DNA of 64,000 nucleotides from Cenarchaeum sp. (lineage in GTDB: Archaea > Thermoproteota > Nitrososphaeria > Nitrososphaerales > Nitrosopumilaceae): positions 1,504,001-1,568,000 of the forward strand of contig OZ242221.1 in assembly GCA_965206845.1 (NCBI GenBank), in the 5' to 3' direction. Below are positions 1 through 64,000 of the stretch, one piece after another. The notes beneath the pieces are model-generated. The model was not told where the DNA came from and did no database searches. It saw only the letters and a program-made list of their open reading frames with translations. Every line of letters starts with the position of its first letter. Within the stretch, counting starts at the first letter, position 1. Both the position numbers and the translations under genes were made by a program.

Positions 1-150
1 GGGCGTCAGATCCTGCAGATCATGCGTCTTGCCAAATGCCATCCCCATGTGTGTGGATTGCGTTCGGTTATCAAGATTTCGCAGCTACTTCTGGCACAAA
101 GTCCCGCCCGGGCAGAAACAGAAATCTACTTGTATGCTTGGAGATCCCCC

Positions 151-1083
151 ATGGGTATGCTGGATGTACGGGGCCTCACTGCACGGTACTCGGTGTCCCG
201 TGGACAGGTCCATGCAGTGGAGGACGTCAGCTTCTCCCTGAACCGCGGCGAGTCCATGGGGATCGCAGGCGAGAGCGCCTGCGGCAAGAGCACGCTGGGC
301 CTGGCAGTCATCCGGATGCTGCAGGGAGGCAAGGTGGTCTCTGGAACGGTGCATCTGGACTCGGTGGACATAACGTCAATGTCTGATGTGGACTTTGACA
401 GGAGCGTCCGCTGGAAGGAGGTGTCCATGATATTCCAGGGGGCGATGAACTCGCTGGATCCGGTCTTTACGATCAAGGAGCAGTTCGTCGAGGTTCTGGA
501 GCAGCACGGCTTTGAGGGGGATGTAGACAAGGTCATATTCGATGCCATCGGGGCTGTGGGCTTGGGCCGCGAGGTTCTAAAAAAGTACCCCCACGAGCTG
601 AGCGGTGGAATGAAGCAGCGGGTGGTCATCTCGATGAGTCTCGTGCTAAAGCCAAAGCTGGTCATTGCCGACGAGCCCACCACAGCGCTGGACGTGCTGA
701 TACAGGCGCAGGTGATCAACCTCTTCAAGAAGCTCAAGCGGGACGGCATGTCCATAGTCATGATCACCCATGATCTGGCGGTCCTCTCGGAGATCGCCGA
801 CAGGATAGGGATCATGTACGGCGGGCAGATGGTCGAGATTGGCAGCTCCCGCGACGTGTACGGGGATCCCAAGCACCCCTACACGCAAGGACTCTTGGAG
901 TCGATTCCCACCCTGCGCGGCCGGCGCCCAAAGTATATCAGCGGCAACCCGCCGGATCTGGTCGATCCGGAGAAGAAGTGCCTGTTTTACGATCGGTGTC
1001 CCAAGGCGATGGAGAAGTGCAAGACCGAGCCTCCAAACTTCAAGACGAAGTCAGGCTACGTAAAGTGCTGGCTATACGAGTGA
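151..1083 (+). CDS. Oligopeptide/dipeptide ABC transporter ATP-binding subunit (DppD/OppD-like)
   Basis: Walker A-like GESACGKST, signature LSGGMKQR, Walker B VIADEPTTALD, C-terminal HPYTQGLL and Cys-rich tail; start set at ATG 151. Confidence 0.93.
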   Translation: MGMLDVRGLTARYSVSRGQVHAVEDVSFSLNRGESMGIAGESACGKSTLGLAVIRMLQGGKVVSGTVHLDSVDITSMSDVDFDRSVRWKEVSMIFQGAMNSLDPVFTIKEQFVEVLEQHGFEGDVDKVIFDAIGAVGLGREVLKKYPHELSGGMKQRVVISMSLVLKPKLVIADEPTTALDVLIQAQVINLFKKLKRDGMSIVMITHDLAVLSEIADRIGIMYGGQMVEIGSSRDVYGDPKHPYTQGLLESIPTLRGRRPKYISGNPPDLVDPEKKCLFYDRCPKAMEKCKTEPPNFKTKSGYVKCWLYE

Positions 1084-1109
1084 CGGCCATGTCCGCCTTG
1101 GACATGCGT

Positions 1110-1487
1110 CTAGGAGTATCTCTTGGTTACGGGCAGGCACATGTCTATGATCCGCAGCACCTCTGAGCGTACCACCATCTTGTCTATGGATACCCATACG
1201 CGTATATGGTCTATTGCAAACGAGATGATCTGGGCCTTCTTTCTCTCCTCCCAGACAAACTCCACCTCGCCCAGGCTCTGGTCAAAGAACTCCTCCATGC
1301 CTGTCTTGACTGCAATGTGGGAGAACTGGTGTTGGGTATTCTTGACATCAAGCAACGGTTCTAGGTTGTCCCTGCGGCGGTACGCCCGCAGGTTCCCGGT
1401 TCTTCCGATTATGCCCGCAAACCTGATGTAGGGGCTGATGCGGATTACCGCATCGCATATCTCGTAGCACTCCTCCTTTTTTATCAT
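1110..1487 (-). CDS. Thaumarchaeal roadblock/longin-like small protein (DUF6659-like)
   Basis: Pattern 'C..VI.I...IRFAGII...G.L' and 'SLGEVEFVWEERKK' shared with three paralogs in this window. Confidence 0.7.
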   Translation of the reverse strand: MIKKEECYEICDAVIRISPYIRFAGIIGRTGNLRAYRRRDNLEPLLDVKNTQHQFSHIAVKTGMEEFFDQSLGEVEFVWEERKKAQIISFAIDHIRVWVSIDKMVVRSEVLRIIDMCLPVTKRYS

Positions 1488-1533
1488 ATGCCGTGGGTCT
1501 GGAAACACTGTATTTTAATGATCTGCCAACGGA

Positions 1534-1613
1534 GGCTGTGTCCTACGGGCATATGTGAACTGGAATTGGCTCTGTCGATTTGGCGCGTTTGGCTATGTCT
1601 GTAGGACGCAGCT
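1534..1613. mobile_element. 80-bp MITE (family A; IS5-type GGCTGTGTCCTA ends)
   Basis: TIRs GGCTGTGTCCTAC / GTAGGACGCAGCT; 9-bp target duplication GCCAACGGA (1525-1533, 1614-1622). Confidence 0.9.
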
Positions 1614-2003
1614 GCCAACGGAGTCACCGCATAATTCTGATCCACAGCATGGCGCCCGTGACAGGGATCCGGCAACCCGCCGGACGGTCTCCTGGCCGAG
1701 CCTGCCTTTCTGGAAGATCCCCCGGCATGTGCGTTCCCTGCTGCCCCTCCAGACGCGCGGACAATGGCCCATCCGGGCAGGCGTGGCCATCGTGCCAGTT
1801 AGGGAGACAGCCTCGCCAGGATGTCCCAAGTGGCAGCACTGCCAGTGGCGCAGACATCCGACGTGCCTGCCCACTGCGGTATGTGTGCGACCGCGATCAA
1901 AGAACGTATCGGGCAGACGCCGGCGCGCTCAAAGGGAAGTATTGCGGCAGTCTCCAGATGTAAACTAAACTTTTATAAAATTGTTAATAATAATAATTAT
2001 CAA

Positions 2004-3191
2004 ATGGTAAGTAATATAGTAGCTAGCGGAGCCGCAGCCGCCACTATTGTGGCAGTCATAGTGGCCGCTGGAGTGGTGGCAGGGGGACAGGATCCGCCAC
2101 AGGAGACGGCTGTACAGACCGAGAGGATCAGGGTCTTTGCTACGTTCTTTCCGTATTACGAGTTTACAAAGAATGTGGCAGGCGACAGGGCCACAGTGGA
2201 GCAGTTCGTTCCGGCAGGTGTGCCTGCGCACGACTGGGATCCCCGGCCCAGCAAGATCCGGTCGCTGCAGGATGTGGATGTCTTTGTGTATAACGGGCTA
2301 GGCGTCGAGCCGTACATGGAGAACATAATCGACTCGGACGAGTTTGACCACATCCTCTTTGTGAAGGCGTCTGAGAATGTCGGCCTCCTCGAGTCCGGCG
2401 AGCATACAGAAGAGTTCCGGGAGGAGATAATCGGAATAATGGAGGAGCTTGAGCGCAAGAGCATAACCCTGGCGGAGGCATTCGATCTCATTGATAGCAC
2501 GCTTGGCGAGCATGGGGACGACGGCCACGGACACGGGGAGGGAACGATCGAGCAGATCGGTGACATCCTGCACGGAGTGGAGGACGGCAGCACCGATGCG
2601 GAGGCGGGCCTGGGGGAGATTCGCCACATGATCCTGAGCGGGGAAGAGGACGGACACGGACATGTCGATGATCCACATATCTGGCTTGACCCGGTGCTCG
2701 TAAAGCAGCAGGTCGACAACATAAGGGACGGCTTGGCATCGGCTGATCCCGCAAACGCAGAGCACTACGAACGTAACGCCGCCGCATACAATGCAAGGCT
2801 GGACGGGCTTGACGAGTCGATAAGATCCAATCTGTCCGGCTGCCAGACAGACACCTTCGTTCCGTTCCACAACGCATTTGCGTACTTTGCCCAGCGGTAC
2901 GGGCTGACGGCATCCGCGCTAGGCGGCCTGTCGCCCGACGCCGAGGCATCGGCCTTGGAGATCGCCGAGTTTGTGGGCTTTGTAGAGGAGAACGGCATCC
3001 GGGTGGTCTTTGCAGAGGATCTCATAGACCCGCGGCTTGCTGAAGTCATCGCCGACGAGGCGGGGGCGCAGGTGATGGTGCTCAGTACCGTTGAGGCGCT
3101 GACGCTCCAGGAGGCATCAGACGGAGTGACGTTCTTGGACAAGATGGAGCAGAACCTGGAATCTCTCAAAGTGGCCCTGGGGTGCCCATGA
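2004..3191 (+). CDS. znuA: Zn/Mn ABC transporter substrate-binding protein (ZnuA-like)
   Basis: N-terminal hydrophobic anchor, AHDWDP, YNGLGVE, DPHIWLDP, FHNAFAYF motifs; His/acidic insert. Confidence 0.9.
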   Translation: MVSNIVASGAAAATIVAVIVAAGVVAGGQDPPQETAVQTERIRVFATFFPYYEFTKNVAGDRATVEQFVPAGVPAHDWDPRPSKIRSLQDVDVFVYNGLGVEPYMENIIDSDEFDHILFVKASENVGLLESGEHTEEFREEIIGIMEELERKSITLAEAFDLIDSTLGEHGDDGHGHGEGTIEQIGDILHGVEDGSTDAEAGLGEIRHMILSGEEDGHGHVDDPHIWLDPVLVKQQVDNIRDGLASADPANAEHYERNAAAYNARLDGLDESIRSNLSGCQTDTFVPFHNAFAYFAQRYGLTASALGGLSPDAEASALEIAEFVGFVEENGIRVVFAEDLIDPRLAEVIADEAGAQVMVLSTVEALTLQEASDGVTFLDKMEQNLESLKVALGCP

Positions 3192-3988
3192 CACAGATTC
3201 TCCAGACGCGGAACGTCACGATGAGGTACGGCAGTCATGTGGCGGTGGACGACATCAGCTTTGATGTTGCGGAGGGCGACCTTCTGGGGATTGTGGGGCC
3301 CAACGGTGCCGGCAAGTCGACGCTGTTCCGAGCAATACTGGGACTTCAGCCATATGACGGGACGATAGAGCTGTTCGGCTACGGCCCCGACAGGTACGGA
3401 TCGCTGATTCCACTTGTGGGATATGTGCCGCAGAGGATCCAGTTCGAGCCCAACTTTCCCGCAACCGTCTACGACGTGGTGTCCATGGGGATCATCTCCA
3501 ACAAAAGGATCGCAAGGGGGGAGAGGCTGATCAGGCAGCGCGGCTACCACTGGAACCGCGTATATGGGAAGATCGGTAAGACCGAGGACAAGATCGCCGA
3601 GGCGCTCAAGGTGGCAGGCCTTGAGAGCCTGAGGGATCGCAGAATCGGAGAGCTGTCCGGAGGGGAGCAGCAGCGGGTCTTTATCGCAAAGTCACTGGTA
3701 AAGGATCCCCTGCTGCTGATCCTAGACGAGCCTGTCACCGGCGTGGACATGGAGTCACAGACGCGGTTCTACAGCGTCATAAAAAGGATCAATGAGGAGA
3801 ACGGGATCACCATGGTCTGGTCTTCCCACGATCTTGACGCTATAAACAAGTACGCAAGCAGGGTTGCCTGCATGAACCGGAAGCTCTTCTTCCACGGGGA
3901 CAAGGATCAGTTCTTTGCAGACGAGGATCTCCTGAAGACGTACACGGAATCCACAATGCAGGTGCACATGCACGACCACCGGGTGTAG
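3188..3988 (+). CDS. znuC: Metal ABC transporter ATP-binding protein (ZnuC-like)
   Basis: GPNGAGKST, GYVPQ, LSGGEQQR, LILDEP; His-rich C-terminus; overlaps znuA stop. Confidence 0.92.
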   Translation: MTQILQTRNVTMRYGSHVAVDDISFDVAEGDLLGIVGPNGAGKSTLFRAILGLQPYDGTIELFGYGPDRYGSLIPLVGYVPQRIQFEPNFPATVYDVVSMGIISNKRIARGERLIRQRGYHWNRVYGKIGKTEDKIAEALKVAGLESLRDRRIGELSGGEQQRVFIAKSLVKDPLLLILDEPVTGVDMESQTRFYSVIKRINEENGITMVWSSHDLDAINKYASRVACMNRKLFFHGDKDQFFADEDLLKTYTESTMQVHMHDHRV

Positions 3989-3990
3989 GC

Positions 3991-4836
3991 ATGGTCATTG
4001 AAGTTCTAGCCCACGGTTTTATGCAAAAGGCACTCATCGCTGGGATTGCGGTGGCGGTGGTGTGCTCGTTTATGGGGATCTTCCTCGTCCTCAGGCGGTA
4101 CGCCCTCTTCGGCGACGGGATGGCCCATGTGGCCTTTGGCGGCATATCGATCGGACTGGTCCTGGGCGTGTTTCCGCTGTGGACTGCTTTTGCCGCATCC
4201 ATACTGGGTGGGCTGGGACTCCAGAAGCTGCGGAACAGCACGAAGATATCCGGAGACGCGGCGGTTGCCGTGGTCCTGGTCTCTGGCCTCGCTGTAGGGG
4301 TGCTGCTGGTCAGCGCGTCGGGAGGGTTCTCGGTGGACCTGTTCAGCTTCCTGTTCGGCAGTATACTTTTGATAAGCACAGAGGACGTGATGCTGATCGT
4401 CGCAATCAGCGCGGGAATAGTCGGAACACTCCTGGCGCTTCACAGGCAGTTTCTGCACCTTACGTTCAACGAGGAGCAGGCAAGGGTCGCGGGGCTGAAC
4501 GTAACCCTGCTCAACTATGCGTTCGTGGTGCTGGCAGCGGTCACGGTAGTGACATCAATGAGGCTCGTCGGAATACTGCTCATATCGGCGCTGATCGTAA
4601 TACCGAACATCTCGGCGATAATGCTTGGAAAGGGGTTCAAGAAGACGGTGGGGATCTCGATACTGTTCTCTGTACTCTCGGTGGTTGCCGGGATACTCCT
4701 CTCGTACTACTTCGACCTGGCCCCATCCGGAACCATAGTCCTGGTTGCAGTGGCGATACTCCTAGCGGTGCTGGCGGCAAAGTCAGCCGGGCTCGTGCAT
4801 GGGAGACGGGCCCAGGTCGCGCGCAGTACGCCCTGA
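3991..4836 (+). CDS. znuB: Metal ABC transporter permease (ZnuB-like)
   Basis: LRRYALFGDGMAH, LFGSIL, VGILLISALIVIP motifs; multi-TM; operonic with znuAC. Confidence 0.92.
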   Translation: MVIEVLAHGFMQKALIAGIAVAVVCSFMGIFLVLRRYALFGDGMAHVAFGGISIGLVLGVFPLWTAFAASILGGLGLQKLRNSTKISGDAAVAVVLVSGLAVGVLLVSASGGFSVDLFSFLFGSILLISTEDVMLIVAISAGIVGTLLALHRQFLHLTFNEEQARVAGLNVTLLNYAFVVLAAVTVVTSMRLVGILLISALIVIPNISAIMLGKGFKKTVGISILFSVLSVVAGILLSYYFDLAPSGTIVLVAVAILLAVLAAKSAGLVHGRRAQVARSTP

Positions 4837-4950
4837 TGCCGCGCATGCCACCGCGCCCGTGGACTGTGCCACCAGTGGGGAGTTGTGCGCCGCTACGACC
4901 GCCCGTTTATGCCTCTTAAAGTTAAATAAAATGGTCAAAGAGAGTGTCTA

Positions 4951-5583
4951 TTGGACTTTTCTGACCTGTTTCCGTTTGCACCAGAGATAGGCTACCTCGG
5001 TCTGGGACTGGTAAGCTTCTTTGGCTCGCTGATCCCGTTTGTACCCGTCCCCTCGTTTTTGTTGCTTGCCACCATGTCGATAGATCCACAGTTTGACCTG
5101 CACATCCTGGCCATAATGTCTGCGCTGCTGTCTGCGGGGGCAAAGCAGATCATATTCTATGTAAGCTACAGCAGCAGCAGGATCATCCGGCAAAAGACCA
5201 GGGAGAGGATGCGGCCGTTTCAGAGACTGGTAAAGCGGTACGGTGCGGTAGCTGCCTTCGTGGCTGCCGCCACACCGGTACCGGACGACCTGGTGTACGT
5301 TCCGCTGGGGCTGGCAAAGTACAACCCCCTGCGGTTCTTTTTGGCAACCCTCTCCGGAAAGCTGATCCTGCATTACGTGATCGTTTGGGCGTCCTACTCT
5401 CTGGGACTTTCCCTGATCGAGCCGTACCTGAAGGATGTGGAGAATCCAGCCACCGCATACATAGGAATAATCGTCCTGGGCGTCATAATGGCTGTGATGA
5501 TCGTGCTTTTGCTTCGGCTGGACTGGGCAAGGATTCTGGGCAGGCTGGCTCCTTGGACGCTTGAGGACGATGACAAGACCTAG
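4951..5583 (+). CDS. VTT/DedA (YqaA-like) membrane protein
   Basis: 'AATPVPDDLVYVPLGLAKY...FFLATLSGK' DedA-type motif; hydrophobic. Confidence 0.8.
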   Translation: MDFSDLFPFAPEIGYLGLGLVSFFGSLIPFVPVPSFLLLATMSIDPQFDLHILAIMSALLSAGAKQIIFYVSYSSSRIIRQKTRERMRPFQRLVKRYGAVAAFVAAATPVPDDLVYVPLGLAKYNPLRFFLATLSGKLILHYVIVWASYSLGLSLIEPYLKDVENPATAYIGIIVLGVIMAVMIVLLLRLDWARILGRLAPWTLEDDDKT

Positions 5584-5601
5584 GCATGGTCGATCCGGGA
5601 C

Positions 5602-6171
5602 TCACACTCCAGAGTGACTTGTGCTGAGGGCAAAGTTCCACTTTAGATCCGTGCCCTTTTTTATTCCAACCCGTGGAGATGTCATGACGTCTCTGTGTGC
5701 GTCGTTGTCGCATATGGACAGCCCGTCTGGTGTGGTAAGGTCCGCTCCGTACTGCTCCCTTGTGATGCCCAGAGCCTGGGCCAGCATGGCGGGTCCGCCG
5801 GTGAGGCTTCTTGCGGACTTGCCGCGGCACTCTGACATCTCCCTTAGCCCCGATACCGGCTCCAGCGCCCTTATGAGCACGGCTCCCGCCCGGCGGCCCG
5901 GGTCGCGGGCGACTGCGTTTACGCAGTGGTGCATGCCGTAGGTGAAGTAGACGTAGGCGCGGCCCACCTCTCCAAACATGGCGCGGTTCCTGTCTGTCAT
6001 GCCGTTAAAGGCGTGGCTTGCGGGATCGTCCTCACCGCCGTATGCTTCGGTCTCTGTGATGATGCCGGATCTGACGGACTGTCCGGTTCTGTGAACCAGG
6101 ATCCTACCCAGCAGATCCCGGGCAACCTCTACTGTATCCCTCCGGTAAAAGCGGCGCGGCAGCGTCCTCAT
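5602..6171 (-). CDS. mpg: DNA-3-methyladenine glycosylase (AAG/MPG family)
   Basis: VARDLLG, ETEAY, DPASHA, YVYFTYGMH, AVLIRALEP, PRVGI motifs. Confidence 0.95.
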   Translation of the reverse strand: MRTLPRRFYRRDTVEVARDLLGRILVHRTGQSVRSGIITETEAYGGEDDPASHAFNGMTDRNRAMFGEVGRAYVYFTYGMHHCVNAVARDPGRRAGAVLIRALEPVSGLREMSECRGKSARSLTGGPAMLAQALGITREQYGADLTTPDGLSICDNDAHRDVMTSPRVGIKKGTDLKWNFALSTSHSGV

Positions 6172-6725
6172 CTGGCATCCCCGACGACGGATGCCAGCTT
6201 TGCCATGTCCTCCTTGAGCGCATCTAGAAGGCTGGGGCGGTATATTGCGGCGGCCGGGTGTATGGTCAGAAAGTACCTGCGTCCGTCCCTCTGGATTATC
6301 TTGCCGCGATCCTTGGTTATGCTGCCGCCTCCGAGGAGGGAGCCGTATGCGGTGTTTCCCATTATGCAGACTATCTTGGGACGGATGAGCCTTATCTCAA
6401 AGTCAAGGTATTGCCGGCATGCGCCGATCTCCTCTGGCGTCGGCATCCTGTTCCCCGGCGGCCGGCACTTTACCACGTTGGTTATGTAGACTGATCCCCT
6501 GGAGATGTTTGCATGCTGCAGTGCAATGGACAGCTTCTTTCCGGCCTCGCCCACAAACGGCTCCCCCAGTCGGTCCTCATTGCGGCCCGGTGCCTCGCCT
6601 ACAAGAATTATGTCTGCCCCCGGGCTGCCTTTTCCGGCAACGGGGTTCGTTCTGTGTACGCACAGCTGGCAGTCGGTGCACGAGGATACGGCATTCCGAA
6701 TCTGTCTGATGGACGTAAATGTCAT
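6168..6725 (-). CDS. udg: Uracil-DNA glycosylase, family 4
   Basis: CxxC Fe-S ligands, GEAPG, PFVG, NVVKCRPPGNR, HPAA; start set at MTFTSIRQ. Confidence 0.93.
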   Translation of the reverse strand: MTFTSIRQIRNAVSSCTDCQLCVHRTNPVAGKGSPGADIILVGEAPGRNEDRLGEPFVGEAGKKLSIALQHANISRGSVYITNVVKCRPPGNRMPTPEEIGACRQYLDFEIRLIRPKIVCIMGNTAYGSLLGGGSITKDRGKIIQRDGRRYFLTIHPAAAIYRPSLLDALKEDMAKLASVVGDAR

Positions 6726-6986
6726 GGTGCATCTCCTGATGTGTCCGGGAGCCCGCCGCGGTGGGGGACTGCTGGTGCCGATCCGGTCAACACCATGCGC
6801 GGCCATTCCGCTACATTATTTGTTTTCTATTTTGAATATCTGTGTCCTACAGTGGTGCGTTCGCCCAGGTGCCGGCCTTCGGGTCGGCATTTGGGATACT
6901 TGCCTGTGGGGTGCGCCCACTGTGCCTGCCGATCCCGGTGCATCCGGCTGGAAAGGTTTTTGACACCTGCAGGATCAGAATGACTC

Positions 6987-7499
6987 ATGCCAAGAAGGCC
7001 ACACATCCTGGTCATAGGGTACAACGATGACGGCTGCACGCCAGAACACGAGAAGGTGGCATATGATGCCGGGCAGCATATAGCGCGATCCGGCGCAGTG
7101 CTTATCACCGGCGGGCTCGGCGGAGTGATGCGGGCAGCCTGCCGCGGCTCCCACGACGCCGGCGGCCTGGCGGTGGGCATAATTCCGCAGAGCAATCACA
7201 GCCCTGCAAACGAGTTCTGTGATGTGGTGATTCCCACCGGCCTGGGCCTGACCAGGGACTTTGTAAACGCGCTGACAGCCGACGGCGTCATAATAATAGG
7301 CGGCGGGGCTGGAACGCTGTCCGAGGTATGCGCCGCTTACATGCACCGGCGTCCCATGGTTGCGATAGGCGGCACCGGCGGCACCGCAGAGCGGGTTGCC
7401 GGACAGTATATGGATCATCGCAAGAAGATCATGGTGCAGAAGGCAGGCTCCGCCCAGGAGGCGGTGGATGTGCTCATCGGGCAGCTACATGGACTCTAG
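6987..7499 (+). CDS. TIGR00725/LOG-family Rossmann-fold protein
   Basis: TGGLGGVMRAA, VGIIP, IGGGAGTLSE motifs. Confidence 0.88.
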   Translation: MPRRPHILVIGYNDDGCTPEHEKVAYDAGQHIARSGAVLITGGLGGVMRAACRGSHDAGGLAVGIIPQSNHSPANEFCDVVIPTGLGLTRDFVNALTADGVIIIGGGAGTLSEVCAAYMHRRPMVAIGGTGGTAERVAGQYMDHRKKIMVQKAGSAQEAVDVLIGQLHGL

Positions 7500-8621
7500 G
7501 AGTGGATCCGGGGAGTAAAACCCGCCGTATCTCTGGGACATCTGGTTCAGTTCCTCTACTATTCTCTTCATGCCAATCCTTTTTGCGGTGTCAAAGAGCG
7601 GTTTTTTGAGCCCAAGCCCCAGACGGGCAGCCCGCTCGATCTCCTCAATGTCACTGACCTTGTTTGTGACCAGCCATGCAGCACTGTTGAGTATGCTTGC
7701 AGCGATCTGCGCCGGGTCTACCAGTGCCGCAAGATCCTCTGACAGCGGCACGCGCTCGTACTTGTCGTCCGAGTACGCATAGAATCCCTCTCCGGTCTTC
7801 TGTCCCAGCTTCTGCTCGTTGAAGAGCTGCTCCACCCTGGGATGGGGGTTTATCACACCCTTGTCTCGGGCATGCATCTCGACTGTGGCCTTGTGGATTA
7901 CGTCCATGCCTGTAAAGTCTGCCAGCTCAAAGATGCCCATGGGGAAGCCCAGGGAGAACTTGACGGCCGAGTCGATCTCCACTGGCCGGCGCCCTGTCCT
8001 GTCTGCTATGTGGCAGGCCTCGTGCACCAGCGGGATAAACAACCTGTTTACGATAAATCCGGGAACGTCCCTTCTGCACAGCACGGGCTCCTTCTTGAGC
8101 GATCTGACATAGTCCATCGTGATCCCCGTTACGTCCGGGTCTGTCTCCTGTCCCGGAATGACCTCCACCAGCTTCATCAGCTGGGGCGGATTGAAGAAGT
8201 GTATCCCGATAAACCTGCCGGGGCGCGCAGTCGTTCCGGCAACCTCGGTTATGGGAAGCGTGCTCGTGTTTGAGGCAAATATGGCATCTTCGGGCGCCAC
8301 CGCGTCCAGCTCGGCATAGACCTTTCTCTTCAGGCTCATGATCTCGGGAACCGCTTCGATGACCAGATCCGCCTCCCGGACAGCCTCGCCCAGATCCAGC
8401 ACCGGCCTGATCCTTGCGAGGATGCCTGCCGCCTGATCTGCCGTGATCCTCTCCTTTGAGACCATCTTGTCCAGGCTCCACCTGATCTTGCCCATTGCCC
8501 TGTCCAGAAAGTCCTGTTGTATGTCGCGCAGAACAACATTGTATCCGGACATTGCAGACACCTGTGCGATGCCGTGGCCCATTATGCCCGAGCCCAGCAC
8601 GGTGATGTCTCCTAGCACCAT
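7485..8621 (-). CDS. 3-hydroxyacyl(butyryl)-CoA dehydrogenase
   Basis: GSGIMGHGIA NAD-binding motif, IEAVPE, ASNTSTL, GIHFFNP, GFIVNRL, FPMGIFELAD. Confidence 0.94.
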   Translation of the reverse strand: MVLGDITVLGSGIMGHGIAQVSAMSGYNVVLRDIQQDFLDRAMGKIRWSLDKMVSKERITADQAAGILARIRPVLDLGEAVREADLVIEAVPEIMSLKRKVYAELDAVAPEDAIFASNTSTLPITEVAGTTARPGRFIGIHFFNPPQLMKLVEVIPGQETDPDVTGITMDYVRSLKKEPVLCRRDVPGFIVNRLFIPLVHEACHIADRTGRRPVEIDSAVKFSLGFPMGIFELADFTGMDVIHKATVEMHARDKGVINPHPRVEQLFNEQKLGQKTGEGFYAYSDDKYERVPLSEDLAALVDPAQIAASILNSAAWLVTNKVSDIEEIERAARLGLGLKKPLFDTAKRIGMKRIVEELNQMSQRYGGFYSPDPLLESM

Positions 8622-9031
8622 GATCCATCCCCGTATGATATCCCTTATAACGTAAGCGGGATGGGTTCTGGCGTGGAGGTTCCATACTGCATGTGCACCC
8701 ACACCCGGATGGTGGGCCCTGCCCTGACGGCTTGCGCCGTCTCGGCAAGCGGCTTTGTGCGCGGGAATGGTGTCTGGGACCTGACTCACAATCGGCACCC
8801 GGACACAAAATGGATGTGATCTCCAAACCGATCACGCACGGCCTTGCCTATCGCGAACTGCGTCTCTGTTTAGGCCCGGGCGCAGGCTGCGGGCACAGGA
8901 TGCATGGCGGGGTCATCCTGCATTGTGCAGGAGGGATCGGCCCTGATGCACAGGCCCGCACACATGGGGGGATCTGATCGTGCGCCGCATTGCCGAATAT
9001 TTTATAATGTATCTAGGTACTGCATTTACTG

Positions 9032-9196
9032 TTGGGACTGTTCAAGAAAAAATCTGATCCAAACACCACCAAGTGTGACAAGTGCGGCCTCGAGCTCCAC
9101 GACCCTGACCGATTGAAGCGCCATCTGAAGAAGGCCCATGGAAACGTGCCTGCCAAGAAGATGGATCCAAGCAGCGGCGACGGGGGTCTGTGGTAG
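9032..9196 (+). CDS. 54-aa C2H2 zinc-finger microprotein (below the ORF-track cutoff)
   Basis: TTG start; MGLFKKKSDPNTTKCDKCGLELHDPDRLKRHLKKAHGNVPAKKMDPSSGDGGLW fits C-x2-C-x12-H-x4-H; TTTATAA about 25-30 nt upstream; stop is 2 nt before the next ATG. Confidence 0.8.
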   Translation: MGLFKKKSDPNTTKCDKCGLELHDPDRLKRHLKKAHGNVPAKKMDPSSGDGGLW

Positions 9197-9198
9197 CC

Positions 9199-9474
9199 AT
9201 GGAGATGTCCGACGGCAAAAAACACAGCCTGATATTTGGCGGTGCCCTGATCGGCGCGGGCATTGTGCTCTCCACCATCGTGTTTCCATTCTGGAATCTT
9301 ATACGGGAGGATGTCTTTGAGGAGGTGGAGATTCTGAGCAATGAGAACGGTGTCTGCTACGTGGAGGCTGTGGATATGGTTCCAAAGACAATCCAGAACT
9401 GCAAAAGCATGCCCGGCGACGTGGTTACCATCAAGTTCGGCCGCGATCTGCCATGGGCCGAGATCGTAGGCTAG
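9199..9474 (+). CDS. Small membrane-anchored hypothetical protein
   Basis: One N-terminal TM segment followed by a two-Cys beta domain; operonic with the Zn-finger ORF. Confidence 0.75.
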   Translation: MEMSDGKKHSLIFGGALIGAGIVLSTIVFPFWNLIREDVFEEVEILSNENGVCYVEAVDMVPKTIQNCKSMPGDVVTIKFGRDLPWAEIVG

Positions 9475-9525
9475 CGTGGTTTTGGCCCCGTGCGCATCCT
9501 GGCCTTGGAACTTTAATATCCGAAA

Positions 9526-9831
9526 GTGGCGCTACACATGGATCTTTCTGAGATCAAGGACAGGATAGTGGAGAGAAGAGGTTATGAGGATGCAGCCAAA
9601 AAAGGCACGCAAAAGGGAGTGGAGTTCGAGGATGCGTGTGAGCCATACATACGTTCCACAGCAGAAGCATACTCCTACATGGTGGAATCCATCGGAAGCG
9701 CCGCGGGTGACTTGGGAAGCAGGATCCTGTATGGGAACAGATCCGATGCCGGTGCCCAGCGAACCAAGATCCTCATGAGCATCTACGCCACGTGCGAGCA
9801 GCGCGGCGTGAACTTTTACCAGTTCGTACAG
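9526..9831 (+). pseudogene. Chimeric remnant: hypothetical-protein fragment joined to an IS66-like transposase C-terminal fragment
   Basis: Second half RILYGNRSDAGAQRTKILMSIYATCEQRGVNFYQFV resembles the IS66 TnpC C-terminus; cut off by the IS end at 9832. Confidence 0.55.
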
Positions 9832-9922
9832 AGAACTGATTCGTAATTAGCCCATTCGCCGTAGGCGGCGGCTTGGGGAAGGCAGCAAGATCAAAATATC
9901 GTCCGATCCAGCCTGTCACATG

Positions 9923-10059
9923 GGACTTGATCCGTAATTAAAGATCGAGCCTTTTTCGTCCAACACTTACAGAGATGTGTTTCGAAATAAACAAATTTTG
10001 CGTGATTATGCCGAAGATTGCGCTATTTTATGCCCGGGCGCTAATTACGAATCAAGTCT
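9923..10059. mobile_element. 137-bp MITE (family B, diverged copy)
   Basis: TIRs GGACTTGATCCGTAATTA / TAATTACGAATCAAGTCT; 3-bp duplication ATG (9920-9922, 10060-10062); aligns with the reverse complement of the 27443 and 49980 copies. Confidence 0.88.
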
Positions 10060-11022
10060 ATGCTATCGTATACCAAGCTGTCAGGAAACGCCAGGCGTTT
10101 CAAGACCCTCATGGGCATGTCCCTCCAAGAATTTGATTTGTTGTTCGCAAAGGTGGAGAAGGCGCATCCTGAGGCGGAGAGGGAGAGGCTCTCCAAGAGG
10201 CCCCGTAGGCGCGCAATCGGGGCCGGGCGCAGGTTCGCGCTCGACCTGCGCAACCGCGTGCTGCTCCTCCTGTTCTACTACAGGACGTATGCCACCCAAG
10301 ACGTGGCGGCCGAGGTCTTCGGGGTGGGCCAGGCCACGGTATCGCGCTCCATCGACCAGATCGCGCCGGTCGTCAGGCAATGCATCCCGATACCAGCCAA
10401 GATCCACGACAGGGCAAAGAGGGCCTCGACCCTTGAGGAGCTTGAGGAGATCCTTCCAGGGCTCCGGTGCCTCATTGACGCCTCGGAGCAGCAGGTGCAG
10501 AGGCCCAAGCGGAAAGACATGGAAAAGACCCACTATTCGGGCAAGGCCGGGAGGCACACGGCCAAGGTACAGTACACCGTGAACACGAACGGCCTGATCA
10601 TCCACAACACGAGGCACTCCCCAGGGCGCGTCCACGACGTCAGGGTGTACAGGATGAAGCACCCGACGTTTCCCTCCGGCCTGCCGTCCCGGGACGGGTC
10701 TGACGGCAAGAAGGGGAGGACAAAGGTGCGGGTCTATACGGACAGGGGCTACCCGGGGGCGCAGAAGATGTACGAAGAGGTGGAAGTGATGGAGCCGATC
10801 AGGCGGAAGCCAGGAAAAAAGCTCTCGGCGCTCGAAAAAGAGTTCAACAGGCTGCACTCAAAGATTCGCGTCTACGTGGAACATGCCATCCGGAGAGTCA
10901 AGACTTGGCGGATAATGGGCGGGGTGTACCGGAACCCGCTGAAGAAGTACGACCGGATCAACGACGTCGTGTGCGGATTGGTAAATCAAAGACTGTTGTG
11001 GCTGGCAGAACAGGCAGCCTGA
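10060..11022 (+). CDS. IS5-family DDE transposase (HTH_Tnp_4 + DDE_Tnp_4 type)
   Basis: IDASE, HYSGK, HD, YTDRGYPG, RVYVEHAIRRVK motifs; uninterrupted ORF. Confidence 0.92.
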   Translation: MLSYTKLSGNARRFKTLMGMSLQEFDLLFAKVEKAHPEAERERLSKRPRRRAIGAGRRFALDLRNRVLLLLFYYRTYATQDVAAEVFGVGQATVSRSIDQIAPVVRQCIPIPAKIHDRAKRASTLEELEEILPGLRCLIDASEQQVQRPKRKDMEKTHYSGKAGRHTAKVQYTVNTNGLIIHNTRHSPGRVHDVRVYRMKHPTFPSGLPSRDGSDGKKGRTKVRVYTDRGYPGAQKMYEEVEVMEPIRRKPGKKLSALEKEFNRLHSKIRVYVEHAIRRVKTWRIMGGVYRNPLKKYDRINDVVCGLVNQRLLWLAEQAA

Positions 11023-11094
11023 CGGAAACGGGCCTGAAAAGTAGGGTGGGCAGGCTTGAAAAATAATAACGGATCACTTCTCTGACGACAGTCC

Positions 11095-11322
11095 CAGTAA
11101 TCCCAGATGTGCCAGTAAGAGGTTAAGTCGCCACCATTTGACTGAGTGGAGGGTTGGTCCCACTCAGATATTTTTGGCCATTTCATGTAGATTTAGGCAC
11201 AAATGATGACGCGTGCGGCAGAATACGGGGGTTTGACCCATGCCAAATTGAGCTCTTCATGGGCATGATGGGGGTGACCTAAACTCTCACAGGTGTTAGA
11301 TCTGGCACATCTGGGATTACTG
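11095..11322. mobile_element. 228-bp MITE (family C; ISH3-type ends)
   Basis: TIRs CAGTAATCCCAGATGTGCCAG / CTGGCACATCTGGGATTACTG; 5-bp duplication AGTCC; same ends as the IS at 49194-50681. Confidence 0.9.
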
Positions 11323-11784
11323 AGTCCTGCCACCACTGCCAGCCACGAAAGGTACCAGAACCACGAGCCCGTCTTGCGCTCGTCCTGCTTGCTGTAGTGC
11401 CAGCGCAGCACTATTCCCGCAAACGACCCGAACAATATCGCCAGGAACGCGTGCAGCAGGCTGGGAAAGCGCAGTTTGTCCATCATGGTGTAATGGCCAG
11501 ACGCGGCATATGGGTGGGATCGTTCCATGATATACAGTGAGAGCAGTTTGCAATCACGTCGTCTGCCATTTACACAGAAAGCCTGTTGATTCTGAACCCA
11601 AAATTTGGACAGCGCTGGCAAGGGTGCAATACCAATAAGGTATGTGTTCACGCAGTGCCTAGAAAAATAAGAAATGGTTTCAAAACATGTTAAATCCGTG
11701 CCTAAATCAGAAAATTTTCTCAAACAACGTGAACAGATACTAAAACTTAATTGTGCTAAACTACCAAGATCACACCGGAACGGA

Positions 11785-13008
11785 ATGGTGGTATTGGGTT
11801 CAAGGTCGAAGATAGTGCCGGCAATTGCAGGCGTGAGTGTGCTGGTTGCGTTCTTGGGAGGATACGTACTGTATTTTGGTATCGGGGCCATGCCTGCCGG
11901 CCCGCATGATACAATTCCGCCGGAGATCACGACTGCAAGCAACGGTTTTGCCATAGACTTTTATCGACAGATCTCCGACGACGACGGCAACGTATTCTTC
12001 TCACCCCTCAGCGTGTATGTGGCATTATCCATAGTAGGCGAGGGTGCAAGGGGAGAGACGGCCAGCCAGATACAGGGCGCATTCGATTTTGAGCCTGACG
12101 CTGAGCTGCGCCACCGCCAGACCGCCGGACTGATGTCGTCGCTGAACTGGCCGGATCCGCATGCTACGCTAACGATGGCAAACTCACTGTGGCTGGCCGA
12201 GTGGTTTGAACCGTACGACTCGTACGTAGGCATCATCCAAGACACCTATCAGGCCGACATTGGCCGCGTCGACTTTTTGGGCGACGGGGTTGGCCTGATA
12301 AACGAGTGGGCGGCCGAAAAAACCCAAGGCAAGATACAGGATGTGCTCAAGAGGGGTGCGGTGGACGAACTGACGGCGGCCGTGGTACTGAATGCCATAT
12401 ACTTCAAGGGCACGTGGGCGGAGCAGTTCCCGATAGGAGACACTCACGAGTCGGACTTTTGGACCGGCACGGCTGAGGTCAAGGCGGATTTTATGAGCGT
12501 AAGAAAACGGTTTGACTATACGCAGTCCGACGAGGTGCAGATACTCAAGATGCCCTACAGGGGCGACAGATTGTCCATGCTGGTGATGCTGCCACAGGAC
12601 AAGGATGGGATAAGCCTCCTAGAGAAGACTGTCACGCCAGAGCAGATAGGACAATGGAGGCAGAGTCTGCATGATACCGATCTTTTCGTTGTAATGCCAA
12701 AGTTCGAGGTAAGAACCCACTACGAACTGACACCGCATCTTGAGAGCCTCGGAGTGACGCACCTCTTTGACAGGCATGCGGCGGATCTATCGGGGATGGC
12801 CGACCTTGAGAGAAACCTGTACGTGGACCAGGTCACGCAGGACGCATACATCAAGGTAAACGAGGAAGGAACAGAGGCTGCGGCCGTAACGACAGCGAGG
12901 CTTCAATCGCGGCCGCAGTTCGTGGCGGATCATCCCTTCATGTTTCTGATCCAGGATGATAAGAGCGGCGCCATACTGTTCATGGGGCGCGTGTCGGATC
13001 CCTCTTGA
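11785..13008 (+). CDS. Serpin with N-terminal membrane anchor
   Basis: NVFFSPLS, INEWAAEKTQGKI, NAIYFKGTW, MPKF, hinge EEGTEAAAVT, FVADHPFMF, LFMGRV. Confidence 0.96.
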   Translation: MVVLGSRSKIVPAIAGVSVLVAFLGGYVLYFGIGAMPAGPHDTIPPEITTASNGFAIDFYRQISDDDGNVFFSPLSVYVALSIVGEGARGETASQIQGAFDFEPDAELRHRQTAGLMSSLNWPDPHATLTMANSLWLAEWFEPYDSYVGIIQDTYQADIGRVDFLGDGVGLINEWAAEKTQGKIQDVLKRGAVDELTAAVVLNAIYFKGTWAEQFPIGDTHESDFWTGTAEVKADFMSVRKRFDYTQSDEVQILKMPYRGDRLSMLVMLPQDKDGISLLEKTVTPEQIGQWRQSLHDTDLFVVMPKFEVRTHYELTPHLESLGVTHLFDRHAADLSGMADLERNLYVDQVTQDAYIKVNEEGTEAAAVTTARLQSRPQFVADHPFMFLIQDDKSGAILFMGRVSDPS

Positions 13009-13138
13009 GTGAATATGGTGAAGCTTATCCGCGTGTTAATTTGTCCGTATCCTACCCAACAACAGGGTTGTACAGACTAAATCCGTAGGCAGTATGGGTC
13101 TAGAGAGATTCATATTCTGATGCGGCGTCTCTCCATAC

Positions 13139-13546
13139 ATGGACTGCGTGTTCTGCAGAATCGTGGACGGCCAGATACCGTGCAAGAAGATCGCCGAGAC
13201 GCCTGACACCCTGTCCATTTTGGATGCGTTTCCGCTGACCCTGGGACATGTACTGGTCGTTCCCAAGAGGCACTATGAGAAGATCCAGGATATTCCGATG
13301 GAGGAGAACGCGGATCTCTTCGAGTCTGTAAGGCAGGCATCTGCCCGTGTAGACCAGCTGACTGGCGCGACGCTTCTTGCAGTGCACAACGGCAAGGGGA
13401 GCGGCCAAGAGGTACCGCATGTGCATGTGCATCTGGTGCCGCGCAGCGCCGCGGACGGAGCGGGTGCCATACACAGCATGTTTGCCCCAATGGAAAAACC
13501 CTCTGACGCGCAGATGGGTGCGGTCTGCCGGAGGCTACGGCACTAG
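13139..13546 (+). CDS. HIT-family nucleotide hydrolase
   Basis: DCVFC, GHVLVVPKRH, QEVPHVHVHLVPR. Confidence 0.95.
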   Translation: MDCVFCRIVDGQIPCKKIAETPDTLSILDAFPLTLGHVLVVPKRHYEKIQDIPMEENADLFESVRQASARVDQLTGATLLAVHNGKGSGQEVPHVHVHLVPRSAADGAGAIHSMFAPMEKPSDAQMGAVCRRLRH

Positions 13547-14190
13547 AACGGGTATATCCTCTCGTTCGTGTCCCGGTTCTCCACGATTATGGCCTTTGTC
13601 GGGCATGTCTCTGCGGCACTCACTATCCTGTTGTATTTTGCCCCCTTTTCGTTGATTACCTTGGATTTGGGGTTCATCTTGGACATCTTGTCCACCTCAA
13701 AGACCTCGGGCGCAATGGTCTCGCAGCTGCAGCACCCTATGCACAGGGTGGGATCAACCTCGACTGACAGATCCGGCTGGTGCTTCGGTTCACGTGTCTT
13801 CTCAAAGTCATCCCGCCGGGAGCCTCCCTTCATGGCGGTGTCATACTCCTCCCAGAACTTCTTCTCGTACTCTGCCCAGAATCCGGGGTTCCCCTCCTCA
13901 AACTCTCTGGTAAACCTGCCCCAGTCCTCCTCTGGACTCTTTGGCCCCGGGGGGGCACCCCACTTGGTTCTTGGGCCTGCCTCTCTCTTTGTGTCTGCGC
14001 TCTTCCTGCCGTCTTTCTGCTTCTTCAGAAGGTGATACGCCTCAGTGGCCCTCTTGAACTTGAGATCGTCTCCGACCCCGCTCTTGTCCGGGTGGGATTC
14101 CAGGGCCATCTTCCTGTATGCGCTCTTGATCTCGTTCTGGGTAGCCGACGCGTCCAGCTCAAGGGCCTCATAGGCCTGGTGTGCATTCAA
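13543..14190 (-). CDS. DnaJ-ferredoxin fusion protein
   Basis: J-domain with HPD; C-terminal CIGCCSC...CPTKAI ferredoxin motif. Confidence 0.92.
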   Translation of the reverse strand: MNAHQAYEALELDASATQNEIKSAYRKMALESHPDKSGVGDDLKFKRATEAYHLLKKQKDGRKSADTKREAGPRTKWGAPPGPKSPEEDWGRFTREFEEGNPGFWAEYEKKFWEEYDTAMKGGSRRDDFEKTREPKHQPDLSVEVDPTLCIGCCSCETIAPEVFEVDKMSKMNPKSKVINEKGAKYNRIVSAAETCPTKAIIVENRDTNERIYPF

Positions 14191-14380
14191 TCAAGCATTG
14201 TACTATGTCGTACGTTAAAAACGATTCTTTGCGCGGCGGCGCACAACGCCACGCCGGTTCGGGATGGGGTCTTCTCAGGTATGTGCCGGTGTCCAAACGA
14301 ATGGGGGGGGGGTGCAACCGCGCGTCGGGTGTGCGCAATACTCGGATCTTGATCTCTACGCACAAGCGTGCGTGGAATCG

Positions 14381-14863
14381 TCAGTCCAGTCTGAACTTTG
14401 GGGGATGTTCTGTCTTGTGGGCCTTGACCACGACGACTCCGCCCCACTTGGCAAAGATTCTCTGGCGGTTCCCCTTGGCAAAGACCATGCCGAGGATCAC
14501 GTCTATTACAAGTAGAAACGACTTGCCTGCATTGCTGAGCAGCAGGCCGTATATGGTGGGCTTTTCGCCGTCGATGCCCATTACGCGCAGGCTTAGAACC
14601 CGCCTGCCCACCGTGGTTCCAGTGATGTACTCCATGCCGGTCAGATACGCCATGGATACCAAGCCGGGCAGAAATACCGTCAGGAAGATGTCGTCTTCGA
14701 GCTGGGGGATCTCATCCCCGATCATGTTGATCCCGCCATTTGACAGCGCTGCCGCGCCGATGACCGTTCCGATTACAGAGATGATTATCACATCGATCAG
14801 AAACGCCACAAAGCGCTCGCTCCAGCGTGCAACTGAGGGAGTCTCAATGTCTGCCATACTCAT
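14381..14863 (-). CDS. RDD-family membrane protein
   Basis: RFVAFLID, G-T-T-VGRRVLSLRV, RQRIF motifs. Confidence 0.88.
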   Translation of the reverse strand: MSMADIETPSVARWSERFVAFLIDVIIISVIGTVIGAAALSNGGINMIGDEIPQLEDDIFLTVFLPGLVSMAYLTGMEYITGTTVGRRVLSLRVMGIDGEKPTIYGLLLSNAGKSFLLVIDVILGMVFAKGNRQRIFAKWGGVVVVKAHKTEHPPKFRLD

Positions 14864-15128
14864 ATCTTCTCTGATCTGATATTTAATCGTGTCATTCGCC
14901 TGGTTGTACGATTCTGCCCTTCTGTCCGAACCGCACCGAACCATGCGTGTGGCAGATCCAAGAATGACTCGCGCCCCCCTGCAAGTGTGGTTGCATGCGC
15001 CGTGGCTCCATTGGAGCGCAGGCCATCCGGAGGTCAGCCTGGCTCTTGGACACTGCGCCTGTCGTTCGGCCGACGACATCAGAAGGGCCTGCGTCTGCAA
15101 CCAATGTGGCCAGACGTCGGATGCATCT

Positions 15129-15575
15129 TCAGATCTTCTGTGACACCCGGGACTTGAAGTCCGACTCGTACCAGTCGGTGGTGTAGCTGTCGCCGGACAG
15201 GTTGTTTATGGCAATGTGCGTAAACTCCTCGCCGTCGTCGGTGGAGCCGTGGGTGTGCAGCGTGTCGGCAGGAATAAACACCACATCGCCAGGCACGAGG
15301 CTGACTGTCTTGGCCTTTGCGATCCCAAAGTCTGCGGCCCCCTCACCCAGGCGCCGGAACAGCGCCAGGCTTCCCTTCCCGGATGTGGCAATCAAGACCT
15401 GGGAGCCGTTGTGCTGGTGGATCTTTGTCCTGGCTCCGCCTTTAAAGTGGACGTGGTATATGTGATCCGTAGAGCCGATCTTGGCAGAGACATCCTTCAT
15501 CCATACCTTGCCTGTAAACCAGTCGGGATTTACCTCCCTCCGGTCTTCGCGCCCGTGTATGTTTGACTTTGCCAT
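15129..15575 (-). CDS. Cupin-domain protein
   Basis: FTGKVW, H-Q-H...Q.L, GDVVFIPADTLHTHG, HIAI. Confidence 0.88.
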   Translation of the reverse strand: MAKSNIHGREDRREVNPDWFTGKVWMKDVSAKIGSTDHIYHVHFKGGARTKIHQHNGSQVLIATSGKGSLALFRRLGEGAADFGIAKAKTVSLVPGDVVFIPADTLHTHGSTDDGEEFTHIAINNLSGDSYTTDWYESDFKSRVSQKI

Positions 15576-15576
15576 C

Positions 15577-15909
15577 TCAGATCCTAGACAGAATCTTCCT
15601 CTTCTGCTCAAGGAACTCCTGTTCGGTGAGCACCCCAGAGTCCTTCAGCCGGGCCAGCTGCTCTAGCATCTTCAGATCCTGCTCTGCCGAGTTCGTCGCC
15701 CCCTTGGCAATGGCAATCCCCCTATCCACCGTCTTCTGGCCCTGCTCCTGCAGCCTCCGGGCCTCCTTGCTTACACGCTCGGTAATATCCTTGCTGGTGC
15801 TCTCGGCCTCGCCGGCTGCTATCTTGCCAACCGCTACCGCATCACCGATGGCCTGATCTGCCTTTCTTGCCATCTTTTCAACCACTCCGATCTTCCTTGA
15901 TTTACCCAA
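15577..15909 (-). CDS. SHOCT-domain coiled-coil protein
   Basis: C-terminal LEQLARLKDSGVLTEQEFLEQKRKIL; TTG start chosen downstream of the MITE. Confidence 0.75.
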   Translation of the reverse strand: MGKSRKIGVVEKMARKADQAIGDAVAVGKIAAGEAESTSKDITERVSKEARRLQEQGQKTVDRGIAIAKGATNSAEQDLKMLEQLARLKDSGVLTEQEFLEQKRKILSRI

Positions 15910-15955
15910 TGCACCTATACCTGCTTGTTTGGTATATTTCTCTTGTGCCTGGGCA

Positions 15956-16084
15956 ACTTTGTTTCCCAATTTCGATAAACGCACCTGAGTTGCCACAAAG
16001 AACACGGTTCTCGTGTGACTTGACACTGTTTACGGATTGAAATTAATCGTAAAAGTGCGAAATGTTTGGATTGGGAAACAAAGT
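15956..16084. mobile_element. 129-bp MITE (family D)
   Basis: TIRs ACTTTGTTTCCCAAT / ATTGGGAAACAAAGT; flanking repeats TGCCTGGGCA / TGCTTGGGCA; second copy at 31497. Confidence 0.87.
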
Positions 16085-16137
16085 TGCTTGGGCATATTAC
16101 ATGAACGTGGCGTGGCTCCACGGCAAGCTCCGCGGGA

Positions 16138-16959
16138 TCACATCTTTACCAGCTTTCTGAACCACCGCTCGCTGTGAAACACCTGGAACACCTTCTCCTC
16201 CCGCGCCCAGACGCGAATCACCTTGGGGCTGCCAGATACCGCCTTGGTTAGAAGCTCCATGGCCTGGCTATACTGGCCAAGGGCCGCCTTGCTTCGCGCC
16301 TTGGCGTATATCACGTTTATGTTGTCCTTGTTCTTTGCAAGTATGGTGTCAAAGACATCCAGCGCCTTCTGGTGCCTGTCAAGCTCGGTGAGCTCCATCC
16401 CCTTGTGGAATAGTGCATCCTGGCGGCGGGGATACTTTCTGCAGATGTCCACGAATACGTTGAGCGCCTCCTCGTGCCTCTTCAGCTTCGAGAGCACTAT
16501 GCCCCTGTAGAAGCGGGCACTCGGCTTTCCGGGATCCAGGGCGATGGACCTCTCTAGCAGCCCCAGCGCGTTCTGGTCGTCGTGCATCCTGGCAAGCAGC
16601 ACACCCTTGTTGAACCAGGCGGCAGCATACTTGGGATCCGCCTCTATTGCCCGGTCATAGCACTCGTATGCGTCCTGGATGTTTCCCATCTCTGCAAGTG
16701 CGATGGCCTTGTTGTTGTACGACGGCGCGTCGCCGGGGTCATCCTCTAGAATTCTATCAAAGCAGGTCACGGCATCGGTATACTTGCGAAGCTGGTTCAG
16801 CGACAGGCCCTTGTTGTACAGCGCCTCCCTGTGGTACGGCTCATCCTTTAGAATCCTGTTTAGCAGGGCAACTGTCCCCTTGTGCTGGTCGATTCTTGTA
16901 AGATCCAGTGCGCGTCTCATCAGATCCCCGTGATCCTGTTTTGAGCCAAACAGTCCCAT
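16138..16959 (-). CDS. Tetratricopeptide-repeat protein
   Basis: Repeated 34-aa units (ALYNKG..L..L..Y..A...FD, AWFNKG...). Confidence 0.92.
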   Translation of the reverse strand: MGLFGSKQDHGDLMRRALDLTRIDQHKGTVALLNRILKDEPYHREALYNKGLSLNQLRKYTDAVTCFDRILEDDPGDAPSYNNKAIALAEMGNIQDAYECYDRAIEADPKYAAAWFNKGVLLARMHDDQNALGLLERSIALDPGKPSARFYRGIVLSKLKRHEEALNVFVDICRKYPRRQDALFHKGMELTELDRHQKALDVFDTILAKNKDNINVIYAKARSKAALGQYSQAMELLTKAVSGSPKVIRVWAREEKVFQVFHSERWFRKLVKM

Positions 16960-16993
16960 GACATGCGATACGCACAGCCATTCTATTGAACTT

Positions 16994-17134
16994 TTATTTC
17001 AGCGACTTGAACTTCTTTGCCGCTTCTAGGGCAAACTTCTCAAGCTCCCTCTGGGAGACCTGCGTGGGATCGTCACTTGCCGTGGCCCTGGCGTGCTCGT
17101 CTGGCGAGCTCCGTGGCATCTTCTTCTCTGGCAC
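16994..17134 (-). CDS. Possible ~46-aa hypothetical protein
   Basis: (M)PEKKMPRSSPDEHARATASDDPTQVSQRELEKFALEAAKKFKSLK fills the gap between two same-strand genes. Confidence 0.45.
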   Translation of the reverse strand: MPEKKMPRSSPDEHARATASDDPTQVSQRELEKFALEAAKKFKSLK

Positions 17135-17155
17135 AACACCGGTTGGACTCTGGCG

Positions 17156-18481
17156 CTAAAAAGCGTTGCCCGTACGATGCTGCGGCATCTCCTGCGCAAA
17201 CTTTTGCGACGCTTGCACGAGCGCGTCGGCATCTGCTGCTGTATGCGCCGTGGAGAGCGCGCCCATCTTTCCTGGGAGGAGGAATATGCCGTCTACTGCG
17301 ATCATCTTAAAATGGTACCTACGGAGAAGCGCCATGTCGGACTTTGACGCATCGGCTGCCTCTGCAATGCGGTGGCCGTCCCTGCCAAAGTGCACCATGA
17401 ACAGGGAGCCGGCTCCGGTGACTGCCGCCCTTCCATCAAATGCGCGGTGCAGGCCTCTTCTGACCATCTCGCCAAGACTCCCCATCTTCGAGTACGCGGC
17501 GCCGGACCTCAGATCCCGGAGCGTTTCGTACCCTGCCGTCATCGATACCGGGCTTGCCGAGAAGGTACCGCCTCCAACATATGCCCTCTGCGATCCCTTC
17601 TCGGGCATGCCTGCAAGCCTCATTATGTGATCTTTTCCGCAAAAGGCGCCGACCGCAAGCCCTCCGCCGATTATCTTTCCCAGCGTTATGATGTCGGGAT
17701 CAAGGCCCATGGTCTCGTACAGGCACCCAAACCGCAGCCGGAACCCCGTAACTATCTCATCAAGCATGAACAGCGCGCCGGCACTATGGGCAAACTCCTG
17801 AATCCCCCGCAGGTAGTCCGTGTCTGCGGGCGTGCATCTGTTTCCCAGCAGTGGCTCGATGATCACACCGGCTAGATCATCCCTGTGGCGTGCCAGTATC
17901 TCAAGCGAGCCGGCCAGGTCATTATATGGTATCGACACTACCGCGTCCTCCCCTACAAGCCCACCGCTCTCGGCTGCATCAAACGGCCAGTTTACCGCCT
18001 TGAGCAGATCCGATCCGTACCCGTGCCACCCACCGTCGATCTTTGCAATCACCTTCCTTTTTGTGTACGCCCGCGCAAGGCGGACTGCATACGCAGTTGC
18101 CTCAGTACCCGATGCGGTGTATCGGATCTTCTCAGCAGCGGGAACTGCTCCGGATATCGTGTCAGAGAGCTTTAACGTCTGCTCGTTTACCGTGCCATGC
18201 ATCCAACCGTCGCGCACCTGGCTCTCCAGTGCGCGACTGACGCTTGCGGGGGCATGCCCAAGGATCAGGCTCCAGTGCCCCATCCAATAGTCCGCGTATC
18301 TGTTGCCGTCCACATCCTCCAGACTTTTCCCATAGGCCCTCCTGCTCACAAAGGGGTATGGCTCGAAGAAGCGGATGTTGTGGCTTATGCCGCCCGCGTG
18401 CAGCTCCGCGGATCTTGCAAAGAGCCTGGCAGACTCGGGTGTCTTGCTTTTGTACTGCGCGGTGTAATCCATCAACTCCAT
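17156..18481 (-). CDS. hemL: Glutamate-1-semialdehyde aminomutase-like class III aminotransferase
   Basis: [32 protein letters not shown] lysine in [14 protein letters not shown]. Confidence 0.85.
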
Positions 18482-18888
18482 GTAGCGGCTCGTGCCACAA
18501 TTTTAATTAAAACGCGCCTCTGGAAATATGGGTCCTGCTGCGAGCCGAATGTGAAAGTTCCTCTGTAGCGTGCGTGTCCAAAATTAGGGAAGTGCTGATC
18601 CCCTACTTTGGTTACGGCGCTCTCCGATCAGACGCGCGTGCTCGTATGCTGCGTGCGGCGCACTGCCGCCACGCATCAGATCGCCATATCTGCGATCAGG
18701 AGGGCCGCATGCCCGGTGCTATAAATTTCACGTATGGTTTATATGGATTCCTCCGTGCCTAAACTATTACATACGTAACGCAAAGCGGCGCCTGTGATGA
18801 AGTGTGGTAATGAGCCATTTTATGATTCGCGGGCCTCCAGTTACGCATACAGGATGAGGATCTGATCGCAAGTTCAGATCTGATATGT

Positions 18889-18905
18889 GAGAATTGTGCA
18901 ATCCG
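18889..18905 (+). promoter_or_regulatory. 5' arm of 16S pre-rRNA processing stem
   Basis: GAGAATTGTGCAATCCG is the exact reverse complement of 20434-20450. Confidence 0.8.
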
Positions 18906-18947
18906 TCCAATTCCAAAAGTACACGCGTACTTTTATAATCCATGCAG

Positions 18948-20417
<1,470 letters not shown>

Positions 20418-20561
20418 TAGAAAGGAACTTGTGCGGATTGCACAATTCTCCAAACCATCGATGCAATGCGTCATGAAAGTGACGCATGAAGGATGTAGCG
20501 GGCCACACCCAGTGGCTTGCGATGATCGTCGTGCATAGTCGTGTAATATGTGGCTGAAAAT

Positions 20562-23537
<2,976 letters not shown>

Positions 23538-23570
23538 TCAGCCACTTACATAGAGACTATGCACGACGAT

Positions 23571-23671
23571 CTCATTTTTTTAATGCCCCTAGTGGACACT
23601 ATGTCCTTGGGGGCGTTCTCATTTTTTAATGCCCCCGGTGGGCACTGTCCCCGGGGTGTCATTATATTTTT
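23571..23671 (+). terminator. Tandem T-tract plus GC-hairpin units after the rRNA operon
   Basis: Two related units CTCATTTTTT(T)AATGCCCC...TGG(A/G)CA...TGTCC...GGGG, followed by a further T-tract. Confidence 0.55.
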
Positions 23672-23788
23672 CCAGGACTGGCAGACGCGCCAGCTCCGGA
23701 CGCGCAGGCAAGCGGCGCGCAGAGTTCCTGCCGGGTCCTGATCCTGCGGATCCTCCATGCTTGTCCGGTTTGGGATCCGGCCCGCTCA

Positions 23789-25252
23789 CTAGGCTGGATT
23801 GCCCGACTGGTTGCCGCGCCTTGCCTTCTGTAGCGTAGCATGGCGTCCGGTAGCCCACTTGCGAAGCCGGCCGCTTGGCAAGCCGCCGCGCCTCGTCCGC
23901 TGTTGGGCGTGCTCTTTTTGCGCCGTCAGGCCTATTGTGGTGATTATGACCGACGTCAGAATGACGAAGAAGACGATCTGCGGATATGCCTCGCCGTTTT
24001 GCAGTCCCAGAGTAATGGGCAGCGCGGCCAGCACAGCCGCTGCTAGGCCACGGGGAATCATCACCTTGGTTACATTGCGGTCCAGAATCGAGAGCCGGCC
24101 GTGGAGGACTGCCCTTGTGATGAGTACTCTTCCTGCGTATATCCCGACGGTGGCGATGATGCCGAAGATCACAAACTCGAGATCGCCAAAACTGGCAAGC
24201 AGTCCGATGAAGACAAAGAAGAAGACGCGGACCAGAAATGTAAGGTGGTTGTGCACCGAGTCGCCCATCTCCACATTCCGTATCTTGATCCTGAGTATGC
24301 GTGACAGTCTCCTCCTGTTCCCAATCATCAGTCCAAAGATCAGCGCCGTAAGCGCACCAGACTCGCCCAGGTGGTTTGCCAGGAAGTACAGCACGAACAG
24401 CATACCAAGTGTCAGCATGTATGCATGCTGCGTTTTGGCGATCTTTGACGTTATGATCATCCACGGGATTCCGACGCCCAGTCCCAGCACCAGACCTACG
24501 GCCATCGAACTGCCGATGGTCTGGACCACCTGACCGACGCTGAACATCCCGGAGATGATGGCCTCAAACATGACAAAGGCGATAATGGTGGCAAGGACAT
24601 CCGTGATCGCCGACTCGAAGGCAAGCATGTTCTTTGCATTCTCGGATATCGTAAGGTTCCTTACCAGGCCAAACACGATGATGGAGCTCGAGCCGCCCAC
24701 GATGCTGCCCAGTAGGATGCTGTCCAGCCACTCCCAACCTATTACATAATGCGCGAGCACTGCCACTATTATCACCGAGACGGCAAAGCCTGCAACGGCA
24801 AGGATTGCGGCGATGTGTCCTGTCTTTTTCAGGTGCCTGAGATCCAGGTTCATCCCGCCGTCGAACATGATCATTATCAGCGCTATGGCGGCAAAGTATG
24901 GAACGATCTCTACCACCGTCTCCTGTTCTACTATTCCCATGACGGGTCCAATGACCATGCCCAGCACCAGCAGAAACACCACATCGGGAATTCCGGTTCT
25001 TTTAAAGAAGGCCTCGCCGGCAACTCCAAGGAAGATTATGATCCCCGCCGTCAGAAGCAGAACCGTGGCTAAATTTGCACTCCCCTCGCCAAGCGCGAAC
25101 ACGCCGGCATTGCCGAGCAGTCCGTGCATCTGACTCAACCAGTCATTCCTGTACATCTCAACAAGATCACCTAATTGATACATGCCCGTAGTCCAATTCG
25201 ACACGATCTCCTCACCAAGGGATTCGCTAAGGTACGATTTCACTACATCCAT
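23789..25252 (-). CDS. CPA1/NhaP-type cation:proton antiporter (5' end probably split by the IS)
   Basis: MFDGG, FESAITDV, FFFVFIGL, IPRGLAAAVLA; about 12 TM segments. Confidence 0.9.
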   Translation of the reverse strand: MDVVKSYLSESLGEEIVSNWTTGMYQLGDLVEMYRNDWLSQMHGLLGNAGVFALGEGSANLATVLLLTAGIIIFLGVAGEAFFKRTGIPDVVFLLVLGMVIGPVMGIVEQETVVEIVPYFAAIALIMIMFDGGMNLDLRHLKKTGHIAAILAVAGFAVSVIIVAVLAHYVIGWEWLDSILLGSIVGGSSSIIVFGLVRNLTISENAKNMLAFESAITDVLATIIAFVMFEAIISGMFSVGQVVQTIGSSMAVGLVLGLGVGIPWMIITSKIAKTQHAYMLTLGMLFVLYFLANHLGESGALTALIFGLMIGNRRRLSRILRIKIRNVEMGDSVHNHLTFLVRVFFFVFIGLLASFGDLEFVIFGIIATVGIYAGRVLITRAVLHGRLSILDRNVTKVMIPRGLAAAVLAALPITLGLQNGEAYPQIVFFVILTSVIITTIGLTAQKEHAQQRTRRGGLPSGRLRKWATGRHATLQKARRGNQSGNPA

Positions 25253-25264
25253 CAGGCTTGCCAG

Positions 25265-26497
25265 GGCTGTGTCCTAGAGATATAACCCCACAATCATCCG
25301 CCGTCGTCGCGTCGGTACAGGTATTCTTCGAATTCTTGGGATTGTGGCATTTTTCACATACCGCCGGCTTCAAATGTTGTCCGAAACTGTAAAATCCCAT
25401 CCGATCCAAGGGATGGTGCGCAGGCTCCCCCACGGACGGCGCGGAGGTCACCGCGCCAGTCAGGCAGCCATTGCAGTGAGCGACTCGTGCGTGAGCCTGC
25501 CGCTTTTTACGTGCGATCGCGCGACCACCTCGATGTTGTAGCAGATGACCCGGATTGCTATCTCCCGGCTCTGCCGGGCGCGCCTGCGGCTCCTGAGGTG
25601 GTTCCCATACATTCTCTTGATTGCCCCAAAGACGGCCTCGATGATGCTGCGCTGGTGGTACTCGTCCATGAACCGGGCCAGCTCGTCCCTGTGCGTCCTG
25701 GTCATATCACCCCAGGCCTGGCTGCCCCAGTTCTTGCAGACGGTGTTGGATTTGGGCCGGATGCGCGGTGTCATGCCCTTGGCAGCTATCGTGTCGCAAA
25801 TCTTCCTTGCCAGGTAGGCCGAATCCAGGCAGAAGAAACCAGTGCCCTCTTCGATCCTCCCCAGCATCGGCCACAATCCTGTGATGTCGGAGGCGTACCC
25901 GTCGGTGACTAGGTAGTCTAGGACGGTCCTGGTGGAGACATCGACGATGCTGTGCAGCTTGACCCAGCCGCGCTTGAGCCTGACCTGGTCGTGGCGGATG
26001 CTGAACCACCGGACGAACCTGTTGCTGGAGTAGCCGGTGCTGCCCCCGGCCAACGAGCCGGTCACCATGACGTCGCCGATGATCCTCGTGCGGACCTCCC
26101 GCAGGTACGGCTCGGGGATCATGCCGTAGGCGCGCCATATGGTGCTCTTTGAGGGTATCTTGAGCAGCCCTATCTTCATGGCGAGGCCCCGGTTCATCCT
26201 GAGGTGGCCCACCATCTTTCGGTAGGTGCGCGCCTCTGCTTCCATGAGAATGCAGACGACGGCCATGGCCTTTGGCGGGTAGGCGGTCATGCCGCCCAGT
26301 CCGGGCCTGGCCCGGTATGGGTCGCCCAGATCCTCAACTATCCCCAGTATCGTGCTCAGTATGAGGCCCGGCAGATGCTGCTGGACCAGCTCGTATGGTC
26401 GCTGATCGCGTTTTCCTTTTTTCATTAGGTCGGGCCGCGATCATCGGATCATTATGCCTTGCGATTTTGGGGGAGTATATGTCCGTGGGACACAGCC
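25265..26497 (-). mobile_element. IS5-family insertion sequence (family A ends)
   Basis: TIRs GGCTGTGTCC / GGACACAGCC; perfect 9-bp duplication GCTTGCCAG. Confidence 0.92.
25460..26425 (-). CDS. IS5-family transposase, first catalytic Asp replaced by Gly
   Basis: LAGGSTG here versus VAGDSTG in the paralog at 50948; WVKLH, CLDSAY and YHQRSIIEAVF retained. Confidence 0.88.
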   Translation of the reverse strand: MKKGKRDQRPYELVQQHLPGLILSTILGIVEDLGDPYRARPGLGGMTAYPPKAMAVVCILMEAEARTYRKMVGHLRMNRGLAMKIGLLKIPSKSTIWRAYGMIPEPYLREVRTRIIGDVMVTGSLAGGSTGYSSNRFVRWFSIRHDQVRLKRGWVKLHSIVDVSTRTVLDYLVTDGYASDITGLWPMLGRIEEGTGFFCLDSAYLARKICDTIAAKGMTPRIRPKSNTVCKNWGSQAWGDMTRTHRDELARFMDEYHQRSIIEAVFGAIKRMYGNHLRSRRRARQSREIAIRVICYNIEVVARSHVKSGRLTHESLTAMAA

Positions 26498-26598
26498 GCT
26501 TGCCAGTACTATCAGATCCGGGTGTATCGTCATCTACCGGTGGCGCCTCGTGCTTTCAACTCGAAGTAATGGAAAAAGAAGCAGTTTATGACAGTTCT

Positions 26599-26812
26599 GA
26601 TCGCTTGTAATGCCATTATCACACGGGTTCAGTGCTCTGCGGGCCGTCATGTGAGACCAGATCCGTGCCTGGAACCTGAGATGCATGCCAGATGCCATGT
26701 GTGTCGGGTCGGGCAGAGACGTCCAGCGTCCGTGACGCTGCCATGGTGCGGGCATTCCGGCGTGAATGCGGCATTTTGTACACTGTTTAACGGGTCTGTC
26801 GGAATCCACATA
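26599..26812. repeat. ~215-bp non-coding repeat, copy 1
   Basis: Apparently identical, in inverted orientation, to 39831-40044. Confidence 0.9.
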
Positions 26813-27442
26813 CCATATGCGGCTTATTGTGGACCCTTCCACCCGCTCCAACCTACACTGTTCAGTTTTTAGGCTATTTTCCATCAATATATGCAACCTG
26901 CAAGGTTTCCTTATCCGAGCAGGTTGGCGTTCGGTGTGGAATTTGCCGTTGCCTCACAACCGGCGGGACGAAAAGGATCATTACGATCCAGCGCAGGCAT
27001 GCGTGCGCCCTGCCGTCTTGCACGGCGCAGAACGTCTTGATTGTCTTGTTCAGTTTTTTCAGGCGCCACAGCGGCATGAACCTGAACCCCGCAGGAATGC
27101 GCTCACGTTTGCGTCGCTGCACCGTGCCTGTCCAATGGGAACTTGCAGTCTGACCTTTTGGGCTTTTTTCTGCGGCAGGCTTCATGACAGATCCTACAAC
27201 CAAGCTGGATCAAAGTATTTTTTGTCAGGCAGTTCAGAACCAGACAGGATGTTGGGGGCAGTATTGATCAGACTACGATTGCCGGAACTATGCTTGAGAA
27301 CAGGCATTTGCAGATGATCTGTTCTGCACTGATCGCCACTGCAGCAGTCAGACTGTTCTGGGAGTAGCTGGAATAGATGTGTCGCAGAGTCCAATCTTTG
27401 TCCTGCATGCGTTGCCATCTGGCACCGCCGTATTCGGACCTG

Positions 27443-27580
27443 AGATGTGATTCGTAATTAGCACGCAGGCATATTAGAGCACGATCTTTGGCATAATCAT
27501 ACGAAAGTTGCATGCTTTGGAGCACACATCTGTAAGATTATGGGCATCGAAGGCCCGATTCTTAATTGCGGATCATGTCT
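27443..27580. mobile_element. 138-bp MITE (family B)
   Basis: TIRs AGATGTGATTCGTAATTA / TAATTGCGGATCATGTCT; 3-bp duplication CTG; identical to 49980-50117. Confidence 0.93.
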
Positions 27581-27743
27581 CTGCCCTGTACCCTGACGGC
27601 GGGAGCATGACAGCCAAGGCCGTTTGGGGGTGTCCGGCAGTGTGCGGTTCGGGCGTGCAGAAAGACGGCATGCATCGTGCTTGCCAATTTTTATCACCCA
27701 CGCTATGAGCGTACGACTCCAGCCCGCCTTGGCCTAGTCTGGA

Positions 27744-29180
27744 TCATTGAGGAAGTATGGTAAATGTAGAACGGTAGTATCCGGAACCAAAGATGTACCC
27801 ATCGTGCACCAGCAGGTAGGAGTGTTTTTCCTCTTCAAATTCCGTTCCAGGAATCTTATACACATACTCTACCCAGACGCCCTTGCCGTCTTGCAGTTCA
27901 GTGAGAATCTCCTCTGGCGTCTTGTTCGTAAAACCGGTCTGGCTCAGTATTGCTGACGGGGTGTTGATCCTTTCTTCTGGATATGCGCCGTGCGCCGCAA
28001 TAGTCAGGCTAGCAGGATCTATGACAAACGGATAGTGGGGGGTGAGATTCTCGGATTGTGCGTTGATGTTGGCAAACGCGTTCTCCTTGTCTGCATCATA
28101 CATGCGGATGGTCTCTTCAACCACGCCTACGACCTTGTCGGCTGCCGGATAAAAGTAGCCTGTGCCAAAGATGTATCCGTCATGGAGCCTGTAAAAGTTT
28201 CGTTTTTGATCTGGTTCGCCAGTTATGGGATTAACAATCAGTATGTACTTTTGGGCACCCTTCCCCGTCTCGGCCATGGTATCAGCAATTACGTTAAATG
28301 GTACGTCTACAGTGCTGGTAGAGGAGCCGGACGAGATGGCACCGACAAGGTCTGGGCGTAATGGAATCGCCATTACTTCGCCGGTATAAGGTTCAACGGC
28401 AAACGGATAATTCACAGTAGGCTTTGTAATCATGGCGTTGATGGCATCAAATCCGCCCTCTTCATACAGCGCAATAGCATCGTCAAGTATGCGGTTCATC
28501 TTGTCCTCGATTGAGTAATAGTATCCGGCTCCAAAGACATGTCCGTCATGCATCACAATCCAGGATCGCTTGAGCCCGTCCTCGTTGGTCTCAGGATCTA
28601 GAAATATGTAGTCAACCCAGACGCCCCCGGTGTTTTGCAGATCTTCGATTAGTATGTCATGCGGCGTGTCAGAATACTGGCTTATTATGGACGCAGCAGT
28701 GCCGACCCTTTCCGGAAGCAGGCCGTGCGCCAGAACCTCATCAAGATCACCATTCAAGACAAATGGGTAGTGCGCGACTGGATTGCCTGCAAGTGAGGTG
28801 ATTTTGGCAAACGCGTTCTCCTTGTCTGCATCATACATGCGGATGGCCTCTTCAACCACGCGCTGAATCTCCGGCACCCCGGCATCGGTAATCATGTATA
28901 TGGTACGGGCAAATGACTCATGGAGAACCAGCTCCACGCCACGCTCCAGAAGAGAACCATACGTGGATGCAGATATGCAAACTGGGGTCTGGGAGTCCCT
29001 TATGTACAGATCCCTTGGCGCATTGCACTGTATGGCATCAATAGAAACCCCGTCTCTTTGCTGCTGGAGTGGGGTCGGATATTCGGCAGTGGCCGCATAT
29101 GCCGCATCGATAGTGATTGTACCAGCTAAGGCTGTGACTGCAATCAAGAATATGATTTTGATATCTCTGAGCTGATCCAT
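27744..29180 (-). CDS. Secreted protein with three tandem single-Cache-like domains
   Basis: Signal peptide, 'TPLQQ..GV....I.C......PVC' thaumarchaeal N-terminal motif, then three units of YPF...(G.WV.Y..P)...K....HDGY(H)IFG.GY. Confidence 0.82.
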   Translation of the reverse strand: MDQLRDIKIIFLIAVTALAGTITIDAAYAATAEYPTPLQQQRDGVSIDAIQCNAPRDLYIRDSQTPVCISASTYGSLLERGVELVLHESFARTIYMITDAGVPEIQRVVEEAIRMYDADKENAFAKITSLAGNPVAHYPFVLNGDLDEVLAHGLLPERVGTAASIISQYSDTPHDILIEDLQNTGGVWVDYIFLDPETNEDGLKRSWIVMHDGHVFGAGYYYSIEDKMNRILDDAIALYEEGGFDAINAMITKPTVNYPFAVEPYTGEVMAIPLRPDLVGAISSGSSTSTVDVPFNVIADTMAETGKGAQKYILIVNPITGEPDQKRNFYRLHDGYIFGTGYFYPAADKVVGVVEETIRMYDADKENAFANINAQSENLTPHYPFVIDPASLTIAAHGAYPEERINTPSAILSQTGFTNKTPEEILTELQDGKGVWVEYVYKIPGTEFEEEKHSYLLVHDGYIFGSGYYRSTFTILPQ

Positions 29181-29227
29181 TTAATATTGCAAATGAGTCA
29201 TAATTAATAAATATTTTATCATCAGAG

Positions 29228-30092
29228 GCTGTGTCCTATGAATAAAAACCACCACTCTCTGCATGGTGACTGAGACACCGGGCGTCTCATAATTTGCAGA
29301 CACCGCGGCAGCTCCGCTTCACTGATCATCCGGAAACCATAAAATCGTCCCGTTCCAAGGCACAGTGCGCAGGCTCCGCTGGGCAGGCGCGGTGGAGGCC
29401 GCGCCGGTCATGCAGTCATGGTAGCGATCATCTTCGGTGTGAGCCTGCCGTCCCTTGCCTTCGATCTGGCCACGAGTTCTATGTTGTAACAGATTATCCG
29501 AATTGCAATCTCCCTGCACTGGTTCTCCGGCTTGTGGCAACGCGTGTGGTTTCCGTACGTCTTCTTGATGGCGCCAAACACCGCCTCTATGATGCTGCGC
29601 TGGTGGTACTCCGACTTGAGCGTGTCCGGATCCTGCACGGACAGGTCTACCATCTCGCACCACGCCTGGCTTCCAAAGGCGTTGTGAACCGTGTTGGATT
29701 TTGGCTTGATGCGCGGCACCATGCCCATCTTCGATATCGCGCTGCACACATCCCTTGCAAGGTAGACCGAATCCAGGCAGAAGTGGCCCGCGCCCCCCTA
29801 GAATCTGGCCAGCATGCTTCGCAGTCCAATGATGTCGGCCACGTTGCTGGCCGTCACGAGGTAGTCGAGCACCACCCCCGTGCGTATGTCGATGATGCTG
29901 TGGAGCCTGACCCAACCCCTCTTGGTTTTCACGCTGTCGGTCCGCACGTCATACCACCTGACGAAGCCGCTGTCAGAGTATCCCGTGCTGTCCCCTGCCA
30001 CCGATCCTGCAGATATTTCGCAGATGACCCTGCGGTGTACTTCCGCCAGGTACCGATCCGGAATGAGGCCGTAGGCGCGGGCAATGGTGCTC
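29228..30092 (-). pseudogene. Truncated IS5-family element (copy of 50767-51980) with a nonsense mutation
   Basis: Near-identical to the 3' part of the 50767 IS; GAG>TAG at about 29798-29800; 5' part replaced by the next IS. Confidence 0.9.
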
Positions 30093-30095
30093 GTG

Positions 30096-31298
30096 GTTGG
30101 TGCGTAATTCTCCGAACCGCCTAGACCCGTCCGATACGTTCAATGATCCGCGATCTCCCGCACGCGGCAATGAGCGAACACAACAGACGGGAAGGATACT
30201 GGCAGTATTATGAACTGGCAAAGGAAGTCGAGGCGCCTAGTCTGAAGAGGACGCTGATCGAGATAATCCGGGAGAACCCTTGCCCGCGCCGAGAAAACGA
30301 CAACAGGGGCCGTCCCCCGGTTCACTCCAAGAAGAAACTGGATTTTGCCTGTCTGCTGATGATGGCAGACAACAACACCTATCGCGGGGTCGAATCGGAT
30401 CTGCGTGACATGCGGACGCCATGGGACAACGAGCCAGTCCCGGACCATACCACACTGGTCAGGCACCTCCAGACGATACCGGCAGACTGACTCGATCTGA
30501 TCGTGGCCGAGACGGCCCGCCGCTGCATCAAGGAGGCGGACGAGGCGACGGGCCCGCTGGGCGCCGACAGCAGCGCGGCGGAGACCACTAGGTACGAATA
30601 CGTCGAGAGGCCGAACAGGGAGGAGCGCAACTTTGTCGAGACACGCCAAAAGACCTACTGGAAATACCACATAACGGCCATCTTGGGCCTGCAGATTGTG
30701 CTGGTGGCGTTCACCGCGCCCAGCAACATCAACGACACGACCATGCTTCCAGTCATGCTGGCTGAGATCAGGCGTCGCGGGTTTGACTTTGCGGGGAACT
30801 TCTTTGACGGGGACAAGGGGTACGACTCTGACTACAACTGCGAGCTGCTGCTCTGGATGGGCATGATCCCCAACATCAGGCAACGGAAGGATGCCGTCAA
30901 CCGTGGCAAATCACACAGGAGGAAGGCGGCTGGCATGTTCAGCGATGGCGAGTACAGAAAGAGGGCCCTGATAGAGGGCATCTTCGGGGCCGAGGAGACC
31001 CGGCGACACCAGCTGCACTGCCGGTTTGTCTTGGAGGACAACCGGCGCCGGTTCGCCAAGGGAAGGGCGATCGCCTGGAACATCCGGGTTCTCAACCGGT
31101 TCGAGTGCGCCAACCGGCTAAACATACCGATACCCTCCTACGGCGGCATGGCGCACGTGGAGTGCGCCTGATGATCCGACCCGTCAGTAACTGATCACGG
31201 CGTGCGGGCAACAAAAGCCCGACACGCACCAAAGCACCGCCGGTGAAGACGCGGCGGGAGACACACATGGGCAGGACAGGGCAGAATTACGCACCAAC
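30096..31298 (+). mobile_element. IS5/IS4-superfamily element with a pseudogenised transposase
   Basis: Perfect 16-bp TIR GTTGGTGCGTAATTCT / AGAATTACGCACCAAC; DDE motifs GADSS, DGDKGYD, RALIEGIFG; in-frame TGA at 30488-30490 splits two same-frame ORFs. Confidence 0.88.
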
Positions 31299-31496
31299 TC
31301 CGTATTATATGGGTCAGGTGCATTCGGAGAGGAGGTGTTTGTGGTCATGTTTCGTAGCCTGACTACCGGCACACCTCTCTGATCAATATGGCTTCTTGTT
31401 GAAAATGCCTGATACGAAGCTCAAATTCAGTTGGCATTGCCTAATCTGACCTGGTTTTGGAACCGTTAGGCGTGACTGTAAATAATTAGGAAACAG

Positions 31497-31624
31497 AGTT
31501 TGTTTCCCAATTTCGATAAACGCCTCTGAGTTGCCACAAAGAACACGATCCTCGTGTGACTTGGCGCTGTTTACGGACTAAATTAATCGTAAAAGTGCGA
31601 AATGTCTGAATTGGGCAATAAAGT
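31497..31624. mobile_element. MITE family D, second (diverged) copy
   Basis: Aligns along its full length with 15956-16084. Confidence 0.85.
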
Positions 31625-31673
31625 TTATTTTACCTATAGAGTTATTAAAGGATGCATAATTTGCTTCGACAAC

Positions 31674-34600
31674 TTGGATAAGAGTTTGTATGCCTTGCTT
31701 ATGCTTTCAGCAGTTTGTGCAGGTGCGTGTTACGACAATGGGACAGAAGGTGGAGCGTACGCAGAGGTTGATGCCGCTCCCATGGTGGCCAACACGGCTT
31801 CGTACTACGTGCAGCACGCTCTGGATGCGGACGCGGCGGCGGACATGCCGGTTCTTGGTGAAAACGGCGCGACGGCGCCCTCCGAGGGCATGGAGGCGCG
31901 ATCCGGCGCGCAGGACGAGGCCGCCTTTGTGACCACTTGGCAGACTGCCCGGGCAGACGAGGGAATAACGATCCCGGTGGGCGGGGCGACAGGAACATAC
32001 ACGGTCGACTGGGGAGACGGCAGCACCACCACGCATACGGGGGATGCCACGCACGTGTACGGTGTCGCCGGAACCTACACTGTTCAGATATCCGGCGACT
32101 TTACCAGAATCTATCTGGGCGGCGGCGAGGCCAACGCGCAAAAGCTGCAGTCGATAGAGCAATGGGGGGACGTCGGATGGGATTCAATGATGTCGGCATT
32201 TTATGGAGCGACAAACATGGTATACAACGCAACGGATGCCCCGGACTTATCCGGCGTGACCAGCATGGCAGACATGTTCCACAACGCCGCCCTCTTTGAC
32301 GGCGACATCTCCGGCTGGGACGTCTCGTCGGCGACTGACATGGGCAGCATGTTCTTCAACGCCCGCTCCTTCAACCAGCCCCTCAACGGATGGAACGTCT
32401 CATCCGTGGAAGACATGTCTTTTATGTTCAGCGGAGCCACCTACTTTGACCAGCCCCTCAACGGATGGAACGTCTCATCCGTGGAAGACATGTCTTTTAT
32501 GTTCAGCGGAGCCACCTACTTTGACCAGCCCCTCAACGGATGGAACGTCTCATCCGTGGAAGACATGTCTTTTATGTTCAGCAGTACCTCTTTCTTTAAC
32601 CAGCCTCTTGACTCCTGGGACGTCTCGTCGGTGGCCGACATGAACAGAATGTTCGCCGGCGCCACCGCCTTCAACGGCGACATCTCAAACTGGAATGTTT
32701 CGTCTGTCACCGACATGAGCGGGATGCTGTCTCGGGCTTATGCCTTTGATCAGAATTTAGGTGACTGGTACATCGTCTTGGATGATGCGGCTATCGATTA
32801 CGGTGACGCGCCAGGGGTCGTCGGAAGTATATCTGCACAAAACCAGGCTCTCAACTATCAGAGTCCTGCATATCGTCTGGGATCGGGCGGCGACTCTGAC
32901 TTTTTTGAGATGGATGGCGCCCGTCTCAAAATGAAGGGCACTCCTGCGAAAGGCTCGTATTTTGTAACTCTGACTGCCACCGGCGACTTTGGCAGATCCA
33001 ATTCAAAGGTGGTGGAAGTTACAGTTACCGGAGTCCCTGCAGGTGTTGATGCCGTTCCCATAGTAGTCAGATCCACGACTGCAGACTACTTTGTGCTATA
33101 TGTGCGGCACGCTCTGGATCCGGACACGACGGTGGAGATGCCTGTCTTGGCGGTTCTTGGTGAAAACGGCACGACGGCACTTGCCGAGAGCGTGGAGGCG
33201 CTTTCCAAGGAGCGCTACCGGGTGGAGAAATACCTAGTCGCCGACCCTGCCGACGTTGACGGCGACGGCATCGACGATGTCACAGAACTCTCAGATCCGG
33301 TGGGCATGAACCCTGTGAACCCGGTCACCGCGTTAGATCCCGGCGACGGTGCCGTGTCTATTCCTGACTGGGACACATTCAAGGCGTTATCCTTTGACAT
33401 TCTTGGGATGAATTTTACGACCGTCAAGTTCGTCATACTCCACGCGGATACCGCCCTCCCGCATGTCTACTTTATGAACGGCACAAAGTATCCGGCGCAT
33501 TCTATCTTTCTGGATGTCCTAGGCGTCACGTCGTACTACGATGATTACATAACCGGTTCGATTACCTATGACCCGGAAATCGTTGCCCCCGATGGCAGCC
33601 TAGGAGTCTACCATTACGAGTTATCCTGGTGGACCACTGATACTCCGTTCAACCTGGTGGATCGCACTTATACCCTGCTTGCCGCAAACATGCCCCTGCT
33701 TGAGGACAACTTGGCCTTGCATGTGAGCAACCGTGAACTTCCGCTTTTCCAGTCCGACTTGCCATTATATGCAGCATCCCGCGTCAACCTCGTATTCGAC
33801 GACGACATACTCCCCGAAACCGACTTCCTTGCGTTGAATCCTGGAGAAGGGTACGGCATGCTGCAGACCATGGAACCAGACGAGCGCCCCAACCCCCGTG
33901 ACGTGGTAATCTACGAGGCGCTGCCCAACGAGCTGCCCCGCGTCGCCGGCATCATCAGCACCGTGCCTCAAACGCCGCTCTCGCATGTCAATCTGCGCGC
34001 CGTTCAAGACAGCGTGCCCAACGCCTTCATCCGCGACGTCCTAGAAGACGCCGGCATCGACGATCTTATCGGCAGCTACGTCTACTACAACGTGACCGAG
34101 GACGGATGGGACCTGCGCGCAGCCACCCGCGCAGAAGTCGATGCCCACTACGGTCATTCTCGGCCTACCGGGGAACAGGTGCCGCAACGGGATCTCTCGG
34201 TAACGTCGATCACCCCCCTCAGTGATGTTGGCTTTGAGGACTGGGAGGCGTTCGGCGTCAAGGCGGCGAATGTGGCCGTGCTGGGAAAGATGGGTTTCCC
34301 TGAAGGGACCGTCCCGGACGGGTTCGCGGTGCCGTTTTATTTCTACGACGAGTTCATGAAGGCCAACGGGCTCTACGCCCGCATCGATGCCATGCTGGCC
34401 GACCCTGCCTTACAGACTGACTTCGATGTCCAGGAGGACGAGCTCAAGAAGCTGCGCAAGGCGATAAAGAAGGCAGAGACACCCGCGTGGATAATCACGG
34501 AGCTAGAGGAGATGCACGGGGAGTTTTCCAATGGGATCTCCCTGCGCTACAGGTCCAGCACCAACAACGAGGATCTCCCCGGTTTCAACGGCGCGGGACT

Positions 34601-37600
34601 GTACGACTCCAAGACCCAGGATCCAGAGGAGACCGAGGAGGACGGCATCGACAAGTCCCTCAAGTCGGTGTACGCCAGTCTGTGGAACTTTCGCGCCTTC
34701 ACCGAACGCGACTTCCATCGTATCAATCACACGGAGGCCGCGATGGGAATCCTGGTGCACCCCAACTATTCCGACGAACTAGCTAACGGCGTGGCCGTCA
34801 GCTTTGATCCAGTCCGTGACAGCGACGGGAATTACTACGTCAATACCCAGATCGGCGAGGATCTGGTCACCAATCCCGAGGTATACTCGATACCGGAGGA
34901 AATACTGTTGGACCGGTACGCCGATCAGTACACCGTCCTTGCCACCTCCAACCAGGTGCCGCCGGGGCAACTTCTCATGAGCGACGACCAGCTGTATCAG
35001 TTACGCCTGCACCTTGCCACGATCCATGAGGAGTTTGCAGATCTGTACGGTGTCGGGCCCGGCGAGCGGTTTGCCATGGAGATCGAGTTTAAGATCACCA
35101 GCGAGGACATTCTTGCGATCAAGCAGGCCCGACCATGGATCTTCAACTCCGAGCGATCCCATGTGATAGACGGTACCCCGCCGGTCTTCAGCTCCGCCAC
35201 GTACGACAAAGGCACAGGCGTCCTTGCGATAACCCTCAGCGAGGACATATCCGGGACGGCAGATCTTGCCAAGTTGCATGTACGTGAATCCGGCCAACCC
35301 TCCAGCGGCACTGCCCTGACAGGTGCCACCCAATCCATCGTAGGCTACACCATCATCATAACACTCACAGACTCCCAGAGGACGGCGGTCAACGACATGA
35401 CGGCGCCCACGCTGGACATAGACGCGGGTGCCGTCTCAGACGGAATCGACCACATACTGGTCACCCGGGATCGGGCAATCACCATTGTCAACAGCGATCC
35501 CGTTGTCGACGCCGGCCCAGACCAGACCGTGGACGAGGGATACTTGGTAACACTCAACGCCACTGTCACCGATGCCGACGGCGACAACATGACCTACTCG
35601 TGGACGCACGACTCGCCTTTGGCCATCCAGCTGGCCAACCCTGCCTCGCCGTCCACCACCTTTGCCGCTCCGGCAGTCGACGCGGACACGGAAATAACAT
35701 TCACGCTGACTGCCGATGACGGAACCGTCACTGCCTCAGACTCGCTTGCAGTTACCGTCACCGACGTGCCAACTGTCAACAGCCCGCCTGTCGCCGATGC
35801 CGGCCCAGACCAGACCGTGGACGAGGGATACTTGGTAACACTCAACGCCACTGTCACCGATGCCGACGGCGACAACATGACCTACTCGTGGACGCACGAC
35901 TCGCCTTTGGCCATCCAGCTGGCCAACCCTGCCTCGCCGTCCACCACCTTTGCCGCTCCGGCAGTCGACGCGGACACGGAAATAACATTCACGCTGACTG
36001 CCGATGACGGAACCGTCACTGCCTCAGACTCGCTTGCAGTTACCGTCACCGACGTGCCAACTGTCAACAGCCCGCCTGTCGCCGATGCCGGCCCGGACAA
36101 GACCGTCCAAGAGGGCCAGGCAGTCACGCTCAACGGAACCGCCACCGATACCGACGGTGACGGTCTGACGTACGCGTGGAGCCACGACTCGTCCACGGAA
36201 ATAACATTCAACGCCTCCTCGCCGGTTGCCACGTTTGCAGCGCCGCCGGTGGATGCCGACACGACAGTCACCTTCACGCTGGCAGTCTCCGACGGCTCGG
36301 CCAATTCCACCGACGCCGTTCTTGTCACCGTGATCGACGTGCCGGACGACTCGGACTTTGTCACGACGTGGGAGACTGCTGCACCGGGTGAGTCCATAAC
36401 GATCCCGGCCCGCGGCACGTACACGATATCATGGGGCGACGGAACGGTGGACGCGGGAGTCACGGGCGACCAGACCCACGCGTACGACGTCCCCGGGAAC
36501 CACACGATCCGCATATCCAAGGGCATCACTGGAATCAACCTGGGCAACCATGCCGACGCGCCCAAGCTGAGATCGATAGACCAGTGGGGCGACGCCAAGT
36601 GGAGTACGATGTATTCCGCATTCAGGGACGCCTCAAGCATGACATTGCGCGCGGCTGACGCGCCGGACCTCTCCCGTGTCAAGTACACCCAGTACATGTT
36701 CTTGAACGCCAGCTCCTTTGACGGCGACCTCTCCGCGTGGGACGTCTCGCATGTCACCAACATGGTGGGAATGTTCTGGGAGGCCAGCTCCTTTGACGGC
36801 GACCTCTCTGCGTGGGACGTCTCGAGCGTGACTGACATGTTTACCATGTTCTACAATGCCCGCTCCTTTGACGGGAACATATCCGCGTGGGACGTCTCGT
36901 CCGTAAGAAACATGGCCAACATGTTCCACGGCGCCTCGTCATTTGACGGCGACCTCTCCGCGTGGGATGTCTCGTCGGTGACTGACACGTATGCCATGTT
37001 TTTGGCCGCGTCCTCCTTTGACGGCGACCTCTCCGGCTGGGACGTCTCGCGCGTGACTGACATGGCCGACATGTTCCGCTCTGCCTCGTCATTTGACGGC
37101 GACGTCTCCGGCTGGGACGTCTCGCGCGCGACCCGCATGAGTACCATGTTCTACCTCGCCGACTCGTTTGACCAGAACCTGGGGGAATGGTACATCGTGC
37201 TCGACGATGCCGCCATTGACCACAGCAGCGTCCCAAGGGAGGTGGGCAGGATCGCCGCACAGAACAGGTTCCTGGATGGCCATAACCCGGCATACGGCAT
37301 AGGCTCCGGGGGCGATTCGGCCCACTTCGAGATCGACGGCAGCATCCTCAAGATGAAGTCGGTGCCTGACGGGCACGCCGGCCCGTACTCGGTCACCGTA
37401 ACTTCCACCGGAGCATACGGCTCGGAAAACTCCCGCACCTTTGACATATCCGTGACGGAAGGGGACGCCAACACGCCACCGGTGGCGTCGTCTGGCCCAC
37501 GCGGCGTGGACGGGTTCACCCTGACCAGCACCCAGCCCGGAACGATCGAGGTAACTTGGGATGCCCCCGGCGAGGCGCCCAGAGACTACCGCGTGGCGTG

Positions 37601-38084
37601 GGCCAAAGTAGGTGAGAACTTTTTGTCGCGTAGTGACCTGACAGGCAACGCTTTTCCCACGTCCCCCAACCACACCATCACGGGTCTCGAGGGCGGAGAG
37701 TACCAGGCGAAGGTGCGCGCCCGGTACAACAGCGGCGGAGCGGGGAACTGGAGCGAGGTGGCCACCGTCACGGTTTTGGCGCCGCCCGACCCGCGCGGGA
37801 TAGGCGAGATCAACCTGACCAGCGCCCAGCCCGGTACGATCCAGGTCTCCTGGGAGGCGCCCGGCGAGGCGCCTAGGGACTACCGCGTAGCGTGGGCCGA
37901 GGTGGGCGAGAGCTTCCTGGGGCGGAGTAACTTGGACGGCAACGCTTTTCCCACCTCACCCAACCACACCATCACGGGTCTCGAGGAGGGCGAGGAGTAC
38001 AAGGTGAAGGTGCGCGCCCGTTACAGTGATAACGGCCCGGGTGACTGGAGCGACGAGGTCACTATCACCGTCGCGAGATCCTAG
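31674..38084 (+). CDS. Giant surface protein: PKD, BspA/DUF285 repeats, cadherin-like, PEP/pyruvate-binding (PPDK-N) domain, 3x PKD-like, DUF285, 2x FN3
   Basis: TTG start giving signal-like MDKSLYALLMLSAVCAGAC; W(D/N)VSSVxDMxxMF 25-aa repeats; GVKAAN...RSST.NED..GFNGAGLYDS...QARP; VDAGPDQTV repeats; FN3 W...Y.V.VRARY. Confidence 0.9.
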   Translation: MDKSLYALLMLSAVCAGACYDNGTEGGAYAEVDAAPMVANTASYYVQHALDADAAADMPVLGENGATAPSEGMEARSGAQDEAAFVTTWQTARADEGITIPVGGATGTYTVDWGDGSTTTHTGDATHVYGVAGTYTVQISGDFTRIYLGGGEANAQKLQSIEQWGDVGWDSMMSAFYGATNMVYNATDAPDLSGVTSMADMFHNAALFDGDISGWDVSSATDMGSMFFNARSFNQPLNGWNVSSVEDMSFMFSGATYFDQPLNGWNVSSVEDMSFMFSGATYFDQPLNGWNVSSVEDMSFMFSSTSFFNQPLDSWDVSSVADMNRMFAGATAFNGDISNWNVSSVTDMSGMLSRAYAFDQNLGDWYIVLDDAAIDYGDAPGVVGSISAQNQALNYQSPAYRLGSGGDSDFFEMDGARLKMKGTPAKGSYFVTLTATGDFGRSNSKVVEVTVTGVPAGVDAVPIVVRSTTADYFVLYVRHALDPDTTVEMPVLAVLGENGTTALAESVEALSKERYRVEKYLVADPADVDGDGIDDVTELSDPVGMNPVNPVTALDPGDGAVSIPDWDTFKALSFDILGMNFTTVKFVILHADTALPHVYFMNGTKYPAHSIFLDVLGVTSYYDDYITGSITYDPEIVAPDGSLGVYHYELSWWTTDTPFNLVDRTYTLLAANMPLLEDNLALHVSNRELPLFQSDLPLYAASRVNLVFDDDILPETDFLALNPGEGYGMLQTMEPDERPNPRDVVIYEALPNELPRVAGIISTVPQTPLSHVNLRAVQDSVPNAFIRDVLEDAGIDDLIGSYVYYNVTEDGWDLRAATRAEVDAHYGHSRPTGEQVPQRDLSVTSITPLSDVGFEDWEAFGVKAANVAVLGKMGFPEGTVPDGFAVPFYFYDEFMKANGLYARIDAMLADPALQTDFDVQEDELKKLRKAIKKAETPAWIITELEEMHGEFSNGISLRYRSSTNNEDLPGFNGAGLYDSKTQDPEETEEDGIDKSLKSVYASLWNFRAFTERDFHRINHTEAAMGILVHPNYSDELANGVAVSFDPVRDSDGNYYVNTQIGEDLVTNPEVYSIPEEILLDRYADQYTVLATSNQVPPGQLLMSDDQLYQLRLHLATIHEEFADLYGVGPGERFAMEIEFKITSEDILAIKQARPWIFNSERSHVIDGTPPVFSSATYDKGTGVLAITLSEDISGTADLAKLHVRESGQPSSGTALTGATQSIVGYTIIITLTDSQRTAVNDMTAPTLDIDAGAVSDGIDHILVTRDRAITIVNSDPVVDAGPDQTVDEGYLVTLNATVTDADGDNMTYSWTHDSPLAIQLANPASPSTTFAAPAVDADTEITFTLTADDGTVTASDSLAVTVTDVPTVNSPPVADAGPDQTVDEGYLVTLNATVTDADGDNMTYSWTHDSPLAIQLANPASPSTTFAAPAVDADTEITFTLTADDGTVTASDSLAVTVTDVPTVNSPPVADAGPDKTVQEGQAVTLNGTATDTDGDGLTYAWSHDSSTEITFNASSPVATFAAPPVDADTTVTFTLAVSDGSANSTDAVLVTVIDVPDDSDFVTTWETAAPGESITIPARGTYTISWGDGTVDAGVTGDQTHAYDVPGNHTIRISKGITGINLGNHADAPKLRSIDQWGDAKWSTMYSAFRDASSMTLRAADAPDLSRVKYTQYMFLNASSFDGDLSAWDVSHVTNMVGMFWEASSFDGDLSAWDVSSVTDMFTMFYNARSFDGNISAWDVSSVRNMANMFHGASSFDGDLSAWDVSSVTDTYAMFLAASSFDGDLSGWDVSRVTDMADMFRSASSFDGDVSGWDVSRATRMSTMFYLADSFDQNLGEWYIVLDDAAIDHSSVPREVGRIAAQNRFLDGHNPAYGIGSGGDSAHFEIDGSILKMKSVPDGHAGPYSVTVTSTGAYGSENSRTFDISVTEGDANTPPVASSGPRGVDGFTLTSTQPGTIEVTWDAPGEAPRDYRVAWAKVGENFLSRSDLTGNAFPTSPNHTITGLEGGEYQAKVRARYNSGGAGNWSEVATVTVLAPPDPRGIGEINLTSAQPGTIQVSWEAPGEAPRDYRVAWAEVGESFLGRSNLDGNAFPTSPNHTITGLEEGEEYKVKVRARYSDNGPGDWSDEVTITVARS

Positions 38085-38327
38085 CTATGCCACGGGGATA
38101 AAGTCCGTGCATGTTTTGCCGAACTGCAGTATATGGAAATTATGTCTGCTAGTCATTGGAGTCCACCTCCGCCCATTTTGGGTTCTTTTCCCTGATCGCT
38201 TCTGTCGCCTTTTTGGCAATTAATTCCCAAGGAACCTTACGGCTGTGTCCTACGGGCATATATGAACTGGAATTGACTCTGTAGATTTGATTCATTTGGA
38301 AAAACATCCTCGTCGTAGTCGTGGCAG

Positions 38328-38441
38328 TGGATCGACCCCTTGATAACCATGTGCTCCGCGCACTTTCATTTGAATGGGGCAATCCGAGCTGCTGTGTTCC
38401 TGTGCTTCGCGCACTGATAGGTGATTGCAGCTTCCGATCCA
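38328..38441 (+). ncRNA. Predicted bridge/seek RNA of the IS110 element
   Basis: Outer stem TGGATCG/CGATCCA; loop 1 closed by CCCCTT/AATGGGG holds ATAACCA and TTCATTTG (target matches); loop 2 closed by AGCTGC/GCAGCT holds TTCC and ATAGGTG (donor matches); both capped by hairpin GTGCTYCGCGCAC. Confidence 0.82.
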
Positions 38442-38474
38442 TCGAAAACAATCCGCAAGGAGATGAGAGAAAGG

Positions 38475-39554
38475 ATGAGGAACATAGGAATAGACATTGG
38501 TAAGGGAAAATGCATAGTATGCGTAGTGGACGGCAAGGGAAACGTGCTGGAGAGGGCATCATACAAGAACACGCTGGAAGACGCAAAAGAGTTTGCACGC
38601 AGGATGAAAAAAGAATACGGCGGGAAAGGACGGTGCAGGGCCGCGTGCGAGTCGACTGGAAACATGTGGCTCAAGACATTTGAGGCCTTCGAGGGGTGCG
38701 AGATACCGGTAAAGCTTGCCAACACGTACAAGATGAAGATAATATCGGACACCGACGTCAAGACGGATCCCATCGACGCGCAAAAGATTGCAAACGCGCT
38801 GCGCGTGGGGATTATCCCAGAATGCTACGTGGCACCATCGGATTTGCGCGATGTCAGGGAACTGCTCAGGTACAGGATAAGCATGGTTCAGGCAAGGACT
38901 GCCCTGATCAACTACACGCACGGCCTGCTTGACAAGTACGACGTGATGCCAGATGTCTCAAGGATGCACAGCAAAAAGGCCATCAGGCTGCTTTCGCAGA
39001 TACGCCTTAAGAAACCAAATGACAACATGATCCTGCAAAACTGCGTCAAAAGGATTGCACATGCCACAGAGGAGATATCTGGCATCGAGGCAGAGATAGA
39101 CAGGCAGGCCGCAGTCAACGAGGATGCGAAACTGCTGATGAGCATGACTGGCATAGAGGCGTTTGCCGCGATGCTGCTGGTATCTGCGATTGACGGCATC
39201 ACCAGGTTCAAGACCGCAGACAGACTGGTCTCATGGACCGTGATGTGTCCGCGAGTCTACCAGTCCGGCAACGTGACGCACCACGGCCGCATGAAAAAGG
39301 CGTCAAACCGAAGGGTAAACTGGATAATGATCCAAGCAGCCAACGTGGCAGTGCGCCATGATGACAGACTAAAGTGGTTCTATCAAAATGCCAAGACAAG
39401 GCACGGTGGCAACCACCCGATTGCCATAACACACGTGGCAAACAAGATGGTGAGGATCATCTGGAAGATGCTGACTGCCAAGGAACCGTACGAGTCCCAT
39501 GACGCAAGCAGATATGCCAAAAAGATGAAAAGAATGAAGAAGATTCTGCAGTAG
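38475..39554 (+). CDS. IS110-family DEDD recombinase/transposase
   Basis: IGIDIGK, ACESTG, KTDPIDA (DEDD RuvC-like), C-terminal MTGIE and RVYQSG (candidate catalytic Ser); intact ORF. Confidence 0.95.
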   Translation: MRNIGIDIGKGKCIVCVVDGKGNVLERASYKNTLEDAKEFARRMKKEYGGKGRCRAACESTGNMWLKTFEAFEGCEIPVKLANTYKMKIISDTDVKTDPIDAQKIANALRVGIIPECYVAPSDLRDVRELLRYRISMVQARTALINYTHGLLDKYDVMPDVSRMHSKKAIRLLSQIRLKKPNDNMILQNCVKRIAHATEEISGIEAEIDRQAAVNEDAKLLMSMTGIEAFAAMLLVSAIDGITRFKTADRLVSWTVMCPRVYQSGNVTHHGRMKKASNRRVNWIMIQAANVAVRHDDRLKWFYQNAKTRHGGNHPIAITHVANKMVRIIWKMLTAKEPYESHDASRYAKKMKRMKKILQ

Positions 39555-39830
39555 GTGCACGGGGCGGACTGGCCAGCTAGGCTGGCCCGCACCAGTACAT
39601 TTTCTGCAATCCAATTCCTAGCGATAGCTTTAAAGTTGTACGCGCGTAACCTAGGCGTGGATCAGAAGTCAGACGGAATCAACGCTTGACTATGACCGGA
39701 TGTTTTAACATAGGTGGTTATGTCTGTAGGACACAGCCGAACCTTACAGTTTGCATATATTGATGAAGGCAGCCCAAGGCTGAACGGTGCAAGCCAGACC
39801 GGGGAAAGGTCCAAAATAAACCGCACATAC

Positions 39831-40044
39831 TATGTGGATTCCGACAGACCCGTTAAACAGTGTACAAAATGCCGCATTCACGCCGGAATGCCCGCACCAT
39901 GGCAGCGTCACGGACGCTGGACGTCTCTGCCCGACCCGACACACATGGCATCTGGCATGCATCTCAGGTTCCAGGCACGGATCTGGTCTCACATGACGGC
40001 CCGCAGAGCACTGAACCCGTGTGATAATGGCATTACAAGCGATC
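39831..40044. repeat. ~215-bp non-coding repeat, copy 2
   Basis: Reverse complement of 26599-26812. Confidence 0.9.
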
Positions 40045-40125
40045 GGCTGTGTCCTAAAGGAATATGCCCGTTTGGATGGTGGCTTCTGGATGGCCATTTT
40101 GGATATTTGCTTGTAGGGCACAGCC
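40045..40125. mobile_element. 81-bp MITE with family A ends and a different interior
   Basis: GGCTGTGTCCTA / TAGGGCACAGCC; no target duplication visible. Confidence 0.8.
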
Positions 40126-40126
40126 A

Positions 40127-40237
40127 TTTTTTAGCTACTGTCCATATTGTCTAATTTGTAAATCTTTTTAGCTAATGCTTATATTGTCTAATTTGTAAAT
40201 CTCTTTAGCGTATGATGCGTATTGCTCGATTTGTACC
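40127..40237 (+). repeat. AT-rich 37-bp tandem repeat upstream of the second giant gene
   Basis: ATATTGTCTAATTTGTAAATCT at 40144 and 40181, plus partial or degenerate flanking units. Confidence 0.8.
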
Positions 40238-40261
40238 GCCCGGAGATGCCGTGGGTGCCAT

Positions 40262-43200
40262 ATGATGAAGGCGCTTATAGTGGTGCTCGCGCTAGTGCTA
40301 CCTAGTTTGCTGGGCTACGCCCTTGCGACACCCTCCATCGCCATGTCTCCTGTTGCGTTTGTGGCCGACGGGGTGGACGGGTTTGAGGAGCTTGGCGGGC
40401 CAAAAGGCATCACCACAGTCACGATCGGCTCCTCGACGTATGCCCTTGTTGCCGCATACGACGACGACGGCGTCCAGATAGTCGACATCACGGATCCCTT
40501 CAACCCGAGCCCCGTTGCGGCCGTAACCGACGGGGTGGACGGGTTTGAGGAGCTTCGCGGTGCGCGCGGCATCACCACCGCTACGGTCGGCTCCTCGACG
40601 TACGCACTTGTCACGGCAGCTGCCGGCGTCCAGATAATCGACATAACGACTCCCTCCAGCCCGGCCCCGACCGCGCACATAAGCGCTGCCTCTGCTGTCG
40701 CCCTCCGTGGCTCGTACGGCATCGCTACGTTTACAGTCGGATCCTCTGCGTATGCCATTGTCGCATCAAGCTCAGGCGGCATCCAGATAATCGACATCAC
40801 GGATCCCTCCAGCCCGGCCCCCGTCGCATCCATATTGGGCGGAAGCGAGCTCGGCGGGCTCGGCGGAGCGCGCGGCATCACCACGACCACGATCGGCTCC
40901 TCGACATACGCCCTTGTTGCCGTATCCAGCGAAGACGCCGTCCAGATAATCGACATTACAGATCCCTTCAACCCGAGCCCCATTGCAGCCGTACGCAGTA
41001 GTCAAGATAACAGGCTTGACGGCGCAACTGGCATCACCACCGCCACCATTGGCTCCTCTACATACGCCCTTGTTACGGCGCAGTACGATAACGCCGTCCA
41101 GATAATCAACATCACGGATCCCTCCAGCCCGGACTCCGTTGCATTCGCGCAGGACGGAAGCGGTGGGTTTGACAAACTTGAATATCCTGAGAGCATCGCC
41201 GTCGTCACGTTCGACTCCTCGACGTACGCCATCGTCGCGGCATTCCTGGACGGCATCCAGATAATAAACATCACGGATCCCTCCAACCCCAGCCCTGCAG
41301 CCTCTGTGGACAGCAATGACGCCAGATTTGGCGGCTTTCCGCTTCCCGAAGACATCGCCGTCGTCACGATAGACTCCAGGACGTACGCCCTTGCCGCATC
41401 CTATTTTGGTAACGGTGTCCAGATAATCGATGTAGCCCTCACCTCCGGCCCGCTGCTAACGTCGGCCGTCTTGGACGAGGGAACAGGCATCTTGGAGATC
41501 GAATTTGCGAGTGCAGTCGATGTCACTCCCGCAGGCATGGCTGATCTGTCCGGATTGACCATCCGTGGTTCCGGACAGTCCGTTTCGCTGGCCGGGGCGA
41601 CGCTGGGAACCGAGGCGGACTCCACCGTAATCTCCATCGAGCTGACCGAGGGCCAGGGCCGCTCAGTCGCCGCCATGGCGTCCCCGCGGTTGGATGTGGC
41701 AGACTCTGCCGTGACAGGAACGGACGGCAACCCGATCGAACAATCGTTAGGCAATACCGTCACCGTAAACGATGACGCGGCGCCTGGGGTCGTATCTGCG
41801 GCCTTTGACGGGGAGGGCAGCATCCTGACTATCACGTTTTCAGACAGGATCGACGTCACGCCTGCCCGCATGGTTTACCTGGGAGGGATGACCGTCAGCG
41901 GCTCCGGGCAGTCCGTTTCGCTGGCAGGGGCGACTTTGGGAACGGAGGCCGACTCTGCTGTAATCTCCATCGTGCTGACCGAGAGCCAAGGCAGCTCAGT
42001 CGTCGCCATGGTGTCCCCGCTGTTGGCCATAGGCCACTATGACGTAGTAGACACGGATGGCAACCCGATCGCGTCTTCGTCCGGCAATGCCATCTCCATA
42101 AACAGTGTAAACGAGATTCCGACCGTCACATCGATCGAGCGGAGCGACCCGACAACGGAGACCGCCTCCGCGCAGACCCTTGTCTTTGCTGTGACCTTCA
42201 GCGAAAACGTGGCCGGCGTGGACCAGGCAGACTTTGCGCTGTCGCCTGGTAGCACCGGGGCGGGAAGCATAGCAAACCTGACCGGCTCCGGCAGCCGGTA
42301 CCTCGTGACCGTCTCGGTCACGCGGGACGGGACATACAATCTCGACATCGCACAGAACAACAACATCACCGATGCCACGGGCAATCCTCTGGCAGGCGAC
42401 GACCCGTTGCCGGATCAGTCGTTCACTGTGGTGACTGTAAACACGGCACGTGAAGTAGGCGGGATCACCCTGACCAGCACCCAGCCCGGGACGATCCAGA
42501 TAACCTGGGAGGCTCCCAGCGAGGCGCCCAAGGACTACCGCGTGGTGTGGGCCAAGGCGGGCGAGAACTTTCTGCCGCGGAGTGACCTAGCAGGCAACGC
42601 TTTTCCGACCTCTCCTAACCACACCATCACGGATCTAGAGGAGGGTGAAGAGTACAAGGTAAAGGTGCGCGCCCGATACTACAGCGGCGGGCCCGGGGAC
42701 TGGAGCGGCGTGGTCACCCCCATGCTTGCCGTAATCCCGGACCAGACCGTTGACGCCGGCCCCGACCAGACCGTCATGGAGGGCCAGACGGTTGCACTGA
42801 ACGGCACTGCCGCCGACATCAACGGTGATCCGCTGACCTACTCGTGGATCCACGACTCGGCCCTGGCCATACAGTTTGCTAACGCCACCTCTCCGTCCAC
42901 CACCTTTACCGCGCCTGCAGTCTACGCGGACACTGCAGTGACCTTCACGCTGACTGTCAATGACGGCAACAGCACCGCCTCCGACCAGATGACAGTTACC
43001 ATCGCCCACAACGACCCGCCGACCTTCGTCACGTCTGAATTTGACACTGACGCGGGGGTGCTGACGATCACCTTTTCAGAAACGATAGACGTGGCAAACG
43101 TAGTCCCTGCCAAGATGCACGTAAGGGAGTCGGGGAATTACACGCACGGCACAACCCTGACTGCCGGCGAGCTTGTCACTGTCGCCGACGGCGCCACGAT

Positions 43201-46200
43201 CTCGTTTACCCTCACTGAACCGCACCGCACGGCAGTCGCGAGACTGGCCGCGCCGGAACTGACGATCGAGCCGGGGGCGGTGCGGGACGCGTCTGGCAAC
43301 CTCATAGTCGGCACCTTTGATGCCTCCACCCGAACGTTCGTTGACGCCACCAGCATCCGACCACAGGAAAACGCTCCAACAGACATCGCGTTCTCAAACG
43401 ACGGCACCAAGATGTTTGTGATGGGCACTGTCGGAGACGACGTAAACGAATACACGCTGTCCACCCCGTTTGATGCCTCCACCCGAACGTTCGTTGACGC
43501 CACCCCCATATCATCAGAAGAAACTCTTCCAACAGACATGGTGTTCTCAAACGACGGCACCAAGATGTTCGTGATAGGCACTGACGGAGCCGACGTAAAC
43601 GAGTACACGCTGTCCACCCCGTTCGATGCCTCCACCCTAACGTTCGTTGACGCCACCTCCATATCGTCACAGGACGGCCAACCACGAGGCATGGCGTTCT
43701 CAAACGACGGCACCAAGATGTTCGTGCTAGGCAATGCCGGAGACGACGTAAACGAGTACACGCTGTCCACCCCGTTCGATGCCTCCACCCTAACGTTCGT
43801 TGACGCCACCTCCATATCGTCACAGGTAGTCAGACCACAAGGCATCGCGTTCTCAAACGACGGCACCAAGATGTTCGTGCTAGGCAATGCCGGAGACGAC
43901 GTAAACGAATACGCGCTGTCCACCCCGTTCGATGCCTCCACCCTAACGTTCGTTGACGCCACCTCCATATCATCAGAAGAAACTTTTCCAACAGGCATGG
44001 TGTTCTTAAACGACGGCACCAAGATGTTCATAATAGGCATTATCGGAGACGACGTAAACGAATACGATCTGAGCTCCGTCTATCCAATTACGGTGACAAG
44101 GACGCCACCGATCTTTGTCGCGTCCGAACTTGACATTGACGCGGGGGTGCTGACGATTACCTTTTCAGAAACGATAGACGCGGCAAGTATAGTTCCGGCC
44201 AAGATCCACGTAAGGGAGTCGGGGAATTACACGCACGGCACAACCCTGACTGCCGGCGAGCTTGTCACTGTCGCCGACGGCGCCACGATCTCGTTTACCC
44301 TCGCTGAACCGCACCGCGCCGCAGTCGCGAGACTGGCCACGCCGGAACTGACGATCGAGCCGGGGGCGGTACGGGACGCGTCTGGCAACCTCATCGTCGG
44401 CACCTTTGATGTCTCCACCCAAACGTTCGTTGACGCCACCGACATCTCATCACAGGAAACCCAACCACGAGACATCGCGTTCTCAAACGACGGCACCAAG
44501 ATGTTCATAGTAGGCGATGTCAGAGACAACGTAAACGAATACACGCTGTCCACCCCGTTCGATGCCTCTACCAGAACGTTCGTTGACGCCACCAGCATCC
44601 GAGCACAGGACGGCGATCCACGAGGCATGGCGTTCTCAAACGACGGCACCAAGATGTTCGTGATAGGCTATAACGGAGACAACGTAAACGAGTACGCGCT
44701 GTCCGCCCCGTTCGATGCATCCACCCTGACGTTCGTTGACGCCACCAGCATCCGAGCACAGGAAGACGATGCACGAAGTGTAGCGTTCTCAAACGACGGC
44801 ACCAAGATGTTCGTGATGGGCGTTGTCGGAGACGACGTAAACGAATACACGCTGTCCACCCCGTTTGATGCCTCCACCCGAACGTTCGTTGACGCCACCT
44901 CCATATCATCAGAGGAAACTTTTCCAACAGGCATGGTGTTCTCAAACGACGGCACCAAGATGTTCGTGATAGGCTGGGAAGAGTACGTAAACGAGTACGC
45001 GCTGTCCACCCCGTTCGATGCCTCCACCCGAACGTACGTTGACGACACCTCCATATCATCAGAGGAAGTCGATTCACAAGGCATCGCGTTCTCAAACGAC
45101 GGCGCCAAGATGTTCATAATAGGCATTATCGGAGACGACGTAAACGAATACGATCTGAGCTCCGTCTATCCCGTTACGGTGACAAGGGCGCCCCCGATGA
45201 CTGCCGGGGCGCTTGTCACCCTGTGGAACGTGGCAGCCAGTCCGCACACGATCTCCATGCCCCTGAATGTGCATTCCGGGGGAACGCTTTCCATAGACTG
45301 GGGCGACAACAGCACTGACACTGTCGCCGCCAACGGCACGCAGTCGCACACGTACGCGGTCCCGGGCGAGTACCGGGTGTCCATGACCGGAGACCTTGCC
45401 AGGATAAACCTGGCCGCTACCGGTTCCACGGCATCCAAGCTGGCATCCATCGACCAGTGGGGCGACATAGAATGGTCCTCCATGAAAGGCGCGTTCTGGG
45501 GAGCCTCCGGCATGGAATACAAGGCAGCCGACGCGCCGGACCTGTCGCGCGTGGCCTCGATGCAGAACATGTTCCGTGCCGCTGCCTCCTTTGATGGCGG
45601 CCTGTCCTCTTGGAACGTCTCGGCCGTGGCCAACATGGACGGCGCGTTCCGCGGCGCCTCGGCGTTCAAAGGAGACATCTCTACTTGGGACATGTCCGGC
45701 GTGACTGACATGAGGACGATGTTCCAGGACACCGCCGCCTTCAACGGCGACATCTCCGGCTGGAACGTCTCGTCGGTGACCAACATGAATTCCATGTTCT
45801 CAGGCGCCTCCTCCTTCGACCAACCCCTCGACTCCTGGAACGTCTCGTCGGTGACCAACATGAATTCCATGTTCTCAGGCGCCTCCTCCTTCAACCAACC
45901 CCTCGACTCCTGGAACGTCTCGTCGGTGGAAGACACGTCCTACATGTTCTCAGGCGCCACCGCCTTCAACCAGCCCCTTGACTTCTGGGACGTCTCGTCT
46001 GTGACCGACATGAACAGCATGTTTGGCTTGGCCACCTCCTTTGACGGCGACATATCTGACTGGGTCGTCTCGTCTGTGACCGACATGAACAGCATGTTCT
46101 CTGGTGCCGACTCCTTTGACCAAAACTTGGGCAAATGGTACATCGTGCTTAATGACATGACCATCGACTATAATGATGCACCAGGAATTGTCGGAAGCAT

Positions 46201-48994
46201 ATCCGCGCAAAACTCGTTCCTTGACGGACAGAACCCCGTATACGGCATAGGCTCAGGCGATGACTCTCATTCTTTTGAACTGAACGGTTCCAGCCTCGTT
46301 CTGAAGGCAGTCCCTGCAAAGCGCACGTATACCGTGAACGTGACCTCGGTGGGGGACTTTGGCACGGGAAACTCTAAAATGATCGAGATAACAGTATCCG
46401 GCTTTAACACCTCACCCACAGTCAACGCCGGAGAAGACCAGGCCGTCCAGGATGGAACCACCGTCACGCTCTCCGGCACGGCTGCCGATAATGACGGCGA
46501 CCAGCTGACGTACGCGTGGTCGCATGACTCGACCCTGCCAATCGTCTTTGCCAACGACGCCTCGCTGTCGACTACCTTTACCGCCCCGGCAGTCGACGCG
46601 GACACGGAAATAACATTCACGCTGACTGCCGATGATGGAACCGTCACTGCCTCAGACTCGCTTGCAGTCACAGTCACTGACGTGCCAACTGTCAACAGCG
46701 ATCCCGTTGTCGACGCCGGCCCAGACCAGACCGTGGACGAGGGATACTTGGTAACACTCAACGCCACTGTCACCGATGCCGACGGCGACAACATGACCTA
46801 CTCGTGGACACACGACTCGCCTTTGGCCATCCAGCTGGTCAATTCGACCTTCCTCTCCACCACCTTTACCGCTCCGGCAGTCGACGCGGACACGGAAATA
46901 ACATTCACGCTGACCGCCGATGACGGAACCGTCACTGCCTCAGACTCGCTTGCAGTCACAGTCACTGACGTGCCAACTGTCAACAGCCCGCCTGTTGCCA
47001 ATGCCGGCCCCGACCAGGACGTCGCCGAAGGCTCCACCGTGAACCTTGACAGCACCGCGTCGGATTCGGACGCAGAGGACACCCTGACGTATTCCTGGTC
47101 GCACAACTCCACCCTGCCCATAACGCTTGACGACGGCGCGGCGCTTGACGCCTCCTTCACTGCCCCCAACGTCGACTCGGAGACTGTCATCGAGTTCACC
47201 CTGGAGGTGAATGACGGCACGGTCACGGTATTGGACACGATGCTGGTCACGATACAGGACAGCGCAAACTCTCCCCCGTCGGTGAACGCCGGCCCGGACA
47301 AGACCGTCCAAGAGGGCCAGGCAGTCACGCTCAACGGAACCGCCACCGATACCGACGGTGACGGTCTGACGTACGCGTGGAGCTACGACTCGTCCACGGA
47401 AATAACATTCAACGCCTCCTCGCCGGTTGCCACGTTTGCAGCGCCGCCGGTGGATGCCGACACGACAGTCACCTTCACGCTGGCAGTCTCCGACGGCTCG
47501 GCCAATTCCACCGACGCCGTTCTTGTCACCGTGATCGACGTGCCGGACGACTCGGACTTTGTCACGACGTGGGAGACTGCTGCGCCCGGTGAGTCCATAA
47601 CGATCCCGGCCCGCGGCACGTACACGATATCATGGGGCGACGGAACGGTGGACGCGGGAGTCACGGGCGACCAGACCCACGCGTACGACGTCCCCGGGAA
47701 CCACACGATCCGCATATCCAAGGGCATCACTGGAATCAACCTGGGCAACCATGCCGACGCGCCCAAGCTGAGATCGATAGACCAGTGGGGCGACGCCAAG
47801 TGGAGTACGATGTATTCCGCATTCAGGGACGCCTCAAACATGACATTGCGCGCGGCTGACGCGCCGGACCTCTCCCGTGTCAAGTACACCCAGTACATGT
47901 TCTTGAACGCCAGCTCCTTTGACGGCGACCTCTCCGCGTGGGACGTCTCGCATGTCACCAACATGGTGGGAATGTTCTGGGAGGCCAGCTCCTTTGACGG
48001 CGACCTCTCCGCGTGGGACGTCTCGAGCGTGACTGACATGTTTACCATGTTCTACAATGCCCGCTCCTTTGACGGCGACCTCTCCGCATGGGACGTCTCG
48101 AGCGTGACTGGCATGGCCAGCATGTTCCACGGCGCCTCGTCATTTGACGGAGACCTCTCCGCATGGGACGTCTCGTCGGTGACTGACACGTATGCCATGT
48201 TTTTGGCCGCGTCCTCCTTTGACGGCGACCTCTCCGGCTGGGACGTCTCGCGCGTGACTGACATGGCCGACATGTTCCGCTCTGCCTCGTCATTTGACGG
48301 CGACGTCTCCGGCTGGGACGTCTCGCGCGCGACCCGCATGAGTACCATGTTCTACCTCGCCGACTCGTTTGACCAGAACCTGGGGGAATGGTACATCGTG
48401 CTCGACGATGCCGCCATTGACCACAGCAGCGTCCCAGGGGAGGTGGGCAGGATCGCCGCACAGAACAGGTTCCTGGACGGCCATAACCCGGCATACGGCA
48501 TAGGCTCCGGGGGCGATTCGGCCCACTTCGAGATCGACGGCGACACCCTCAGGATGAAGTCGGTGCCTGACGGGCACGCCGGCCCGTACTCGGTCACCGT
48601 AACTTCCACCGGAGACTTTGGCACGGGCAACTCCCGCACCTTTGAGATATCCGTGACGGAAGGGGACGCCAACACGCCACCGGTGGCGCCGTCTGACCCA
48701 CGTGAAGTGGGCGGGATCACCGTGTCCAGCACCCAGCCCGGAACGATCCAAATCGATTGGGATGCCCCCAGCGAGCAGCCGCGGGAATACCGCGTCACGT
48801 GGGCCAAGTCCGGCGAGGACTTTCCGGACTGGAGGGATCTGGTAGGCAACGCGTTCCCCACTAGCACCTCCCAGACCATTACCGGCCTAGAGGAGGGTGA
48901 AGAGTACCAGGTCAAGGTGCGCGCCCGGTACGACAGCGGCGGCCCCGGGGGCTGGAGCGACACAGTCACCATCACAGTCGCGAGAACCGAGTAA
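40262..48994 (+). CDS. Giant surface protein: LVIVD-like beta-propeller, Ig-like, FN3, PKD, 'FSNDGTKMFV' propeller repeats, two BspA/DUF285 blocks, FN3
   Basis: Signal peptide; STYALV...GVQIIDITDP repeats; AFSNDGTKMFV...VNEY.LS repeats; W(D/N)VSSVT repeats; VDAGPDQTV repeats. Confidence 0.93.
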   Translation: MMKALIVVLALVLPSLLGYALATPSIAMSPVAFVADGVDGFEELGGPKGITTVTIGSSTYALVAAYDDDGVQIVDITDPFNPSPVAAVTDGVDGFEELRGARGITTATVGSSTYALVTAAAGVQIIDITTPSSPAPTAHISAASAVALRGSYGIATFTVGSSAYAIVASSSGGIQIIDITDPSSPAPVASILGGSELGGLGGARGITTTTIGSSTYALVAVSSEDAVQIIDITDPFNPSPIAAVRSSQDNRLDGATGITTATIGSSTYALVTAQYDNAVQIINITDPSSPDSVAFAQDGSGGFDKLEYPESIAVVTFDSSTYAIVAAFLDGIQIINITDPSNPSPAASVDSNDARFGGFPLPEDIAVVTIDSRTYALAASYFGNGVQIIDVALTSGPLLTSAVLDEGTGILEIEFASAVDVTPAGMADLSGLTIRGSGQSVSLAGATLGTEADSTVISIELTEGQGRSVAAMASPRLDVADSAVTGTDGNPIEQSLGNTVTVNDDAAPGVVSAAFDGEGSILTITFSDRIDVTPARMVYLGGMTVSGSGQSVSLAGATLGTEADSAVISIVLTESQGSSVVAMVSPLLAIGHYDVVDTDGNPIASSSGNAISINSVNEIPTVTSIERSDPTTETASAQTLVFAVTFSENVAGVDQADFALSPGSTGAGSIANLTGSGSRYLVTVSVTRDGTYNLDIAQNNNITDATGNPLAGDDPLPDQSFTVVTVNTAREVGGITLTSTQPGTIQITWEAPSEAPKDYRVVWAKAGENFLPRSDLAGNAFPTSPNHTITDLEEGEEYKVKVRARYYSGGPGDWSGVVTPMLAVIPDQTVDAGPDQTVMEGQTVALNGTAADINGDPLTYSWIHDSALAIQFANATSPSTTFTAPAVYADTAVTFTLTVNDGNSTASDQMTVTIAHNDPPTFVTSEFDTDAGVLTITFSETIDVANVVPAKMHVRESGNYTHGTTLTAGELVTVADGATISFTLTEPHRTAVARLAAPELTIEPGAVRDASGNLIVGTFDASTRTFVDATSIRPQENAPTDIAFSNDGTKMFVMGTVGDDVNEYTLSTPFDASTRTFVDATPISSEETLPTDMVFSNDGTKMFVIGTDGADVNEYTLSTPFDASTLTFVDATSISSQDGQPRGMAFSNDGTKMFVLGNAGDDVNEYTLSTPFDASTLTFVDATSISSQVVRPQGIAFSNDGTKMFVLGNAGDDVNEYALSTPFDASTLTFVDATSISSEETFPTGMVFLNDGTKMFIIGIIGDDVNEYDLSSVYPITVTRTPPIFVASELDIDAGVLTITFSETIDAASIVPAKIHVRESGNYTHGTTLTAGELVTVADGATISFTLAEPHRAAVARLATPELTIEPGAVRDASGNLIVGTFDVSTQTFVDATDISSQETQPRDIAFSNDGTKMFIVGDVRDNVNEYTLSTPFDASTRTFVDATSIRAQDGDPRGMAFSNDGTKMFVIGYNGDNVNEYALSAPFDASTLTFVDATSIRAQEDDARSVAFSNDGTKMFVMGVVGDDVNEYTLSTPFDASTRTFVDATSISSEETFPTGMVFSNDGTKMFVIGWEEYVNEYALSTPFDASTRTYVDDTSISSEEVDSQGIAFSNDGAKMFIIGIIGDDVNEYDLSSVYPVTVTRAPPMTAGALVTLWNVAASPHTISMPLNVHSGGTLSIDWGDNSTDTVAANGTQSHTYAVPGEYRVSMTGDLARINLAATGSTASKLASIDQWGDIEWSSMKGAFWGASGMEYKAADAPDLSRVASMQNMFRAAASFDGGLSSWNVSAVANMDGAFRGASAFKGDISTWDMSGVTDMRTMFQDTAAFNGDISGWNVSSVTNMNSMFSGASSFDQPLDSWNVSSVTNMNSMFSGASSFNQPLDSWNVSSVEDTSYMFSGATAFNQPLDFWDVSSVTDMNSMFGLATSFDGDISDWVVSSVTDMNSMFSGADSFDQNLGKWYIVLNDMTIDYNDAPGIVGSISAQNSFLDGQNPVYGIGSGDDSHSFELNGSSLVLKAVPAKRTYTVNVTSVGDFGTGNSKMIEITVSGFNTSPTVNAGEDQAVQDGTTVTLSGTAADNDGDQLTYAWSHDSTLPIVFANDASLSTTFTAPAVDADTEITFTLTADDGTVTASDSLAVTVTDVPTVNSDPVVDAGPDQTVDEGYLVTLNATVTDADGDNMTYSWTHDSPLAIQLVNSTFLSTTFTAPAVDADTEITFTLTADDGTVTASDSLAVTVTDVPTVNSPPVANAGPDQDVAEGSTVNLDSTASDSDAEDTLTYSWSHNSTLPITLDDGAALDASFTAPNVDSETVIEFTLEVNDGTVTVLDTMLVTIQDSANSPPSVNAGPDKTVQEGQAVTLNGTATDTDGDGLTYAWSYDSSTEITFNASSPVATFAAPPVDADTTVTFTLAVSDGSANSTDAVLVTVIDVPDDSDFVTTWETAAPGESITIPARGTYTISWGDGTVDAGVTGDQTHAYDVPGNHTIRISKGITGINLGNHADAPKLRSIDQWGDAKWSTMYSAFRDASNMTLRAADAPDLSRVKYTQYMFLNASSFDGDLSAWDVSHVTNMVGMFWEASSFDGDLSAWDVSSVTDMFTMFYNARSFDGDLSAWDVSSVTGMASMFHGASSFDGDLSAWDVSSVTDTYAMFLAASSFDGDLSGWDVSRVTDMADMFRSASSFDGDVSGWDVSRATRMSTMFYLADSFDQNLGEWYIVLDDAAIDHSSVPGEVGRIAAQNRFLDGHNPAYGIGSGGDSAHFEIDGDTLRMKSVPDGHAGPYSVTVTSTGDFGTGNSRTFEISVTEGDANTPPVAPSDPREVGGITVSSTQPGTIQIDWDAPSEQPREYRVTWAKSGEDFPDWRDLVGNAFPTSTSQTITGLEEGEEYQVKVRARYDSGGPGGWSDTVTITVARTE

Positions 48995-49265
48995 GGCTCC
49001 ATTTGTAAATTTATCCAAAGCGACTGAGGCTGGCCTTCTCATCCATTGCTCCACTACGCCTGAGATCGCACCCATCAAGTTAGTGTTAGGGCGTAGTCGT
49101 GGCCATGGCAATCCGCTCACCTTCACAGAAATCCCGCACAATGCCGTATCTTGCCAAAACCAAATGTTATGGCGGCGTGGTCTCTGACGGAGACAGTAAT
49201 CCCAGATGTGCCAGATCTGGCACCTAATGCAAACAGATCAATGAGGGCGCGCCCAGACGATCCTT

Positions 49266-50663
49266 ATGTACTACCAAAAAGATCGCCTGAGACGCGATAT
49301 GATGAACAATGGCAAAATATATGAATCTGTTGAGAAGATGCTGAGGGAAAGCATCGTGCCGTCCGCCGAGGTCTCCAAAAGGTACAACGCGACATATGGA
49401 GCAAGCGACTTTAACGCCGGCATGCTGCATGCCGCGATGCTTGACACTTCGGTCGGCGGATGCAGCCTCGTCATGAGAGAAATCACGGCGCAGCCCATCG
49501 AGAATCCAAGATATTCGCGCCATTCTCCAAGCGGCGAGTGGTTTCGCGATATCCTGTCCAAGACGGACGAGGGCAAGGCGCTTGAGACTTTTAACCAGGC
49601 GGTAAGGGCACAGCTGGATGAGATTTGCCTGCTTGGCAGGTTGCCTGATGTGCTTGATGTGGCCATCGACATGCACCTGATACCGTGCCACAGCAAGAAA
49701 CTTGGCTCTGACCTGAGGGGTGGCGAGCGCAAGAGCGGCACCAACAGATTCGAGGCGTACATCACGGCGCAGTGCGTCAACTCCAAATCGCGGCTTATCC
49801 TTGCGGCCCTATACATGGACAAGTCTTCATCCGTGCACGAATCCCTGCGTAAAACCATCAATTTGTGCCTAGAAAACGCCTCTGCCGTCGGATCTAGGCT
49901 GGGACTGATCCTGATTGACAGGGGTTTCTTTTCAGTGAACTCGATATCCGAGATTGAGCGCCTTAGCCTTGAGTACCTGAGATGTGATTCGTAATTAGCA
50001 CGCAGGCATATTAGAGCACGATCTTTGGCATAATCATACGAAAGTTGCATGCTTTGGAGCACACATCTGTAAGATTATGGGCATCGAAGGCCCGATTCTT
50101 AATTGCGGATCATGTCTCTGATGCCGTGCACCAGAACCAGTAGGGTGAAAGACTCGCTGCGTAAGTTCGTGGCCAAGACGCTCGGCCACATCTCAAAATC
50201 CGACATGACGAATTCTGACAAGGTAACGGTTCAGTACCACATGATCATAACAAAGAAGAAGAGAGTAAGGAAGGAAAGTGAGAAGGCGAAGAACGGAAGC
50301 AAGAAGGCGAAAAAGGCGGACGCACCGGAAGATCGATACATTGCGTTTGCCACCAATGCCCCGTGGGTGGATGTGGAAGAATATTCCAAAAGGTGGACCA
50401 TCGAGACATGCTACAGACTGGTAGAGAACGCTAGGGCAAAGTCGTTCGGCAGCAGTAGGCCTGCCAGGCTTTTCTGCTTTCTGTACTCGCTGACGCTGTT
50501 TAACGCATGGGCGCTGGTAAACGCGCAGCTGGCAAGCTTTCTGAAGCTGCGTGGCGGAGTCCTTCCGGTGACGCAGCTGTATATGAAAATTGCCACGCTA
50601 ATAGCAATCTATCGGAATATTACGATTCAGCCCGAGCCACCGCCAGATCCCGTGGCTCCGTGA
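49266..50663 (+). pseudogene. ISH3-family transposase interrupted by a MITE
   Basis: AIDMH, LIDRGFF, RWTIETCYR motifs; removing the MITE and one CTG restores ...LEYLMPC... Confidence 0.9.
49980..50117. mobile_element. 138-bp MITE (family B)
   Basis: Identical to 27443-27580; CTG duplication. Confidence 0.93.
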
Positions 50664-50766
50664 GCACATCTGGGATTACTGAGATGGATGGAGGCAGATA
50701 TCAATGACTGACGACCCAGACAGAGGGCGACATGATTTTCATATACTACGCCAGTTCCGGAATGTG

Positions 50767-51980
50767 GGCTGTGTCCTATGAATAAAAGCCACCACTCTCT
50801 GCATGGTGACTGAGACACCGGACGTCTCATAATTTGCAGACACTGCGGCAGCTCCGCTTCGCTGATCATCCGAAAACCATAAAATTGCCCCGTTCCACGG
50901 CATAATGCGCAGGCTCCGCTGGGCAGGCGCGGTGGAGGCCGCGCCGGTCATGCAGTCATGGTAGCGATCATCTTCGGTGTGAGCCTGCCGTCCCTTGCCT
51001 TCGATCTGGCCACGAGTTCTATGTTGTAACAGATTATCCGAATTGCAATCTCCCTGCACTGGTTCTCCGGCTTGTGGCAACGCGTGTGGTTTCCGTACAT
51101 CTTCTTGATGGCGCCAAACACCGCCTCTATGATGCTGAGCTGGTGGTATTCTGACTTGAACGTGTCCGGATCTTGCACGGACAGGTCTACTATCTCGCGC
51201 CACGCTTGGCTTCCAAAGGCGTTGTGAACCGTGTTGGATTTCGGCTTGATGCGCGGCACCATGCCCATCTCCGATATCGCGCTGCACACATCCCTTGCAA
51301 GGTAGGCCGAATCCAGGCAGAAGTGGCCCGCACCCCCCTCAAATCTGGCCAGCATGCTTCGCAGTCCAATGATGTCGGCTACGTTGCTGGCCGTCACGAG
51401 GTAGTCGAGTACCACCCCCGTGCGTATGTCGTTGATGCTGTGGAGCTTGACCCAGCCCCTCTTGGTTTTCACGCTGCCGGTCCGCACGTCATACCACCTG
51501 GCGAAGCCGCTGTCAGAGTATCCCGTGCTGTCCCCTGCCACCGATCCCGCAGGTATCTCGCAGATGACCCTGCGGTGCACCTCCGCCAGGTACCGATCCG
51601 GAATGAGGTCGTAGGCGCGGGCAATGGTGCTCTTGGAGGGAATCTTGTGCGGTCCGATCTTCGCGACGGTGTTGCGGTTGTTTCGGAGATGGCCGACCAT
51701 CTTGCGATAGGTCTTGCGCTCGGCCTCCATGACTATGCACACTGCGGCCATGGCCCTGGACGGATATGCAGTCATGCCGCCCAGGCTGAACCTGGCAGTA
51801 TACGGGTCGCCCAGGTCATTGACTATTTTCAGAATCGTGTTGAGGATTAGACCGGGCAGGTATTGCTGAATCAGGTCGTACTGTCGTTGATCGCGCTTCC
51901 TTTCAGGCACTTGGTGGGCCCGCGATCCTCAGATCAATATGCCTTGCTATTGGACAGGTATATCTTAGTAGGACACAGCT
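50767..51980 (-). mobile_element. IS5-family insertion sequence (family A ends)
   Basis: TIRs GGCTGTGTCCTA / TAGGACACAGCT; flanks not duplicated. Confidence 0.9.
50948..51910 (-). CDS. IS5-family transposase (DDE triad present)
   Basis: VAGDSTG, WVKLH, CLDSAY, YHQLSIIEAVF. Confidence 0.92.
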   Translation of the reverse strand: MPERKRDQRQYDLIQQYLPGLILNTILKIVNDLGDPYTARFSLGGMTAYPSRAMAAVCIVMEAERKTYRKMVGHLRNNRNTVAKIGPHKIPSKSTIARAYDLIPDRYLAEVHRRVICEIPAGSVAGDSTGYSDSGFARWYDVRTGSVKTKRGWVKLHSINDIRTGVVLDYLVTASNVADIIGLRSMLARFEGGAGHFCLDSAYLARDVCSAISEMGMVPRIKPKSNTVHNAFGSQAWREIVDLSVQDPDTFKSEYHQLSIIEAVFGAIKKMYGNHTRCHKPENQCREIAIRIICYNIELVARSKARDGRLTPKMIATMTA

Positions 51981-52366
51981 GCCCTTTTTACAACTCAAAT
52001 TTGCTAGGATGCTGTATGTAATAATGTTCTTGGAATGATGCTTTGTGGTCTAGCCTGGAAATCCGCCTGTCTCCCGTCTTGGGGGACAAGGTTCCGGAGA
52101 AGACGTGCAGACTCCTCTCCTGCCCGGACTGAGTGCGCGCGGATCCGTCATCACAGGAAGCGCGCCAGCCGTGCCGGAGAGTGCCATAAGGAATCAGAGT
52201 GGTTTTCCGTATCTCGCAACAGGCCGTTTGGTGCATGGTCACGTTGCCCTCCCACTTAGGCACGGGTTCGTACACATACAAATTTTTGCGCCCGGCCGGA
52301 TGCAGCGAGGGCCCAATGCGTCACGTGTTTGGAAAACTTTATCACTTGTCATATCATAGGCTACCT

Positions 52367-52729
52367 ATGAATATAACCGCAGAAGACGCAGTGACCCAGG
52401 TTCTAAAGCTCAGCAAGCACATCCGCATAGTGACAATCTGTGACAAGGAAGGAAACAAGATCTTTTCTGCTAGGCGCAAAACTACGGAAAACCTTCTGAC
52501 TCCAAACGAGAGCACACAATCCCTGACGATATCGGCGCAGAACATGAAGGGTAGAAAGAAGCTAGCTCGCAAGCTGGGAGTGTGCAGGTACACACTTGCA
52601 GAATACACCAAAGTTAAGAGGATGGTAATGCCTGCAGACAAGAAGCACCTGCTCTACATTACCTGCTCTCCAGAGTTTGATCACAGGAAGATCGTACGTC
52701 TGGTAGATTCGTTCAGAACATCCCAATAG
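52367..52729 (+). CDS. Roadblock/DUF6659-like protein
   Basis: 'VLKLSKHIRIVTICDKEG...NLLT..E...KLGVCRYTLAEY.KV' paralog pattern. Confidence 0.72.
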   Translation: MNITAEDAVTQVLKLSKHIRIVTICDKEGNKIFSARRKTTENLLTPNESTQSLTISAQNMKGRKKLARKLGVCRYTLAEYTKVKRMVMPADKKHLLYITCSPEFDHRKIVRLVDSFRTSQ

Positions 52730-53025
52730 GATCTTGCCTTTATCTTCTTTTTTTTTGTACATGTTCTAGTCACTTCTGTCCCTGTTGGATGTGTGTGGTT
52801 CTGTCTGCCGTGTCGGACGGGCTGCGGGGATCAACACATGTGGCCGCTCTCTGACAGAGAGCAGATGCGTAACCACATCGGTGTGCTTGCGGGATCGCTT
52901 GTCTAGCTGGGCCGGGCGTGAATGCTTGGAGTCTAGCGTACAGTATCGCGTTCAACTGAGGCGGGCTGGCCTCATGCCGGCACAACATGATTAGATTTTT
53001 ATCTTCTGGAATGTAAGCATGCTCG

Positions 53026-53412
53026 TTGGGCTCGGATCAAAGTTCGCGTTTTCGCCTGTATGCTGCCAAGTGCCAGGAGCTGCTAGGGGATCCGGATGTG
53101 CGGTTTGCAGGAATAATTGACGATCGCGGGCAGCTTGTATCGGGCGGCTTCAAGGAGGGCATTACACCATACGAGGTGGACGAAACCAGACTACATGCAT
53201 TTATGGAGTTCGTCTCCAGAATCACCATCAGAAAGGAGTATGATCAGAGCCTTGGACCGATCAACTACCTTGCAGCCCGGCGCAACAAGGCCGTGCTGAT
53301 GAGCTTCCCGTTTCCCATAACGAAGATTGTCCTGCTGGTCTCTGCAGAGCCTAGTGTGGACATTGAGGATCTGGCATCCCGAGTAACCAAGGCATTTGCA
53401 GGCGTTACATAG
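53026..53412 (+). CDS. Roadblock/DUF6659-like protein
   Basis: VRFAGIID..G.LV.GGFKEGI...RKEYDQSLGPINY...R.K. Confidence 0.8.
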   Translation: MGSDQSSRFRLYAAKCQELLGDPDVRFAGIIDDRGQLVSGGFKEGITPYEVDETRLHAFMEFVSRITIRKEYDQSLGPINYLAARRNKAVLMSFPFPITKIVLLVSAEPSVDIEDLASRVTKAFAGVT

Positions 53413-53485
53413 TCCAAACCCAGACTGCTGCGCTACGACACCGCATTTGGGAAGATTTTTAACGGCACTTGGTGCCGAACAGGCA

Positions 53486-53716
53486 ATGAACGAGGCGTAC
53501 GTTCTTCTCAATGTTGACTACAAAAACCAAAAGGGCATCATCGAAAAGGCGCGGCAGATACCCGTGACCAAGTCGGTCAAGACGGTGTACGGCATATGTG
53601 ATATTCTGATAATACTAGAATCCGATGACATGCAGAAGATCAAGGATGCCATTGATGAAGACCTGCACAGGATGGAGGGAATAACCAATTTGACATCACT
53701 AATCTCTGTGAACTGA
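53486..53716 (+). CDS. Lrp/AsnC ligand-binding (RAM) domain protein
   Basis: AYVLLNV...VYG..DI...I..I...I..M.GI....SLI. Confidence 0.82.
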   Translation: MNEAYVLLNVDYKNQKGIIEKARQIPVTKSVKTVYGICDILIILESDDMQKIKDAIDEDLHRMEGITNLTSLISVN

Positions 53717-53722
53717 TCCCAG

Positions 53723-54697
53723 ATGGCGCAGCAGTACGAGATAGTCATAGTTGGAGCAGGCCCTGCGGGGCTGGCAGCGGGCATGTATATCGCAAGGCAG
53801 AGGGTCTCGTGCTTGGTAATATCCAAGGATCTGGGAGGACAAATGAACCTGATTCCAAAGCTGGAGAACTATCCTGGAACCATAATGTCAAGCGGCCCCC
53901 TGCTGGCAAGAACGCTGGAGAACCAGTACCTGACGTTTGGCGGAGATATGACATATGATACCGTGGAGCGCATAGACGAGACCGATGATGGGCTCAAGAT
54001 CAAGACTGCTCGGTCCGAGTACTCGGCAAAGGCAGCCGTGATTGCCGCAGGCAAGGTGCCAAACAACCTGGGCCTGGACAATGAATCCACATACCAGAAC
54101 AAGGGGGTTCACTACTGCACAAAGTGCGACGCACCATTCTACCAGGGAAGGATCACTGCCTCTGTGGGTGTTGGCGCGTACCTGATCGAGTCGGGAATAC
54201 TGCTATCACGGATGGCTGATCATGTCTATGTGATATTCAAGGGAGGAAGGCTGGGCGGCGACCCGGATCTGATAAAGTCGCTAGAGCGAAAGGAGAACGT
54301 GGAGCTGATTCCCAACTCCAGCATAAAGTCCATCTCGGGCAACGGCTCACTGCAACAGATTACCGTGGCAGACAGATCCGGAGCAGAGAAGACCATCAGT
54401 GTGGATGGACTCTTCGTCGAGATGGGCTCTAAAATCAACCTGGGCTTTGTCAAACACCTAGTCGAGCTGAACACCAAGGGAGAGATCAAGGTATCCAACG
54501 GCGGAAGAACGGCACACCCGGCAATATTTGCCGCCGGTGATGCTACGGACATACCCTACAAGCAGATAGTGGCCGCATGCGGCGACGGGGCAGCAGCGGG
54601 ACTGTCTGCGTTCAACTATCTTGAAAAGCTCAAGGGAAAACCGGGAATCCGCGCCGACTGGAAGAAGCAGATAGGCAATACGGTATTCCACTATTAG
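53723..54697 (+). CDS. trxB: Thioredoxin reductase
   Basis: GAGPAG, ENYPG, redox-active CTKCD, FAAGD. Confidence 0.92.
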   Translation: MAQQYEIVIVGAGPAGLAAGMYIARQRVSCLVISKDLGGQMNLIPKLENYPGTIMSSGPLLARTLENQYLTFGGDMTYDTVERIDETDDGLKIKTARSEYSAKAAVIAAGKVPNNLGLDNESTYQNKGVHYCTKCDAPFYQGRITASVGVGAYLIESGILLSRMADHVYVIFKGGRLGGDPDLIKSLERKENVELIPNSSIKSISGNGSLQQITVADRSGAEKTISVDGLFVEMGSKINLGFVKHLVELNTKGEIKVSNGGRTAHPAIFAAGDATDIPYKQIVAACGDGAAAGLSAFNYLEKLKGKPGIRADWKKQIGNTVFHY

Positions 54698-54727
54698 TTT
54701 TAATTTGGTCGTATCGTACCTGCTTGT

Positions 54728-55183
54728 ATGAAGGCCACTTTTGGAGCGGGATGCTTCTGGCATGTTGAGGAGGTCTTTGCCAGGACTCCTGGCGTTGCGG
54801 GTACCGCAGTGGGATACATCGGCGGCCACACCGACAGCCCGACATACCAGGATGTGTGCACGAACAGAACCGGTCATGTAGAGGCAGTGCAGGTAGAGTA
54901 CGACCAAGACAGAGTGTCCTTTGAAGATCTGCTTGATATATTCTGGGGCAACCACAATCCCACCACGCCAAACAGGCAGGGTCCGGATGTGGGAACCCAG
55001 TACCGTTCTGTCATCTTCTTTCACTCGCCAGAACAAGAGGCATTGGCCAGAAGATCAAGAGAAACGCTTGATGCGTCAGGCAAGCTGCCGGCGCCTGTCG
55101 TGACGCAGATAGTTCCCGCCACCGCGTTTTACAGGGCTGAAGAGTACCATCAGCGATACTTTAAGAAGATGGGCCTAGTCTGA
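54728..55183 (+). CDS. msrA: Peptide methionine sulfoxide reductase A
   Basis: GCFW, TGHVEAV, GTQYRS, AEEYHQ. Confidence 0.97.
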
Positions 55184-55237
55184 GCATACCCGCGCTGGCG
55201 CTGCGGGTTCAGAAGATTCAATAAAACTCCGGCGTCG

Positions 55238-55639
55238 ATGCATGTCATGGGTAGGACAGAGGAGGTCTTGGATGCGATGATCAAGTACCAGCAGGAAGGC
55301 TCCATAAGGTTTGTCCTGCAGGCGGACACTAGGGAGATTACGCTCTCCGACTGTCGTATCTATCGCTTTTCTGCATCGGTGCGATCCACGGACCGCGGTG
55401 ATGCACGCCTTTCTGGTGCTCCTGCCTACAAGATAGTGGGTTCCAGCCACGATCTCAGCATAGTGTCTTTGCTGCCCCGTGTAATGCTTGGCCCGAGCAC
55501 CGAGTTTGCCAAGCTAAAGATTACTGCCGAGTTTCCGCCGGACTCTGTGGGGAGAACGATCATGTACGGACACTTGACAAACAGTATGCAGAACCTGTCT
55601 CTGATACAGCTCCATATTGTAGTCGACGAAGTGGCCTAG
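55238..55639 (+). CDS. Hypothetical protein
   Basis: 133-aa ORF fitting between msrA and the USP gene; no recognised motif. Confidence 0.6.
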   Translation: MHVMGRTEEVLDAMIKYQQEGSIRFVLQADTREITLSDCRIYRFSASVRSTDRGDARLSGAPAYKIVGSSHDLSIVSLLPRVMLGPSTEFAKLKITAEFPPDSVGRTIMYGHLTNSMQNLSLIQLHIVVDEVA

Positions 55640-55663
55640 ACGGCGTCCTAGCCTGACGCGCAG

Positions 55664-56080
55664 CTACTCTACAATGTGCACCGGGATTTTGGACGCTTCC
55701 ACTACGTACTTTGCAACGCTGCCAAAGATTGCCTTCCTGACGGCGTTCTTGCCGCTGGGGGTCAATACAATCAGATCAAAGCCGCCGTCCTTTGCCAGCT
55801 TGACAATGTTGTACCCGGCATCGCCGCGCATGATGGTAATGTTAAGGACAACCCCATCCCTTACCACATCTGATACTGCCTCTTTCATAAATGCCTGGGT
55901 GTGCAAATCCGGGAGTTTTTCTGTGGTTTCGTATCCTGCAAACTCTGTGTGCTTGCCTGTGCTTTGCACATGTACCGCGGTGACTTCTGCCCCGTGCTGC
56001 TTTGCCAGTGATACTGCTGCCTCAAGCCCCCTCTTGGCGTTCTCAGAGCCGTCATGGGGCACCAGAATCTTCTTTACCAT
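55664..56080 (-). CDS. Universal stress protein
   Basis: KKILVPHDGS, DLIV, FGSVAKYVV..SKIPV. Confidence 0.92.
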   Translation of the reverse strand: MVKKILVPHDGSENAKRGLEAAVSLAKQHGAEVTAVHVQSTGKHTEFAGYETTEKLPDLHTQAFMKEAVSDVVRDGVVLNITIMRGDAGYNIVKLAKDGGFDLIVLTPSGKNAVRKAIFGSVAKYVVEASKIPVHIVE

Positions 56081-56251
56081 GCCTATGTATCTGTCCATTC
56101 ATACTTAAAAGCATGATTCCTGCCATGCGCGAGATCACATCCCTATCCGCTTGGGCATAAAAGCGCACGTTTGAAAGAGCTCCTATGACCGACTCGGTGC
56201 GACAGACGATCTTGCGACTGATTTTTCTAGAAATATGTTTAATTATGATCA

Positions 56252-57055
56252 TTGTGGCACCTATTGGTGCAACAACAGTACGTGTCTGTTGGAGGGCACA
56301 AGACTCGCTATCTTGAGTGTGGCGGATCCGGTGACTTCCTCGTCTTTCTGCACGGACTGGGAGCATCTGCAGATAGGTGGGAGTTTGTGGCGCCGCTCTT
56401 TGGGAAGCACTTTCGTGTCATCATTCCAGATTTAATCGGATTTGGATACAGCGACAAGCCTGCAGTTGACTATACCATGGAGTTCTTCTCAGATTTTCTG
56501 GGCAGCTTTTTGGATGAGTTGGGCATACGCAAGGCCCACATAGTTGGCTCATCCCTGGGCGGGCAGATATCTGTCGAGTTTACTGCAGACAACAACACTC
56601 GCGTCAAAAAACTGGTCCTGGTGTCCCCGTCTGGAACCATGCGCACCGCGACTCCTGCCTTGGATTCCTATACCATGGCCGCGCTGTACCCCAACATTAA
56701 GTCCGCTCGACGCGCCTTTGCGGCCATGGATGCATTTCCAAAACGCATACCGAATCACATCATAGAGGACTTTGTCAGCAGGATGAAGCTACCAAATGCC
56801 AAGATGGCATACATGTCGACCCTGCTGGGCCTCAATAACTCAGCAGATGTCCGGAGCAGGCTTGACAGGATCCGCGTTCCAACCATGCTGATCTGGGGAG
56901 ATATGGATCCTGTAATACCACAGAACTACTCCCGTGAGTTTGTCTCCGCTATTGAGAACTGCGTCTACCGGCGCATGCCGAAGTCGGGCCACACCCCGTA
57001 CGTGGATAACCCAGATGGCTTTTACAGGCATGTGAAGGGCTTTCTTATTACCTGA
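56252..57055 (+). CDS. Alpha/beta-fold hydrolase
   Basis: FLHGLG, DLIGFGYS, nucleophile elbow GSSLGG, WGDMD, GH. Confidence 0.93.
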   Translation: MWHLLVQQQYVSVGGHKTRYLECGGSGDFLVFLHGLGASADRWEFVAPLFGKHFRVIIPDLIGFGYSDKPAVDYTMEFFSDFLGSFLDELGIRKAHIVGSSLGGQISVEFTADNNTRVKKLVLVSPSGTMRTATPALDSYTMAALYPNIKSARRAFAAMDAFPKRIPNHIIEDFVSRMKLPNAKMAYMSTLLGLNNSADVRSRLDRIRVPTMLIWGDMDPVIPQNYSREFVSAIENCVYRRMPKSGHTPYVDNPDGFYRHVKGFLIT

Positions 57056-57094
57056 TCATTTGGTTTATATACCTCTTATATCCATTGATTACCA

Positions 57095-57520
57095 ATGAGT
57101 GGAAAACAATACCAATATGATCCAGTTACTATGTTTAGCGACTGGATTCAAAACAACGGTAATGCACAAGCCCAGTTCATGAGGAGCTTTGCCGACCTTA
57201 TGAATGGACAGTCCAAAGACGAATTTGATCCCCTGAAGACCCTTCGGGAGATGGTCAGCAATACTGCTAAAACTCAAGCCAGAATGATGGCGGGAATGGC
57301 AAGTACACAGTCAAAGAACATGAACGAAATCTTTGGCTTCGGCCAGATCATCCCGAATTTTCTGAACTGGGGGGCCTACAAGACTACCATTGGTAGTAAC
57401 GGAAGAATCTCGATACCTGAGGCTGAGAGGGATGCTCTAAAACTCGAGGAGGGAGACCTAATACAGGTCATAATCCTTCCGGTGGCAAAAAGATCAAAAA
57501 CAAAGGAGGTGAAACAATGA
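57095..57520 (+). CDS. AbrB-domain regulator (haloarchaeal PhaR-like)
   Basis: Helical Gln/Met-rich N-terminus with C-terminal AbrB motif TIGSNGRISIPEAERDALKLEEGDLI. Confidence 0.78.
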   Translation: MSGKQYQYDPVTMFSDWIQNNGNAQAQFMRSFADLMNGQSKDEFDPLKTLREMVSNTAKTQARMMAGMASTQSKNMNEIFGFGQIIPNFLNWGAYKTTIGSNGRISIPEAERDALKLEEGDLIQVIILPVAKRSKTKEVKQ

Positions 57521-57936
57521 GCACAGAAACAAAGCAGGCAAAGGACATATTTGCAGTATACCAGCAGAACGTAGACAGGTATCTCGACGCAGTAAAGCGT
57601 TCAGTACCCAAGTACCATCAGTCCATCACAAACGCACAGCAGGAGTGTGTTGGGGCATGTGAGAACGTAATAAATTCTACCATCACGCTACAGAGAGAGT
57701 ATGCAAGACGCGCAGGCATTACAACCAGCGTACCCGAAGCAACACTTAAAGTAATTCGTGATACTACCGAGGAAGCAATCAAGACAGCATCCATCAACAA
57801 TCAGATTGCACTAGCAACAATTGACGCAGCACAGCAAAATGTCAGAGCTTTCAACGATAACGTGAAAGCCTTCGCCGATCTAAACAAAAACATCATGCAG
57901 TCGTGGATTTCGGCATTTACCGTAATCAAAGCATAG
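57517..57936 (+). CDS. Phasin-like amphipathic helical protein (PhaP-like)
   Basis: Small Ala/Gln/Asn/Thr-rich helical protein; ATGA overlap with the AbrB gene; GGAGGTGA SD; low-GC codon bias. Confidence 0.6.
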   Translation: MSTETKQAKDIFAVYQQNVDRYLDAVKRSVPKYHQSITNAQQECVGACENVINSTITLQREYARRAGITTSVPEATLKVIRDTTEEAIKTASINNQIALATIDAAQQNVRAFNDNVKAFADLNKNIMQSWISAFTVIKA

Positions 57937-57940
57937 TCAT

Positions 57941-57962
57941 CTTTTTTTGACTCTTTTTTTTT
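57941..57962 (+). terminator. Oligo-T archaeal terminator
   Basis: T7 and T9 tracts immediately after the stop codon. Confidence 0.75.
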
Positions 57963-58370
57963 CCTAACACATTTTTCATCTATGTTGGCGCAACCCGGTA
58001 GCGGATCCGCCGGAGATGCGTTCTGTCATTGTACCGTATGCTCCGTTTTAATTTCATGCGTCCAGAACTGCACATTTGCGTTAACTGATGCTTGGTAAGG
58101 CCAGGCGCTAGAACGCCCCCTTGCCTAAACCACTGATCAATGCCGAATAGCAACCCGTACCATCTCTCAAGTGTAGGATCGGATTTTTTCCACAGGTGCG
58201 ATCAGGTTACCGGATAACCCTAAACCCATGTGCCGTCCCACGATCAGCAATATGATCCAGCGCCTGCCTTTTTGGATGTTGCAGATCTGTGGATTCAGGT
58301 ATGCCCGCAGATTGGGCATGAACCGTGGCAAGATCAGAGGATCTGCCGGATCGCATTAACACAGGAATCT

Positions 58371-58886
58371 CTAGAATCCCACATCAGCGTCAAACCCGCC
58401 GCCGTCCGTGTCGCCGCCATCGGCACCGGGATCCACGTCATCCATATCTGCCGGCATCTGATCTGCCGGCACATAGTCTCCCATGGGCGCACCCATCATA
58501 CTAAACATCATGCTGAACATCATCATGTCGATTATCCCAAAGAGCAGCATCATGGGAATAATTGATCTTCGATCTTCCATCATCTCACTCAGCTTCTCTT
58601 TGTTTCCAGACTTGTACAAGGTGACCATCTGGCCCCAGTTCTTCTCCATCTCTCGGATGCGCTCCTCTACGACCCTGTCGCCCTTCTCCGTTGTCGTAAT
58701 CTCGACCTTGGCGCCAAGCCATCCCTTCTTCTCCTGCACCTGAATCAATCCGCGCTCCTCTAGACTCTCCAAGATTTTGTCCATCTCCTCTGCGTCCACG
58801 TTTGCAGCCTTGCGGATCTTACTGAAGCTCTTGTTGCCATTTCTAATGGCCCCCAGCACCATAACCTCTGCACCTTCTGCGCCCAT
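58371..58886 (-). CDS. Winged-helix (MarR-like) protein with Met-rich hydrophobic segment and acidic Gly-rich tail
   Basis: ILESLEERGLI...ITTTEKG wHTH; tail DGGDTDGGGFDADVGF. Confidence 0.75.
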   Translation of the reverse strand: MGAEGAEVMVLGAIRNGNKSFSKIRKAANVDAEEMDKILESLEERGLIQVQEKKGWLGAKVEITTTEKGDRVVEERIREMEKNWGQMVTLYKSGNKEKLSEMMEDRRSIIPMMLLFGIIDMMMFSMMFSMMGAPMGDYVPADQMPADMDDVDPGADGGDTDGGGFDADVGF

Positions 58887-59712
58887 CAAATTAATGTGTG
58901 GCACAGTGGTTTTAAAAAAGTTCTGTGACTGTGGCGACTGTACGAAGTCCTGCCCAACAGTAGTGCTGACGCCAAGATCTGGCAACCTGCCCAACATCTT
59001 CTTGGCCAAGCCCGCCTTCCCAAGGGGATCATTGGGTAAGTGTGTCATGACCGCTGGCAAGCTGGCTAGGCAGGACGTACTCCACGTATGCCGTGGCTGC
59101 GTACGGCGGCGTCAGGATTCCAGGCTCGCTGGCGCTCCTAAGGCAGCTGAGGCTCCTGATGTCCTAGGCAGTTGATCTGATCCTGTCGAACCTGCGGCGG
59201 TCGAGTTTGATGACAAACCGGTAGTGTGCCTGGTAATGGCTGGTCTCTTCGGCTCCGAGGGAGCCTTTGTTCATACTTCTCCTTTTGTGCTTGGGCGCAT
59301 CAAGGATCCTGGCTGTCTTGTACCTGTCCGTCTTATCGAGGCTGGCGGCATCCCCTCTTTGTCCTGTGCTGGGGATCCCCATGCCGGGCACCTTTTTGCA
59401 GCTGCCGCCCGGGCGGCACCTTTAGCCTGCATCGAGGACGGGCGGGCCGAGATCGAGGTTCTGGAGCCAGATCCAGCCAAACATGCCTTGGAAGCATGAC
59501 CGAGTCGCTGACGCTGCCGGATGTGGTTGCCGGTGCCGGCATGATCTGCAGACCAAGAGCGGCGGTGACGCAGCGCACTGGATGCGCCTTCCGGCGGATC
59601 CAGACGCAGCCACTCTCCTTCCTGTCCGGTCATGTGGATATCTCGCAACAGCCCCCAAAATTGGGTAAAGATTAAAAAGTCAAATGTCTATTATATACAG
59701 TGTAATTTACGC

Positions 59713-60615
59713 ATGAACAGTTCGTTTAATCTATCCCAGGGATGTCCCTCGTGTGCCAAGGCACGCCTTGTTACCGACGATGCTACCGGCGAGGTGTTCT
59801 GCGAACACTGCGGCTTTGTAGTAAACGACAAGCTGGAAGAGACAGGGGCAGAGTGGCGCTCGTTCTCCAATGATGATGCCAGCCGCTCCAGGGCAGGAAC
59901 GGCCACATCACTTACCATGCACGACATGGGCCTCTCAACCATTATCGGAACGGCAAACAGGGACTCTGCTGGCAAGCCCCTGCCATCAAACATGAAGAAC
60001 ACTATTGAACGGCTCAGAGCATGGGATAACAGAACACATGCGCGCACATCCGCGGATCGGAATCTGAGACAGGCGCTAAACGAGATGAACAAGCTCAATG
60101 ACAAGCTGGCTCTTGGCGATGCGGTAATTGAAAAGGCCGCCCTCATTTATCGCAAGGCGATGGAGAAGAAGCTCATCAAAGGAAGATCCATACACGGGCT
60201 GGTTGCGGCATGCCTTTATGCAGCGTGCAGAAACACCGAGACCCCTAGGACCCTAGATGACATTGCCAACGGGATCAACATAAGAAGAAAAGATGTGGCA
60301 AGATGCTACCGTCTGATATTTCGGGAGCTGGATCTGAAGATGCCCGTAGTGGATCCCGTCAAAGGCTTGTCCCGTATTGCCAGCGTAGCAAAGCTCAGCG
60401 AAAAGACCAAGAGGAAAGCGATCCAGATCCTGAACCAGGCCAAAAATCTTGGAATGGCGGCAGGCAAGGATCCCATGGGCATGGCAGCGGCAGCTCTTTA
60501 TCTTGCGTGCATCAGCAGCGGGGAGCCAAAATCACAGAAGGATATCTCGAATGCGTCTGGAGTAACCGAGGTTACGATAAGAAACAGATGCGCCAGCCTG
60601 AAAGATCTAGTGTAG
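59713..60615 (+). CDS. tfb: Transcription initiation factor IIB
   Basis: Zn ribbon CPSC...CEHCG, EWRSF B-reader, two cyclin repeats, GVTEVTIRNR. Confidence 0.97.
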   Translation: MNSSFNLSQGCPSCAKARLVTDDATGEVFCEHCGFVVNDKLEETGAEWRSFSNDDASRSRAGTATSLTMHDMGLSTIIGTANRDSAGKPLPSNMKNTIERLRAWDNRTHARTSADRNLRQALNEMNKLNDKLALGDAVIEKAALIYRKAMEKKLIKGRSIHGLVAACLYAACRNTETPRTLDDIANGINIRRKDVARCYRLIFRELDLKMPVVDPVKGLSRIASVAKLSEKTKRKAIQILNQAKNLGMAAGKDPMGMAAAALYLACISSGEPKSQKDISNASGVTEVTIRNRCASLKDLV

Positions 60616-60619
60616 AAGA

Positions 60620-60904
60620 ATGGCGCAAAATCCCTGGTCACAATGGCACGACTTTAACCTCCAGACGGTAGACGATGCGCCAGAGACACCCGGCGTGTTT
60701 GTGATGCATGTGGCAATGAAGATTCTCTACATTGGGGGATCGGCCAACATTCGGAATGGCCTGACGCAGGCACTCAGAATGCCCTGCTGTAGCAATGCGA
60801 CACGATTCAAGTACATGCAGGAGCCAAACTACCTGCAGCATCGGGACGACTTGGTCAGAGACTACAAGGAGCGCCACGAGGGCAATCTTCCGGCGTGCAT
60901 GTAG
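60620..60904 (+). CDS. Small GIY-YIG-like protein
   Basis: PETPGVFVM...ILYIGGSANIR. Confidence 0.65.
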   Translation: MAQNPWSQWHDFNLQTVDDAPETPGVFVMHVAMKILYIGGSANIRNGLTQALRMPCCSNATRFKYMQEPNYLQHRDDLVRDYKERHEGNLPACM

Positions 60905-61450
60905 CTACCAAACCACCTTCTCCTTTTTTCTGGTGATGAGGAAGATTCCTGCCGTCAGGCCAAACTGGTACACCATGTAGATTATGACCTCAAACTCAGA
61001 CGGCGTGTAGTCGGTAAACCTGGCAAGAACCGCCACTGCAATCAGAGATGAGTTCATTATGAGTACAAAGTAGCGGGCTATGGTTGGAAGGACGGCAAAG
61101 CGGAACACTACAATCAGCAGCACGCTGATAGATGCAGCAATAACCGCGCCAAACCCTGCGCCCAGGCCAAGAATGCTCACTGTCAGCGTAAACAGCTCGC
61201 CCGTGGTCGCAGGGGTCACGAGCTCCTCTGTGGGAAACTTTTCCGGTACCGCAAATTTGAGAATGCCCGCGATCGAGTTTATTGTAAAGAGTATCAGCAG
61301 TATTGACGAGACCAGTCTTGCATGCCTCCTGAGTCCGGGAAACCTGTTTCTGATTCCGCGTCCCATGACTCCACCCTGGATGAATCCGACGGTAAGCACG
61401 ACAAGAAGCGTAGCGGCATAGTTCTCCCCGGCAATTCCCAGTATGTCCAT
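60905..61450 (-). CDS. Hypothetical membrane protein
   Basis: About five hydrophobic segments. Confidence 0.75.
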   Translation of the reverse strand: MDILGIAGENYAATLLVVLTVGFIQGGVMGRGIRNRFPGLRRHARLVSSILLILFTINSIAGILKFAVPEKFPTEELVTPATTGELFTLTVSILGLGAGFGAVIAASISVLLIVVFRFAVLPTIARYFVLIMNSSLIAVAVLARFTDYTPSEFEVIIYMVYQFGLTAGIFLITRKKEKVVW

Positions 61451-61776
61451 TCGTTTTGTAGCAAACCGCGTGGCAATAATATATTTTGCCAGGCGCAAAC
61501 GCGCGATGCCTCTTGTTGTAGCGGGTCAGGCGTGAAAGCCCGTCTGTGTGCACGAACTGCCCAAAGCAGGGGTGGGATTCTGATCTCACATGCACCGCCT
61601 GATCCCTTGGACCTGCCCCTTCAGACAGGATCATGGGGTATCTGAGAGGGTGCTGTGCAGAAGGTCAGGCGATGCCCGCACGGACTGCCTGGCAGCCTGC
61701 AAATGCTGCAAGGGGCCAGGCCGGTTTGTACGTCGGGGCCAGCACTGGCTACAGAGGCAGCCCGGCTCCTGCAGGA

Positions 61777-62169
61777 TCAGAATGTTCTTCTTTTGGTGTC
61801 TCGCAGCTCGCTCACAATCTCAAGAACCTTAAACGGGATATGGGTAAAGTCTAGGCCGAGCTCGCCGGAGGCAAGCAGCACGCGGTTCTCCGCTAGTGGA
61901 AAGCTCATGACTATGACCTTTTCCCTGTAGGACAGTGAAAAATGGACGGCTCCAAGCTCCCGGTCAAACTCGTGCCTCATCCTCACGCGCAGCGCAAGCT
62001 CCATGAACATCATCTCGTCCTGTTTTGTATCCTCTAGGGATTCTAGGCCGCTCTTCATTCCGCCTGCCATCAGATGGCCCCGGCTGTTTATGATTCGAGC
62101 CGAACGCATTCTTGGATCCAGGTCCATTATGCAGCTGCACATATCTTCAAGCCGCTTTACTTCATCCAC
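61777..62169 (-). CDS. Roadblock/DUF6659-like protein
   Basis: MRSARIINSRGHLMAGGMKSGL...MRHEFDRELGAVHFSLSYREKV. Confidence 0.8.
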   Translation of the reverse strand: MDEVKRLEDMCSCIMDLDPRMRSARIINSRGHLMAGGMKSGLESLEDTKQDEMMFMELALRVRMRHEFDRELGAVHFSLSYREKVIVMSFPLAENRVLLASGELGLDFTHIPFKVLEIVSELRDTKRRTF

Positions 62170-62614
62170 ATGTCGTGATCTGTATGAGAACTATTTATTA
62201 TGTGCCATGCGCAACAGGCCGGTTCGCAGCAGTTTGTGGATCTTTTCCCCAACGATCGACTGCACGCGTTCCCGGCGGTCAGCTTTTAGATTAGGCCACA
62301 GCGCGTCGCACAAACCCTGGATGTCGTACACAACCTCTCCGTGCTGCCTGTTGGCCTTTGATCCGATCGTGGCGACTCGGTATGCTGGAGCAGTGTCCCC
62401 CTTCTGGCTAAGGCAAGGACGCGGCGGTTTATCTCATCTGGGGGAATCATGTGCTTGTGTCCTGTGGACTTGGGAGTATAGCTCCCAATTCTCCAATGCC
62501 TGCGTATGGGTTGGTCATTTGCGCATGGTGCCCCCATATGTCTACGCTCGGCAGCAGGATCCGTCGGAGTTCAAGTACGCGAACTATTTATTGCGAACCG
62601 TGCGGCAATACGGC

Positions 62615-63505
62615 ATGGGCATGGATCCGACAAACTCCAAAGAGTATTACAAGCACCTGTCGCTCTTTTGGACCGACTTGGTTCACCTGATGTCGAGCAA
62701 GCCGCAGGCACTGACGTCGGTGGGGCCCATGAGGAACTACGCCGAGAACTCGAAGAGGATCGCAGTAGAGATGATAGAGTCAGCTGCCCAACTCAAGGAG
62801 TTCAACGACTCGCTACTGCTATACTACAAGCAGCTGGCAGACACCTGGTTTGACGCCCAGAAGAAGGTCAATGCAAAGATGCCGCAGGTACCCCAGGATG
62901 CGGAGCAGTTCGAGGCATACAAAAGAATCTGGGTAGACATACTGGACAACGACTTTACCGAGCTCTTTGACTCGAAGAGGTTTGGCGAGAACTACGGAAA
63001 GCTGGTGGCGCAGGAGATGGAGCTTGCCAATCACTGGAACAACGTAACAGACGTGCTGCTAAAGTCAGCAAACCTGCCAAGTAAAAAGGAGATCGACGAG
63101 ATGTACCGCCAGATGCACGATCTAAAGAAGCGCGTGTCTGTCCTTGAGTCACAGCTGCTGTTTAGAAGAGAGGGCAAGGCAGACGGCGTAAAGGCGCCCA
63201 ATGCTGTAGCGGTGGAGCCTAAAATATCAGGCAAGACGGGCAGCACAAAAGTTCCCAGGGCAGTAGCGGAGCCCAAAGCGCAGAGCAAGACCGACGGCGC
63301 AAAGGCGCCAAGGATCGTGCCTAAAAGGCAAGGCAAGACAGATGGCGCGGGGGCATCAAATCCTGTAGCCGCAAGACGGAGCAAGGCAGGCGGTGCAAAG
63401 GCGCCCAAGGTCGTGTCTAAGAGACAAAACAAAACAGGTGGTGTAAGGGCATCCAAGGCGAAGCCTAAACGACGGAGGAAGGCAGATGTCGCAGACAAGC
63501 GTTGA
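62615..63505 (+). CDS. phaE: Class III PHA synthase subunit PhaE with basic repetitive tail
   Basis: WVDILDNDF..LF.S..F, NLPSKKEIDEMYRQMHDLKKRV; overlaps the phaC start. Confidence 0.88.
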   Translation: MGMDPTNSKEYYKHLSLFWTDLVHLMSSKPQALTSVGPMRNYAENSKRIAVEMIESAAQLKEFNDSLLLYYKQLADTWFDAQKKVNAKMPQVPQDAEQFEAYKRIWVDILDNDFTELFDSKRFGENYGKLVAQEMELANHWNNVTDVLLKSANLPSKKEIDEMYRQMHDLKKRVSVLESQLLFRREGKADGVKAPNAVAVEPKISGKTGSTKVPRAVAEPKAQSKTDGAKAPRIVPKRQGKTDGAGASNPVAARRSKAGGAKAPKVVSKRQNKTGGVRASKAKPKRRRKADVADKR

Positions 63506-64000
63506 TCCTAAGATAATTGAGAACATCCTGAGATTTGGCAGGCACATTGCCGATGCACCAAAGATGGTCGCCGCACCAGACGAGATATCCCTTGAGACCA
63601 CGGAGCACGATGTGGCGTACCGGGAAGACATGATCCGGCTGCTGCATTACAAGAGGCGCACGGAGAAGCAGCACAGAACCCCGTTGGTCATATCATACGC
63701 CATAATAAACAGATACCACATACTTGACATACATCCTGAGAAGAGCTGGGTACGCAACCTCCTGGATCAGGGGTTTGACGTGTACATGATAGATTGGGGA
63801 ACGCCGGGTCGGGCGGACAAGTATTTGGGCTTTGATGACTATGTGAACGGGTACCTGGATCACTGTATCAGGTTTGTGCAGCAGGCTGCCGATGTGGACC
63901 GCGTATCGCTGCAGGGATACTGCACAGGTGGCACCATTGCCACTGCGTATGCCGCGTTGCATCCGGAGAATGTGCGGAACCTCATAACCACCGCGCCGGT
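63486..64000 (+). CDS. phaC: Class III PHA synthase subunit PhaC (runs off the window end)
   Basis: TPLVISYAIINRYHILD, GFDVYMIDWG, lipase box GYCTGG. Confidence 0.95.
   Translation, partial: MSQTSVDPKIIENILRFGRHIADAPKMVAAPDEISLETTEHDVAYREDMIRLLHYKRRTEKQHRTPLVISYAIINRYHILDIHPEKSWVRNLLDQGFDVYMIDWGTPGRADKYLGFDDYVNGYLDHCIRFVQQAADVDRVSLQGYCTGGTIATAYAALHPENVRNLITTAP

Follow-up and report, generated by a model that had tools for sequence, protein, structure and literature searches.

A probable RNA-guided IS110/IS1111 element of Nitrosopumilaceae with a bridge RNA matched to a site in a MITE

RNA-guided recombinases of the IS110/IS1111 family are under development as programmable genome-writing tools, and their natural diversity guides this engineering. 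The basic mechanism is already known, and IS110-family elements that target other mobile or repeated elements are already on record. IS621 is described as targeting REP elements (Durrant et al. 2024, PMC11208160), ISEc21 as targeting IS3 transposase genes at the codons around the second D (Siddiquee et al. 2024, PMC11187229), and IS4321 and IS5075 are reported to target the inverted repeats of Tn21. ISPpu9, an IS110-family element of Pseudomonas putida, is described as inserting in repeated extragenic elements and as forming several circular intermediates that differ in which terminal sequences are combined (PMC12288879). Here we describe a well-supported new example with some unusual architecture, found in a window of 64,000 nucleotides (the whole stretch of DNA that was analysed). 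We put at about 0.9 the probability that positions 38299-39716 form an RNA-guided recombinase element of the IS110/IS1111 family of Nitrosopumilaceae, with a bridge RNA matched to a site in a MITE. The element and its gene are:

38299-39716, plus strand: IS110-family element of 1418 bp ('c1-type'), placed by genome copies and family termini, with a left end 8 nt shorter than that of relatives.
38475-39554, plus strand: recombinase gene of 359 aa, with a DEDD RuvC-like domain, a Tnp domain, an SG serine motif and Val at residue 256.

A sequence-only reading of the window had assigned the protein to the IS110-family DEDD recombinases, and profile searches supported the assignment: PF01548 (N-terminal RuvC-like DEDD) matched residues 4-155 with 83.7 bits (cut-off 29), PF02371 (C-terminal Tnp, conserved serine) scored 75.4 bits (cut-off 21.3) and NCBIfam NF033542 ('IS110 family RNA-guided transposase') 225 bits (cut-off 140). 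The same reading called the system compact, which is nothing special, as the 359-aa protein is larger than the 328-aa chain of IS621. The solved bridge recombinases ISCro4 and IS621 gave weak matches, with the SG serine motif aligned; in the ISCro4 alignment, IGID, CEST and KTDPID were aligned and 'YQSGN' stood opposite 'YESGS' of ISCro4. Similarity to IS621 was very low (22 bits), and the protein of a sister copy, c2, scored 22-25 bits against IS621 and ISCro4, only 33 bits against ISEc21 and 62-69 bits against IS4321, IS5075 and ISKpn2, the best among the named bacterial references compared. Such pairwise scores are no clear guide to group, IS5075 and IS621 scoring 51 bits against each other; the ISEc21 protein had no match among the solved structures.

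Deletion of 38299-39716 joins 38241-38298 to 39717-39738 and restores an 80-bp MITE with 13-bp terminal inverted repeats (GGCTGTGTCCTAC), flanked by the direct repeats GAACCTTAC at 38232-38240 and 39739-39747. The insertion and the related elements in the window comprise:

38232-38240, plus strand: left copy of the 9-bp TSD of the MITE, identical to the 9-mer at 39739-39747.
38241-38298, plus strand: left 58 bp of the MITE with its inverted repeat, aligning with the empty MITE at 1534-1613.
38291-38298, plus strand: left target TTCATT and core TG, the end of the left MITE half.
39717-39738, plus strand: right 22 bp of the MITE, starting with the right target GTTAT.
39739-39747, plus strand: right copy of the 9-bp TSD of the MITE.
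1534-1613, plus strand: unoccupied MITE of the same family, with mismatched site GCGCGTTTGGCTAT and TSD GCCAACGGA.
40045-40125, plus strand: second unoccupied MITE, with the same inverted repeats, another interior and a mismatched site.
25265-26497, minus strand: IS5-like element of 1.2 kb with a DDE_Tnp_1 and DUF772 transposase, the MITE inverted repeats and the 9-bp TSD GCTTGCCAG.

The core TG is present at both junctions (38297-38298 and 39715-39716) and once in the restored MITE, with no target duplication by the IS110 element. This confirmed the proposal that excision leaves a MITE with an intact 9-bp TSD that aligns with the copy at 1534-1613. The 1.2-kb IS5-like element, which has a further copy at 50767-51980, is likely to be the autonomous partner of the MITE because it carries the MITE inverted repeats and a 9-bp TSD. 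The MITE itself is short and multicopy, has no reading frame, and has inverted repeats and a TSD as well as this partner with the same ends. Its family counts 8 copies, 5 unoccupied and 3 occupied, and the 9-bp TSDs are clean in 7 of the 8. Both unoccupied copies in the window have mismatched sites, as had been remarked, but this does not hold genome-wide: the unoccupied MITE at G000:C1:262123-262202 reads CTCATTTGGTTAT, a match at 12/13 positions. Two sites matching at 12/13 remain empty in the genome, the one in this unoccupied MITE and one outside any MITE. In three other public runs, contigs connect 38296 directly with 39715 (1418 nt skipped, ambiguity 3 nt), so MITEs with an intact cognate site occur elsewhere.

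The left non-coding end upstream of the gene contains the following elements:

38299-38474, plus strand: left non-coding end, 176 nt.
38299-38309, plus strand: remnant of the left subterminal inverted repeat, GAAAAACATCC.
38327-38442, plus strand: predicted structural core of the bridge RNA, with an outer stem (38327-38334 with 38435-38442) around both arms, from the fold, covariation and de novo prediction.
38336-38379, plus strand: target-binding arm, with a stem (38336-38339 with 38376-38379) and a capping hairpin (38351-38363), from the fold.
38343-38349, plus strand: right-target guide AUAACCA, hypervariable in relatives and matching flanks.
38365-38372, plus strand: left-target guide UUCAUUUG (DNA TTCATTTG), hypervariable in relatives and matching flanks.
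38386-38433, plus strand: donor-binding arm, with a stem (38386-38392 with 38427-38433) and a capping hairpin (38402-38414).
38393-38401, plus strand: 5' strand of the donor arm, UGUGUUCCU, the right-donor guide, complementary to AACACA.
38416-38423, plus strand: left-donor guide GAUAGGUG, 7/8 against the right-end terminus CATAGGTG.

The minimum-free-energy fold of 38299-38475 reproduced the architecture that had been read from the window, an outer stem enclosing two internal loops, each capped by the hairpin GTGCTYCGCGCAC, and covariation in relatives backed it. A covariance model of this RNA (R1) found a match in 30 of 34 related Nitrosopumilaceae loci, every one just upstream of the recombinase gene. 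Compensatory changes were seen at 19/27 pairs, including 8/8 pairs of the outer stem, and 95.1% of 862 cells were paired, in an alignment (A2) that had been fitted to the covariance model; none of 500 shuffles reached the observed covariation, and slid controls were 27-49% paired. RNAalifold applied to an independent MAFFT alignment of 18 sequences recovered all 27 pairs, and 16 of these had compensatory changes. These comparisons support the prediction that the left end encodes a conserved two-loop bridge (seek) RNA with a structural core of about 116 nt. Run with filters off on six distant references (ISEc21, Haloarcula, IS4321, IS5075, Rhizobium and ISKpn2), the model gave nothing above 9.5 bits.

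Among the sequencing runs containing the stretch, none is recorded as RNA. In one run whose RNA label is guessed (X19), a 154-nt contig spans 38393-38546 at a depth of 103, compared with about 2.4 inside the gene; contigs cannot show ends, and this contig is given no weight as evidence.

The target-loop strands of the window copy match the insertion site TTCATT-TG-GTTAT at 13/13 positions, and the loop 1 segments ATAACCA (38343-38349) and TTCATTTG (38365-38372), to which the sequence-only reading had drawn attention, are present as described. Among relatives the target-loop strands are hypervariable between invariant stems, and the 3' strand of the donor loop is conserved. Over non-core positions, left flanks matched the left-target guide at 4.40/6 compared with 1.72 when permuted (n=25) and right flanks matched the right-target guide at 3.96/6 compared with 1.72 (n=23); on each side 0/10,000 permutations reached the observed match, figures that overstate independence because the relatives are kin. 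For this test the boundaries were inferred from the donor guides and the TG core was forced. The left-end filter, which required a donor-guide score of 7 or more and a distance of 18-36 nt to the RNA, retained 25/32 rows and an ad hoc right-end filter 23/32 (at least 7/8 to the left-donor guide plus one of six accepted pre-core endings). The left flank in the window row was taken from the MITE, the left-end terminus being absent there, and two rows were left out of the guide and flank analyses: L030, which shares its place with L024, and L051, which is truncated at a contig end. The expectation that homologous left ends would align as a conserved RNA with a variable loop co-varying with the flanks was thereby borne out.

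The same data bear on the view that the left-end structure serves only the transposase mRNA, as a 5' untranslated or protein-binding element, with loop-flank matches that are coincidental. In folding energy the left end does not stand out from shuffled sequence (z = -0.21, a value not used as evidence), and a search of Rfam 15 over 38000-40000 with E up to 1 returned no bridge RNA family, as such a view would allow. However, guides and flanks co-vary on both sides, the loops are hypervariable between invariant stems, and the same architecture is described as experimentally established for IS621, ISEc21 and ISEc11; the chance that the structure is an mRNA element of this kind appears close to negligible. 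The sole Rfam 15 match was a sub-threshold C/D-box outside the element (16.8 bits, threshold 38).

On the donor side, the right-donor guide UGUGUU complements AACACA, the sequence at the left-end terminus in relatives, pairing at 6/6 positions in c3, another copy in this genome, and at 5-6/6 in most relatives. Against the left end of the window copy it forms 3 Watson-Crick pairs and 1 G-U pair out of 6, because 8 nt (AACACATG) are missing there. The 3' strand, carrying the left-donor guide, corresponds to the right-end terminus CATAGG-TG. The loop 2 segment ATAGGTG was found at 38417-38423, as claimed for the donor plus core. TTCC was likewise found in the sequence (38397-38400) and is indeed the reverse complement of GGAA, but the donor pairing given by the family comparison is UGUGUU with AACACA, and the TTCC/GGAA match is probably incidental.

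Besides the window copy (c1), the genome holds three further copies: c2 (98% identical to c1), c4 (99%, 5'-deleted) and c3 (92%). Copies c1, c2 and c4 each interrupt a separate MITE copy, at one and the same position. The flanking 9-mers differ among the three; they are clean direct TSDs for c1 and c2 and are inverted relative to each other for c4. Mapping of all genomic copies thus placed the three with the same guides, two full-length and one 5'-deleted, at one MITE position, in keeping with the suggestion that a multicopy MITE serves as landing site. Identical loops at unrelated sites, the finding that would have told against that suggestion, were absent among the genome copies; the guides of c3 differ.

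This distribution could also have arisen if one ancestral MITE::IS110 composite had been spread by the IS5-like transposase of the MITE, so that co-occurrence reflected copying instead of RNA guidance. In its favour, MITE inverted repeats and new 9-bp TSDs delimit c1 and c2, the repeats delimit c4 as well, there with inverted 9-mers, and IS5-like elements that share these inverted repeats have intact transposase genes. Against it, the MITE halves flanking c1 differ from those flanking c2 at 8/58 positions (~14%) whereas the IS copies differ by ~2%, which argues for independent insertions. The 13/13 match of the guides to the site, the guide-flank rule holding in relatives at unrelated sites, and the position of c3, with altered guides and outside any MITE, also speak against copying, and we regard composite spread as highly improbable.

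Between the outer-stem strands, c3 differs from c1 at 9 positions, 5 of which fall within the 23 nt of the target-loop strands. It lies in a 1.1-kb DDE_Tnp_4 IS, at the 3' end of the transposase gene; the left flank CCTT-TG adjoins a full-length left end, and undisrupted copies of the host IS read AACCTTTGATTTACCA, a 12/17 match to the site predicted from the c3 guides. The right flank CGCCTAC matches the right-target guide at 0/6 non-core positions, and the host IS was not seen to resume within 400 nt of it; a later rearrangement has to be assumed for this unmatched flank. The five changes in the target-loop strands would have directed c3 to another mobile element.

Under RNA-guided recombination at the MITE, the left-end RNA would be transcribed and bound by the recombinase, and the element would excise as a circle with its ends abutting at the TG core, by analogy with IS621, ISEc21 and ISEc11. 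The recombinase-RNA complex would then recombine the circle junction with the 13-nt site TTCATT-TG-GTTAT, with no duplication. As this site occurs in the genome in one subfamily of the 80-bp MITE, an IS5-like derivative, the MITE would be the landing site.

The window copy itself may be impaired. Its left end lacks the first 8 nt of the family (AACACATG) and starts GAAAAAC, which removes the right-donor match, and AACACATG is kept in all other elements with a usable boundary. Its recombinase carries Val at position 256 (Gly256Val), ten residues before the SG catalytic serine, where Gly is invariant in 24/24 aligned relatives, and Ala in the EIGDI motif in place of a Glu that 19/24 relatives have. 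That it is a dead or non-autonomous derivative, inactivated by the truncation and by Gly256Val, is a serious possibility to which we give somewhat less than even odds. The reading frame is intact; moreover, the truncated left end is common to c1 and c2, c4 keeps the same TG-GAAA junction, and the occurrence of the truncated form at three different MITE copies indicates that it moved at least twice. Copy c2 could also serve the window copy in trans, because it has the consensus residues and an identical RNA. The two left-end forms, with and without AACACATG, have a possible parallel in the circles described for ISPpu9, a bacterial element compared by description only which, unlike the window element, has an extra small-RNA gene.

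IS621 (E. coli, IS110 group; structures 8WT6 and others) resembles the window element in its DEDD and Tnp domains, in an RNA located upstream in the left end, in target and donor loops that each pair with both strands around a dinucleotide core, in a target within a repeated element (REP) and in the absence of target duplication. The core is CT in IS621 and TG in the window element, and a common outer stem closes both arms in the window element, unlike IS621. The guides of the window element place the complement of the top strand first and that of the bottom strand second. In IS621 the guide order is the opposite. Subterminal inverted repeats are long in the window clade, matching between ends at 12-15/16 positions in the 12 relatives examined (the window copy not included), whereas they are described as only 2-3 bp in the IS110 group (Durrant et al., PMC11208160).

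ISEc21, as described, also has its RNA-bearing non-coding region upstream of the gene, and its target inside another IS parallels c3 (in a DDE_Tnp_4 gene) and c1 (in a MITE); the top-strand match lies 3' of the bottom-strand match in ISEc21 and 5' of it in the window clade (PMC11187229). Natural redirection by few guide changes is reported for ISMch6 in the ISEc21 case, likewise in the window clade. The reported guide order of the IS1111 group (ISEc11, ISKpn4, ISPa11, IS4321/IS5075), with the top-strand match 5' of the bottom-strand match, is that of the window clade, and this group too has subterminal inverted repeats, within 7-17 bp. IS4321 and IS5075, reported to target the inverted repeats of another transposon, share a likeness with the MITE-targeting window element. 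In 11/12 relatives the distance from repeat to core is 2 nt greater on the left than on the right (5 compared with 3 nt, counting the repeat from ATG); these extensions equal the published 7/3 of IS1111 only when the 2-nt core is assigned to the left end. IS1111-group elements encode their RNA downstream of the gene, within a long right end, whereas the clade has it upstream, in the left end, in 30/30 matches; most relatives have a right end of 124-189 nt, with no R1 match there. The clade mixes traits: the upstream RNA is IS110-like, and the guide order and long subterminal repeats are IS1111-like.

The right end of the window copy comprises:

39555-39716, plus strand: right non-coding end, 162 nt.
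39629-39634, plus strand: TATA-like hexamer TTTAAA, 88 nt from the right end and conserved in relatives, with a putative promoter function and orientation.
39657-39668, plus strand: right-end leader GTGGATCAGAAG, complementary to the 3' closing strand of the bridge RNA (38431-38442).
39698-39711, plus strand: right subterminal inverted repeat, followed by AGG and the core TG (39715-39716).

In 14 of the 15 relatives whose right end reaches 120 nt or more, a TATA-like hexamer lies 86-89 nt from the end; 5 of the 23 elements surveyed were without a recognisable right end. The leader begins 26-29 nt after this box and co-varies with the 3' strand of the RNA, in comparisons that left out L024 (a duplicate of L025) and, in part, L043 (long right end, no TATA-like box). 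One tentative scheme, which we think unlikely overall, is that the bridge RNA gene is completed only across joined ends, with the TATA-like box as a full archaeal promoter and the clade, whose upstream RNA goes with a guide order and inverted repeats of IS1111 type, as an IS1111/IS110 intermediate. Transcription would start at the conserved 10-12-nt leader downstream of the box, and in a transcript crossing the junction of right and left ends (in a circle or in tandem copies) the leader would replace the left-end 5' strand as the closing strand. The subterminal inverted repeats would then form a hairpin displaying the donor core, and the RNA could close by either of two helices that exclude each other and are both preserved by covariation, so that its fold would report the circular or the integrated state. 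If true, the RNA gene would span the junction rather than precede or follow it. The scheme offers a testable idea, that RNA production is coupled to circularisation in archaea, with promoters differing from bacterial junction promoters.

A search of literature titles and abstracts, with most subscription journals outside it, returned no archaeal bridge RNA and no MITE as an IS110 target; Fig. 6d, Extended Data Fig. 10 or the supplementary data of Durrant et al., or a 2026 atlas preprint (10.64898/2026.10.21.760802), may already contain this RNA family or layout. The locus is a clear archaeal case, from the Nitrosopumilaceae, with sister copies naturally reprogrammed within one genome. The clade uncouples guide order and long subterminal repeats from the position of the RNA, which bears on how the IS110 and IS1111 layouts arose from each other. 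Mobile elements are seen here landing in others (a MITE, an IS5-like transposase gene, other short repeats) within a small genome of 1.65 Mb, that of an ammonia-oxidising archaeon.

The sequence at 38100-39900 and 1450-1700 was inspected directly. The inserted element (c1) and its surroundings read, in order, GAACCTTAC / GGCTGTGTCCTAC...GATTCATTTG / GAAAAACATCC ... AACATAGGTG / GTTATGTCTGTAGGACACAGCC / GAACCTTAC. When 38299-39716 is excised in silico, an 80-bp element with 13-bp terminal inverted repeats is left, surrounded by a 9-bp direct repeat at 38232-38240 and 39739-39747, and this MITE aligns with the unoccupied copy at 1534-1613. The sequence-only reading, an IS110-family element that carries a bridge RNA and occupies such a MITE, was essentially right: the feature is real, the MITE is restored as claimed and the motifs it listed are found where it had placed them. 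c1 belongs to the RNA-guided IS110/IS1111 superfamily, which is already known, and standard annotation would name it so; what is new is the layout of this archaeal clade and a possible coupling of RNA completion to circularisation. The following related elements are present in the window, and the two IS5-like elements have inverted repeats and a 9-bp duplication in common with the MITE.

25265-26497: IS5-like element of 1.2 kb with DDE_Tnp_1 and DUF772, the MITE's terminal repeats and a 9-bp target-site duplication (TSD)
50767-51980: IS5-like element of 1.2 kb with DDE_Tnp_1 and DUF772 and the MITE's terminal repeats
40045-40125: second unoccupied MITE with the same ends

The genome is a single contig of 1.65 Mb (57% G+C; G000:C1) and contains four copies of the IS110 element.

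38299-39716 (window): c1, reference copy
1326793-1328210, minus strand: c2, full length, 98% identity to c1
91125-92536, minus strand: c3, full length, 92% identity to c1, outside any MITE
1266804-1267863: c4, 99% identity to c1, first 358 nt missing

Mapping of the genomic copies, which had been proposed as a check, showed that c1, c2 and c4 each occupy a separate MITE copy, at one and the same position. The flanking 9-mers differ among these MITEs and form direct TSDs for c1 and c2 and an inverted pair for c4. c1 and c2 themselves are 98% identical, yet the MITE halves around them disagree at 8 of 58 positions, which argues for independent insertions and not for copies of one composite. Five MITEs of the 80-bp family are unoccupied in the genome, with the site GCGCGTTTGGCTAT in four and CTCATTTGGTTAT in one; in the whole genome, with up to one mismatch allowed, TTCATTTGGTTAT is intact at two places only, that unoccupied MITE and one place outside any MITE. 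In c4 (G000:C1:1266749-1267907; loci L004 and L013), the loss of nt 1-358 of the IS removes the RNA together with codons 1-58 and connects TTCATTTGGAAA to CATGTGG at a 6-nt repeat, TGGAAA, this repeat being similar to a c1-type left junction. The MITE of c4, with its 9-mers inverted and not direct, is abutted by another inverted repeat of the same kind.

The 359-aa frame at 38475-39554 scores 83.7 bits with PF01548, 75.4 bits with PF02371 and 225 bits with the NCBIfam model NF033542, 'IS110 family RNA-guided transposase' (cut-off 140). A search of solved structures retrieved ISCro4 (25 bits) and IS621 (22 bits), both bridge recombinases, and nothing else; the SG serine motif is aligned. In an alignment of 25 relatives, the c1 protein alone carries Val at a glycine, ten residues N-terminal of the SG serine, that is conserved in the 24 others; it also has Ala for the Glu of the EIGDI motif, which is present in 19 of the 24. 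c2 and c3 have the consensus residues at both positions. c1 is an atypical member and is possibly impaired.

Of 401 genomes sampled from the same family, 53 encode relatives of the protein (E up to 1e-30), and the relatives that are named are 'MAG: Nitrosopumilus sp.'. The minimum free energy fold of 38299-38475 consists of an outer stem (38327-38334 with 38435-38442) and two internal loops, both capped by GUGCUYCGCGCAC; its energy is ordinary (z = -0.21). A covariance model built from four sequences of this genome matches the loci of 30 of the 34 relatives, always just upstream of the gene; the four misses are L028, a distant relative with 29% identity, L050 and L055, in which a contig end cuts the locus, and L052. 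In the model-fitted alignment 95.1% of 862 cells are paired and 19 of the 27 pairs show compensatory changes, values matched by none of 500 shuffles, and only 27-49% of cells are paired when the partners are slid. RNAalifold applied to an independent MAFFT alignment of 18 sequences returned the same 27 pairs, with compensatory changes in 16. The two capping hairpins (38351-38363 and 38402-38414) are nearly identical within an element and switch together between elements, both arms alike (for example GUGC/GCAC, GGGC/GCCC, GCAC/GUGC), which may reflect a symmetric contact with protein or conversion of one arm by the other. Additional bridge-RNA-like sequences are present in the genome: at 678692-678823 (L006, 138.7 bits) no recombinase gene follows, at 443366-443501 (L005) a partial gene follows, and two weak remnants without a gene lie at 1231241-1231362 and 1026497-1026611 (28 and 23 bits).

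In the alignment of relatives, the strands of the first (target) loop are hypervariable within invariant stems, and the 3' strand of the second (donor) loop is conserved as UGAUAGGUG or UGAUAGAUG. Element ends were placed by the donor loop alone, and the target loop was then compared with the flanks. Across relatives the guides co-vary with the flanks on both sides, as the sequence-only reading had expected: left flanks match at 4.40 of 6 non-core positions (25 elements) and right flanks at 3.96 of 6 (23 elements), against 1.72 after permutation on either side, with 0 of 10,000 permutations reaching the mean, in a comparison in which the elements are kin, the TG core is forced, two filters are ad hoc and the window row was set by hand from the MITE. 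Right-flank matches reach 7-8 of 8 in L025, L031, L032, L033, L040, L043, L045 and L058; clear misses are L003 (c3), L037, L041 and L057. Two further, more diverged elements of this genome also have left flanks that fit their guides at 7 of 8 positions: L005, in which the gene is broken and the flank is part of a short repeat present at least six times, and L006.

c1 and c3 illustrate natural reprogramming: in the region enclosed by the outer-stem strands they have nine differences, five of them in the 23 nt of the target loop, and the site predicted from the c3 guides is TCCCTT-TG-GTTTAC. The left flank of c3 is AACCTT-TG, directly followed by the full-length left end AACACATGGAAAAAC, and consists of the first 99 bp of another IS.

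10060-11084: 1.1-kb IS with an HTH_Tnp_4 and DDE_Tnp_4 transposase, three copies in the genome

The three other copies of this IS read AACCTTTGATTTACCA at the corresponding place (12 of 17 positions match the predicted site), and this site lies within the 3' end of the DDE_Tnp_4 transposase gene. The right flank of c3 (G000:C1:91000-91124; about 1376-1500 of L003) begins CGCCTACCGCC and fits neither the right-target guide nor what follows in the host IS, which suggests a deletion or rearrangement beside the right end.

On the donor side, the left end of relatives reads AACACATG after the TG core, then an A-rich stretch, and the donor loop has UGUGUU, the reverse complement of AACACA, as its 5' strand. 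The AACACATG terminus is present in c3; these 8 nt are missing in c1 and c2, and c4 has the same shortened TG-GAAA junction ahead of its internal deletion. The right-donor guide of c1 therefore pairs with GAAAAA only by three A-U pairs and one G-U pair. The pairing of TTCC with GGAA, earlier put forward as the donor match, is in a register that differs from that of the target loop and is probably incidental. As the shortened form is present in three MITE copies, it has evidently moved. The predicted circle junction would be CATAGG-TG-GAAAAAC for c1 and c2 and CATAGG-TG-AACACATGG for c3. For ISPpu9 (PMC12288879), several circle forms from different end combinations have been reported, which may offer a parallel to the two left-end forms.

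The right end carries a feature absent from the sequence-only reading. Alignment revealed a conserved block, TAGCG-N-TAGCT(A/T)TAAA, and of the 15 elements whose right end measures 120 nt or more, 14 have a TATA-like hexamer 86-89 nt away from the end. A segment complementary to the 3' closing strand of the RNA starts 26-29 nt after the first base of the hexamer, the usual archaeal TATA-to-start distance.

39657-39668: right-end leader GTGGATCAGAAG, complementary to the 3' closing strand of the RNA

In 14 elements, duplexes between leader and 3' strand have a mean of -17.5 kcal/mol for cognate pairs and -13.5 kcal/mol for non-cognate pairs, and 0 of 10,000 permutations reach the cognate mean. 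Of 104 outer-stem positions in 13 elements, 94 pair in register with the leader and 99 with the left-end 5' strand; the leader also pairs with a 4-nt extension beyond the reach of the left-end strand, at 43 of 52 positions. In L035 the left-end strand forms wobble pairs at places where the leader follows the 3' strand exactly; in L039 two of the leader's pairs are G-U. Thermodynamic modelling of transcripts that begin at the predicted start and run through the junction of the ends gave a 3' strand paired with the right-end leader in 10 of 10 elements, and the inverted repeats then formed a hairpin. The right-end promoter is putative and the junction-crossing RNA hypothetical, and the direction of the promoter is uncertain as the hexamer is nearly palindromic; completion of the RNA may be coupled to circularisation. 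A left-end-only RNA would start near 38326 and have about 118 nt, and a junction-spanning RNA would start near 39656-39659 and have about 213 nt.

According to the account in PMC11208160, the IS110 group has its RNA in a long left end and subterminal repeats of 2-3 bp, and the IS1111 group has its RNA in a long right end and repeats of 7-17 bp. As described in PMC11187229, the top-strand match lies 5' of the bottom-strand match in IS1111 seekRNAs and 3' of it in ISEc21, an IS110-group element with an upstream RNA. The RNA of the present clade is upstream of the gene, as in the IS110 group. In contrast, the guide order is that of IS1111, the 5' strands of both loops complementing the top strand and the 3' strands the bottom strand, and the inverted repeats are long as in IS1111, with 12-15 of 16 positions matching in the 12 relatives examined; in 11 of these 12, the distance to the core is 2 nt greater for the left repeat than for the right one. 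The clade therefore mixes the IS110 location with IS1111 traits; pairwise protein scores do not settle its membership. Targeting of mobile or repeated sequences has been described for ISEc21 (IS3 transposase genes), IS4321/IS5075 (Tn21 inverted repeats), ISKpn4 (attC), and IS621 and ISPa11 (REP). As a group, archaeal IS110 recombinases are already known (one survey counted 662), and large-scale mining of bridge RNA families beside IS110 genes has been reported as under way.

Contigs from runs of ten studies contain the stretch. In three runs, contigs connect 38296 to 39715, skipping 1418 nt with a 3-nt ambiguity, and correspond to MITEs with an intact cognate site, the short side of these joints being only 25 nt and the MITE a repeat. 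These three runs also carry variants at guide positions; within the RNA, variants occur at 38356, 38367 (C to A, left-target guide) and 38395 (T to C, right-donor guide), the last being the state of the named Nitrosopumilus relatives. In X19, a run whose label as RNA is a guess, the donor arm and gene start (38393-38546) are covered by a contig of 154 nt at a depth of 103, against about 2.4 inside the gene, which is no evidence of expression.

A match to the C/D-box sRNA family sR30 just outside the MITE (39761-39785; 16.8 bits, below the gathering score of 38; E = 0.29) is probably due to chance. The MITE and IS occupy a 2.2-kb gap between two very large repetitive reading frames (31602-38084 and 40262-48994; 2160 and 2910 aa) that have long near-identical repeat blocks in common. 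If outward-reading, the right-end promoter would face the second of these frames.
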